A stretch of DNA of 63,996 nt, the filler included, from Sphacelaria rigidula (Eukaryota), in assembly GCA_964200075.2 (NCBI GenBank). It is 3 parts of 3 records of this genome, joined end to end, with 100 filler letters (N's around TTAATTAATTAA, not from the genome) between each part and the next. Parts side by side here need not be neighbours in the genome. Positions count along the whole stretch, not along the records: positions 1 to 21,474 come from CAXNAA020000419.1; 2 more parts are not named here. One strand, 5' to 3'. Below, piece after piece: positions 1 through 63,996 of this stretch; within the stretch, counting starts at the first letter, position 1, and every line of letters starts with the position of its first letter. The position numbers and the translations under genes were made by a program. Under the pieces are notes generated by a model. The model was not told the origin of the DNA and made no database searches. It was given only the letters and a program-made list of their open reading frames with translations.

Positions 1-10
1 CTCTTCCCCT

Positions 11-12
<2 letters not shown>

Positions 13-73
<61 letters not shown>
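13..73. repeat. (CA)n/(GT)n microsatellite
   Basis: About 30 perfect CA units; on the minus strand the run starts at the GT donor following the AAA exon 74-319. Confidence 0.95.
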
Positions 74-75
<2 letters not shown>

Positions 76-3000
76 TGTCCACCAGATCCGAACACCGAAC
101 TTGCAAAAAGTTGGCGAAGCCGCGAGTCTCCAAAGCGAGCGCACGGGCCACGCTTGTTTTGCCACAGCCCGGAGGGCCATGCAAAAGCGCACCACTTGCC
201 GCCCGCAGTCCCAACTTTCGAAGCAGCGAGGGGTTGGCGAGTGGTGCGAGCAGGAATGCACGCAACTCGGCCAATGCTGCGTCGCAGCCCACAAGCGGCG
301 TCGTTGTCGTCGATCCTCCCTGCACGAGACGCGCATGATGCGTAAACATCACGCGTGTGGGCTATGTGTGTGAAGAACCAGTACACGGGTTTCCCAACAG
401 GAGATTACTTTTGAAAGCAGATCAAGTGTTCCTAGGAGTAATTGCTGTGCATTTCTACGAGCAAACACGTGTACTCACGTAGGAAATACCGGTGTCAACA
501 TGTAACATTCGTCATGTCCACAGCTCCACGGACGTGCACCGCGCACAATCCAGCGCATCATAACACGCAGCGTGGCCCTGCACGCGGGCAGCAGTATCTA
601 AAACACTCGCACAGGTTTCTGTTGGAAGCAAAAACCATCAAAATATGGACCACGCGACAGCACAGATGTCTACCCCCACCAATCCCCGCCAATGCGCAGA
701 CACAGGCCACGAGTATGCCCCACGCACATCACTCATCAAAACTGCAACGCAACCCGGACCACATGAAGGATTCCGTACCTGTGGCCCGCCGCCGTCCCCG
801 CTCCACATTCCTGCCGAGCGGCCGACCAGAGAGGCTGGACGAACGACATCCAGAGCCGCCCAGAAGTCCTGCAACCTAACAGCGCTTGCCACACCATCCA
901 CCTCACCACTCTCGTCCATTCCAGCAGTGAATCGCGTCCGTCCCTTGTCTCGAGAGCCATCTTTAGGCGCTTCATCGGCAAGTTTCGCGCTATCTGTGCG
1001 CGTCTGTGCAACCCTCCTATAATCGGCGGCGCTCGCGGTGAGCGTGGCGACGGCGGCCGTGTCGGCGCTGGCAGCCGCCATGTGTCGCATGGCGGCCTCG
1101 CGGCACAGGCGCTGGAGGTCAGAACCTAAATAACCGTGACACCTCGCTGCGACAAGCGCGACAAACTCTTTTCTCGTCCTCGGCGGCGGCGATGGAAGCA
1201 CGCCTACTGCTGTCGCGACAATATGACTCGTCCACAACGACGTCGCACCCGGGGCTGGGGTCTGTCTGTCCCGAACGCTGTCCGCGTCGTCTTCCAATAA
1301 GGCACCGCACGACGGACGAATGCTGGAGCCATTTCTACCCCGCGCGTCTACCCCTCCAACGGTCGAACTTTGTGCTGCCGAGGAGGATGCAGAACAAGGA
1401 ACAAGGGTGATATCAGTGCCGGCGGTTTTCCCCCCCTCCGGTGGTACAGACGTCGGAGTGGCAGCTGCTTTTGGTGAAGGAGGGACTTGAAGCTGCAGCT
1501 GTAACGGCATGTTTCGGGAGTGAACCTCCAAGATTGACGCTCGAGATGAAGCGTCCAGATTTCCCAGCAGCAACACGGTTTCTAGACGGCCCCGTTGGAG
1601 AAGAGATGGATCTAGCGCAGCCGCATCTGGGCAGGTAGCTAGGAAGAACACGTGACGTTCGTCCGGAACAGGTTGCTGACGGAAGCGGTCCATCGTCTCG
1701 ACAAGGACCGAGAATACCTGTATCGATTTTAGTTTGTATTCGCCGCGCAATAGGTCGATTTTCACATTTTTCCCATCATCCTTCTAGCCCATCCACTTGC
1801 TTTTCTCGGGACATCTACATAGTAGTCTGTCTCAAGGAATCGACCCATCTATCTCCCCCTCGGTACAAGCCTGGCATTTTGGTATCGCGGATGGGGTCAT
1901 GACCAAACACTCCCACACCACGTCGACTCTCGTCAAGTTTTAATTCTTTCTTACGACCTCACATTTTCAAGAACGGAAACCAGAACCTCCACAGACAAAA
2001 AAAAGGGCAGTTTTCGGCATTCCTAACCGTAACCTTCTACCTTAACTGGCTATGTATGTACCACTTGGACCATCAGGGCACCGCATGAGCGTTGAACTTG
2101 GGGCTTTCGCGGTGTGTCTGTTTGGAAAAATTGATTTCATTTATTTTCGGCGAAAACGTATACACGCCGTGTATTCGATACACACATATCCTCCCTCATG
2201 CTTGTAGTACGAAGAACTACACTTTGATCCATGTTCCATCGTAGTCCGGCGTTCGGGAATCCTCGTCCCAAAGGATGTACGAGAGAGTCGCATGGCAAGA
2301 GAGGTGAGCGAAAGTAGGTATCTGTGTGTTTGTGTGCATCCTTCTCGAAGCGCCGAAGATTTTCGACGCATCTGTTTTCACCATTCGCGAGAGCATCGCT
2401 GAGACATGTGCAAAACAGACAACTTAGTCATAGAAAAGTGGTCCGAGTTTTTGATTGGCTATCTTACTCTTACAGAAGGCGAGAGACGGACACACGACAT
2501 CGCGAAACTGCCTACCGTAGACTGGTGCACGGAGAATATCACCCTCGGTGGTGAGCTTCTCAACCTTGATTTTCTCGTAGGTGCTGCGGTTACGACGCCC
2601 GAAAGTCGTGGTTTTGGAATAATCTCGTCGATATCTTTTGGCGAAAATTGTTATCTTGAAAGCAGTGCAGGGTCGGGCTTATGGCGATGACGTAGATTGT
2701 GTTTCTTACTGCTCGGATAATGGATAATACTCCGTATGCCACGCGTCAACGAAGGGACGAAGCCTGCATGCAAGTTGTTACTTGGAAGGTTAACTGCATA
2801 TTGTGCGCGACAGCAGTGAAATTCGCAGAATACTGAAGCCGCAGTCGAACAGACATGGAACATTTGCTTCTGGCGATCCTTCACTCATCGTGGTCAATAT
2901 CCGTACACCCGCTACCTGCAGCTCTGTGATTCCAGCGACCTCCGGGCGCCTTTTGCTGACAGACTCCACCTGATCTAGCACGACTATCGATGGCGAGCAA

Positions 3001-6000
3001 GCACGCGCCTCTTCTAACACGTCCTGCGGTCAAAATCCACACACGAAAAGATAGAGGACCCAAGAAATTGAGAAGCGAGAGAGTAACACGCATGCCGCTT
3101 TCCTGCCGAAGGTTTCCAGGAAAGGCGATTTTTTAAGGCGTGCCATGCAGTATATATCATTACATATGGAACGATAAAACCTAGTATAAGAGCAACTTCC
3201 TCGCAGACACATCGTCGATATATCCGGGACGTTAGCAAAAATGACATGTGGAAAGGAGTGGGGACTGCAACATGGCATATGGACGTGAGTTTGTTAGCAA
3301 TAGTGTATGCACGGCAATCGAGAAGGGTATGGGTCTGTCATTCTCCATAACGAACGTGTGCCAATCAACAACAGTTTTGAAGCAAGTCACAATCAATTCA
3401 TTCATTTCATGGAGAATGAAAAAAAAGCCTTGCATCCCGGACCCATGCGCAAGAAAATACACAGGTTCTCTACACCCCTTCGTCGAAAAGCTGCATCCTA
3501 CAAGTTCGGGAGGAGCGATTCCGCTGTGCAGCGAAGCTATGTGATCGGCTCACGCACCTGGACGTGTCGCTCCGCCTTGCCACGATCCCGCCTGAATACC
3601 GAAGAGCAATCCAGGAAAAACCACGGAACCCCGGAGTGCTGTGCAACGGCCCTGAGCAGGCACGAACACGCTTGGTACGTTTTACTCGTGCTCAACAGTT
3701 TAGGGCATGGAGAGTCGAGTTCCATGACGCTCCGCCGGTTTCGTATGTTAGGAGTGCACTTCTTGGTGCAAGACTACTGTACTGCGGGGCGTTTGAGTGA
3801 GTGGCACGTGCATCAATTTAGCCACCAGAACGCTGATACGTTCAGTGGCAAACGTGTGTGGCGTCAGTGCCGCTACCACGATTGAACGCTCGCCAAGTTT
3901 GCCTCTTGGGACGGTAAGAACACGTCTGTAGTGGTGCTAACGAGAAATCATATTTCCCCTTGTGCCTCCCTGTCTCTATTTCTCTCCCTGTCTCGTGGGG
4001 GACAAAAAAAAGAAAGCGAAAAGCCCAAGCACTACTTCTTCCTTGGTCCGATAGGGCACCGGTGATGATGCACCTTTCTGCTCTGAAGAAAACGCCCACC
4101 AAAACAATGAGCATCAAGACATGTCATTCATGGACCTGGCAAGAAGCGTCTTTCCAGCCCCTGTAGGCCCGTGCAATAGGAGACCGCTGGCGGGAGAGGT
4201 GAGCCACTTGTGGTCGCTGCGGCTGCCGTCCACAAGCGCCGCGCGGGCAGCGCCCACAGCAGCTTTTACGTCGTTGTCTCCTCCGCCGAAGTCCCGCTGC
4301 ACACGGCGAACCCATACGTCTTCGTCAAGCACCGAGTGAAAAGACTTCCGAGGGACACCTTTTGGTGTTTCGTGAGCACGCTGACGGTTTTCGTTCGCCG
4401 CGTCGTCTGGTGTGCACGGCGGTTTGTTGACAGGGAGATATTTTTTTAGCTTCTGCTAATGGCAAGGCTGTGCAGGGGGAGAGTGTCTTGCCTTGATCGA
4501 TCGCGTGTTTGAGTACATTACGAAGGCCACCGTTGAATATAGGCGTCACTAGGAAATATCAACACATGACGTGGCGAATCAATTACCCAGTTACATACAT
4601 GTGTTGTGACGGCGATAATACATAACTAGCGATACACGAAAGCTATCGTCTAATGAGAAATGCGAATGCTTCATGTTGGCGATTTTGTTTTGGTCGGTCA
4701 GTTAATACCTTTCCCATCCCAAATTTTTCAGATAAAAAAATGTACAGAAGTAGGGATCCGCATGATGCGTACGTGCGGTAGGGTGTACGACCATGCTTCG
4801 AATTATTTGTGAGAAAACAAATACAAATACTACCGATCCGTATCACGCATACAGTGCGGATCGCGAGTGCGCAGGGAATGAACAGTCGCAAACGATGCAC
4901 AGATTGCAGGAATAATCCTTCATCAAAAGGAGTGAGGACTCGTACATGATCGAATTAGTCGAACACAACTGCCCACCATGTTGATCTTGCCTGGGTTCAG
5001 GTATTCTGGTGCAGTAGCACATGTTGCATGGGCACTCGTTCCCGCTTGCACCCCTTGGAAGTTTTTCCCCCGTGGCGGTAGTGCCACCAAGCGCAGCTCG
5101 GTGGTATCTTGTATTCTAGCGGCCCCGGTCGTCGATAGCAACGGGACATGTGGCACCATCGTTTCCGCGCGTTCCTTCTGTCGTTCTTCTTGCTCCGTCG
5201 GTTGCGGCAACCCGTCCTGGTCCTTCCTCTCGCCCGTTGTCCAAACCGCCGTAACGACCACCGAAAATAGACCCGCAACGCGTAGCACTGACCCTTCAGC
5301 TACAACCTCCCCTTCCAACGCACAGGGGAGTATTGATGTCACAGCGGCGACCACGGACGCTGGAGGGCGTTCACTCGAGTCTGTATAATCGCCGCTTCTA
5401 TCCGCTTCCTGGGAGGATAAGTCGGCAAGCGGCAGGGGGTACGGGCCTTGTAGCTCGACCACAGTTGCTGGGCCATGGCATCGCAGGGCTCGCACACGCA
5501 GCTTCACTAAGGCACTAGGTGGTGTTTCAGGTGCGCTTGATAAACCCAGGGCTTCGGCAAGACAAGGGGAGATCAGAGCTTCACGACCAGGTGTATCAGT
5601 ATCGTTTATGATGCTGGCGTGGTTGTCGATTGAGCTGGATACCGCTGCTGGTGGTCGTCTCGCTCTCAGCGTCGGATGAGAGATGACCCGCACGTCCGAC
5701 GGCAGCCATTTTCTTTGGCAATCACAACTGCCATCACCGCCAGCAATACCACCGATCGTAGACTTTGGTGGGATTAAGGCTACCTCCGCTGCACCATGTG
5801 CCAGTAGACGAGAAGCACAACCAGCAGAGCCGTCGGCGGCAACTGCTGCGGCTGCAATTGGACAGTGATCTTTTGAGCCACCGTCATCGACATCAGGCGC
5901 TACCAGGATCCAAAGAACCGCACGGCAATGATCAGACAAAGCAGAGTCGTGAACGCTGTTGATTATTGACAACTTATTCGAATTGGATCCAACATCGTTC

Positions 6001-6050
6001 CAGACCTCGACGTACTCGGCCTCTCCGCTGTCGTAAGTGGTCGTATTCAT
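74..6050 (-). CDS. Type II (two-module) AAA+ ATPase, CDC48/AFG2(SPATA5)/PEX1-6-like; 3' end beyond window
   Basis: Phase-consistent exons about 6050-4991, 4406-4136, 3651-3558, 3023-2916, 1717-779, 319-74. D1 Walker A GLLLHGPTGAGKTLLAR, Walker B IVVLDQVE, SRH-like ALDPSLLQRGRL, lid CHGYLGSDLQRLCREAA; D2 Walker A GALLHGPPGCGKTSVARA. Start codon and first donor are uncertain. Confidence 0.88.
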
Positions 6051-6443
6051 CCATGGACTACGGACAGCAGCTGAAGGCAGCGGGTTTGGAGTAGATTTTC
6101 TTCTCAACTATACCTGTCTATCGCTCAGACCCGCAAAATCTCCAGAAGATTGCCTCGAGCACACATTCACACATTCACACATTACTCGAATATTTTGTAC
6201 TGTACTAGAGATAAACATCCCTATACGTGAAGCGAAATTAAGTCAGGAAGAGTTTTCCCTTCTCCCCTTCTCCCACCCCCCTGGTGAATAACAAGTTGTA
6301 AATTGTGTTCTACGTGGATGATGGTCAAGGCTTAGAAGAAAATTCAATGATGGCTGACAAATTTCCACCGCCGGGAAATAACCATCGTATCCAAACTACC
6401 TGCAGTGCCGAGCGTTGACGTCCGGCATGTCACTTGGCAAGGC
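6051..6443. promoter_or_regulatory. Putative bidirectional promoter / 5' UTRs between head-to-head genes
   Basis: About 390 bp separate the inferred ATG of the AAA gene (minus, 6050) from the ATG of the ankyrin gene (plus, 6444). No specific motif identified. Confidence 0.45.
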
Positions 6444-8584
6444 ATGGCAGCACTTGCAACTGCAATACTAAGGGGGGCGAGTTCAACTCAACACCTCGAT
6501 AACATACTGTCCCGCGGTATCGAAGTTGCCGATCTAAATTTTTGGGATCCACTTGGAAGGTCGTTGATCCACCTAGCAGCAGACTCCAATGATGTATCGG
6601 CGCTGCGTTGGCTCGTGCAGGAGCATGGGGCGAATCCAAGGACTGCAACAATCAACGAAGGTAGGTGTTCAGGACGCTCAATCGTTGATGAAGAAACTAA
6701 ATGCTGCATATGTTGACGAGTGAGCGTTGATTTATGCTATGGTGGCAACAGTGCATTACGGATGGCTTATATGACAGGACAGCATGTGTGAGGGACTGTA
6801 TTTCGAGAACGGTTCGCATCCCCCGGGTCTCGGGGTATACCACCCGGGGTGGTAAGATTTTCAAGCGCGATTTGCTCGTAAACTGCGCTGTGCAATCACC
6901 CCACCAAACATTGTCCGGTTGGAGAGATATTTTTAAAAAAAAAATGTCGGTGAACGGGACCTGTTGAAAAATGGGCGATTTGTTTTCTCTGATATAATCG
7001 AGGTTACTACTCGGCAACCCACGCGAATCTCATTGTGCAGTTTTCGTGTCCAGAAGCGCACGAACCCGTTCGCGGGGTGAAGTATTGGGTGAGGTTTTCC
7101 CCTTCCTTTAAGGACAAACAAAAAATCCCATGAAAACCTTCGCATAGATACAAGCCCATGCACAGTAGCAGGCATTACAGTGACTCAATTGTGTGTCGAT
7201 GAGTTCTCTGTTTATTTGCCCTTTGGAGTACACGATGCAACAGCCTTCTGGAGTAACTGACTCCGAGTTATAATAGGCTCAGAGCGCGATCCGAAGCACA
7301 TATTTGCACGGTATTTTGTGTACGATACAGTTGATATTTGTAGCTTTGAAAACATCGCACCTCGAGAAATACGTCTTGTTTGTGCGGTACAGGTCGTCAA
7401 ACGTCTGGTGTCCGACAACGGCACATGCGCTGTGTAGGTTCCGAACGCATCGACAAAATACAATGCACATGCGTTACACTTGCAAGATATGGATAGAATC
7501 TCAACGTTGGTGACACAGAAGAAACTCGTTGCTCAGGTACACTCAGGCCCGTCAACGTCTACTCTTCGCCCTGTTGCCGTTCTTCCTCGTGCACGTTCCA
7601 CATCCAGGCAACACGGCCCTGCACGTGGCAGCCTCCGAGGGTCACCTGGAAGCCGTTACGTACCTCCTGGAGGAGGCGTCTATGGGCGTGGCGGGCGTCA
7701 ACCATGCGGGGGAGACGGCCCTAGACATTGCGGTCAACAATGGCTATGACGCAATCGTGCGCCTGATGACCCGTCATCTGCGCAGCCCGCCTCCGCCACT
7801 GCCACCGTCGAAATCAAAAGCTGTCCCACCCAACGGTGAGACAACGCCACGGCCGCCGCCCAATGGTGCTGCTGCCGCTGCTGCTGCTGATGGTGGTGAT
7901 GGTGATGATAGTTTCAACACAGCTGCTGGTGTCGTTGGGGGTGATAGTCTCGATGTTGATGCTGCTTTCGTTGCAACTGCACCTGACGCGTGTGATCTCG
8001 CAGCACAAAATGCCGTAGCTCTAGTGGATGGAGACGGTACACTTCCCAGCAGTAGTGGTCAGTGTCCCCGAGAACCACCGCTTTCTCCGCCATCGTCAGG
8101 ACAGCACCACGCCCGAGAAGAGGGCGATGGCGATGGTGGGCAGGCAGAAGTTGTTCTCGACAAGAGCTCTGTGAGAGAGCATGGTGCAGTCATGAGAGGA
8201 GAAGGTGTTATTGCCGCCGCCGCTGCCGCCGGTACACCTACTGCTGCTTCCAAAAAGAAAAGTACCCACGCGGGTGGTCGCACACCGCCATTTGATGGGC
8301 GAGGGGTCACGCGCGGCGGATTTTTCGTTGCGGGGGCGTGGTCCAAGGCCGGGACCTGCTCGTGCTTCAACGTCCGGCACCGTCACTTGCTGGGCAAGCA
8401 CGGGGTGGTGTTCGACATGGGCTTGTGTCCACCCGAGATTATCAACGTTCAGCATGTGTTCGTGACACACGGACATCTTGACCACTGCGGGGCGATAGTG
8501 TCGCATGCCAGGCTTCGGAGCGTGCGCGGCTTGCCCCCGGGGAAGTACTACATGCACTCGGACTTGGCGGCTGGCATGGACAAG
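6444..8584 (+). CDS. Ankyrin-repeat protein fused to a tRNase Z-like (TM/plant TRZ1-type) metallo-beta-lactamase domain; 5' portion only
   Basis: Exon 6444-6660 (G|gtagg) joins exon 7608-8584 (ccag|GC ... AAG|gtgcg) in phase 1. Ankyrin repeats GRSLIHLAA, GNTALHVAASEGHLEAVTYLL, GETALDIA; then a low-complexity linker; then FDMGLCP...VFVTHGHLDHCGA (HxHxDH). Confidence 0.85.
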
Positions 8585-8767
8585 GTGCGCAGTTGGTTGT
8601 CTTCCGTTTATTTTTATTTTTTGCCTGCGCGGAGTGGGAAGAGGTGGGGTTGGTGCAGTATTTCCGTGTAGAAGCGAGTTTTAGATTCCTGGGACGCTTG
8701 GTTGCTGAAATAAATTATTTCCAGATGACAAGGCGTTTTGTTTGGGCTTGTCGTTGCTCTGTTTCAA

Positions 8768-10530
8768 CCCTTTTGGAACCCTTCCCTCCCGTCCCCGGGC
8801 CAGACGCCTCAATATGAGAAGCCCTGACAAAGAAGAAAATATGGAAACAGAAAAGACCGACGCGGCAACCATTTTTTCTGTTGAAGACCAAAGAAGACTC
8901 CAGACGCACACGTCATGGATGTGCCGAAAATGAAACCCTGGAGCGGTCGGGTTGGGTTTGTTCAATGATATCACGCGACAGGCGAAGTTTGTTCAATTGT
9001 GTGCATCGACAAAACTCTCGCAAAACAGTACAAACTCCCATATATGTGATTTTTGTTAGTAGAATCTGTGAAATACCTCAATTCGAGTTCGGTGCACGAA
9101 TACGTCACATTAGTATACTTGAAGTTGGAGTGGCGCACTAGTATACTTGAACTTAGAGTAGTGCACCGTTTTGGTGGGCTGAGTCATCAGGAGTTGGCGA
9201 GCGTAGGAAGCCACACTATACGGCCGGCGACAACGATATGGCGGCGCACGTGGAAATCCCGTCGCCACATGTGGAAGCGCTGAAGAGCGACCCATACGCA
9301 ATTCATGCTCGGCTGGAAGAGGTGGCTGAGAAGCACGGCCAGGACGCTGCCAGGCGTTTTGCTGAAAAAGCTGCAAGAGCGGTTGTGGCAGCCCATTGCC
9401 CCCCGGCGCACACCGCCCCCCCCGCTCGCTTACCAAACGTCCACACAGTAACCGCGGCAAGTGAGAACGCTGCGAGGCACGCAGGATTATGTAGGAGACA
9501 CCAGGCGGACGTGGCTGCAAGCGTCCAGACAGGCGATATACTAACAAACGGTCGCCAACCGACTGGGACAGCCTTTCGCAACCAGCCCAACCCTACTACA
9601 AATACAGTCAGTAAATACACTTCACTACAGTCCAGTATAACTGAATAACGATGTTACAGTCTTCCATGCCACAAGATAAAAAGTATGCAATATCATTGCA
9701 TGAAACCCCAACGCCGCCCACGAGGACAGACAGTCCAAACGCGATAGCGCCAGCCGGAATAATACACCTCACGCAGCACAAAGTACGGCTGTGCAACGTC
9801 CAGGAATGACCAACCCGCAGTGTAGAGGTAGTGTCGTGGAAGCGTACAGCACAAAGCGCAGCGTAAGATGTGCCGTAAGATCACAGCATACAAAGTGACA
9901 GTCTGTATCGGATATGCCAAAGTAACGGTCCCCGCCTGCGCTGCACCAGGAGTATGTATAACGGCGGGGTACATAACGTCCTCGTGGCCGTTATGGAATG
10001 ATCAAACCGCATTATGGTGTCGTATTAGCGCGTACGACAAAGTACAGTAGCGTGCATGACATGAGTTTACCCTGGACATGATGAGCTGAAAATATCATGA
10101 TCACACGCAGTACAGATAAATAGGTGAACACATCCCCACAGGGCCTGACCGTGACTGTCTGCGAATGCAGACAGCGGACATAAGTGAGGCAAATGTGCCG
10201 TCGGTGTCGCCTTTGTTATTGCAACTCAGCGCAGGTTTGCTATGATGCGGTGCAAAGCATCGACTGCGGGTGCGGCGTGGAGATTACTTCACGAAAGGTC
10301 AGCCGTGCACTCTGGCCGGGGATAGAAAATACGGACGGGTCGAACAATTTCTCATACCCGTAAAATAGAGAACCTTCGAACCTTCTTTTCTTTCACGTTC
10401 CATTCGCACGGGTCTGAAAAACACGCTTTTGGCGAATCGTTTGTTCAAAGGCTGTAGAAAAACAACCATTTCTTGCCCGAAAAAACGTTAAATGTAAATA
10501 GTCAATTTTCCATCAACGGTTCCAAAAGGG
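8768..10530. mobile_element. Non-autonomous piggyBac-like element (~1.76 kb)
   Basis: Perfect 13-bp TIR CCCTTTTGGAACC / GGTTCCAAAAGGG, flanked by TCAA (left, degenerate) and TTAA (right); both ends similar to the element at 20117-20583. Confidence 0.8.
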
Positions 10531-11351
10531 TTAAGAACGCATGAAATCGGCTTTTCAAAGAGTGTATTTTAATACCCTAGGCATTGCTTCACCTTACGCG
10601 GGTCTTCAGACTAACCCGCCATACTCGCAGCGACACCGTGTCGCCAAAAACGTTTGTTTTCTGCTTTTTTCCCACTTGTGACATTGAAAATATTACAAGG
10701 AAGCGCGCAACCATGTTTTTCTGTCAAAGTCGATGTCGGTGTTGAGGTATGTTTTTTTTTGTGCCGCCCTCCTTGAGCGTCCCCTGATATCCGTACCTAC
10801 CTCTACCCCAGCATGGCTTTGAATACGTGAAGAAATATTCGTAATCCATCTTGTGCGGAGAAATTGCACAAGGAAGAAAGCGTTTGAGCAAGTCGAGTTC
10901 TCCGCCACACTTCCATCTTTTCTCGAAATGCAAATGGGTGCTCCGCCGACAACAATCAGCCCGCGAACAAATGGCAACCCATCAGTTGCCATATGATGAG
11001 GATCACCGTTAGTGTTTTCTTTTTTCGTCGGTACACATATGCCGATTCAAAAAAATTCGCGGTCGTACCTTCTGCTCTTGGATATGGTCCACACAGCGAC
11101 GTGGCTTTTACCGGGAAACAGATCACGACATGGCATAATCTGGTCGAGTCGAACCCACCTTGATGACAGGCAAAAGCCACACGTGTCTGACAACACTTTT
11201 ACGTTACCTCTCTCGCATGCAACTCCCATCTGCCCATGGCCACCACCATCAATACCCAATACTCTTGCTGCATGCACACTACCCTATGGGATATGGCACA
11301 AACAGAATCGCCGTTTACATCAAAGTACGATCCATACAAAGAAATACACAC

Positions 11352-11529
11352 CTGTGGAGACAGAAAGCCGATCAAGTTATTCAGCAGGAAAATCCCAAGG
11401 CCGTACGTGACGATAAACCAGCCTTGCGTCACGTAGATCCTCAAGAGAAAAAGCACCACCGACACCAAGAAACCGATCCATCGCGACGTTGTGTAGATTA
11501 CTGATCGATCTAACCAGTACTGATATGTC
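11352..11529 (-). CDS. RER1: RER1 (ER retrieval receptor) internal exon; remaining exons not found, possible gene fragment
   Basis: TYQYWLDRSVIYTTSRWIGF...LRIYVTQGWFIVTYGLGIFLLNNLIGFLSPQ matches the Rer1 family; bounded by cacag| and |gtgtgt. Confidence 0.8.
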
Positions 11530-13142
11530 CTGTGAATGAGTGAACCAAAAAACAGCACGAGGAAGACGAAATATATGCGGAGCACGTTGGTTAGCGGGAG
11601 AAGCACGATGCGTGCTCAACACCCTCGATTTGGTGTCCAAAAACCTTCATCAGGAATTGCGGGTGGGGTGATCAATAGATGTGGGAAGAAACGATTGGCT
11701 AGGTCGGCATGCGTGTCACTTCGGCGCCGTGGAAGACGAGAACGTCTTGCCTTGGTACACCCACCGTCGTTGTATTTCTTCATTTGATATCCGCTGGGTA
11801 CACGGTCAGCCATGCTAATGGCATTATTCGATCGAAGTCTGAGGGCTGACCTGCATACTGCGATACTTATTTAAATCGCCTGAAATCGATCACGGTTAAT
11901 TTCGGTTCAGAACTATCGTGTTGCAACGAAAGAGCAGATTTACAGTTGTTGCAACTACAGGTGGATTCTGAGCACCCATGTAGAAAGTTGGTGCACGGAA
12001 ACGCTTCACCGGCTTTTATCCATCTTTGTGGGGTACTTGGTCTTATGCCTTGCAAGTGATGCACGCTGGCAGCCTCGACTACTACGAAATACGGGGCAGT
12101 GTAATGCTGGCACGCCTGAAATATTTAAATCTTACACGCATGTCAGTGTTCGCAATGCGCTTTGCGAACAAAATGCAGCATTTTCCTGTGGTCTTCCGTT
12201 GTGTTGGAAGCGCCCCGGGTGTCCTCTTTGTATACGTTACTTCCATACCATACGATACTCGCGAACATTTTGCATTACTGTAAACATGAAAATTACTCTC
12301 GCTGCACACGCTCATTTTAGATCCGTGTGAAAAACGGATATGGATATGGGTGCTAGCTCTGCAATTGCTTTCACAGATTGCAGATACAGATGGTCTGCGG
12401 CTATTGCGAACGTATTCTAACCGGTTAATAACGTATGATAAAGTGGTTTTAAACTAGCAGATGTCTGTAATCGTCGGGAAAGCTACTCTACACTGGTGGA
12501 TATCTGCCCACGTTCCACTGTGAATACATATTTCATGTTTCGTTCTGTGGTAGGTGTGAACCAAGTCGGCGATGTCGAGCGATTTGTGGCGTAAAATAAA
12601 ATGACCCGACCAATCAAAACCATCAAGATGGTGACCCCACTCCTTTCAGGCCTTCTGCTCGACCTAAAATTTCCCCCGCAATACGCATGGTCAACATGGG
12701 GAGCTTTCTCCAATGATCTGGGAAGCTTTTCCCGATGATTTGATAAGGTTGAAGCTCCCTCGCCCCTTGATAGGTTAAGGGGTAGGTACAAAGTGAGAAA
12801 AGAGACCACATATTCGTGGGGGACGGGGATCAAAGTAATGGGAAAACTTGTGCGAGAGGCTGCCTGCCCCCTTCCCCTCCCCCCCTGAAAGGTTGAGCCC
12901 AAGGAGACCCGTGGACTGTCCCCCGGTGATACTGTTCCGAGACGGAGCTGGCGATTGAAGGGTTGTGGACACGAAATTTCAAGGAAAGGAGCGAATCGAC
13001 CATTCGAAGGCTGTTGCTACCGGTTTCGTTCAATTTGGGAGATGACGGCGCATCATAAGTTCGGAAATTCATTCAAATGGATTTGGTTCTAAAAATGTCC
13101 TGAACAAAAAACGTGTTTTAGCAGCCAGCGACTGGTCGATTC

Positions 13143-14319
13143 CAAGGGTAGGTCGAGTAGAGTATACTCAATACTCAGTATTTTTGAAGAGTCATACTTT
13201 TAGTACTCAAAGTTTGAGTAGATATTTGAGATCATACTCAGTCTACTCGAAATTTGAGTAGAGTATTGAGGTCATACTCAAGTGGTACTCTATACTCAAG
13301 TATTACTGAGAGTGCTTACTCAAAAATTGAATAAAGTATTTGAGGTCCTACTCGATCTACTCAAAATTTGAGTAGAGTATTGGAGGCCGTACTCCACGTA
13401 CTCAAAATTTGAGTAGAGTATTCGAGACCATACTCAACCTACTCGAAATTTGAGTAGAGTATTGAGGTTATACTCAAGTGATATTACTCGATCTACTCAA
13501 AGTTTGAGTGGAGTATTGGAGGCCGTACTCAACGTACTCAAATTTGAGTACAGTATTTGAGGCCGGATCCGATGTACCGAAAACCTATAACTTCAACTTC
13601 AATATTCAACTTCGTACGCAAGGTACTCAAACTCGGGTAGAGGAAATACCGAGGTATTCCTAGAGTTTCCCACCCATGATCAACTCTATGTGGCCAGTAG
13701 AGTCGCTCATTTTCATAATACCTACTCGACTACTCGTCTACTCGATAACTCGATGATGATGAGTAGCGCTCTGTACTGAAAATGATATCGAGGGCGTCGC
13801 GAGGTATCGAGTATGAACTGCCGTGGTGTGGTAGGTGAGACGCGGGGGCAGGTAGGTTCGTTCACACGCCTTTTTAATTTTTTCATGGCCATCGTTCGCC
13901 CATGCATTCAGCATAGTCTGTGAAGTGACGTCACGAAGTCGCCGACTATCAGGGGTACTCACCATACCCAAGGGGTACTCTATACTCAGGTATTACTGAG
14001 AGTGCGAGTATTTGAGTAGAATTTTTGAGGTCGTACTCGATCTACTCAAAATTTGAGTCGAGTGTTTGAGACCATACTCAACCTACTCAAAATTTGAGTA
14101 GAGTATTTGAGGGCGTACTCGACGTACTCAAAATTTGAGTGTAGTATTGAGGTCATACTCAAGTGATATTCTATACTCGAGTATCACTGAGAGTGCTTAC
14201 TCAATATTCGCGTGGAATATTTAAAACCATACTCGACCTACTCAAACGTCGAGAAGAGTAAATACTTGAGTAAAATACTCAAGTACTCAAAAGTACATAC
14301 TCTACTCGACCTACCCTTG
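13143..14319. mobile_element. hAT-like non-autonomous element with palindromic subterminal repeats
   Basis: Perfect 23-bp TIR CAAGGGTAGGTCGAGTAGAGTAT; perfect 8-bp TSD GTCGATTC (13135-13142 and 14320-14327); many TACTCAAAATTTGAGTA-type units. Confidence 0.9.
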
Positions 14320-14694
14320 GTCGATTCGCTCATCTCAAACTTTCAGATCCCAACTATCGAACCTAAAGTGAATACTCGCCGTAGACACCCTTTGGTCCCT
14401 TTCGCTGGGACGGACCTCAGGCACCCTTCCCTGTGATCATATGGCCTAATATTGGTCGTGAGGTAGATAGACCACGAGTAATCTAGGTGGAGGTGACTCT
14501 GCCTAGTGAACGTTCATACGCCGCTTTACCCTAGTCACAGACGAACGGTCATCCTTCTGAACAGACATCTCTCCTCAACCCTCTGACCGCGAACTCCCCG
14601 CAAATGAACTCAGATGGACTATGCCACATTTGGGGTTCACAACAGCTGTTTTTTCAAGAGATTTTTTTTTTCACGAAGATGTGGGTGTTGGTCA

Positions 14695-14717
14695 TATATA
14701 TATATATATATATATAT
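14695..14717. repeat. (TA)n microsatellite
   Basis: Short TA run seen directly. Confidence 0.8.
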
Positions 14718-15584
14718 TATAAAATAGTGCCAGAGAGCCCGTGACCGGTTTTGAGCCACAAGTAAAGAGCATGCAGAGTCAACATGTATGTCTCCGCTGA
14801 GCACTTTTCAGTTATTGTCGGGTACATGCTTTTATTGTTAGCAAATGGCGCACGCAAGCAGCGGCCACTGCTGCGATATACGCAAACATCACACATCCTC
14901 TCTCATCTCTGCTTTCGCAGCTGTCTGGTATTTTCGATGCAGGGCTGGCACAGGCACATGCACAGGCACATCTCGAGCGTGTTTTGATCTTGCACGCATG
15001 CCTCATCATCTCAACTCTACCCCTTTTTACTGTGTGTACTGCTGCTGCTACTCTACCGTGCATACATTCGAAATATTTTCATCAGTGGCTCGCAATCAAA
15101 GGGTCAACACATCAACTAAACGTCCTCTGGTCAGCCGATGCTCGTGGCATGGTATCCCTTTCCCTCCATGAACCAAAAACACAGACTCCGCTGTACTGTG
15201 GGTACCTCGCGTTCACGGCGAGGTGGAGGCATTTGCGCTGAGATCAGTCCCCTATCCAGGCACAGCTTTACAGAGGCTAAAGATGAGTCCCTCAAGCGAC
15301 ACACATGTAGATCGTAATCGGCGCCGTGAGCTATGTTTTCTAGGGATAGGTGCTGGATCAGCACATCCTGGCATAGTCCTGTGCCAAAAAAATCGAGACA
15401 AAATATACCTGGATGCCCGCAGTGTAAAACAGAAGCTTTGCTAGTGAATTTTCCGACCGTGGGTGGAGGCACCTCCGTGAAACTTGGTGCACTAGTCTGA
15501 CACAACACAGACAGCATGTGCATCAGTCGGCCGCATGTTCGGGCGTGCAGACATCTCAAACAAAGCGATTATTTGGGCAAGGGG

Positions 15585-17703
15585 AGGCCGCTTCCTATAG
15601 TCTGAAAAAAGTCACTGGAAAAAGTCGCTCAGAGACTTGTTTCGCAATGCGATTTTTCGGGGCCATTTTTCATTGAAAATCCCTGGAAACTGCAAGACTC
15701 TTTCTGTCAGCGAGATTTCGTCAAATCTGGCCGAGAAAAGCGGTCAGTTTTCAGTGAGATCAAACTGTCTGAAAAGTGGCGCTCCATTACAAACTCCTCG
15801 CATACAAGCGTAGTACGTCAGTGCAAAAACAGCTGCGCATGTTGTATGTACAGTACCGTAGCAGCAGCGTAGCTGCTGCAGCACTCCGTGAATCCTTTTC
15901 ATGACCATAGGACCAGGGACAGACAGCACAGTACAGTGCTTTCGGGTCGGCAGCGTTACTACTACAAAATAGCACGCTGTCGCCCCTACTGGCTGTATTG
16001 ACTGCTCGTGTAATTTCATACTCGTTGTGCCCGCCACCAATTGTGAACTCTGTACTATTCTCTACCGAGACTGTTATGTGTGGTATGGCACAAACCGTTC
16101 TGCTGCACATTGCACCGCTTGAGACACTACTACTCAGTGTTGCGCCAATAGAAAAAATAAGTCAAATGTGTGCCGATTTTCGCATACAGGAGTCATCGTA
16201 TGAATTATCAGCTGGGATCATCAGCGAAGTGGGTGTAGTCAACACGAGCGAGGTGAACCAGAAGGAGGACCTACGGCCCAACACGCGGCATATCTGAAAA
16301 GCTATGTTTAAGGCTGGATCGTCGACACAATTTAGAGGCTGAGAACGTGATCATGTCCTGCGTTCAGTGATGTGCATGGCGTTGCTCGGTACGGGTGCCT
16401 TGCAGGCCCCATGGTACGACGATAGATGGCGACCATGCTTCGCGTTCCAGCGCATCACCACGCCGAGGACGTGGTATATGGAGTGTGCAATCCGCCTGAA
16501 AAAGAAGCATCTCAAATGCTTTCAGAGAAAACGACAACGGCACGATCGTTTGCGTCCACGTCTTGGGGCACAGCTGATGGATTTGAAATTTGAAAACTCC
16601 GTCATGACCACTATCAAGTGCAGTATAATACGCTGATGCACTTTACGGTCTACAGGCAGTACCCGTACAGTAATACTGCGTAATCGCATCTAATATGCGG
16701 CGTAACCAGGGCGTAAGCGCATCTCATGTTTATTCGGATACTTTCCTACGGTAAACTCCCAATTTCCAGTGCAACTTTGCTCGTGGATTTCTCGCCAGCG
16801 ACTGCGCGTTCCATCATGAAACTTTGCACTAATCGGACACAACACAAACAGAATATGTGCGAAGCATCCGCGCGATTGGGCCCCAGATTTTCCTACAATA
16901 TAGTCACAAGCGATTTCGGGGAATGCCGTCCATGCGCCCTCGAATCGGCTGTACAGCAGCCGAGACTTTGCACACTACAGGCGAGTGCATATATGCACGC
17001 TTAGATGCACAAACTTAGACATGTTGAGCGGCTGGGCGGCCGATGTGGTAGCAAGCTGACACTGGTCTGTATTGCGATCCTTTGTGGATCATAATCATAT
17101 GTAGTGTACCGATCGGCATGTAGTCTGTAGAGCTGCACAGTTCATGACGCACGGCCCTACGCGCGCTGTAGCCATTGTGAGGCGCTGAAACTTCGCCCAT
17201 ATGCTGTGCGAACCACAGTCAACAGCTCCACGTCGCTATATCTGGTGCTGTACGCTGCACCAGTCCGCACTAAGGGAAAAAGCGATCAGTTTTTATTCCG
17301 ACAAAAAAGTTTGCTTGTTTCTTTCTTTTGGCGCAACACTGTACTGTTGTATGAAGCGGCGATCGGCTGAAATATGGGTAGATACGCCTGTCGTTTTATA
17401 TCAGCAACTACTGTGTTTATGTGTGTGCGTGTGTGTTGTATTACCATCCCATCTATCCTGTGTCTGGACGAGATTACGTGTTAGTTTATCGCAGGTGGCA
17501 CAAGCGCAAAATGAAAATGATGACCACTACCACCATCTGCACGCAGGCTAGATGATGGCCTCGGGTGTATAAACCCCCAGGATTTTTTCATAGAAATTAA
17601 TAAATGGTGGGACTTTGAAAACTGACTCCTCTGGAAGAAGCCACAGAGAAAACTCGTTCGACCAAACTTTTTCAGACTCTTTATAGCCTACAAGAAGCGG
17701 CCT
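15585..17703. mobile_element. Degenerate TIR DNA element, unclassified
   Basis: Imperfect ~30-bp inverted ends AGGCCGCTTCCTATAGTCTGAAAAAAGTC versus reverse complement AGGCCGCTTCTTGTAGGCTATAAAGAGTC; no clean TSD and no intact ORF. Confidence 0.45.
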
Positions 17704-20116
17704 GAAGAGGGGTCAGATTTTGTTCCGACTATTTTTTGGCGTAGGACTAGGCAGTCCTTTTCGCAGTGCCACTGCACCAGTTTCAGGAACAAACAGGATA
17801 ACGCCTTCTTGTTGATGGAAACCCATCTATTGCGCCGCAAGTTAAGCCGAAACGATGTTTTCGCGTTACTCTGCCGGGGTCACTTCGGCGGGCGTCGCCG
17901 CGCACCCAAGATACTGGCAGGATCCAGTACTGGCAAGCTGCACCAGTACCCAGCCCTAGAGTTTACTTTCACCATATCTGTGCTGGGCGTGCGTGAACTC
18001 AACGCCGAGCTCGATATTGGTGAACAGGGGAACGGATGCGTCTGCTTGGAGTGTCGACTACAGCCCAGCTTTCTCCTCCTCAAAAGCCAAGTCGACAATT
18101 GCGCGAACAGCACAGCTTGAGTATATTCTAGCACTATGTCATGGACGCGAATAATCCTAAGTCAACAACACGATATGGGCGGAGATTCCGCAGACAACGG
18201 TGAACGGTGCGATCTGTGCTACCGCTGTGCGAAAAGAATGGAAATCACGCAAGTACTGTCACATCACGAGTATACCTCCAAGTATATTATCTGCGAGAGT
18301 ACTGCCAACAATGCACTTACAAAGAAACGAAACGACAAATTCAAGAGTGTAAAAGGTAGAGGTATCTTAACCTCGCTGAAGCCAGACATGCAGCTTCCGT
18401 ATTCTTTCTAAACTTGCACGCTGTACATTATCTATCCGTGTAAAGGGATAGACCCTGCACTCTCTGCACCTCCAACACGCGAACGTATCTGCAGAGAACA
18501 AATCTCTCCGGCGGAGCCAGCACCACCGCAAGCAAGAACAGAACGACGAAAAAAACACCTTGATCCACACACTCACCGTCGTACTTTCGCCATGAACACC
18601 TCCAGTTTACTGCTCCCAGGGTCCTCCATAGCTAGCACTAGTCTCTGTGCTGTACGGTGCCTTGCGCCTACCTGCTTGCGCTTGACTGCAATTCCACCCT
18701 CGAGCGGGTTATGTCGTGCTCTGCAGGACACCCTAAATAAAGTCATTACCCATTTTGGATGCGATATAACACCTGCAGTCCCCTGTCGACATGTCCCAGT
18801 GTAGACTGCGCACAATGAACAGTACAGTATAATACAGCACCGTGAAGCGCAACACAGCACAGTGCAGCACAGTAGTAAGGAGACAAAGCGAGACGTTCTG
18901 GAGTCTGTGTCTGCGCTCGGGTTGCCTTCTACTTGGGTGTCTGGTGTCTATCGGTGTACTGTTGTGCACACTGTGATCCATCTGTCCGCGTGCACGAAGT
19001 ACCGCTGCTTCTCACAGCATAGATCGTGCCTTCAGTAGGGAATGCCCACACGCGTTGCTGGAGTTGTAGCGATCGGTTTATCCACTGCTCTCTGTGGTCG
19101 AAGACGAGTAGGCGTTCGATCCTCCCTGGCACCCTCCTTGCACAACTACGCTCCGCCCAACATGGTGAGTCAAGCCAGTGATTTGTCCTGTGTCCACTCT
19201 TCACGACAACATGACCATACGAGTAGCATACCTGCAGCATGTCATTCGACTACGAGTACGCCGATCCACGTACAGGGACAGAGTGGTCGCTGTTCTGTCT
19301 CTAGCTGGCTATAGGAATGGATGGGTCTATGTCATGATCGAATACTCCCAGCAGAGTCAGCGTAGAAGTACGAAATAGCTGCATTCATCGCTGAGTGAAA
19401 GTAAATTCAATCTTTCTGTAGACGTAACTTTCGGTGACGGGAGATAACACCCCCTCCATTCTTGCTTTCTCCTCCCATACAGTTGTATTCGTACCGCGGT
19501 AAATGACCCCAGGGACCAATTAGAAAACAAGTTATTATGGCATGCTACACAGGGCATTTGATAGATAATCGGTGCTATGCCTGTTGCAAGCACCCCCTAC
19601 ACCATGGCTTGCTCTTCGGACACCCTTGTATTGGTACCGTGGTGAATGCATTCAGAAAACTAGCACAAAACATACAGTAGTTTTACTGAAACGCAACAGT
19701 ACACGGTCTATCCACACAGAATGCTTGGGACAAAAAATCTGTGTTTTACCTGTTACATCGGAAGTTGGCGGGAAATGCATTGTCGAGGTATTGGCAGGGA
19801 GTATTATCGTCCGTTATCGACACCAGAAGCTACCTTGCGACGTATAATATGCCATGTTTTCACAAATAAAAAATAGTGCCGTCTGAGGTCAACTCTAACG
19901 GGCGCCGTTCAAAATTTTATTAAAAGAAAATCATCGCCGTTTTTTGCCTGCCGCGATTCTGAACGGGGATGAATAAAGACACTTTTATTCAATCGCTTTC
20001 GAATTTTGTCCTATGCACTCCCGCCCCCAACCCAGCTTAGGGGGGGGTAGGGAAAACCTCATAAATCATCCGTTCCACAGCAGCGTGACTCCTCACGTAT
20101 CCGACCGTCGGCTTAA

Positions 20117-20583
20117 CGCTTTGGGAACCCTCCCCGTTCGTCCCCGGATCAGACCCCTCAGTTTTTCAAGCCCTGACGACGAAGGAAAGATGGAAACAGA
20201 AAAAACCGACGGTAGCCATTTTCAGGGCGGAAGGCAACGGAAGAATCCACCAGCATACGTCACGCACGCACCATAAATGTCACCCCGTGCGGTCGGATTG
20301 GTTTTGTCCAGTGAGGGACGCAACGGGTCAAGTTTGGTCAAGTTTGTGCTCACAGCCAAAATCAGCACTTACGTGCCTGAACTCTACACAAACAAAAATC
20401 GGCACCACCTGTCTATTTTCTTTATACCGCGTCCCGTGCGTCACTGGCGCACATTTCAATACGGGTCTGGAAAACACGCCTTGGGCTAATAGTTTCGCGT
20501 GAAAGCTATATATACTTGGCCATATGTCGTGCAGAAAACAGCACTTCGAAATCCACACTTTTCCATTGCCAGTACCAAAAGGG
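20117..20583. mobile_element. piggyBac-like MITE (467 bp), same family as 8768-10530
   Basis: TTAA|CGCTTTGGGAACC ... GTACCAAAAGGG|TTAA; shares AGCCCTGAC..GAAG..AA.ATGGAAACAGAAAA.ACCGAC and ACGGGTCTG.AAAACACGC blocks with the larger copy. Confidence 0.8.
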
Positions 20584-21474
20584 TTAACTCCACTGTAACA
20601 GCACGGCGTCTGCCGACATAAAACACCGGGGGCACATTGGTTCCGTCGGCCCACGGCATGCTCCGTTCCACTACGCGTGTAGCGATGGAAACGCGGCTGC
20701 GACCGAAAAGTCGTATGAATTCCCTCACGATCGCGCGGTTACGATCCCCTCCGTGTCCGTTAAAACAAAATAAATGAACAAACTGTCGCAGGGAGCGCCG
20801 GCCCCATCACATATCACACGCCTGCTGGACCCTGCCGTCGAACACTCTCTCCCGCGCCACTTCCTCCGTCGAAAGCATCGGGCGGGTGGTCAGAAAAGGT
20901 GTTCGGGATATGATATCACACTCTCAACACTGCCGCGGGAAAACCCAGCCCCCGCTATAATCTCTGTGAGGAAAAACCCGATTCCCAGGGGGAAAATCCT
21001 CGATAGTGGTGCCATGCGCCGCAAACACAATCCGATATAACGTCAAACGCAATCCAATCCGATATAACGTCAAAGGGAGAGGTGGGCGGGAAAAAACTCA
21101 GACAGCAGCAATTCGCGATGCTGTCACCAACTGATAGTCGCACCACACCCTTCTCCCGGATCTCGTAAACCTCGACTTCAATCCACACACCGTTATTGTC
21201 ACTTCACCGTCGATGCACTTGCCTTTGTACCTTACTGCTTCTCCCTCACTGAACGGCCTCACCCGACTCATCACACAGGCAATCGTGTAGGTCAATGTGT
21301 TCTGAAGTGGCTTCTAGATACTGCAACCACTATAAACGTCTCGGAAAATTCTTCCCGCTCCTGCACAAAATGTCGATTCTTCCCGAACACAGAATCGAGC
21401 TTTTGTTGTAGTCACTTTCGAATTTTGTCACATTATGCACTACCGCCCCCAACCCAGCTTGGGGGGGCGGGGGG

Positions 21475-21574
21475 NNNNNNNNNNNNNNNNNNNNNNNNNN
21501 NNNNNNNNNNNNNNNNNNTTAATTAATTAANNNNNNNNNNNNNNNNNNNNNNNNNNNNNNNNNNNNNNNNNNNN
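21475..21574. other. Assembly gap with artificial linker
   Basis: 44 N + TTAATTAATTAA (stops in six frames) + 44 N. Confidence 0.95.
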
Positions 21575-22341
21575 CTATCTTCTTGCCTCGTGCTGTACTG
21601 GTTACTTCCCTCCAGGGAGGCCATTGTTTCACCGTATAAGGTTCAAGGACGGCTTGCATAACACAAGGTCTTACTCACATCGGGATGTCCCGTACATGAC
21701 CTTTTTCACTCCGTGTACGATTCACCATGGGCCGTTACTCCACTGATACTCCCGAGTAGACCTTCACTGCCGAAAGCTTGGCCAACGATCCCCCCACACT
21801 TTGCCCCAGCTTGTAAAATCTCCTGAAGTCTTCGTGACGCTACTCCTCCTCGTAGGTCATGTGGTCGGTCATGTTGAAATATATATGGCTATCGTGGCTT
21901 GTGTACAAAATACACAGTGGTCAACTGTCAACGTGATCGGTACGGTTGGTCCAACGGGTGAAACCAGCTCTGTCAACAAAGCTCACAGAGGCTGCACAGT
22001 GTTGATTAGACACTTGTTTGTGCAATTGAAAGAAACTATGTTTTAAACTTGGCGCTTTTCTCGGCCGAACTTAAATCGAACACAATCCGTATCTACTCTG
22101 TGGAAAACTGATTACAACCTGATGGGCTTACTCGAGGTGGGGCGCGTTGGAGAGTAAAAGCGTAGTGCTATGTCAATATCTCTTCGATACTATAGAACTG
22201 TTTATCCAAACTGCTGATACCTTAGACTCTTCTTACTCAATTTTTCACTATTCTGACAATATGCTGACTTTCTGGATATACGAGCTATACAGTGCATGCC
22301 TATTCATTATTCTACGATGACTATTTCACTTCTTCGGTTAC

Positions 22342-22372
<31 letters not shown>

Positions 22373-22851
22373 TCGCACTTTAACTGATTCCCCAGGGGTC
22401 CAGCCGTGGTATTAAGATAGACGTACCCAAGAAAAACGAAACTGAAACACGCTTTGAAGAAAAGAAGAAACAGGAGGGGAAAAGTCGAACATAACGATCT
22501 AGCAGACTAAGTCGTAACAAAAAAGTAATGAAAACGTCAACACAAGCAGAGCACATAAAGAAGTTACTACTACGATCTTCGTTATAACGATGAATCGTAA
22601 CTGGTTGTACGGTTGATCTCGAGTATGCATATTCGGAGCTTATTCGGATCTGTTATTCCTTCAAGTCCAACAGGTCATCGGTAAGGTGTTTCTTTCATGA
22701 GTGCAGTAGGTCTTGATGTTCATGTCATGCATTATCCACCCCTTTCCTCTATTAGGCGCCTTTTGCATCTGATGTCGGAAATTTCTGGGAATGGCTGACC
22801 AGACTTTCACTGGCCTATGGAAATGGGTAAGGTTTTACGGGTGTCTCACTA

Positions 22852-23386
22852 TCTTAATCGTGTGATTTCCCTCATGGTAAATGTAAGATCCAGGGTACTA
22901 TAACGAGACTATCAGAGGAAAATGTGGCGGATTAACCGATGGGAAATGGTACTGGTGATTTCCAGAAATGATACTGTAGAATGACGGTTCGGATCGATTC
23001 TCGGAATGTTCTTGAAAGTGTTCGTTGTTCTCACTTTTGTTCTCGAATGATCCGGAAACGACGGGGAGTTATCTTGTGGTATACGGTATGTTTCTACGGG
23101 ATGAAACAGGAGATATTTGCCGTAGGTCGAGAAGGATTCTCGACGAAGATGTGCCTCCGCATCTCTCACCCCACCGTGTTCAGTGTGTGCGTCTGTGTGT
23201 ATGTATGCGCGTGTGTGTGCTTTCCTACCCATGAGCGGTCTGATTTGAATGAGACGATAAAAGAGAACTATACACGTCTGCTTCTGGAACTTCATCTTCG
23301 ACAGCGGATGCTATGCGAGATTGCCTTCTAGGTTTTTGGTTGAGCATTGGGTGCTCAAGCCATATATCTCTAGACTCGACCGAGCA
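22852..23386 (+). repeat. Copia 5' LTR
   Basis: Direct repeat of 28696-29213; starts TC (TG in the 3' copy) and ends CA. Confidence 0.9.
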
Positions 23387-23443
23387 CGCTAGCGCATTCC
23401 TTGGAACAAAGAGTAGGGTAATTACCTTAGATAACGCTTTATC

Positions 23444-26400
23444 ATGAGCGGTACAGGAGAAGAGCGGAGTGTGGTGGACGAGCTGGAGGCTCCACCTCAG
23501 GCGTTGGTCGTAACACCAGAGGACTACCACAGCTTTCGAGAATGGAAAGCGTATCGAGCTAGGGGGTTTTCTACAGCTGGGGGCACAGAACCGCCCCAGC
23601 TGGAAGTCCAGGAAAGAGCAGCCCCGAGAGAGTTTAGAGCTGACACAACACTCACCGGGTCGGCCGGTCTGGGATTGGGTCGACTAGGGGCGGGGGCGGG
23701 AGCACCGCCCAGGGGCCCAACAGGTACGCATGCCCCTGACACATCGTTAGGAATGATGTTTGGTCTTTGGTTTCCCAGTACAGGGGATATAACAAGGTTT
23801 TCGTGAGATTGAGAGTAGAGGATACAATTGAGAGTGAAAAGCGGTCAATTCGTGACTGACCCGTTTCAGTTCCGAAATGCCCCTCCACGAGATCCAATAC
23901 CTTTTCTGTAGTAGCTTGCCGCTGAGACCCTTGATATCCCTGAGAAAGATATCGACGTGTAGCTGTAAGCACACGCCAGTGGTGGAGGGGAAAAAAACAC
24001 ACACACACGGAATGAAAAAGTGGCGAAGTCGAAGCAAATGAAAGAAGCCACTCTCAATCAGCGCTCTACTCTCAATCTCACAAAAACATTGTTGTATGCG
24101 GATGTCAAGAGCCGTTTGCAAAACCGAGGAAGTACACAATCAGCGTCGTTACTGATGAGTGTGGATTCTAGGACATTGAAAGCAAAGGATGTCACAAAGT
24201 TTACAAGTAAAACAAGTCATAGATGGACGACTTTTAAGCGTGGTGTAGAGCGATATGCGTTCATCTGGGGTTTCGGGGATGGCTTGTTTCGCGACTCACC
24301 GCTTTGTGTTGATCCTCTACATGAACCGCAGCTGTTAGGGTTGGGTGTCAGTGAGGATGATATCAAGCGAGCTCGCTTTGCGTATATATTGCTTCTGAAT
24401 ACTGTCAAGGATCCAGTCGCGAGGCATATCCTTGTGGATTCGCGATCACCGTCCATAGCATGGCGTGCATTGGACGAAGAGTTCTCTCCCAAAACCGCGG
24501 GAGCTAGAATGGACGTCTTAGACGAGTTGAACAATCTGAAGTACACAAAAGGGCAGGATACAGATGAGTTCTGGATCCAACTACAGCCAGTGCACTCATG
24601 TTCTGTAACGTTGGGATTGAAGATTCTCCTTAATATGATCGTGGATAAATTCCTAAATTCCCTCCTCGCTGAGTACACCACGATTCGAGACCAGTTGCGT
24701 TTCGAACCATCACTGTTGACTGACAAGACCCAAGCCCTTGTAAAGGATAAATTTCTGTATCTGAAGAAAACCGGTTCTTCCCGTGGTAGTTATCACAACC
24801 GTGCCTTGTATGCAGGCAGTAAGGGTTCCGGCTACAGGAGTAAGAAAAAAGGGGGCGGAAAGTCGCGAAAATCCGCGGCTGGATCAAGGGATGGGAATGC
24901 ACAATCAGATGGAAAAGCAGGGGGTGACGGTAGTTCTGCGGGTAAGAAGAAAGCCGTAGATAAGAAAAACCTCACCTGTTACGAGTGTGGCAAAACTGGC
25001 CATTTCAAGTTTGAGTGCCCAGAACGTGTTTGCGAGGTGTGCGGAGGGAAAGGACATTCAAAAGAGCTCCACAAAATGGTCGCAATGTGCACGTCTGACT
25101 CTTTTAAGGACTCAGTAGACTTTGGTTTCATAGCAGTCGGGACTGACGACTACGCGTCTGCAGCAGATGGTACACGAGGGGACTGCCCAGTTCTTGACGA
25201 CGGGGGGAAGGAGGTCTGGATCGCAGACAGTGCTGCAACATGTCATATGACCCCTTCGCGTGACTGCATGTATGACTATGAGCCTTGCTCTGGTCGTTCG
25301 GTAACGGTGGCTAACAGTCAAAAGGCGCCGATTTTGGGCTGTGGAAAAATCTTGTTGTCGACAGGTAGTGGCGAAGACAAGTTAACAGTCAGTATCAAGC
25401 GCGTGGTACACGTGCCTGATTTGGATGTAAACCTTTTCTCCCTGCAAAGTGTAGTGGTTAAGCATGGTTCGCCGATTAGTCTGACGAGAGAGTAGGGGGT
25501 GACACTGGTGGGCAAGTTCCACGAATGCAAAGGCTGCTCAATGGCGAAGGGGTTGCGGAAACCCATCCCTACGTCCACCACTATGCGTGCAGCTAAGCCT
25601 TTTGAGCGTGTGTTCATGGATGCGTCTGGCCCGAAATTGGTCGAGAGTGCAGGTGGAATGAAGTACTCTTTTCTTATCCGCGATGATTTCACTCGGAAAA
25701 TCTGGATGTATTTCGGGAAACATAAGTCTGGCACCACGAGGGCGTTTAAGAAATACCTGGCTGATGTAGGAGCACAGTGCATTCCCTCAGCTGTAGAGAC
25801 CGTAAGATCTGACGGTGGTGGAGAGTTCTCAGGTTCTGTCAGTGATCTGTGTCGTGAGCGTGGCATAAGGCAAGAATACACCCCAGCAGACAGTCCCGAG
25901 TACAATGGTGTTGCCGAACGGGCAATCGCGATGGTTGAGAAAGCCGCTATGACAGCTAGGATTCAGGCAAAGGTACTGTATGGCGTGGATGTTCCGGCAA
26001 GGATGTGGGCTGAGTCGTACCGTTGGGCAGCAGATGCGTTGAAACGTTTTGCTACCACTGCTAACCCTGGGAAGAAGTCCCCAGATGAGGTGTTTTACGG
26101 TGAAGTACCTGAAGTCAAGCTTCTCCCTTTCTTTAAGCCAGGATACTGAAGGTATGAGAGGACGTCGAAGTGTATGTCGAAAGTACAGGAGTGTTTTTAC
26201 TCAGGGCCTGGCTACAACTACCGCCGTGATACCATGAGAATGCAGACGAAAGGCAGATATGCAATCACTACTCGCGATGTTACTTGGCAGCGCTCATCTC
26301 CCCCAAAATCGCAGCAAGCGGTTCCGTTTTCTGTGTCGGGAGAGGAAAACTCACAGGATGTGGAGAGCGGGGAGGACGGTGTCGAGAGCTCCGATTCTGA

Positions 26401-28374
26401 CTCTGACGAGTCTGATCTCGGCACTGGTGGGGGGATTCCCTGTGGTGCTTTGTCAGAGGAACTTGATGGGATGGTGGAACCTGAGGAGAAGCGAGGCGGC
26501 AACAACGACGAAGAGTCTGGCCTGCAGCCGTCTGCTTCGCTTTTATCCTCTGATGATGATCTTTCGGAGACATCGTCTGTAGGCGGCGGCGGGGATGCCG
26601 CGAATCAACCTGACTCGGTTGAGCCGACACTTGGCCGGACAAGGCAACAGACACGAGCCTTGCTGCAGTAGCGTCAGGAGCACCGGCTTCAACAGCAAGT
26701 TCCAGACCTACGGGAGCATGAGGGTGTTCATAATGCGTTGTGGACAGCCACGGGGGATTTGTGGGCTACGGAATAGACCCTAGCGTAGCTGGCAAGCACG
26801 GAGGACCCAATACACTCAGGGGAGTCTGGGTTGGAGTTGATCCCATACGTGACTCTTGAAGAGATTGAGTCAGCTCCCAAGTCTGTGAAGGATGTGTACA
26901 GTTCTAAGTACAAGAGTGTGTGGTTGGACGCGATGAAGAAGGAAGTAGAGGGGCCAGAACGCAATTACACGTTGAGCATAATTGATCAACTCCCGTTTGG
27001 AGAGAATGCAGTCGATTCGAAGTGGGTTTTTCGGTGTAAAATCGATTAACATGGTTACGTGATGAAGGCTAAGGCTCGACTGCTTTTTAGGGGTGATCAG
27101 CAGGAAGTTGGCGACATTCCGACGTTCTCACCAACCCCACCCACTACGANNNNNNNNNGGAAATATGATTTTTCATTTTTATGTTGAGCAAGCATTCGTT
27201 CAGTCGGAACTAGAGGATGACGTGTACATGAGGCTACCGCCAAGTTTGGGGGAACGATCTGGCACTGTCGTGCATTTGCACGAGACGCTTTATGGCTTGA
27301 AGCAAGCTGCTAGAGAGAGGTACGGGAAACTGGGAAGAACTCTGTATGATCTGGGTTTCGAACAGAGTTTGATAGATCCGTGTGTGTTCAGGCTAATGGA
27401 CGGCGAGGAGGTCAAAGTTCTGATTGTGGCTCACGTCGATGACATGTTTGTTGTGGGTGCTGAGTCTGCGTGCAAGAAGTTGGCAGAGGATCTCAACGCA
27501 CGTTTTTAACGAAAAATCTTGGTGAGCTGGTCTGGTACGTAGGATGTGAGTACAAACACGATCTCGAGAAAGGGACCCTCAAATTGTCTCAGACTGCGTA
27601 TACTCGGTGGATTCTTGAACGATTTTCGATCAAAAGGACCGCTGTAACCCCTGCGTTTGTTTCTTCTGACTTCAAGGTGGATGAGGGAGAGGATTTCGAG
27701 AGGAGGTGCCGTGAGGCGGTGGCATCTGTGATGTGGCTCTCCATCAACACCCGCCCGGACATCGCTGACGCCGTGAAAGCTGCATCCCGCCATAACGAAA
27801 ACCCGACGCCAGAGGACTGGCGCAAAGTGTTGCGGATTTTCGAGTACCTCAAGACAACAGTAGACTTGGGAATCACGTATGCTAGGGGTTCGAGTGACGA
27901 GTTGGTGGCGTATGCGGATGCAGACTATGCGAAATTCGATGATCAGCGGTCAGTGTCGGGAGGGGCGATATTTTTCTGCGGGGCTGTTGTAGGATCTTCC
28001 TCTCGCACTCAAAAAAATGCAACTCTCTCTTCTACTCAGGCTGAATACGTAGCGATGGGAGACGTAGTGAAGGAGGGTCTGTTCGTGAAGGCGGTGTTGA
28101 AATTTATGCAGCCGCAAAAGAATGAATTTTGCATGCCACTGACGGTGTATGAGGATAACCAGGGGGCGATTCAACTCGCGAAAAATCCGCGAAGCTCCCA
28201 CAACAGCAAGCGCATTGATGTGCGTCATCATTTTCTGAGGAAATTGTGTCTGAAGAAACCATTCAAGTGGAGTATGTCAAGTCTCCTCAGCAGCACGCAG
28301 ACGTTTTGACAAAACCTCTGCCTGTTGGTGGTGGCTTCAGGTACCACAGGAATGTTCTGATGGATATCAAGTGA
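23444..28374 (+). pseudogene. Copia gag-pol, disrupted by stops, frameshifts, a MITE and a deletion
   Basis: Zinc knuckle CYECGKTGHFKFEC; protease WIADSAATCHM; integrase VRSDGGGEF...NGVAERA; RT LYGLKQAA and VAHVDDM; RNase H YADADYA...STQAEYVA...YEDNQGAI. Confidence 0.9.
23790..24094. mobile_element. ~300-bp MITE nested in Copia gag
   Basis: ~30-bp TIR (T/C)AACAA(G/T)GTTTT(C/T)GTGAGATTGAGAGTAGAG, with TA on both flanks; a second, inverted copy lies at 31239-31537. Confidence 0.8.
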
Positions 28375-28695
28375 CTTTGACAATCTTGAAAGTTGAAGTG
28401 AGACCGGTTTATAGTCTTGAACCTTGTATTTTCTATGTCAAGCTATGGACGTTTGGAGTGAGGTGCGGCCGCGAGGTTGTAGCTGAGTGTGTCTCATTAG
28501 GAGCAAAGCGCATTTTCACGAGACTCGTGTCATAGCCAAGGCCAAACTATATTTCTGCCATGGCTTGGGTGTGATTTGTGTTTCTTCGGGGGCAGGAAAC
28601 GAGTTTTGGTCGAAGTGGTCTGAAGTTTTTTTCCCGTGTGTTGATTCGAATTTTCGACATGCGACTGATTCCCCAGTGTGCAAAATCAGGGAGGG

Positions 28696-29213
28696 TGTTA
28701 ATCGTGTGATTTCACTCATGGTAAATGTAAGATCCAGGATACTATAACGAGACTATCGGAGGAAAATGTGGCGAATTAACCGATGGGAAGTGGTACTGGT
28801 GATTTTTAGAAATGGTACTGTAGAATGACGGTTCGGATCGATTCTCGGAATGTTCTTGAAAGTGTTCGTTGTTCTCACTTTTGTTCTCGAATGATCCGGA
28901 AACGACGGGGAGTTATCTTGTGGTATACGATATGTTTAAACGGGATGAAACAGGATATACTTGCTGTAGGTCGGGAAGGATTCTCGACGAAGATGTGCCT
29001 CCGCATCTCTCGCCCCACCGTGTTCAGTGTGTGTGTGTGTGTGTGTGCTTTCCTACCCCATGAGCGGTCTGATTTGAATGAGATGATAAGACAACTATAC
29101 ACTTCTGCTTCTGGAACTTCATCTTCGACAGCGGACGCTACGCGAGATTGCCTTCTACGTTTTTGGTTGAGAATTGGGTGCTCAAGCCGTATTAATCTGG
29201 ACTCTACCGAACA
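28696..29213 (+). repeat. Copia 3' LTR
   Basis: TG...CA termini; direct repeat of the 5' LTR. Confidence 0.9.
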
Positions 29214-29459
29214 CACCACGAGACCCCAATCTCCATGTGAATTCGACCTGGAGGGGTGATGACCCTGCCTTATCCGTACTCGTTCAATCTTCTGGACTTT
29301 CGATTGGATGTAAGGTGGTCAACCTTCACGCTTTTACTTACATGTCTAGGTTTTGGCTTTATTCTTGTCTTGCGTTTGTTATGATACTGAAGGGGAGAAT
29401 CTCGGTTGTTTTCCGTCTTGATATGGGAAAGTAGATCTGTCTTTTCTCACTATTCCACA

Positions 29460-30775
29460 TTCATATACATGCTGTGTTATGGTACGGTAGAGGAAACGGA
29501 GGGTTAGCTTCTCAATTTAATATCGATGTCCGGGTTGTATTATGGTACGTGAGAGAAAAAATAGGGGTTATCGTCTTCATTTCATGTCTATGTCTGGGCT
29601 GTGTGATGTTATCTTGAAGAAAAAAAGGAGAAAAAAAGGGGTTATCTTCTCTATTTCATGTCCATGACCGGGCTGTGTTATGGTAGGCTAAAGAGAAGGA
29701 GGGGTAGCCTTCCTGTTCCACGTCTATGCCCGGGCTGCGTTATGGTAGGTTGAAGAAAAAAGAGGACCAGCTTCTCTATTCCATGTTTACGTCCGGGCTG
29801 TGTCAGGGTCGGTTAAAAGAAAACGATGCTTAGCTTCTCTACTACATGTCTATGTCCGGGCTGCGTTATGGTAGGTTGAAGAAAAAGGATGGTTAGCTTC
29901 TCTACTCCATGTCTTTGTCCGGGCTGTGTTATGGCATGTTAGAGGTAAAGGAGTTTCATGTCTATGCCCTGGCTGTGTTACGGTAGGTGATACAAAAGGA
30001 GGGTTGTCTTCTTTGCGCCATGTCTATGTCCGGGCTGTGTGATATTATCTTGAAGAAAAATGAGTTTCATGTCCATGTCCGGGCTGTATTATGATACGTG
30101 AAGTAAAATGAGGGTTAGCTTCTTCATTTCACGTCTATGTCCGGGCTGTGTGATGTTATTTTGAAGTAGAGAAAGGGGAGGGGCGTATCTTCTCTATTTC
30201 ATGTTTATGACCGGGCTGTGTTATGGTAGGCTAAAGAAAGGGAGGGTTAGCCTTCTTGTTCCATGTCTATGTCCGGGCTGCGTTATGATAGGTTGGAGAA
30301 AAAGTAGGGTAACCTTATCTATTTCATGTCTATGTCCGGACTGTGTTATGGTAGCTTCATTCAAGGAAAAGGAGGGTTAGCTTCTTTGTTTCATGTATAT
30401 GACCGGGTTGTGTTATGGTAGTAGGTGAAAGGAAGAGGAGGGTTAGCTTCTTTGTTCCATGTCTATGTCCGGGCTGTGTTATGGCATGTTAGAGGCAAAG
30501 GAGTTTCATGTCTATGTCCTGGCTGTGTTAGGGTAGGTGGTATAAAGGAGGGTTGGCTTCTTTATTTCATGTCTATGTCCGGGCTCTGTCATGGCAAATT
30601 AAGGGAAAACGAGTTCCATGTCTATGTCCGGGCTGTATTATGGTACGTGAAGTAAAAGGAGGGTTAGCTTCTTTATTCCATGTCTATGCCCGGGCTGTGT
30701 TGTGGTAGGCTTAAGAAAAGGAGGGTTAGCTTCCCTGTTTCATGTTTATGTCCGGACTGTGATATGGTATCGGAG
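29460..30775. repeat. Minisatellite of ~49-70-bp (modal 62-63) units with higher-order periodicity
   Basis: About 20 copies of the core CATGTCTATGTCCGGGCTGTGTTATGGTA followed by a purine-rich GAAAAGGAGGGTTAGCTTCT segment. Confidence 0.92.
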
Positions 30776-31238
30776 AAAAAAACGGATAAGGGAGAAACGT
30801 AGAGAAGAAGAAATACGAATAAAATTACCAAGAAGAAAGGAAAAAAAACATAATGGCTATGGAAAAAGAAGTAGCCAGCAGGTTCCGGTTTGATTGTTGT
30901 CGAGAGAGGGAAGTGAATATGTTCGGGTCATTTTGTGGGTGGCCCTGGTCTTGGGGATGTATCCTTTGTTTGCCAACATTGCACAGCAGTAGTTGTCCTA
31001 TTGAAGCTGGTTTTCTCGTCTTCGAGTCGTGTTTATTTTTGTATTGCTCAGGTTGCTTCTTGTCTCTCTGTGTAGACAGCAAATCGTCGAATTGTGGTTG
31101 GATGGCACCGCATTCCATCGTGTAAAGGGCTCTCGAGCCCACGGTCTCGTGCCCACGTAGCTAGCCCGTGAACGTCGATCTGTCCCCTCTGTTGTGTCGG
31201 GGGGTCACAGAAGCCCCCAGCGGATCCAATACCACGCT

Positions 31239-31537
31239 CAACGATGTGTTGGTGAAATTGAGAGTTCAGCGTTGATTGAGAGCGAGTTCTGTTAACGCTC
31301 TAACTTCGACAGTTTTCCATTTCGTGTGTGCTTTGTTTTGCCTGTAACTGCCGTGTGCTTACAGCTACATGTCGATATCCTCTTCAGGAATATCAAAGGC
31401 CTCAGTGGTAAACTACTGCAGAAAGTGTATCGGGTCTCGTGGAGGTGCATTTCGGAACTTGGACATTGCATTCATCAGCTGATCACTCCTGACTCTTCAT
31501 CGTACCCTGGACTCTAAATTTCACGGAATCATTGTTG
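31239..31537. mobile_element. MITE, inverted copy of the 23790-24094 family
   Basis: CAACGATG...CATTGTTG ends; internal GTGTGCTTACAGCTACA.GTCGATATC matches the reverse complement of the first copy. Confidence 0.75.
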
Positions 31538-31744
31538 CTATTGGCCTCTGTGGGGCACCCTCGATCCCTGTAGAAGGTTCGCTGGTGCCCTCTCCTTCCT
31601 ACGGGATGTAGGAGGTCGATATCCTGCCAGAGCCTTGACTCGTGTTCCACCTCTAGAGTCTTGTCCACCCCCCTCTCCTCTAGACGAATGCTTGTTCGGT
31701 CCCTCAGGAGCGGGCAGGAGGTGATACCCTCCCTCCATGAAATC

Positions 31745-32070
31745 CAAAACGTACTCAGCTAGAGGGCGACCTTTTCCATGGCATTCCACTAGAGTAGCTC
31801 CGTGGATGCCGTCAGGAGGCATGCAGGGGGTCGAGATCCCTCTGCACGGTTGGCTTCTTTTTCGCTTCTAGAGTCTTGTCCACAGCAAAATGTACCCAAC
31901 TAGAGGACGGCCGTATCCGTGACATCTCTCCAGAGTGACTCCATGGATGCTCCTGGAGGGGACAGGACGTGATACCTTCCCTCTCGAGGACATCAAAACG
32001 TACCCAACTGGAGGGCGGCCGTATCCGTGGCATCTTCCTAGAGTGACTTCGTGGACGCCCTCTGGAGGGA
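31745..32070. repeat. Three diverged copies of a ~73-bp core
   Basis: AAAA.GTAC.CA.CT.GAGG.C..CC.T.TCC.TG.CAT...AGAGT..CT.C.TGGA.GC at about 31746, 31887 and 31995. Confidence 0.7.
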
Positions 32071-33413
32071 CGGAGGGGGGGACCAAATCGCCGCGTGTGA
32101 ATAGATTATATGAATAGATGTGAGGGTCAAAGATCTGTGTAGAAGTTGGAGAAGTCGTTAGTATGTGGAATTTATCTAAGTGGCAATGAGTGGGATGGTT
32201 ATTGATGCACTGTTTGGTGAACAAGATATCTTCAAAGCACAGACTAAAAATATATACGTATCATAGTCGATACCTCTGCCCCAGATCGAAAACCGCGTTT
32301 TCTGATCATCGTGGTTTTCGAGTTTCGATAGAGCAAGAAGACACCTTCATCACGCAGCGAAGCATACCAACGTACCGAGTCAGAACCAGAGGCTGGTGGT
32401 GCTCTCGTTAAGGTCGAAACATATACCACTTGGTGCCCCAGAATAGATTGGGAAGAATCACACGAAAAGCATGCACGCTCACACACTGAAGGAGCGAAAA
32501 ACTTCGAAGTGCATCACGGAGAGGGGACAAAGACACCTGATCGAAAACAGGCCTATGAAAACACAAGTTGGGAAAGAGGTGACAGGACAATATACTATTT
32601 TGGCTACAACGATCCATGAAAATAGAAAGCGAAGGAACAGAAGCACACCCAACACCAATATGCAAGAAATATGCAAAGCAATGATTCTACCTCCCGTTTT
32701 GACCCCAGCGGATACGTCAAGCAAACCTATACTGAAAAGTCCAAAAAGTGGGGGGTAGAAACACGAGCAGAGAGCCTCGAAGGGGCGAAGAGAACCGTGA
32801 GCTTCGATATAATAAAACGGCACTTCTTCATTACTTCGGAGGCGGTCGGCGGTCGAGCCTCATTGGCCTCCATCGAAGAATGTCATCAAGCGTCTGACAA
32901 TAATTTGTCCGGCGGCCTTGACTTCGCGGGGAAGAACATGCTATGAGAGAATACAAGAATAACTCATACTGGCTGACACTATCGCAAATTTGGAGACAAA
33001 CATCGTAAACACGGAAGGAATAACAGACAGACAAAGGACTACTTTTCGTTACATCGCCGGAAAAAGCAGTAGAGGTCTTGAAGGCACGAGATGCAAGCAC
33101 ACCCAATGAGACCTCAGCACTTAGAGGGGCTGATGCGTTGTTGGTGAAGCAGGTACCCGGAGCCACCCACATAATATTACATATTTGACGCCCTCTCTAC
33201 AGGCACAGTGCTTTTCTGATGCCATATCAAGGCCTACACGTCACCTTGAAAAACGAGTCAGAACTTCACTCGCTAATAATCAACAAAATGCAGGAGGTAA
33301 CCCATTCGGCTGCTGTGTGCATAAAACATCGGCTCAGCTCGGTCTAATACCCTTCATCGATACTCCGCACGGCACGGCTCTCAGCGAACGGGCCCGGTGT
33401 TGAGCATCATCCG

Positions 33414-33683
33414 TCACCCATCCCTTGCCTTGATGCCCTCCAAGATGGCTCTGAATGTAGTACGTTCCTCGGGCTCGTCACCCCAGCAGCTCCTGGCCAT
33501 GTCCACGATGTCGGTAGGAGCGTCCGCATGGAACGAAGGTCGAATACCCCTCAGTACGGCGGTCAGTATATCGCGAGGACGCGTCTTGTTCGCCCAAGGC
33601 AGTTCCCTGGAGAACACCTCCCAAACCACGATCCCAAAGCTGTAGACATCGCTTGCGTAGGAGGTTCTTTGTGACTCAAGCAC
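33414..33683 (-). CDS. Tyrosine-kinase-like (TKL) protein kinase, terminal exon (subdomains IX-XI); upstream exons not found
   Basis: ccgcag|VLESQRTSYASDVYSFGIVVWEVFSRELPW...GIRP...MARSCWGDEPEERTTFRAIL...stop. Confidence 0.8.
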   Translation of the reverse strand: MLESQRTSYASDVYSFGIVVWEVFSRELPWANKTRPRDILTAVLRGIRPSFHADAPTDIVDMARSCWGDEPEERTTFRAILEGIKARDG

Positions 33684-34815
33684 CTGCGGATGTACCGTAA
33701 AATGTACAATAAAATGTACAATAAAATGTACCATGAAATGCCCCGGTTAGGACCAGCAGGGGGGGGGTTAAGAAATGAATTCGCCGTTTCCATGCCGCAC
33801 ATCTTCACGATGTCAAGCCTAGTCAGTACGACAGTACCATCGACAACCACGGCATCAAATCATTGGGTAGTGCTTGTGCTGCTGAAGTCGCAGTCCCCAG
33901 AACATCAGTTGACCTTAAGGGACGGGCGTTTCCAATTAGTGGGAACATGTCAAGATACACGATGATTCACGGGAAATACCCCAAAAACAATCATCGGCAA
34001 AACTTCACGCCGTTTCAAGGAGTTCAACCCTGGGATTTTGCACACATGTGCTATGGGCCATTACGCAACTTTCAAAGGTCGTGTTTTTTTGTTTTTACGT
34101 TTCGAATTTTTCCATAGTTTTTCCTGTACATTGCACTGCTTGCGATTGTTGCTTCACAAGCGGGACAACTATCGTTCGTAAAACAATGTACTACATGCTG
34201 CAGCTTCAAGCACGCAGTCTGAACTATCCTGCGTTGTCGAAAATCTGTGCCGTATTGTAGGCAGTAAAAATTACGGCACTGTTCGCCCACAACAGCGGCC
34301 ATGTACGGTGTATATCTACTCCGTTGTACTGCGCAGCGTCGTACTGGGCCGTGCTTTAAAGTAACTGTGCTCTATAGCCCCTTTATATTGTATCCCACAG
34401 TACACGTGACTTTCCTGCCCGGTATCATATCGTGTGTCGATACGATACCGTACTGTACTGGGTCATACTCTCTGTGCTACGTGGTCTGTACTGCACTAAA
34501 ATATGGCACTCTTTTGGATTGCAAGTGTATTTCGCTTGCCCGCTCGTACTGCATGCCACCCAGCTTCCACCCCAGCTAATTGCAGCGGATCTTACGATTC
34601 TGCCGACCGATACCGTCAGTTGAACTGGAAATCAGAGTGTCGGGATTTTTCAGTCGATTCTCTCCTTTGCTGTTCGCACCAAAAATTGGCGATAGGCAAA
34701 CCGAATCAGCACGTCGACGAACACTTTCGGAAACACCGATATGGAACCGTTACGTTGACCCCACTATTTGGACTGACTCGATCCGCCCCTGTAAGGATAC
34801 ATGTCAATGTTGCAC

Positions 34816-35735
34816 ACCCTAGACAATACAATATGTAATATATATCGAGGCGTCGGGTGGTCAATATATATTGGGCGAGCAGTATGATGGCACGAGAGAG
34901 GGTCAATATATATTGTGCCATCCATTCATCAAGGCTCGCAACATGCAATATATATCGATGGAACAATATATCACGACACGCGCCACCTCAATATATATTG
35001 GCCGAGTAATATGTTGGTACGAGAAGGCACCAACGTATATTTATCGAATAATATATTTGCTGCCACCCGAGGTCAATATACATTGACGACTCAATATACT
35101 CAACACCCGAAGCGCCAATATATATTGCCGCCCCAATATGTCGTGCGTCATTGCGTCCAATATATATTGGGTGGACAATACACGAGGGAACCGACGGTCA
35201 CAATACATGTTGATGTAGCAAAATATATTGATCTTAGACATATAGATTGGAAAGTGTATTGGAATTAGTATTGTGGGCAGCTCTTTGTTCGCGGGCGCCA
35301 CTCAAAAACGTATTTTACAAGCCGAAAATGCCCAATGTATTCCTCCGCAAGCGTGTTCAAAATATATTGGCTGCACAATAGCCACCCGATCAGCGTGCGC
35401 AATATATATTGGAAAAACAATACTTCTGCATGGTTTGCGTTCAATATATGTTATGGTAACAATATGCTACGCATCGCTTTGACTCAATATATATAGACAC
35501 TTCAGTACACACACGGCCGGCATGCACAATATATATTGAATGTTTTATTCTCGGAGCAACTGCATGTCCAATATATGTTGACATACATTACGTCATGATC
35601 ATGACACGAGAAATATATGTTGTTGCTTCAATATCTCCGAGGACATCTCAACACAATATATATTGGAAGGATATTTGCGCTGGCCCCAATACAAAGTATT
35701 GGTATTATATTGGAACGTATTATATTATCCAGGGT
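34816..35735. mobile_element. AT-rich TIR element built from CAATATATATTG palindromes
   Basis: Imperfect 21-bp TIR ACCCTAGACAATACAATATGT / ACGTATTATATTATCCAGGGT; many internal CAATATA(TA)TTG units; a related fragment at about 36085-36280. Confidence 0.7.
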
Positions 35736-36309
35736 ATAAGCAACACAGCCCTGGTGACCACAGGGGTACCAAAAGGCTCATATCGACCCGCGTTTTCTGT
35801 CGCCGTGACGTTTAGCCAAGATATTTGCATTACATGCTGGGAAGGGGATGGGCGGCCCCGCACCGGTGACCAGATAGGTATCAGGGGGCATATATACCAG
35901 GTCGCCTCTTCTGTCACCATATTTTCTAACCAGTATACATATATATATATATATATCGAACGCATTCGACAACTTCCGCAGTAATGTAGGCGAACTTCTG
36001 CGGCTCCCTTTAAAGCTTTTCTCCATCTGCACGGGCTCCGGCATCCATCGCGTCTGGATCTCTCCTAGGGCGTACACGATACTTCTAATATCTAATATAT
36101 ATTGACCGGCCAATACATTGTCACCCACGCAGACCCAATATATATTGACCGGTCAATATGTTCTCATCAATGCGACCCTAATATATATTGGTCGTGCAAT
36201 ATGTTGTCGCCCACGCTGCCCCAATATATACTGATGGGACAATATGTGTTCAACCCAATAGTACCAATATATATTGATTTCCGCTCCTCCACTGATGTTA
36301 AACGCACCA

Positions 36310-39300
36310 TCTGACTGTGTTTTGAAAATGTACAAAACTCCGGGTTTCCGAATAGCATACAGTGGGACAACCCCGAAAGTGCGACTGCTCCCGTAAGTGA
36401 GCTGTCGCCCTCTAAACGTTCTGATTACACTTCGCGTTCATTCCCCATTGTCTGCCACAGGCCCACATTAGGGAACCGACGATTGACGTCAACACGCCGC
36501 GGAAGTGCCCCCCCCTCGCCTTTCGCTCGGCCAGTAGACACACATCACAGAACTTAATCAATATCGGCCGACACAGGTTCAGGTTCGTGGTGCGGGTACA
36601 CTGGGTTCGATCAGACTGTCATGGTGGATTCCATGGCAGCAGAATCCCGTTCATCTTTGCATGACTCCCAATTGCGCAATGACCAACCCCAGTGTTCAAA
36701 TTCTGGAGCTTATCACCTAGCTTCACCTCGAAGTGGTATTAATCATGGCTAGTTGGATTCCTTCTCCTCGCGGGATCGGCAGTCATGTAGCGTAATACCT
36801 CCCGCACCCGAAGCACGATCACCTTTTGGCGCGGTAGCTGTTACCCCTGCGACCGTTCATCGTGGGGTAATAAAATCAAGGCCACACGCCAGCCCCCAAA
36901 TAGGCTTAGGTGCCAAGCTGACCCCTGTTACACTCACCAACGAAATGACGTCGGTGCCCGGTCCCCTTTCATTTGGTGAGCATAAAGTTTCGCGCACGGA
37001 GCGCAACCGTGTCGAACCTTGGCTTTCCGTCGCTCAGCAGGTTGGGAAGGAACCTCAAGTAACAGCGCCGGTGGAGCGCCACGAGCGTGACCAAGGGCGG
37101 ACTGTCTTCGACAAATTCCCAATAGCCCCCTGAGCAGCCGAACCTTTGGTGCGCTATACGTGTCACCCCTGGCGGGCTCCTCCGGATGAGCCTGTAGATA
37201 TCCCTGATGACGCAGGTGCACCCGTCCACCACGATCGTGAACGGGTGTGGGTTTCATTAGATGAAGGCGATACTGCTGACCAGGCCGGTGTTTCCCAGAT
37301 TTCGAACAGATCAACACTGCTCCCTGCCGACCCCTCACACACGATGTTAGAACCCACCACGAAAATAGCGTTGTCATCTCTTGGGTCAGATACCTCGCTG
37401 CCAATTGGGCATTCGTCTCCCTGTCATGAAAACCCCCCGTCTGCGTCTTCATCACAAGGAAAACGTAGCGTAGTGACCGACGAGCCGTCCACGCTTGACC
37501 GCTCGTCCCCTATTTACCAACGTTGGCCCCAACTAACACGGGTAGTGAATTGACTAGTGTAGTTAAATCGCCTCCGCCCTTCGCCGGAACGTCCCCTCGT
37601 TTGCCTGTACTAGATGCTGTAGCCTAGCCAGCTTTGCAAACTGACGCTTCGCTACTTGTTGCGGCCGACCAAGGTATCCCGAATCAAACGTAACAGTTGT
37701 CGCGTCCAGCCACGACAACTGCCCTTCCTAGGGATCGTCCATGCCTTACAGTATACGAAATGCAACACTCGACGGATTCACCATCAACTGTAGAAGACAC
37801 TCCGTGCCCCGACCCACCGTCGGACAGAAATCTTGTTCCGAAGGATCGTCCGCGTGTGTATTTCAGCGCAGCTGCTCACAATCACAAGCACGGTTTGTCC
37901 ACAGATTGCTTGCCAGATATTCAGACCGGATCTACTCAGCGGAACTGCAATCATGAATGATGCCTCCTTCACGACGAAAATAGGTGTACATAGTGGACTG
38001 CACGCAACATGCCCTTTATTAGCTCTTGCATTGCCAGCTGCTGGCAACAAATGATCAACGCGGGGGCTGCGAACACGCATTGTGTTTCTACGGTATCCCC
38101 TCGTGTTTGTGGCGGGTTTGTTCCCTCCACTTGGCTTACAGTTGATCGGTCAGTGAGACTTAGTGTGCAATTTTTCGATGACACGGGTCCAACTTCTCGA
38201 TTATCCGTGTGGGCGCTCATAGTGCCCGACGGTTCCATGTCGTTTGATGTTTTGTTGGGGCGTGATAGTTGGCTACATTTTTCTACTCTTACATATACGT
38301 CAGACACACCTGCTTTACAACACTCAAGACTGGCAGATTGAAATTGGGATATCACGACACTGCTTCGGGGGCTCATGCCTATGTCCATGATCCAACACAA
38401 ACAGGTGATACTTTCCGACTGTACTATGTCGGCGAAAACGTAGCCTCCTTGTCCCCTGAACCCCAACTCATACATGTGAACCTTCTGAGATGGGATGGAT
38501 CCTCTGCCCTCACTGGACAATACTTGGTCGAATTCATCGACCCCAATCAGTTGGCTGATGACGTCGGGGCCTTTGACCAGACCTTTGTTGTCACGAAGGT
38601 AGAAAATGCATCCTTCTCACGTCCTCGGCATGTTTCGATACACTTCCCGGTCGGTTGTTGGGTTTCGCTCAGGCACCCCTTCTACAGAAAGACTTGTCAA
38701 ACGTGTGTCTGACGATCGAACCGAAATCGTCACCAGACACCTTGATCAATACGGACTCTTCGTCGTTATACAAGACTTACCCTATGGTGGTGGACGAACC
38801 GTCTAACGCACATGATCGAAACCCCCCAACTGCATTGCTAGGTAAATTATCGACAGAGTAACGTGTTAGCTTCAAACGTTCATGGGACGATATCCCGCCA
38901 CATTTGCGACACATTGCTCTTGATCTATCTGGTAAGGGGTGGACACCCACGGTGATCGATAGGTTGCGCTCAATTTTGATAAGATATTCTGAACGGTTCT
39001 CCAAATCGCCTCTAGATCTAGGCCGCTGCACCACTACACCGTTCAAGATCAAATTACTGATGGCACGCCACCTATCGCTACGCGTCCGTACCGTACAAAC
39101 CCCCTCGTAGCGGATAAAATTCAGGTAATCCTCGACGGATACTTGTCCGTCGGTTTAATACGGCACTCCACGTCCCCGTGGACCTCGCCGCTTGTTGTCG
39201 TCCGGAAGAAGGGCGATAAGATCAGAGTGACAGTCAATTACCAACGATTGAACGCAGTCATCAAACTCGCACGCCTACCTCTTCCCCGGATAGATGAAAT

Positions 39301-42300
39301 TATTTACTCTCTCGGCGTGGGGAAAGTATTTCCGAACTTTGACGTGCAGTCCGGCTACCACCAACTTGTGATGCACCCGCCATCTATAGAACTGACGGCG
39401 ATTTGTACACCGTCAGGCCTGTATGAATGGTTGGTAACTTCACAACGTGCCGCCGGCGCCCCCGGGGCGTTTCAGCGTGTGATGTTTCGCGTGACTGATG
39501 GATTGTCCAAGTGCCATATGTACCTCGACGACGCGGTAATACACGGAAGCATCCCTTCCGAACACGTCGAGCACTTGGCATTTTTCTTCGCTCGCTTAGA
39601 ACAACACAACTTGAAACTTACCCCGTCCAAATACCGCGTTGGAACGACTAGCATCGAATTTCTGGGCAACTGTATCCCTCGTGAAGGTCGTAGCCCAAAC
39701 CTCAACAAGGTTGCCGCCCTTACAGATATGCCCATGCCACGGGATATATCTCAACTGCGCTCCTTGCTCGGCGGTTTGCTACTACCGACAGTGTTTGCCG
39801 AACCCAGCGCAAATCCTCAAACCTCTCACCTCTCTTCTAAAAAAGGAGTGAAACCCGCGTTTACGACGGAAATGGAAAAAATAGTACGTCAACTGATTGA
39901 CACACTTTCACGACCACCAATCTTGGTTTTCCCAGATTAGTCGGATCCTGAAAATGGTTCACGTCCGTTCCGACTTCACACGGATTACTTCGAAATTGGG
40001 TTTGGCCGCACATTGGAACAGGAACAACCCAGATGCTAATATTCGCCTCAGTGTATATTTGAGTCGAACCACCTGCCCAAACAAGGGAAACTGGTCGGTC
40101 ATGGCGCAAGAGGTCGGCGCGATTGTTGAGGGAGTGAGACGTCTCCGTCAGTGCTTGTATGGCATTCTGTTCGTGATTTATACAGGTCCTCAGTCTTGAA
40201 AAACCTCGCCAAAACAGCGGAACACAACGCCGGGGTTCAATGCTGGCTTGAACTCCTGCTTTCTTACAACTTCACGTTGAAGCATCAAACAGGACCTCAA
40301 AACGCAAACGCTGATCTTCTGTCTCGCTTGCCCACCCCGGCCCCAGCCATTGACAGCTCCGCCTTGGGACGCATCACGGATCCCACCGAAGACGTTGTAT
40401 ATTTCATGAGCAGGAACGGTCATAGCGGAATCTATACACCACTCTTAATGAACCACAACTCGGCACTTGGCATCGATGGGCTGACTACAGCTCACGCTTC
40501 TGTACTAGGCAGTATGCCACCACAATCGTTCCGTTCAGTTTGGAGTGGAGCTAGTACAAACCCGAGTGGGTATGATCACTTCCGTGTAATTGGTCATCGA
40601 ATGATTTTTGCTGAAAGTGTAAACCTGTCTTGTATTGACTTCGTCTTCCCGGTTCAAGTACGAGATCCCATCTCGAGTAGAACCCGGGGGCGACGGGTGG
40701 CCGATACAGCCGCGACCCTGGCAGCCTTTGGGCCGGAATTTACCATCCCGACCCCATCCCTGTGCCCGATACTTTCCTTGCGCCCCCTCAACCAAGACGC
40801 AAGATCCCCAGAATATCGACCCCATCCACGGCACCCGTGCCTCCCGTAGCCAAAGTCTCGGCTTTACCCGCCTTCTCCGGTGATGTTGTACCCACGGGTG
40901 CCTCATCATCCGATGCGCTAGTCGACGTAGGAATCGAAGGCAACGTTCCGCTTGAAGATACACCAACGGATTCCCCCGCCCATGATCCAAATATCCCTTA
41001 TTTTAGTCAACATCGCTGTGACACGAACCCCTTCATTTTGAACAAACCGTCGGATAGTGTATTTCAGGAACGTTTGACCCTTTTCTCTCACGCCGATTGG
41101 GCCAGGGAACAACGAGCTGAACCTCCTTGTCGAGCAGCTATGCATTATCTATCCAAAGGTTGCCCGTCTCCTTTTCAGCAGCTGAATTCCTCTTGCCCGT
41201 TGGGAAATACAAAGCCCCCACAGAGGATGAAGTTATTGGACTATCGCGAAAAGGTATTCTTTATACGGATGACGATGGCATTATTTCTTTAGTCCGCCGG
41301 CCCACGGCGCCCCTTCGTGTGGGGAAACGTACTAGTAAACATCCCTGTTGGTCAGGTGATGATCCCACACGAAGTTATGTGCCGATGCCGCAGCGACTAT
41401 CGGTTCTCCATGGATGTAGTTCGCAAACATCGACACGTCTGGGAGTCGCTAGGACCTTCCAGATGCTTGAGCGTTTGTATTGGTGAATTTGTGTAGATCA
41501 GCGTGTACGGTGGGGGGTGAGGCGTTGTCTTTTGTGTCCGGCGCGCCAAACTTCGCGCCAAACGGTTCAATGACCAGTTATTTCCATGCCACTAACCAAC
41601 GGGCCTGGTGAAGCAGTCTCATGGGATTACCTTGGTCCGTTGCCTCTTTCTGATGGTGGTAACAAGTACACCTTGTTTACGGATCGGTTTAGTCGACACG
41701 CGGTGATGCATACTGTTTCGGAAATCAACTACAGTGCGGCAAGCACAGCCAACGTCCTTGTGTACAAATACATTCCACAATGGGGGTGTACCCAAACGAT
41801 TCTTGTCCGATAACGTCCCACATTTCGCCGGCAGCGTTCCTGTCGCGATCAGTAACCTCCTGGGTGACCATCGCATTTTTACTAGCTCCTACCATCCGTC
41901 CACAAACGGTGGGACTGGACGAGTGAATCATATGATGGCTCAACTGCTCACAGCGGTAACCAACGAACGAGAAACGGACCGAGACTTGCACTCGCCCCTG
42001 ATTCAGATGAACTACAATAATTCGGTCAGTGGCGTCACGGGATTGGCTCCCAATGAAGTTCATATTAGGTCGTATGCCCAGGTTGTCACTGACGGTGTTC
42101 GTAAGGAAACCTTCCGGAGGCCATCAAAGTTTGGATCGCGATATTGCGGAGTACCATATTTCTGTTCGTAATCGTCTTCGTCTTGCATATGATGTGGACC
42201 GTGAGCAAAACCAAGTCAATGCAGCGAAAGTTGCCGGGGCAAACACTGCTTTGGATGATGCGTTGAACAACCGTCCGGTGTGAAAGGTAGACCAAGGGGG

Positions 42301-42650
42301 TGTACAACGATGTGAAAACCGTTACTCAAGGGGCTAGCTCCAAAACAATTTCGTTGGATAAGGTGTTGAAGTCGAAACTATCCTTGAATTGAACTGGTCC
42401 TTGGAAACTCTTCGCTGTTGGGCCGTGTGATACCGCACCTGACAATAGTCCGATAGGCGTGAAAGTTTTGGATTTGAATTTTCCCATGGATGAACCTGGC
42501 ATCAAACCCAAAAACCGAGTTTCGATGCTCAGGTGTAAACCGTCTCTGCTCCCACATGATACAACAGACATGCCCGAACAATTGCCAATGAGTCTCAGCC
42601 AGTACGTGTTGACCAACTGAGCGGCCAAAGCTCCGCCGTATCACATGACG
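36310..42650 (+). mobile_element. Decayed Ty3/Gypsy retrotransposon (PR-RT-RH-IN); LTRs not identified
   Basis: Protease end FDVLLGRDSW (~38240); RT STSPWTSPLVVVRKK...GYHQL...APGAFQRVM...MYLDD (39143-39940); RNase H NANADLLSRLP; integrase WDYLGPLP...TDRFSR...LSDN...SSYHPSTNG; many stops and frameshifts. Left boundary approximate. Confidence 0.85.
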
Positions 42651-42730
42651 GTTGAACCATCAATTAGTCTGAGGTCGAGGAGGTAAAATAGCGGTTATGT
42701 ACCAGACACACTGGAAAGGTATTGTGCGTG

Positions 42731-42937
42731 TTACGTGGGAACGGGAAGTTGATTTGCGCCACTTTCGAGGAGAAATACTGCTATTTGGCGGATTTTGAGG
42801 GGTCCCGGGTCATCGAGAAAATGAATGAAGTATGAGTTGTCCACTGCAGAATCAATCAAGTGGAATTTTTCCCGGCCACAACCGTGAATCCATTGCTTTG
42901 TACCAAAAATACGCGTCTTCGGGCAAACGCTTCTCAC
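42731..42937 (-). pseudogene. Inverted fragment resembling the C-terminal pol region of the same Gypsy lineage
   Basis: Minus-strand frames give AYFWYKAMDSRLWPGKI and YFIHFLDDPGPLK, motifs I recall from brown-algal Gypsy pol tails (not verified by search). Confidence 0.5.
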
Positions 42938-42973
42938 AAAAATAGTTCAAGTATTGCGAACTAGAAACAACAC

Positions 42974-42981
42974 TATTATTA

Positions 42982-43042
<61 letters not shown>
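42974..43042. repeat. (ATT)n microsatellite at contig end
   Basis: Seen directly, abutting the gap. Confidence 0.9.
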
Positions 43043-43142
43043 NNNNNNNNNNNNNNNNNNNNNNNNNNNNNNNNNNNNNNNNNNNNTTAATTAATTAANN
43101 NNNNNNNNNNNNNNNNNNNNNNNNNNNNNNNNNNNNNNNNNN
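43043..43142. other. Assembly gap with artificial linker
   Basis: 44 N + TTAATTAATTAA + 44 N, identical to the first gap. Confidence 0.95.
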
Positions 43143-43487
43143 TGAGGAGGGCGTGGGCACACTCCAAAGCACACAAAAAACAAGTAATCATCACCCCCCC
43201 CCCCCCCCCCCCCCTCCCTCCCCCCCAACTCCCGGCTGGCGAGGGGGGACCGCGGGAGGCGCTGCCGGGGGCGAAAAACTTGGGCCGTGTGGCTTCATTC
43301 ATCATCACATTTGGCGTAATGAAGGCCTTTCAGCCCACGATGGAACCTGTCCGGATTTGAAAAGACTCAGCAGCAACCAAGGCCTCGCCCATCAATAATT
43401 CTGCTCGCAGCAGAAGAAACAGATTTGCACGCAAAAAAATCGAGAATACGAGCTGGTTCGCGTTCATCAACCAGAATTTACTCATCC

Positions 43488-43766
43488 GCAAATGTTCACG
43501 CGGATGCTCGAAACTGTACTCTGAAAAATTGCACATACGTACTATAGGACATGACGAAAATTTTGATGGATGGAGTTTTTCGATTTTTTTTACGTCAGTT
43601 ATCGGGGGTCCCAAGGTCCTGGGGAGTTGCATGCCCTTCTGGGGCCCCAGATCACTGGCGAAAAGAAAAATCGGAAAAACCCATCCATCAAACGTTTAGT
43701 AACACTCCGTAGTACATGTGTCCAATTTTTCAGAGTCTAACTCCAAGAATCGGCGTGAACATTTGC
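43488..43766. repeat. ~280-bp imperfect palindrome
   Basis: Arms of about 130 bp (GCAAATGTTCACG...ACTCTGAAAAATTG...TTTGATGGATGG and its reverse complement) around a loop of about 18 nt. Confidence 0.75.
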
Positions 43767-44383
43767 TTTTTTCGTATGATGAAGTGAGCTTGAAAGGTAC
43801 AAAATACTCACTACTTGATATCAGTATGAAAACGGCTTTTTCGGGTATGTTCCTCAGCGTTGAAACGAGGAAAACTGCGTCAGGATTTCGAGTTTCGCAA
43901 CGAAACTTGAGCGGTTCTTCGTCAGGGGTTCACAATATGTTTCTGGGGCTCTTCACTGTCGGAGCCTCTCGATGACAGACATCTGGGTCCTAGTGTGCAG
44001 CATCAGAAAACTTTGGGGCTAAAAAGTGCACCCCTTCCGTTGAATCATTCACTTTGACAAGTGTTCCTTCGACCATCTGGGACGCATATACATACATGTA
44101 TGTGCATGTTTGGCATTCTGAACCGCTTTCCGGGGCTTTCACGCCGGGATCCCCGGACGCCGGTAAATAGCGAAGCAACCTCGAAATGTTCAACAACACA
44201 TCATTTTTATTCGAAGCACCAAAAATATCTACCGAACCGCCAAGTTTGAGAGCAGTCAGATTTTTTTCCATCACAGATATACAGGAAACCGGCAGGAGGC
44301 TCCCTGTACCTTTGGTGCCTATCATCAGCAGTACAGTAGTAGTGGAAATCAGACGACGCCAAAACCACACGCCACCGACGTTA

Positions 44384-44588
44384 GAGAGTTTCGGGAAACA
44401 ATGCTTTTCTGTCACTTCAGAGTGCAAACATATCAGCATCAGAGTGCAAAATAAGAAGAACCTCATCGAAAAAAGAAAAAAGTCAGGGGAGTACCACATT
44501 TGACGGGGAGGGAAATGATTTTTCGTTACAGTCTGATCCTGAGATATTTGCACTCTGAAATGACACAGAGGCGTTTTCCAAAACTCTC
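44384..44588. mobile_element. ~205-bp MITE with long TIRs
   Basis: ~65-bp imperfect TIR GAGAGTTT.GG.AAAC...GTCA.TTCAGAGTGCAAA.AT.TCAG.ATCAGA, with TA on both flanks. Confidence 0.65.
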
Positions 44589-46318
44589 TATTACAACCAT
44601 TTGGGGTTAGTTGGACTCCACAACTAACCGTCTCCGAATCTATTTTTCCCGTTGGATTACCGAGCTGATTGTGCGGCTACCACGATTTAAACCATGTGGA
44701 GATTGAGTAGACACTGTCTTGGTATTCGTATTTTGATTCCAGAAGCATTTATTTCAAGGCCGGTGATCGGTCGAGGTGCCTTTTCGACCTTAACGCCATC
44801 CCTATGGCCTTGAATGAAAATTCGGGTGTACCACCCTCTTCAGTTGTCCATGAGTGATGCTACGGTAGGGGTGCACAAATATTTTCCGAGGTTAGAATTG
44901 TTAGGAAGCCTTGATCTTCTACGAAACACCACTTCTGAAAATATGTGAAAGTACGCCATAGGACTACTACTCCAATGTGCTGGGGATATGCCAAATGAAT
45001 TTGCAGACGGGGATGCCCTGACCCATATTCTTGTGCAATCTAGAACCGTTAGGAGCCCCTGAACTAGACAAGATTTCGCTAAAAAAGTTTACCTCTATAC
45101 CGTAGCATTGCTCCCCATGACGGTTAGTATGAGACTGGTTCTCCGGTAGGGGTGCGCAGTTTTTTGCTGAGGCTGCTCCGTATTGTCGGAGCCTCTGGGT
45201 GAAAAACATCTGGGCCCTATAATAGTGTGCAGCCTCAGAAACATTTTGGACTGTAAAGTGGACCCCTACAGTAAGATCCCTCGTGATGCCTTCTGAGCGA
45301 CTATCGGGTAGATATTGCGGAAGGTATACACTAGCTTGGGTGATGAACCTAACCAAAAGCGGTTGGAATAAAGAATATAACCAGTTTTGTTTTGTTTTTC
45401 CTCGCACTTCGAACCCCTCCCTCCCCTTCCTCGGGATGAGTCCGTGATCTCAAGGGATCAACCCCTCTCTCCCCCGGTACGTGCCTTGCATTTTGGTCTC
45501 GCGGATTGGATCATGACCATCAGCACTCCCGCACCGCGTCAACTCACACCACGACTACTTTGTTCACTCACGCTCTCACGCTTTCCACGGTGGAAATCAT
45601 ACACTACGAAAAAAAAAAAAAAAACGCGTCGGGAATCAAACCCTCGTTCTCTCCACCCTAATGGCGACAGCCGGACCATTGCACCACCGGGCCGCGGCAG
45701 TCTACTGCTCGGAGCATTTCCAGCAGAGTCAGGAGCATACCAGGAAAGAACAAGCATTTAAACAGGCGATCCTGGAAAAAGAGAACGAGATTTTTCTATC
45801 GAAACGAACTGGCGTCGAAATTGCACATGCTATTGAAGAACCTAGTACTCGTACTCATCAAACGAGCAATGCCACGGTACGGGTGCACTTTTTATTTCCA
45901 GGACTCTTCGTGGTGGGAGCCTCTCGATGACAAATATATGGGTCTTAGTGTGCAGCCTCGGACAAGTTTTGGCCCAAAAAGTGCCCCCCCCCCCCCGTGG
46001 CATCACCAAACGTTGCCTCATATGTCACAGTCCACCTGAGGGGGAGTTGCTGTCTGTAAGAGTTGTAATATTTTATTCCGTTTCGAGAAGATCACTACAA
46101 TCGGTACGTCCATCATGTGACCGCATCTGGATCCCTGAAGAGTCAGTTCACGTGCAAAAATCACGTAATCAAATCAATCAATAGGTCCATAAGATCGTAA
46201 CTGCACACCGAGTACCTACTTCCGTATTGATATCAAATGTGCGATTTTTTTACAAAGAGTCTCGGCCTCCAACTTGACATAGCCCGTTTGAAACACACGA
46301 TACATAAACACAACACAT

Positions 46319-46863
46319 CAAACACGGGATTTCACAAATTGCGGGGATTGATTTTTTTGTTGAGGATGAGCCTTGGGGGCCTTCGTAAACATCGGAATAT
46401 TTTCGGGAAAATAATGTACACATGCGGCCATTTGGCTACCCCCCAAAATGCCTCCGGGGGGATATGCGGACCTCCAGAGCGAAAACAAGCCTCCAGAGGC
46501 CTTCAATCCCTCTGGAGGAAACCAAACACTATCGACCTGGAGGGCCGCGCACCCCTCCGGAGGAATTCGGGGGTAGCAAAATGCCTTCGGAGAGATGCGC
46601 GGCCCTTCAGAGGCGAAAAGCCTCCGGAGACGTTAAATCCCTCTGGTGGAAACCAAAAAATCTCCTCTGCAGGGCGGCGCACCCCTCCGGAGGCGTATAA
46701 GTCCTCTGGAGGCTGGAAACGCTGACCGAACTGGAGGAATTTTGGCGGTAGCCAAATGACCGCGTGTGCAAACGCTCTCTCCGGCCGTGATCTGTAGCCT
46801 CGCTCATTCTAAAAAAAGTATGTACCACGAAGTACACCCGCAATTTGTAAAATCCCGTGTTTG
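46319..46863. mobile_element. 545-bp non-autonomous TIR element with internal CCTCCGGAGG palindromes
   Basis: 27-bp TIR CAAACACGGGATTT(C/T)ACAAATTGCGGG with one mismatch; no clear TSD. Confidence 0.75.
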
Positions 46864-48642
46864 TTCCGAACAAATGACACCTCCATTAATTCCCGTACAA
46901 GCACTTGTTTCATTTGTCGGAATCCCCTGCTAACACGAAATATTACAAATTGTAGATGGAATTCATTTCATGATGAGCGAGGCCACACTTCACGGCTGGA
47001 TAGTGCTTACAGAATCACAGTAGATTACAGCTGATGAAGGATTTTTGTACATTTTTTGTAGTAGGCGATTTTCAGTAGTGGTTTTATCGCGCCCCACCGC
47101 TCATCCCAGTAAACGTTTAATCCCAAAAATTGGGGATTGGGAGATACTCGGAATAAGCTCAACATTCCAAAACAAAACAATTTCTGCAATCAGTATTGAA
47201 CGACTTACGGGCTGTTCGGTCCTCAGGGGTCCTGCGATTACCCAGCCCCAGGTTGTGACCCCTGGGTATGCTTCTCGCTAGAGGCAATCCCGATCGTTCT
47301 CGCGTCAACAAATGTAAGGCACGATTATTATTTTTTAATTATAACGTTTTCATTGCGCTAGAGCCGAAAAACTTTGTGTTTCGGACCCGTGGCGGTCGAT
47401 ACCGCCCCCTGATGAACGAGGATTGCGTCCCAAGCACAATCTTCTTATTTTCCCAATATCTATCGATGCTATAATAGGAATCTCGAGTGCTAAAAAAGAA
47501 TATTATGCAACAAAACTCAGAAAGGTTTGCGACTACAAAATTGCCCCACCGAGCTCTGCATAGCACAGAGGGGGGGGGGGGGGGTTACTCATGATCTTGC
47601 ATGCCGTAGATGTACGACCATTGACCTCGCATCCCTACAAAAAGCCGGGACGGAGCACGCCGGGTTTTTGCCGGACCACGCTCGCAATCGACCCCCAAGC
47701 GCTAAGCGCCGTGATGTGCTCGGTGAGTCGCATAACGGGTGGTGAGCGGCATCCTGCTAAGACTGTTCGGCCCGAAGCGTACTGATTATCTTTCAATGGG
47801 ATGACAGCCTACAATGATTTGCCTCATTTTCTGGTATCGCCACTTCTAGAGACAGCCACGGGTTCCACACACATTGCATCATGGGTGTGTCACCAATTGA
47901 ACACTACAGTACGTGGCATAATCACCCCCTTTGCGCGGAGTTGAGGTTTTTCCACCCCCACGATACGATCTAGCTCGACCATCATCACGGATACCGCAAA
48001 AAAACGCAAGCGCGCAACAAAAAACGGTAACATGGTTGACTAGCTTATGCAGTGAGTGGCGTATTTTACAGCGTCACGGCCACCCGACGTCAGTAACATC
48101 CCGTCAATTCAGCCCAGGATATGACCCACCCTTCATGCGACTCGTCAAACATATCATGGCGCTTCGCACTTGGTGATTGTTTGCGATCCTGGTCCGGCGA
48201 AAACCCGGCGTGTCGTAAGCCGTTCAACACTGAGCGCACAGAGGCGATTTTTATTTCGGAATGTGAAGCGGGTGCCTAGTATCTCCCGATCCCCGAACTT
48301 CAGGACCAAACATTCACACGGATGAGCGGTGGCACGCGAAAAAAATGAAGATCGCCGACAACTGAAAAAGAGTATGAACATTTCCTATTTCAGCACAAAA
48401 ATCTGGAGAAAAACATACTCCGGTGTATTGATTTCGAGAGTAGTTCGATGCTTGCGAACGTTCCCAAGATTCATCTTAAGAAAAAAGACATGTGCTCTTG
48501 GTACAATCCCGTCGTATCAGCGAGGAAAAATCGAGCGGGCAAAACGAGACACATGTAGAGTACAAAAACCGAACGGGGATAAAAAAAAAACTTCGACAAG
48601 CAGGGGTGGGAGCATCTTTTTTTAGCCGTATAAGTAGTGGTA

Positions 48643-49830
48643 CAGAGGGGGTCACGGTTTAAGAGAGCTCAGTTTAAGAGAATTGCCCGTTTAAGAGAGG
48701 TCGAAAAGGCTTGGCACACCACTCTCTTAAACCGAACCCTGGTTCTCTTAAACCGAGATCTGTTTTCTCTTAAACTGGATCCACCACCACCCCCCCCCGC
48801 TCTTCTACTGTACAGTACTGTAGTTCGAAAAACATCTCAGTACGTCCAGAAACTGTAACACACAGTCGAGACATGGTTTGGCGTAGAGGAGGAGAAAGAG
48901 GTGGCAGGAGCGGTAGTTGCCGATGTGAAGGACGATCTTTGTGAGGTGTCGCTTGCCAAACTGAACATAGACTCTGATGACGACGACGCCGACTCTTCGG
49001 GTGGAGACAAGAGCCACTGCGCGCAGCCCGAAGTCTCTCCTCGTCCACTACCGTACACTGACGTATCTAGGCAGTTTGGGGACCTCGAGAGAGTAGCAGG
49101 GAGGTGCAACATGGTGGAGGTATCGTACCATCTTGGTAGGGCCAAGTTGGCCTGGATGAACGAGTTTGGGTCAAGGAAAACAAACAAACTTACATGGCAG
49201 ACTTCATGTAGCGTTGCAGAAGCTGTCGATGAGCGCATGTCACATGTCTGTTGCGGGGTATTACGGGTGTAGGTACTTGAGTTTAACTGGTTGTGAGAGC
49301 AGCACCTGTACAGCAGTACATAATTCAATACAATATTATGTGCGATTTTCTGTCTTATTGCCTTCCTGCATCTTGTTTTTTCTTTCGAGATGTGACGTGT
49401 GTGTGGCGCGCATGTGTTGCGTTGGCCGCTCTGTTCAGCTGATGTGGCGATCACTACGATACCGCGGAATATATCATTTTTTTCACAAAAACAAAGGGGG
49501 CATCGCGCTGGATGTGGGTCCCGTAGCGCAGAATAAACGTGTCAACGATATGAAATTCCCTCTTTCAACACTTTGTAATGGCCTTCCTCCTGTATGACCC
49601 CCCGGCTGATGCGCCCACATACACCGAAAGGTGTGAACCGGCGTCCAGAATAGATGGGACAACACACACACACACATTCGGCACCACGGCTCGACCTGCC
49701 GTTCGAAGGCTGTCAATAACCCACATATTCAGTTGAAGAGGGGTTTAAGAAACCGATCTAGTAGAAGATCGGGTTCAAGAGAGGTTTTCTTGATCTAGCA
49801 CACCCCTCTCTTAAACCGTGACCCCCACTA
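48643..49830 (+). mobile_element. pogo/Tigger-like (Tc1-mariner) deletion derivative with a probable transposase C-terminal remnant
   Basis: 25-bp TIR (C/T)AG(A/T)GGGGGTCACGGTTTAAGAGAG; TA TSD; subterminal TTTAAGAGA repeats; acidic-tail ORF remnant at 48901-49272; an empty paralogous site at about 49935-50040. Confidence 0.82.
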
Positions 49831-51894
49831 TATAACAATAAACGGGCAGAAATACCTCATTGAAGCATATTATTCTCGCCATATCTTCTCGTCCGAAATA
49901 AGGGGAAAAATAAAAACACCTCCACGAGCAGAGGTGGGAGCATATTTGTTTAGCCGTATAAGTAGTGGTACAACAAAAAGACGGGCAGAAATGCCTCATT
50001 GAAGCTCTCGGCATATTATCTTCTCGCCCGAAATAAGGAGCAGAATACGCCAAAACGAGAAGCGGAATGGGCAAGAATCGACCAATCACACCGAACCCGC
50101 TGCTTGTTCAATCATGCCTCACTATCCAGTAAAAAAATAGCATTACTCGTTCCGTTTTGTATCCTATCGTATCGTACCAAGCGTATATCATCACGTTATA
50201 GAAGGGTCCGTCGAAAACGTACTTCGGGACACGTAGGCCCCGAAAATTCGAGTTTTTGAGGGGGTGGGGAGGGGGAAACTCAGCCTGCTGTCCCCTAGTT
50301 TATTGCCGAGGCGTTGGTGGATGCGGTCAGCTACCGTGTACAGAGATCCTCGGGATTGAGACCGCTGCGGACACACTGCCCCTTCAAGCTCGTCGACTAC
50401 CATGTAATTTACATGCATGGGATCATAATCCGTGTCGTGTGCCTCGACTACCTACCACTACGTAGTAGTCCGGGAAAAATTGGCGTGGCGTGAGATAATG
50501 TTGCTACTTTGGCAACAGGCTGTCGCTACCGCGCGCTCCTGTAATGTATATAGATGCGTGTGAGCGTTGCCGGCATCCGACGTCATCGGGACAGGGCGGG
50601 CAAGGAACAGAAGCAAAAAACTATACGAACCTTGCAAAGCCCGCCAAACTGGCAAAAAATCATGATAATTTTAATTTTCGAAAAATTTCGACAGACCATT
50701 GCGTTATATAATTTTTTTTTGCGATACGATAGCGACAGCCATACTTTTATATACCACACAGTATGCACAAAGGAAGTTTCGATCCGATACCCAGCACCAC
50801 TGGGAATGGTCAGACGAGAATACGAGTATTTTTCCAATCGTTCCAGGATATACCCTTGACGACGTGAACCGCCTCCAATGATTCCAGCATGTACCAAGCC
50901 TCGGTATCCTACATGCGTCGGGCAAAAACACGGCTACTTGTTCGATTTTCAAAAAATTCGAACGGCCCCTGACTGTACTGTTGTTGTAAATGATCAACCG
51001 TCAGTTCGCAAGTCAAACGAGCAGCTGTACAGAATCCACTCGTGATTCCGGTTTCAGTTGTGATGTTCCGCTGATGATACTGCCGCAGCTAACAACAACC
51101 GGACACACCAGTATAGTACAGTTGACAGTCAGTGCGTTACGATAGTACGGTTACAGAGATCCACAAACGGCGGGATGAGTGAAACGGTGTGTGTTGGTAC
51201 ATCCAAATACATGAAGCCTGAAGACCCAGAAGCACGTCACACATATCGCAGTGGTGGTGCTGTCAGCGCTCACACCTGCGCTCCGCAGCAGGGCCGTGAC
51301 TTGAACGCTCTGCAGCTGCTGCAACTAGAGCATCTTCCCTCTCACTGACAAAAACTGTATTTTCTGACCTAACGCTCTTCCTTACACCGCGGACAGACAT
51401 GTGGTACATGGGGTCGAGAGGCTGAAACACTCGGTCTGTGCCGCAACACGAATCTACGCGCAAGGCACGAGCCTGTGTCGACACAGCGTATTAGCAAGCC
51501 GATCAGGTCAAATTAACACAACATTCTCAAATCGATAGTTCCTCAAAAATAAACCGTTGCGTCATGTTCACGTACAGTCAGTTCAGGTCTCCAACACTCG
51601 ATCCGTCGACCGCCAGGAAAGATCATCTGGGCCATGCAGTCATTTTTCAAGTGAAAGTGATGTCGGTTCGGTTCAACACACAACCTACACTGGCGGCCCC
51701 AAGAGTTGAAGGTCATCAGCTAGTTCAAAATGGACTGAACGTGACCTCAGCACTTCTCGGACAAGTAGCCAAGGTCCTCGGCGGCTGCCATCAACACCAT
51801 GCACAGTACCGGAGTTAGCACGGCTCACAACAGAGGCCACGGTATAACATTCAAAACAACTCATTCTTCCCGCTCGAGTCGACCCGCTCATTAC

Positions 51895-52146
51895 CTGCAA
51901 CTCGGTAGAGTGCGTTTGGTCCAAGCACAGCACCAGCAATGGCACAGCCCCTGCAGCGACCACAGCATCCACAGGCAAAGCGCTCTCCAGGGACAAGACT
52001 TTCCGCAGCCCACGTGCCGCCTCCACGCCCACCGCAACATGAAACCCCCTCAACAGCTGGCGTGCGAGCTCGGGAACATCAGCAGGTGTGCACTGCCCCG
52101 TATATGTTGTTCGTTCGAGTCGGGAAAACCGATTATCCATCGACAT
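51895..52146 (-). CDS. Importin-alpha-like first exon (first ARM repeats), orphan
   Basis: MSMDNRF...VEAARGLRKVLSLESALPVDAVVAAGAVPLLVLCLDQTHSTELQ|gtaatg matches the importin-alpha RKLLS..PPID.VI..G.VP..V..L...LQ segment. Confidence 0.72.
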
Positions 52147-54578
52147 GTTCGCTCAAGTTGATGGAGAAATCAGATAAGACGCGTACTCTTCCAACCTACA
52201 AGGTGCGAAAAAGCAAGGAGCGAGAGTTTCTATTACTGGGCAGCTAGCTGTGCCTTGTCAACTGTTGCCCACCGGTCAAGATGTGGACGGGCGTAGGTGG
52301 TGTGTGCATGTTCTGTGTACCATCCTTTGCACTCGAGTAGATTGACGGTACAAACTTGAAGAGTGACATTTCATGTACCGTCCACTCGGAAAAAGTTCAC
52401 AAAAAAAAATCAAGTAGGCAGAGCGGTACAAGCTAGGCCGCCCAAGAAACCACAAAGAGTGCTGAAACGTATATTTTTCGCTCAATTTCCGTTCTTGATA
52501 ACTTTTTACAACATGTACAGGGCGTACATGTGGGAATATCAAGCACTTCTTCTCGTGTTTCTTCTTCTCCTTTGTGAGTTATTTGGAATTTAGTTCCGAA
52601 AAAAGTCTTGAAATGTTGGGTCGCCAATAACTCCTGTCGAACCGTCCCGTACATCATGTCACAGGTTTATCGAAAACGAAAAACGACCGAGTATTAGCCT
52701 TGAGAATTGCGTTACAGCTTTGTGCGGCGCCACGCGGTACAAAGCTTACTGTCGTCTCAAATCCGATTTCCGCCCTTTCCTTCCGGCTAATTCGGCCGCA
52801 CACTGCATGTACCCTCAACTCTTCGCACTTTCGCATCTTGACTGCAGTTCAGTTTCTTTTCGATGAGACCTTGTCGGATCGTAGTGCCGTTATATATGGA
52901 TTTGAGGACGCGACGTGATTTGCTGATTACCGCGGTGTCATAGTCGGCACAATTAGCGATACATGGTCAGTTGGAACGGGCTGAAGGAGAGGGAGCTTCT
53001 CCCGCGGCCAAGTGTGTACTGATCAGTTGCTAATGACGCTTTTTACTCTGGTCGCCACCCGCCCCTCCCCCTCCCCTTCAATCAGTTTCACAATGTCTCG
53101 AAAACAATGGTGATCCGGCGCCTGCTGGTTGTGCTCGGCTTCTTCCGTTCCGATTCACGTGAATATCCACATCTCCGAAACACGTTTTTTTTTTTTTTTT
53201 TGGGGGGGGGTCAATTGCAGAAGGTGTCTGATTCGCACATACCTCCGGTTGTTATGCCAGCACGATGTGCGCTTCATCTCGACGTGAAGTACGCTCCGTC
53301 AAAACTGCACCATGCGGGTGTATATCAATTCCTTTACTTCGCTACCCACGGGTATAGAAATTCCGTCGTCAACACTATTATACTATCCACCTACTACAGT
53401 ACCAGAACTAACAGAGAACACCAAGAGAAGAACGCACACGATCGATCACGAAGTCGTCACCAATCCTCGCAAAAACACAGCCGAATCACCCAACATCCGA
53501 GGGTCCAGTCATGCAGTCGGTGACCATAAAACTTCGCTACCGTACTTTCAGGCACTGACTGCAGGCACACGCTGATGGGATCCGTACTTTTCGCCAAGAA
53601 ACACACGAACTCAACAACATGGGTGGACTTGACCGCTTCGAAATTTTGTCCAGCAGTCACATAAACCTGCTGCCGTGCAAGACCAACAATAAACGGATAA
53701 CTGATTCACCACCCAACCTGTTGGTTCGATCGGATTCACCAACTAAGTCATTTTCTTCGAGTAACAGGAGGGGTGCACACTAGTGAAACTCCCTCCGGCT
53801 ACAGCTACGCCGTCTAGCTGCTCGTTCACCGGATGTCGACCGAAAATATCTCGACACCTTCTCCCTTATTGGCAGTCGAACCAACAAGTCATCTCATCCA
53901 TCTAGTAAAATCCAATTCAGGTGGAAACACGATCGCCACTCTCATACTTTCCAAGCGAATCCTCCATTTCGGTAAGGTCGTCACCCCCCGACAAATCTCG
54001 ACCTGAGAGTGGCCATCCCTCTAGCGTTACAGCACTGAAATCAAGCTTGCAAGCCACAAAAAAATGAGCGACACGTTCAAATCAACACGAGCATCGCACA
54101 TACCCATCACAATATACATTCCGATACACAAGAGACCACCTTCCACCCGTGAAAAAAAAAGTTGAGCGAATCAACCACAAAGCCGTCGAAATTCGGCAAC
54201 GGTTATAGGGTTGTTCGCTGCTTTACAAATGGCAAAGGCGAACAAAGAAGGGACATTGGAACGTCATCCGGAGCCGCACACATTTCCGTCTCAAAGTTCC
54301 TGCCTTTCCCTCATGTCCCTGGGGCCAACACGACACAGCAACGATACGACAAGGGAAACGAGATCAATCTACCGTACGGCGGCGCGACTATTCCATCACC
54401 AGGGTAAGTCCATCAACTTGACCTCACAGTCTGTCTTCGATGACACGATGAGTGATCGACCTGCCCGGACGACCGAAACGTATACCAGACCAAACCCTAT
54501 GCCATGTTCCAGCTTCGCTCACGAGAAAAACTCGTCACAAAATCGAAAAATATGGATGTACTTTTTTGCATGACTCTA

Positions 54579-57500
54579 CTAGGCGAAGTTGAGGGCTCGC
54601 TGCGGGGATCCGAACGAGGGCAGTACCCCCGTCGTAGATCCATTCGACATGCCACAGTGCTTTGAGGGAGTGCCGTCATTGGCGGCAGCAGCACCGGGTG
54701 TAACAGACGCACCGAAAGAGAAAGTCTCCCCGCCCTCTGCGACGGTCGGCGCGAAACTCTCATCTTCCTCATCGTCATCTTCGCAGCCAAAGAACCGCTC
54801 AATAATGCACACAGCCTTGTCGTACACCTTACTGCTTGGTTTAGGCGCCCAGGGGAGAACAAAAACAAGAAAAGCGTCAGCAAGAACGTGAACGAACACA
54901 CACAGAGAAGCGGAAAGGGTGGATGCGCGTCAAGCACGGTAGAGAGAATTAAAGACGGTACTTTTCCCAGGCATAGGTTGGGTTTGGGGAAAGATGGAGA
55001 GGAAAAGGTGAAGCGACGTCACTTCGACCTGTTGAAATCCAAGCGGCGACGTCACAGCCGTTCATTGCCGGCACAAAAAAAACTTTCCTACGGACGCTGA
55101 AATAATACTAAACTCCAAGCACTGTCGTTGTCTCCATGACTCCCGTCAAACGTAGTCATCATGACCAGACAGGGCTGTACGGACCTTACCGATGACACTG
55201 CGAATGTTCCTCGATAAGCACGGGTTGACAATGATTCCCATCACCATTTCAAACTTCATAGTTGAATAACTACTCTTCATCCCCCCACCCCGCAAAATTT
55301 CCGAGTAGCCATGTACCAGCCGAGCCTGCATTCGTCTCCAAGAGGTGCACCCATGTTGCTCATGATTTTCGTACTTGACAGAACAGAGTTTTCAAAGACG
55401 GACCTGTTCTCGTGCTCTTGCAGTTGTTCCAGGCGATCAAGCCCCCCTGCCTCATCCACGAGCTGCGACCACGGAAGGCCTGCGTCCGCATCATCGTAGG
55501 ACAGAATCGAAGAAATCGCGTCCAACGCAACGAGAATGACCTGCAAAAACAGACACGGCAAAAACGGAACGGAGAGGGCGTGTACGAGACGAAATTGAAA
55601 CTTCTTAGAGATGCAGAGGTACACTCGGTGCTGGATTGTTAAGGGATCACATGCTCATGTGTGGATCCAACATCAATAATTTGAGGAAGTTAGATCCGCA
55701 AGGTTCGATATTGCGGGGAGTACGTCATACGTGTCGAAAAGTCATTCCAACATATGGATGAAAACATGAGCGTTGAATATGAAACACTGACTCAAGTACG
55801 TCGGTGCGCAGAAGAGTTGTTTTTTGCGGAAAACATCCCTTACCGACGCGGCCTACGGTCAGACCCGGAACACCTCTTTTAGACCAAGAGCCTCGTTTTT
55901 GCGGTGGTGGTAGCCGGCTTCTTCGCTTCTCTCGCGAAATTTTCGAAACTTTCTCCCTCCCCCGTCCATCCTCCATCCCTTTTCCGTGCATACTAGCTCT
56001 ACTTCATCATATCCATCAATATCTTTGAATCGATGCTTGCCAGTACATATCATGGATAGTCCAGCGATAGTGTCGTCCACACAACAGTATCGAGGAGTAG
56101 GTATGCCGAGAATCGTTTCCTTACTCGAGGGGGGCAGATGAACTGACGCATCATCATCTCACATTCAACAAGACAGAATTCGACAGATCTTCAAGAAACG
56201 ACTCTCGGACACATTGAAGGGTGAAACTTCATGACTTCGTCATCCGGATGCATGCTGATTATATCGCCTCGTGCGGCGCATGTTACTCCCACAAAACTCG
56301 ACACTGCGGACGAGATCAATTTGTCGAAATAGTTATGCCGCGTACAGCAAGGAATTCGTTGTCGATTTACTGGAATAGACGGGGGAGTCGATTTTGTACG
56401 CAAAAAACCTGTTGGAATGAGATTTCAGTCGAGGGTGTGTGTGCGAAACTCCGCACCGAGAAAACTTCAACACACGGGGCACGGCGCTGGACATGAGTAA
56501 CGGAGTTCGACCGCGTTGACAATTTCTGCCGAAAACAAAAGACTATTCAGCAATGGTTTCCGGACACGTTGTACATCACATAGTCGCACGACGTCCTATC
56601 GTATTTCCTCACCTTCGCATCCGCTCTGTCGATCATCTGACACAATGCGTGGATCGCTCCCAGTTGAACAAGCTGCTGCACTCGTGGAGCTGTCATGCCA
56701 GGGACACAGCGGGAGAAGAGGCCCGGAAAATAAAACGTACGCAGAGCGTACGTGTGAAGGGCAACACCAAGTGGTATCGTCACATACCGGAACCTTCACG
56801 GTCAATTCCGTCATGTTAGATCATTCGTCACTTGGTGCGTTCGACGCGGGAATCGGATAGTGGTGAATCTGCGGTCAACCGGTGAAACAACGTCGTTCGA
56901 CATGAAAGGACTTCCACTCTGAGGACGTATGGGAACGGGTTGAACGAGACCTCCGTGCCTCAGAGATTCTCGAAGGAAGCCGCGTCAGTCTTCCAAGAAC
57001 GACTCTTCAATACACTCGCACGCTCGATATTCCAAGAATTTCTCAAAATTGTGTTCAGACACAGATTCATCATCCCCACATCTACAAATCAACAGGAAAC
57101 GCACGACTTCGTCATCAAATCCCTACAGGGAGAGCTGGAACAGCTTCCCAGGGGCAGGGCAAGACCACTTCCTCTTCTCACCATCACCCGCCGTAGCGAT
57201 GTTGCTTATCACAAAGTTGGCCTCCTTCTGCACTTCCCATTCCGCCGACTCCAGCTGCTCAATAACGCGGGAAACGACGGTGCCAGCATCGCACACTACG
57301 GCCATCTGCGCCGGCGTTCCCGCCACGATGTTGCTCAGCGTCCAGCAAGTTTCCTGTAAGATTTCGGTATCAAGACACATCTCTTACTCAGCGCGGTACT
57401 TGCCTCTTGATGTACGAAACTGGGACCTTCCTCGGTCATGGATCAAACCAGGAGAAATGGGGTACGAAGAAAAAAAGGACCTGGCACAATCAACAGGGAC

Positions 57501-60500
57501 AATGAAAAAAATCGCCGGGTAGATTCCACCGAATACTCCGTTCAAAATCGCAGGGTTCCCACCTTCGTTCTCCATAAGCGAGACCGTCATGTACTACCCT
57601 CCGTATCAAGACTTGCCACGCCCCCGCCCTACAGGAGGCCATCACCATTTTACATGTGTTTCATCTTTTCATTCAACGGTCACTCAACCGTGATCTCGAT
57701 TTCATAAGCCTTCTCGCCAAGGTCGACCGTCATCTCCACGCAAAACGTCAAGCTCACATTTTAACCTACCTTGCGAATATTCTTCTTGGGATGGTTAAGC
57801 AGCACCTCCAAGTGCGTCATCACACCGGCATCCAGAACAGCCTGGGTGAAAGATGGTGACGTACAAAAGGAACCGGGGGAACAACAGCGAGCACAAGTGA
57901 GCACGCAGATTCGACCTCAGCAAGAGAGCTGAACGAAGTTGTTCACGACAATTTTTCAGCCGCGCTCGTCTCCGCTTCTTACAGATGAAAAACGATCGTG
58001 TTCCACGCGAACCAAGCAACACACAAAAACGACAAAATCGATGTGGAAAATACACCTCCGAATATATATTTTAGTAAAGGCGTGAAGTAACAACCTATTG
58101 CGACAGTTGTCCGTCAAAAATAGTCGGGATGTTCACGTGTGAGCACTTGTTGCTTAGTATCCAGTGATCGAACCGCGGCATGGACTTGAAAAAAATGGAA
58201 TACACGAGTGATGCAGAAAGACAGACCTGCGTCTGCATGTCATCGCCCGTCACGAAGTTCCCGAGCGTTCTCAATGCAGGGGTGACCACATTGCTGTCAT
58301 CATGCCTTAGGAGTCCCACCAGCGGGTGCACAACGCCCGAGGACATCACAGCCGTGATGCGGTCCGTGTCACCATCGGAGAGATACGACAACGCCCAGCA
58401 AGTGTCCACCAAGACCTGAACCATTAGTAGAGCAGAAGGACAACACGAAGAAAGATTTTCACGAGTTGGGGCGAATTTTCACCGACTCGGTTAGCCACAT
58501 TCACAACTTTAGACGCCTGATCGTTCGAAAACGAGGAGAAGAGAACCGCGGGCGAGGTAAGTCTCATTCAAATATTTGCGCCTGTTCATATGCCTGGGTT
58601 GCAACGCTGAAAATGAGCCTCCACAGTTGATATGTTTTGTACGAATCAAACTACGCCACGAGCTGGCCAGCCTGGACAGGGATTCATGCCCTCGAGGTGA
58701 TATCTCATCGGCACAAACGAGTTGGCTCGTGATCCTCATATCGTATTAATCGTTCAGTCAGGGAAAGGTGCCCATCGGCTCAAAAAAATAGGCCAATAGT
58801 TCTTTGCTCATCAAAACCCTCATGTGAAGTTATTCCCATATCTTGCGGAGACGGGTCCACATTAACATGTCCATAATACCCCGAATGATACATTCAGCGG
58901 ATAATGAGGTAGGTACCCTCATCGTTCCCTAATTCGTGATCCATCTCGACATATGGCGCACGTGAGTCACCATACCAAAATCAACATATTACTAGCGCGC
59001 CACCACATGCTCGAAACCGGGATGACGCGTCTCAGTTTTCGAGAGTATGGTGAGCCACTGGTGCAATAAAATGAAAAAAACAACGTGTTCCCTCTTCTAC
59101 GTTTTACCTCGCATTGATGTTTCAACTTAATTTTCAGAATCGTGATTTGAAACTCAGCGTGGAGGACCACGAGGGTGTGCCGAGAAAAAGCAAGCCCTTA
59201 ATTTTCTGTTATAGAGGTTGCGGCGCTTTTGTGAAGAAATAGCCTCCGTCATACTAGAACGCCCTAAACCAGTGAATATTAGTAAAACCTGACTCATGTA
59301 GGTCCGACCATCATGCCCTAGCGAGAGCCCATACGAAATCTTGATGCACAAAACCAAACGCTGGCCAGTGAGTGGCCTGTAAAATCATGTTCCGAATTTT
59401 CACCAACCTGTTTTTCTGATCGAAGGCACCGGCCACCAACTAGAGTTGGAGCGTCAAATTCGGTATTCAGAATGCAGAGAGCATATAACAACTGTCGGTA
59501 TCGAAAGGTTCTTGTTTTTCATCAAAGGGCAATACTTAGTAGTCCGGTATCATCAAGATGTCCTCAACTTATGGAGGAAAACAAACACTTTGGTACCATC
59601 GTTTTCATGCCCCATGCATCGTCAACATCGAATTTTACCCTCCAACTTCAAATATTGCAGGGGTCGGACAAATAGTGATTGGTCTGGAAATTACTCGGTT
59701 TTAGTGTAATAGGTCAACTCGTATCAATCCCTAGGCTTTCTTTCAGCGTTGCAACCCAGGCTCACACGCAGCCGAGACACGTGGAATGGCGCAAAAGTTG
59801 CGTGGATACCTCTTGAATTTGCGATCAACTTTATTCTTCGTTTTATGACATCAGACCGAAGAAATCGTGAATTTGGTGATTTTGAGTCATGATGATTTGT
59901 CTTAACTGTGGAGTATTCGCCGGCGTGTAGGCCGCCAAACTTCAAACCCGTCCCTAGGCTGGTGAGAGTCGTGTACTCATCTGGTTTTCAGTCGGACAAG
60001 ATTTGACCCTGAACCAACACGGTAATTTGACGGAACCGACATGCAAAGAAACGCAGAGGTAGGTCGAAGCGTGCCACGCAGGTCCAGGCGTATTTGAGAT
60101 GGACTATCGACTACAGTACACCAGCCACAAAAAGAATCGAAAAAATCATGACAAGTGGAGCGAGCCTTGCTCGAAATTGGTGAGGGCGGACGATTCGTGA
60201 GCATGCTGTAGTACTTATACTCTGGTCAAGATGAGCTTTTCAGAATGCAAGCAACAAGATGGAAGCTTTACGCATCTAGTATTGCTCGTGCTCTCCACTT
60301 CTGTGGGGAAACCACGTCTCGGCAAGACCTTACTCCGTCTAAAAGTGTAGTGTGTACAGTATCGACTATTGAGCCTATTGCCGCAGACAATATTTTCCAT
60401 ACTGTACGCGGTGTATTCCTACAAAAGAAAGTTCTGTACTGGAGAGACACGCTGAGGAAGACTATGAGCAACCGTGAGCAGAGTATACACCCCGCGGAGC

Positions 60501-63500
60501 TCCGTCAATTTGTACCGCCGAAGCATTCGTTTGACGTCAGGACTTGCAGTGTCGGGTGTCAGAAATGGACACTGGATGAGGACCTGGAGAGGTGAAAATA
60601 ACTGGGCGAGCTACTTACAATATGTTGTCATGAGGATCGGTGCTCTCGGACACAACCGAGCTGCTCGGCTCAGACGGCGTGTTCATCCATTCAACATCAG
60701 CCGGTGACCGTGTTCCGAGAGGAGGCATTGCCCCACGGGGGTTCAACCCCCAACAAGTCTTGATTCCGTCCTTGCTGTTGTCTGCATTATACATGAAACC
60801 GTGTCGATATCTGATTCAATGCCTGCTGCGCGCTATTCAGACAGACACGCATCGAAAAGTGAAGAGTGGACAACGGCACACGTGGGCCTGCTGGAGAATG
60901 ACGACTCTACGGCGGACTGATACAACATCCCACCGGGTTATGCAAAGTCATCCCTCACCACATTTCTTCCACATGATATCCTCACCTCCTTGTCCGGAGA
61001 CCCTAGAAGCCCGAGAAGGACGGGGAAAGCTGGCGCCAACATCTCGATCTTAGGCTGAGGCTTCCCCCTGCACATGTTGCTCAGAGCCCACACGCAATTC
61101 CTCAGGAGGGATTCGGTGTGAGGCTGCGTCACGTTCAGCAGCAAGCCATTCAAAGCGTCTTCAGTGCCCAAAACCACGTCCCTCAAGTTCTGGAATGGAG
61201 CAGAAGGACAGCGGGACAGTGGTGCGAGGCATCAAGATTCATATCTCAGTATCTCGTGTCAAGTGGCGGTGGTGACGACCACGAGCGGAGTAGATGCAAA
61301 TGTCAAGTTATCCCACGAGAGCGGTATTTGGCCCTCATTATCATTGCATCGATGAGCAGAAATAACGACCGAAGAGGAAGTCAGCGGCAGAATCTCTCGC
61401 ATCGGCATCTCCTCCATTTGAAAGCTAGCCGAGGACCAGATGGCCTACACTAGCGGCCAAATCTACATGGATTTCACCTCAGAAATATCGTGCTTTGTGG
61501 AAGGGGGTGGACGAAAGTTATCTTCGAACGTCGATCCCCGACAGCAGGACTCACGAATGCTAGTCAAGCTTACGAACGCCCGAGGGACTCACTCCGCATG
61601 ATTGCACTGCTTCAAGGGAGTCCAGCCGGGGATTTCGGATAATCCGCACACGGACCCGCTTGCCGGTAACTTTGAATATTTCCTTTTCCACTCCAAGAAA
61701 AATGATCATCCGAGGATCAAATCCCACGGTTTTCCCCGGTTACATTTGCAGTTTCCCACCAATGCAGGCCATGACCGTCAGCAACCGGGCCAGGAAGACG
61801 AACGTATACAGGGTGAGCCAGCATACGTCGAGATTGGGCACCATTACACACTTACTTCACACGACTTTTCATGAGCACTTACGCCGTTTCTTTACGGTGT
61901 TTCCGGGGGGCATCCTACTCACTCTCGAGAAGTTCACACAGGTTTCGACCTTCGAACAGGGGATATCGTCATTACACATTTTGAAAACTTCGCCGTCACC
62001 CCACCGCGGAGTCTAGTCCACTCTTCCACCTCCCTCGGCCCCTAGGTTTCCGGACTGGTCCCGTGACAAAGTAGAGTTGACAGAAAAATTCCGCGTCTGC
62101 GAGTTTTCACGGAGCAAAGCGTGTGGCCTGCCAGCAAGGCATGTGACGGAGGAAAGCACGTCGACCCCCGAATAAAATCAACTTCAAGAAATAGTTTTGC
62201 CTGTCCTAGACTCGGCTGTTCTTGCAGACAAGTGCTCTTCCGCCCAAACGAACACATCTACCGTAAACTGCAAGTGTGTCCTGCAACCATGTTGCAAAAC
62301 AGGGCAAGTCACTTCAAAGTGTCGAAATCCGTCCATCCCTCTTCCGGACGCACAGGACGCGGTAGGACCAAAATGGCATTTGTAAACAATCTCGTTTTCG
62401 TTCGCCATGAGCGACGGCCTCGGAGGCTGACACAGTGACAAAATATTTTCATCATCACGGGGCAGAGTCAGTGGATTAGCCGAGAAGAGATGATGAATGA
62501 GAGATCGCCAAAAAAAGGGAAGAAAATAAACGTGGATCCCGCCGCGGCGTCTCAGTTGGTGACCTCGAAAACTTCTCAAGTTGGTTCCTGGGTTCCAGTC
62601 TTGGGATGGTCGCACGATACAGGATTTCCTCGCCAGAGAGTGCCCCCCAAAAAGTCGAGAACGACCATGTCGTGAGTCAACAGAAAAACATGCCACGATG
62701 GACAAGGGAAGGGAGATACTCAACCTTTCCGTGATGAAAAAATTGGGGCTTGCACCGCAAACTGTTGTGTTGGCCTTCCTCGTGTGTAACCCCCGACTGA
62801 TACGCCAACATTAGCCGAGTGGTGTAAACGAGCGTCCAAAATATATGGGATTGTATCTGTCAAAATCACTCGACATTCATATATATTTCACTGTTTCAAA
62901 AACGGTTCCGAGTTCTCATGTGAATTTACCATCAGTGTACAGTTTTAGTTCACAACTCCGCAAAATGTGCCGTGCACCATACTATTCGTGTTACAATCCT
63001 CACACGACGAGCGTCGCCTCGGAACAGTTGTACAGGCTGACAGTTCCGAGACATGAGGGGGTTTCCAGAGCTCAATGGAATGGTTTTTGAAGGAGGGAGG
63101 AGTCTCTTCGCGGAGCGTGGGAGAGCTCACGGAGTCAACCATGTGTGTTCGGAAGTTTCCCGCGGAAAATCATGAGTCGCGCAGGAGGCCCAAGAGACGC
63201 GGGATGATCATTCTGACCCATCACGGTCGTCAAAATGAACACTTTAGTTACGGTAGAGGTGGATACCTAGTAGACACATTCGCTCTCTACACTCATGACT
63301 CATGTTGATCATGAAAATCAACCATGAACTATATAATCAAAAAGTCCGTGTTCGAGCATCTTCGGTACGTTGTGTCTTTTCTGTACTGCGCCTGGGCATC
63401 GTACTAGCTCAATACCTCATGAAGATCAATTTACAGGGAACACAATATGAACTAACCGCACAATCCCCGGCGATGTTGCCCAAGCACCAGGCGCACTGCT

Positions 63501-63621
63501 CGCGGAGGTCGGCATTGTGATGCTTCAGGTTGCGCACCAATCCCGGCACGGCCCCGCTGTCCACGACGGTACGCGTTTTGTTGGTGGAGGCGATGTTGGT
63601 CAGGGCCCACGCCGCCTCGAA
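54579..63621 (-). CDS. Importin subunit alpha (karyopherin alpha), ARM-repeat protein; first exon not upstream within window
   Basis: Phase-consistent GT-AG exons 63621-63457, 61189-60986, 58415-58227, 57841-57770, 57353-57182, 56689-56613, 55540-55404, 54831-54579. Motifs [107 protein letters not shown]. Confidence 0.93.
58592..59761. mobile_element. Intronic non-autonomous TIR element (~1.17 kb)
   Basis: Perfect 21-bp inverted ends GCCTGGGTTGCAACGCTGAAA / TTTCAGCGTTGCAACCCAGGC, extending imperfectly to about 29 bp. Confidence 0.7.
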
Positions 63622-63996
63622 CTGTCAGTAGTTCACCAGCAAAAAAGTATATACAAGGAAACAAAACGCAGGGCGCACGCACACGTACAACTGAGGAAAA
63701 CATCCTGTTAGACTCGGCAGATGATGGGTGACTGACGTAAAAAAGACACGCAAAACTCCCATCACTTTCGGTACCAGCCTCAAATGGAATGACACAACGC
63801 GAAAGTTGTTACTTGGGTCTCTGTCAAAATACAAGGTCTGTGGAGGGGGGAACGGTGGTGCCTAGCCTACGTTTGCGGGGTCTCGCTGGGGAGAGGGAGG
63901 GGGGTGAGGGGTTCTTGTGATCGTAAATGCCGTAGTCATTTGACTTTTGACCTCGAACGCTGGGGGGGGGGGGGGGGGGATTTTGTTTATAAAGTA

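Follow-up and report, generated by a model that had tools for sequence, protein, structure and literature searches.

Short tRNase Z enzymes have long been viewed as plain stand-alone tRNA trimmers. In animals, ankyrin repeats are found in the separate upstream nuclease ANKZF1 and not in the short tRNase Z, ELAC1. RNase L, with nine ankyrin repeats, combines these with a pseudokinase and a KEN RNase. The rice enzyme TMS5/RNase ZS1 and ELAC1 remove the 2′,3′-cyclic phosphate from tRNAs cleaved by Vms1/ANKZF1 (PMC11897441), and RNase ZS1 also cuts pre-tRNA trailers and UbL40 mRNAs (PMC13276404). In recent studies, TMS5 of rice and ELAC1 of humans emerge as tRNA repair enzymes with ties to ribosome rescue, heat sensitivity, and fertility. 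The marks of the TM type used here follow Fan et al. 2011 (PMC3161902), namely a KL motif, KLKxxYxxLxGxxIxxLK, on a short arm with no GP motif, xExT and HxH motifs that replace HEAT and HST, and a Gly-rich stretch instead of PxKxRN before Motif I.

The window, i.e., the whole stretch of Sphacelaria rigidula DNA that was analyzed, is 63,996 nucleotides long. It is probable that its locus at 6444-8584 represents the 5′ portion of a brown-alga gene that is expressed and encodes a two-module protein of ~600-630 residues, in which an ankyrin module is joined to a tRNase Z domain. The features of the locus and of its 3′ surroundings are as follows:

6402..6443, plus strand: 5′ untranslated leader (first position of the spliced contig: 6402 in run X6, 6427 in run X7).
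6444, plus strand: start codon ATG, which begins exon 1.
6444..6660, plus strand: exon 1, with the start codon, the N-terminal capping helices, and ankyrin repeat 1 (translation, Pfam, tblastn).
6661..7607, plus strand: intron 1, 947 nt, GT..AG (GT donor at 6661, acceptor AG at 7606-7607).
7608..7780, plus strand: exon 2, first part, with ankyrin repeats 2 and 3 (Pfam; identity to the ortholog P0001).
7781..8290, plus strand: exon 2, middle part, a low-complexity linker (170 residues) in which short trinucleotide arrays occur (composition).
7867-7889: TGC x7.7 array in the linker.
8213-8231: GCC x6.3 array in the linker.
8291..8584, plus strand: exon 2, last part, the N-terminal third of the tRNase Z domain (tblastn, motifs), which includes the Gly-rich stretch AGAWSKAG.
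8411-8422, plus strand: Motif I, FDMG.
8468-8485, plus strand: Motif II, HGHLDH.
8585..8765, plus strand: start of intron 2, unique sequence, GT donor at 8585 (RNA-like contigs exit the window at 8586).
8766..10534, no strand assigned: high-copy repeat at the site expected for the 3′ exons of the two flanking genes (word depth, loose ends).
11202..11615, minus strand: convergent Rer1 exon, N-terminal part of the family only (Pfam Rer1, 3.9e-21).

Exons 1 (6444-6660) and 2 (7608-8584) join in frame to give 398 residues with no stop. The kind of runs X6-X9 is guessed ("RNA?"), the X6 and X7 contigs coming from one study, and X1 and X4 are DNA-like runs from two studies. Contigs of X6 and X7 cover 7606-8586 unbroken and with 0 other letters. 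One spliced contig in each of these runs (2092 nt in X6 and 2172 nt in X7) includes both exons through the joint 6658->7606 (cut +2; 947-nt GT..AG skip), and this skip occurs in no contig of X1 or X4. The start of the locus at 6444 and the extent of exon 2 had been placed correctly in the preliminary description, and its statement that the fusion lies within a single exon is borne out; the spliced RNA-like contigs link the two domains as well. A read-through or a fusion created by annotation is rejected, since both modules share a single exon and are found together in one RNA-like contig. Past 8586, the X6 contig continues for 854 nt and the X7 contig for 959 nt, and the two contig letters after the donor fit a next exon that opens with GT, as in the Val codon of the orthologs. 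On the side of intron 2, record 1 of the X1 DNA contigs extends to 8795.

The N-terminal module consists of a cap and three ankyrin repeats, and both window exons pass the Pfam gathering cut-offs for such repeats, in agreement with the original assignment. Exon 2 matches Ank_2 (1.9e-09, 38.4 bits, cut-off 27.3) and Ank (5.4e-08, 33.1 bits, cut-off 21.1), and exon 1 matches Ank_3 at residues 38-66 (5.6e-06, 26.7 bits, cut-off 22.3) and Ank (23.1 bits, cut-off 21.1); the Scytosiphon ortholog P0001 reaches 99.2 bits with Ank_2. By tblastn, exon 1 is 68% identical to P0001 (E 6e-25) and the ankyrin part of exon 2 is 69% identical to its residues 141-198, and across orders the exon 1 ankyrin sequence is 60-68% identical. 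Residues 1-135 of the ortholog P0007, as modeled by AF2, match INK4 proteins and DARPins (Foldseek), and the N-terminus, which is conserved from the first Met, forms the first helices of the module (H3-9 and H15-23, pLDDT 88-92). The block-mean pLDDT is 88-96 for residues 1-135, where the ankyrin part was modeled from a shallow MSA (of the 90 rows in alignment A2, only the 9 from brown algae with ankyrin repeats cover it), and 84-98, mostly >90, for residues 271-570.

Between RHL and FDGRG, the linker measures 170 residues (31 Ala, 22 Pro, and 22 Gly) rather than the ~190 given before. It is not alignable between species, and its counterpart in the P0007 model (residues 144-270) has a pLDDT below 50. 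Across the brown-alga proteins, it is likely that the linker is a disordered segment of 100-170 residues.

The last part of exon 2 matches Pfam Lactamase_B at 4.5e-04, below the cut-off, and the match is weak because the window holds only the N-terminal third of the MBL domain. Against the orthologs, the same part gives E values of 1e-50 to 1e-52, with 69-74% identity over 106-119 residues (tblastn), which, together with FDMG and HGHLDH, backs the MBL domain start that had been recognized here earlier. The Motif I Asp and the Motif II HxHxDH are present in the window and invariant in alignment A1, and every column that is invariant among the 12 rows of A1 is also present in the window row. PxKxRN is absent before Motif I; its place is taken by AGAWSKAG, which exceeds the plant consensus EGxSxxG by one residue.

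Neither strand of the 63,996-base window encodes the last ~215-232 residues, to which motifs III-V and the tRNA-binding arm belong. The search for the 3′ exons, run by tblastn with five orthologs at default and very loose settings, returned chance-level matches only, the best covering 26 residues at 35% (minus strand, 52850-52927, E 0.03-0.1). The absence of the last two-thirds of the domain was overlooked in the preliminary description; the window carries only motifs I-II, and the protein cannot be judged as an enzyme from the locus alone. The RNA-like contig tails of 854-959 nt suffice for the absent residues plus a 3′ UTR, and the lengths of these two contigs, from one study, suggest that a complete enzyme is encoded in Sphacelaria rigidula.

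The convergent Rer1 gene is incomplete at the same place. Its match spans profile positions 6-73 of 167, and a scan of 62 of the 76 minus-strand frames in 8099-13992 for the 3′ part found only these positions. RNA-like contigs cover 11352-11530 and extend past 11352, and the letters that the Rer1 contig carries for the next exon have no match in the window. Between the two genes, the repeat has a summed word depth of 1e4-9e4, compared to ~27 in the flanks, with many contig loose ends at 8766 (before it) and 10534 (behind it) and one partial copy at 20115-20349. In X1 and X4, the DNA contigs break off at 8793-8795 and resume at 10508. There are no tRNA genes in the whole window and no Rfam families in 5000-15000. 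Most likely, the assembly collapsed or was misjoined at the repeat (8766-10534), and the gene does not look dead.

We have also considered a true truncation, in which a deletion or rearrangement between intron 2 and an intron of Rer1 removed both 3′ parts and left the repeat. The locus would then be dead or hemizygous, and the complete transcripts would stem from another allele or individual. This joint reading is unlikely, although it has a real chance of being correct. It agrees with the failure to trace the last ~215 residues on either strand, with the absence of the Rer1 3′ part including its next-exon letters, and with the occurrence of both unique-to-repeat junctions (8766 and ~10508-10534) in DNA contigs of two studies. 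However, contigs built from short reads do not distinguish a single copy of the repeat from two, and a collapse therefore explains the same data. In addition, spliced contigs that agree with exons 1-2 in every letter (0 others) extend a further 854-959 nt, which indicates that the species has an intact gene containing these exons. Rer1 is a conserved single-exon-set housekeeping gene, and its simultaneous loss would probably be tolerated only in the heterozygous state. For annotation, two convergent genes losing their 3′ ends at one high-copy repeat probably mark an assembly collapse, and gene predictors would render such collapsed loci as truncated proteins.

The family of the nuclease domain was assigned with the orthologs. 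When the Pylaiella ortholog was compared to the solved structures in the PDB, only rice RNase ZS1 (7xgt, 5.5e-26) and Thermotoga maritima tRNase Z (1ww1, 1.3e-10) matched at E <= 0.01. The family profile ranks 7xgt first (1.6e-92), followed by 1ww1 (5.3e-37), B. subtilis RNase Z (1y44, 2.6e-22), and ELAC1 (1.8e-18). The first nine profile matches are all RNase Z, ELAC1, or ELAC2 chains, and the first match from another family is an arylsulfatase at 2.1e-08, far from the top match, such that a grouping with a non-nuclease MBL family is not seen. The predicted fold of the domain superimposes on 7xgt with a TMt of 0.86-0.87 (25-26% structural-alignment identity) and on T. maritima 2e7y with a TMt of 0.68-0.69 (Foldseek). 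Sequence, profile, and predicted fold hence agree on RNase ZS1 first and T. maritima second, and the identification as a TM-type tRNase Z domain stands.

The MBL-related NCBIfam matches of the orthologs P0009 and P0007 are all to ribonuclease Z models, except for a weak one to RNase J (E 0.0011). The ribonuclease Z cut-offs are missed by a wide margin by P0009 (58.9 vs 292.95 bits for TIGR02651 and 41.8 vs 507.05 bits for TIGR02650). These are prokaryotic equivalog models, and the miss argues against an equivalog of the bacterial enzymes and not against membership in the family. In P0001 and P0005, Pfam finds only Ank families and Lactamase_B/Lactamase_B_2, plus a sub-threshold Ank_KRIT1.

All six full-length brown-alga orthologs have MEVTY (xExT), FHIH (HxH), YTGDT, and HVSxRH, and none of them has PxKxRN or GxPxGP. 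A KL-like insert sits between Motifs III and IV; a relaxed KL pattern, with Gly and not Lys as its first residue, is found in five of the six, P0005 missing it by one residue. The positions that are near-invariant over 90 relatives are kept in P0007 (D314, H332, H334, D336, H337, H411, D465, E486, H502, H504, and H525), the zinc ligands of Motifs III-V being H411, D465, and H525 in this numbering, and E486, H502, and H504 corresponding to xExT and HxH.

The combination of ankyrin repeats with a TM-type short tRNase Z is present throughout the brown algae. In public proteomes, orthologs with the same architecture are listed as unnamed products, so that the search proposed at the outset has found them across this group. 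Ank families occur in 17 of the 27 matches of the ortholog search, whose nine NCBI-named matches are all brown algae, and in 11 of 13 matches of a second search, including Discosporangium and Choristocarpus, early-branching brown algae with the same architecture. Outside the brown algae, none of the 41 Pfam-scanned relatives has ankyrin repeats (P0072, P0098, and P0165, of 340-349 residues, were left out of this count), and two of the 41 have a C-terminal CCCH RNA-binding zinc finger. A search for longer, fused relatives of the Phaeothamnion protein found none, which is weak evidence. A scan of metagenome contigs with P0009 gave 174 pattern matches and no relative, and a 36-base stretch of intron 2 had 0 matches among such contigs.

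The ten brown-alga rows form one clade (SH-like 99) that adjoins Phaeothamnion and Nannochloropsis, and this branching is compatible with vertical inheritance of the gene. The fusion probably derives from the stand-alone enzyme that other ochrophytes have, and it would date back to the base of the brown algae or earlier. P0002 and P0012, which are 74% identical and represent one sublineage, are without the ankyrin module, and the module is therefore dispensable for the core job in some brown algae. The TM type, once thought to be perhaps plant-specific, is herewith extended to ochrophyte algae. We found no published description of the architecture, consistent with the earlier remark that a characterized protein of this kind was not known; the main text of the Phaeoexplorer preprint has no RNase Z, tRNase, or lactamase, and its composite-gene supplementary tables may include the fusion. 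The ESM Atlas contains bacterial (Aminicenantota) clusters with Ank and Lactamase_B (score 0.92, only 95-99 shared features), a lead to an analogous layout that is not taken as kin.

On balance, we favor the proposal that the protein is a tRNA 3′-end processing or repair enzyme with an ankyrin adaptor, acting in the cytosol or nucleus. The C-terminal module would be a complete short TM-type tRNase Z, a two-zinc phosphodiesterase working on tRNA 3′ ends. Its task would be either to trim 3′ trailers off pre-tRNAs or to strip the 2′,3′-cyclic phosphate or leftover nucleotides from CCA-less tRNAs, as RNase ZS1/TMS5 and ELAC1 do. A dimer is probable, by analogy with the solved short forms, with the short basic KL-type arm of the enzyme holding the tRNA. 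Presumably non-catalytic and tethered by the flexible linker, the ankyrin module would most likely bind another protein, which positions the enzyme or controls it. Such an adaptor, acquired at the origin of the brown algae, might tether tRNA 3′-end repair to a protein machine, e.g., the apparatus that rescues stalled ribosomes, in which cleavage of the Vms1/ANKZF1 type generates the cyclic-phosphate tRNA ends; this is an extension to which we give little probability. If true, one recruited enzyme would couple two steps that are separate and linked by diffusion in plants and animals, and the ankyrin partner would be a handle on tRNA recycling in a lineage remote from these two groups. As the protein-binding module is built in and has been retained since the early brown-algal branches, it amounts to a natural experiment on the placement and control of the enzyme.

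A different choice of substrate is conceivable, namely that the enzyme acts mainly on mRNAs or other non-coding RNAs and that the ankyrin module brings the nuclease to a particular ribonucleoprotein. RNase ZS1 cleaves UbL40 mRNAs and affects R-loops (PMC13276404), ELAC1 is reported to process cytoplasmic non-coding RNAs (bioRxiv 10.64898/2026.10.07.757187), and the CCCH zinc finger in two of the 41 relatives mentioned above points in the same direction. However, the KL-like tRNA-binding arm is kept in five of the six full-length orthologs and therefore argues for tRNA-shaped substrates. We regard this option as distinctly unlikely.

Still less probable is a role in the plastid (or the mitochondrion) as a tRNA 3′-end processing enzyme like Arabidopsis TRZ2, with the N-terminal part serving for import. 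The TM-type short forms have been proposed to suit chloroplast pre-tRNAs (PMC3161902), and a Nannochloropsis relative has ~70 extra N-terminal residues. In the predicted model, however, the N-terminus appears as folded ankyrin helices from the first Met, and not as a signal or transit peptide. In general, stably folded ankyrin repeats make poor substrates for import. The least probable reading is that of a sensor or defense effector, put forward in the preliminary description and finding no support here, in which the ankyrin part would sense a signal or pathogen molecule and switch on the RNase as in RNase L: formally, the two share a layout in which one chain carries ankyrin repeats ahead of an RNase, and the linker would let the ankyrin module reach the active site, but against this stand the small number of repeats (three, plus a cap), the lack of a kinase-like or KEN domain (Pfam, P0001 and P0005), an ankyrin part that is well conserved (exon 1) and not fast-evolving, and one brown-alga clade whose branching is compatible with vertical descent and in which one sublineage lost the ankyrin module yet kept the enzyme.

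Compared to known systems, the preferred adaptor-bearing tRNA 3′-end enzyme is closest to rice RNase ZS1 (TMS5, 7xgt), a plant TRZ1-type cytosolic short tRNase Z, which is the best match by sequence, profile, and fold. Like RNase ZS1, the orthologs have the KL-like arm, xExT, and HxH and lack PxKxRN. However, RNase ZS1 is a stand-alone enzyme of 302 residues, whereas the brown-alga protein has ~270 extra N-terminal residues that make up the ankyrin module and the linker. The T. maritima tRNase Z (1ww1, 2e7y), the founder of the TM type, is second-best with a TMt of 0.68-0.74; it is a bacterial stand-alone enzyme of 280 residues, and the NCBIfam Thermotoga-type model gives the ortholog P0009 only 41.8 bits against a cut-off of 507.

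Human ELAC1 (3zwf), also short and cytosolic, belongs to the same family (profile 1.8e-18) and shares a repair role with TMS5, acting on ANKZF1-cleaved tRNAs (PMC11897441). Its arm and motifs are of the bacterial/eukaryotic type and not of the TM type, and it has no ankyrin module. RNase L resembles the brown-alga protein in layout only, with ankyrin repeats N-terminal to an RNase in one polypeptide; its nuclease fold is unrelated, and the brown-alga protein has no kinase-like or KEN domain and three repeats instead of nine. By the nuclease domain, the nearest proteins are the stand-alone TM-type enzymes of the ochrophytes Chattonella (P0032), Nannochloropsis (P0033), Mallomonas (P0045), and Phaeothamnion (P0029), with 37-44% identity and E values of 1e-47 to 3e-68. 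They have no Pfam ankyrin repeats, which for P0029 refers to a model that is partial at the N-terminus, and they constitute the sister groups of the brown-alga enzymes.

The gene under study, with the first motifs of its nuclease domain, is laid out as follows.

6444-6660, plus strand: exon 1, opening with an ATG at 6444 and followed directly by GT
7608-8584, plus strand: exon 2, preceded by AG at 7606-7607 and followed by GT at 8585
8411-8422, plus strand: FDMG, in the metallo-beta-lactamase domain start
8468-8485, plus strand: HGHLDH, in the same domain start

Spliced in frame, the two exons encode 398 residues without a stop. Ankyrin repeats score above the Pfam cut-offs in each exon (Ank_3, 5.6e-06, in exon 1; Ank_2, 1.9e-09, in exon 2) and are followed by a 170-residue linker in which Ala, Pro, Gly, Ser and Asp are abundant, its coding region containing short TGC and GCC arrays. 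The final 98 residues of exon 2 constitute the start of the metallo-beta-lactamase domain; taken alone, they give sub-threshold Pfam scores, and in tblastn they match the orthologs at E 1e-50 to 1e-52. With exons, repeats and domain start all found, the exon coordinates and the fusion proposed in the preliminary description are right.

The splicing was examined by comparing contigs of the RNA-like runs X6 and X7 with those of the DNA-like runs X1 and X4, where the RNA-like label of four runs from one study is a guess, no run that contains the stretch being recorded as RNA. X6 and X7 each give one contig (2092 and 2172 nt, respectively) spanning both exons with 0 other letters, its pieces, 6402/6427-6658 and 7606-8586, being linked by a 947-nt GT..AG skip. 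The X1 and X4 contigs cover the intron and lack this joint; the intron is thus spliced. In the X6 and X7 contigs the unbroken piece 7606-8586 carries repeats 2-3 together with the linker and the domain start, as had been claimed for a single exon; the linker length of about 190 residues given with that claim has to be corrected to 170. Trinucleotide and 9-nt arrays occupy 7861-7913 within the linker coding region, and the X4 contigs are interrupted at 7860/7914, where reads were skipped, so the linker length may differ among individuals.

The X6 and X7 contigs extend 854 and 959 nt past 8586, and the extra letters are absent from 5800-13800. Five orthologs used as tblastn queries, with default and with very loose settings, did not match anything in the 63,996 bases, on both strands, for the residues beyond the end of exon 2. 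The highest-ranking match (26 residues, 35%, at 52850-52927) was taken as chance. Two features lie downstream.

8766-10534: very-high-copy repeat, starting about 180 nt past the exon 2 donor
11202-11615, minus strand: Rer1 family exon, convergent and past the repeat, covering only profile positions 6-73 of 167

The summed word depth of the repeat is 1e4-9e4 vs about 27 in the flanks, loose ends are numerous at each border, and the X1 and X4 DNA contigs end at 8793-8795 and restart at 10508. Its frames give no Pfam match; a partial copy, 73% identical, is found at 20115-20349. Of the 76 minus-strand frames with at least 22 residues in 8099-13992, 62 (those up to 13072) were scanned, and none contains the remaining Rer1 sequence. 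The Rer1 exon is covered by an RNA-like contig continuing past 11352, whose further letters match nowhere in the window with up to 3 mismatches allowed. Both convergent genes break off at the same repeat without their 3' parts, yet their transcripts continue; this points to two repeat copies having been collapsed or misjoined in the assembly. A true deletion in the sequenced haplotype is the alternative, and the short-read contigs do not separate it from a collapse or misjoin. The tRNase Z locus in the window is incomplete.

Upstream, a divergent gene with two AAA ATPase domains occupies 1-6107 on the minus strand.

2-361, minus strand: AAA domain
641-1783, minus strand: AAA+ lid
4926-6107, minus strand: large N-terminal exon, with no Pfam families

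RNA-like contigs of this gene extend to 6073, and about 330 nt therefore lie between the AAA and tRNase Z transcript starts. Elsewhere, 13223-14260 is a tandem array with 41-nt spacing, its 61-nt unit occurring in 9 copies that are 61-93% alike, very deep in 4 of 4 runs. Plus-strand frames of a Copia-type LTR retrotransposon (gag, zinc knuckle, Pol beta-barrel, integrase and RVT_2, broken up by stop codons and by a 9-N gap at 27150-27158) and a separate RVT_1 reverse transcriptase frame are found at 23969-28306 and 38993-39937. Paired 44-N gaps stand at 21475-21574 and 43043-43142.

The enzyme family was assigned through the orthologs. Among solved structures, just two match the Pylaiella protein at E <= 0.01: rice RNase ZS1 (7xgt, 5.5e-26) and T. 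maritima tRNase Z (1ww1, 1.3e-10). In a search with a profile built from 90 relatives, 7xgt comes first (1.6e-92), followed by 1ww1 (5.3e-37), B. subtilis RNase Z (2.6e-22) and ELAC1 (1.8e-18), with E. coli RNase Z, yeast Trz1 and ELAC2 below; the first non-RNase Z entry appears at 2.1e-08. In the AlphaFold2 model of the Ectocarpus ortholog P0007, the ankyrin module (1-135, block-mean pLDDT 88-96) and the nuclease domain (271-570, 84-98, mostly > 90) are confident, the linker (144-270) is unstructured with pLDDT < 50, and pLDDT drops to 74 at 571-580 and lower after. Foldseek places 7xgt at the top for this model (TMt 0.86-0.87), then 2e7y, while the ankyrin part retrieves INK4 proteins and DARPins.

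According to the available text of Fan et al. 2011 (PMC3161902), the TM type has a short arm bearing a KL motif, lacks the GP and PxKxRN motifs, and has xExT replacing HEAT and HxH replacing HST. All 6 full-length brown-alga rows contain xExT (MEVTY), HxH (FHIH), YTGDT and HVSxRH, none of the 6 contains PxKxRN or GP, and a relaxed KL pattern fits 5 of the 6. Across the 90 relatives the zinc ligands and the Glu-His pair are almost invariant, and the orthologs keep them; the best NCBIfam matches are prokaryotic ribonuclease Z equivalog models, far under their cut-offs. Structures, profile, fold and ortholog marks thus support the proposed TM-type assignment for the gene family, of which the window itself contributes Motif I, Motif II and the absence of PxKxRN only.

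The domain start matched 27 proteins, 17 with Ank families; NCBI gives a name for nine, each of them from a brown alga (Scytosiphon, four Ectocarpus, Hapterophycus, Laminaria, Pylaiella and Choristocarpus). The whole Scytosiphon nuclease region retrieved 13 proteins, of which 11, Discosporangium among them, carry Ank families. Several ortholog models end at the window's exon borders or one exon further, which fits long introns and short contigs. HMMER with the Pylaiella protein against 1.84 billion representatives gave 1380 matches at E <= 0.001, and among the matches listed the nearest beyond brown algae are Phaeothamnion, Chattonella, Nannochloropsis and Mallomonas. Pfam was run on 41 of the 150 listed matches (38 of the 41 non-brown-alga rows of at least 340 residues and three shorter ones), and ankyrin repeats were found in none of these 41. 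Two of them, the unnamed P0070 and P0133, carry a C-terminal CCCH zinc finger, another accessory module on a normally stand-alone TM-type enzyme.

In a FastTree phylogeny of 89 rows, from which P0008 was omitted as too short, one clade unites the 10 brown-alga rows (SH-like 99) and adjoins Phaeothamnion and Nannochloropsis; inside it, Choristocarpus and Discosporangium branch outside the rest. By this tree, the fusion is as old as the sampled brown algae and vertically inherited. P0002 and P0012, 74% identical to each other, represent an ankyrin-less version of the brown-alga enzyme: roughly the first ten residues are retained, as is the linker, but the repeats are not. One sublineage has thus lost the ankyrin module. 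ESM Atlas also holds bacterial clusters of 416-572 residues with Ank and Lactamase_B, most commonly from Candidatus Aminicenantota, which score 0.92 but on just 95-99 shared features; they possibly represent an analogous layout and are not counted as kin.

In full-text literature searches on tRNase Z/RNase Z, ankyrin and brown algae, no description of the fusion came up. The Phaeoexplorer preprint, in the text available, reports about 7% of brown-alga genes as affected by fusions and fissions, its main text there mentioning neither RNase Z, tRNase nor lactamase. The orthologs are already in public proteomes, as unnamed products.

The present analysis demonstrates the architecture, family and conserved catalytic residues of the brown-alga protein. 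The sensor or defence role put forward earlier found nothing in its support. The protein starts with a folded ankyrin cap instead of a presequence, and this points to a cytosolic or nuclear location. Exon 1 ankyrin parts are 60-68% identical between orders, and this conservation, against an unalignable linker, argues that the module is functional; that one sublineage has lost it speaks for an accessory role. Flexibly tethered, the module would most likely contact a protein partner. Judging from its relatives, the protein is probably a tRNA 3'-end enzyme of the RNase ZS1/TMS5 kind. In the available text of PMC13276404, RNase ZS1/TMS5 removes the trailers of pre-tRNAs and also cleaves UbL40 mRNAs; in that of PMC11897441, it strips, like ELAC1, the 2',3'-cyclic phosphate from tRNAs that are the products of Vms1/ANKZF1 cleavage during ribosome rescue.
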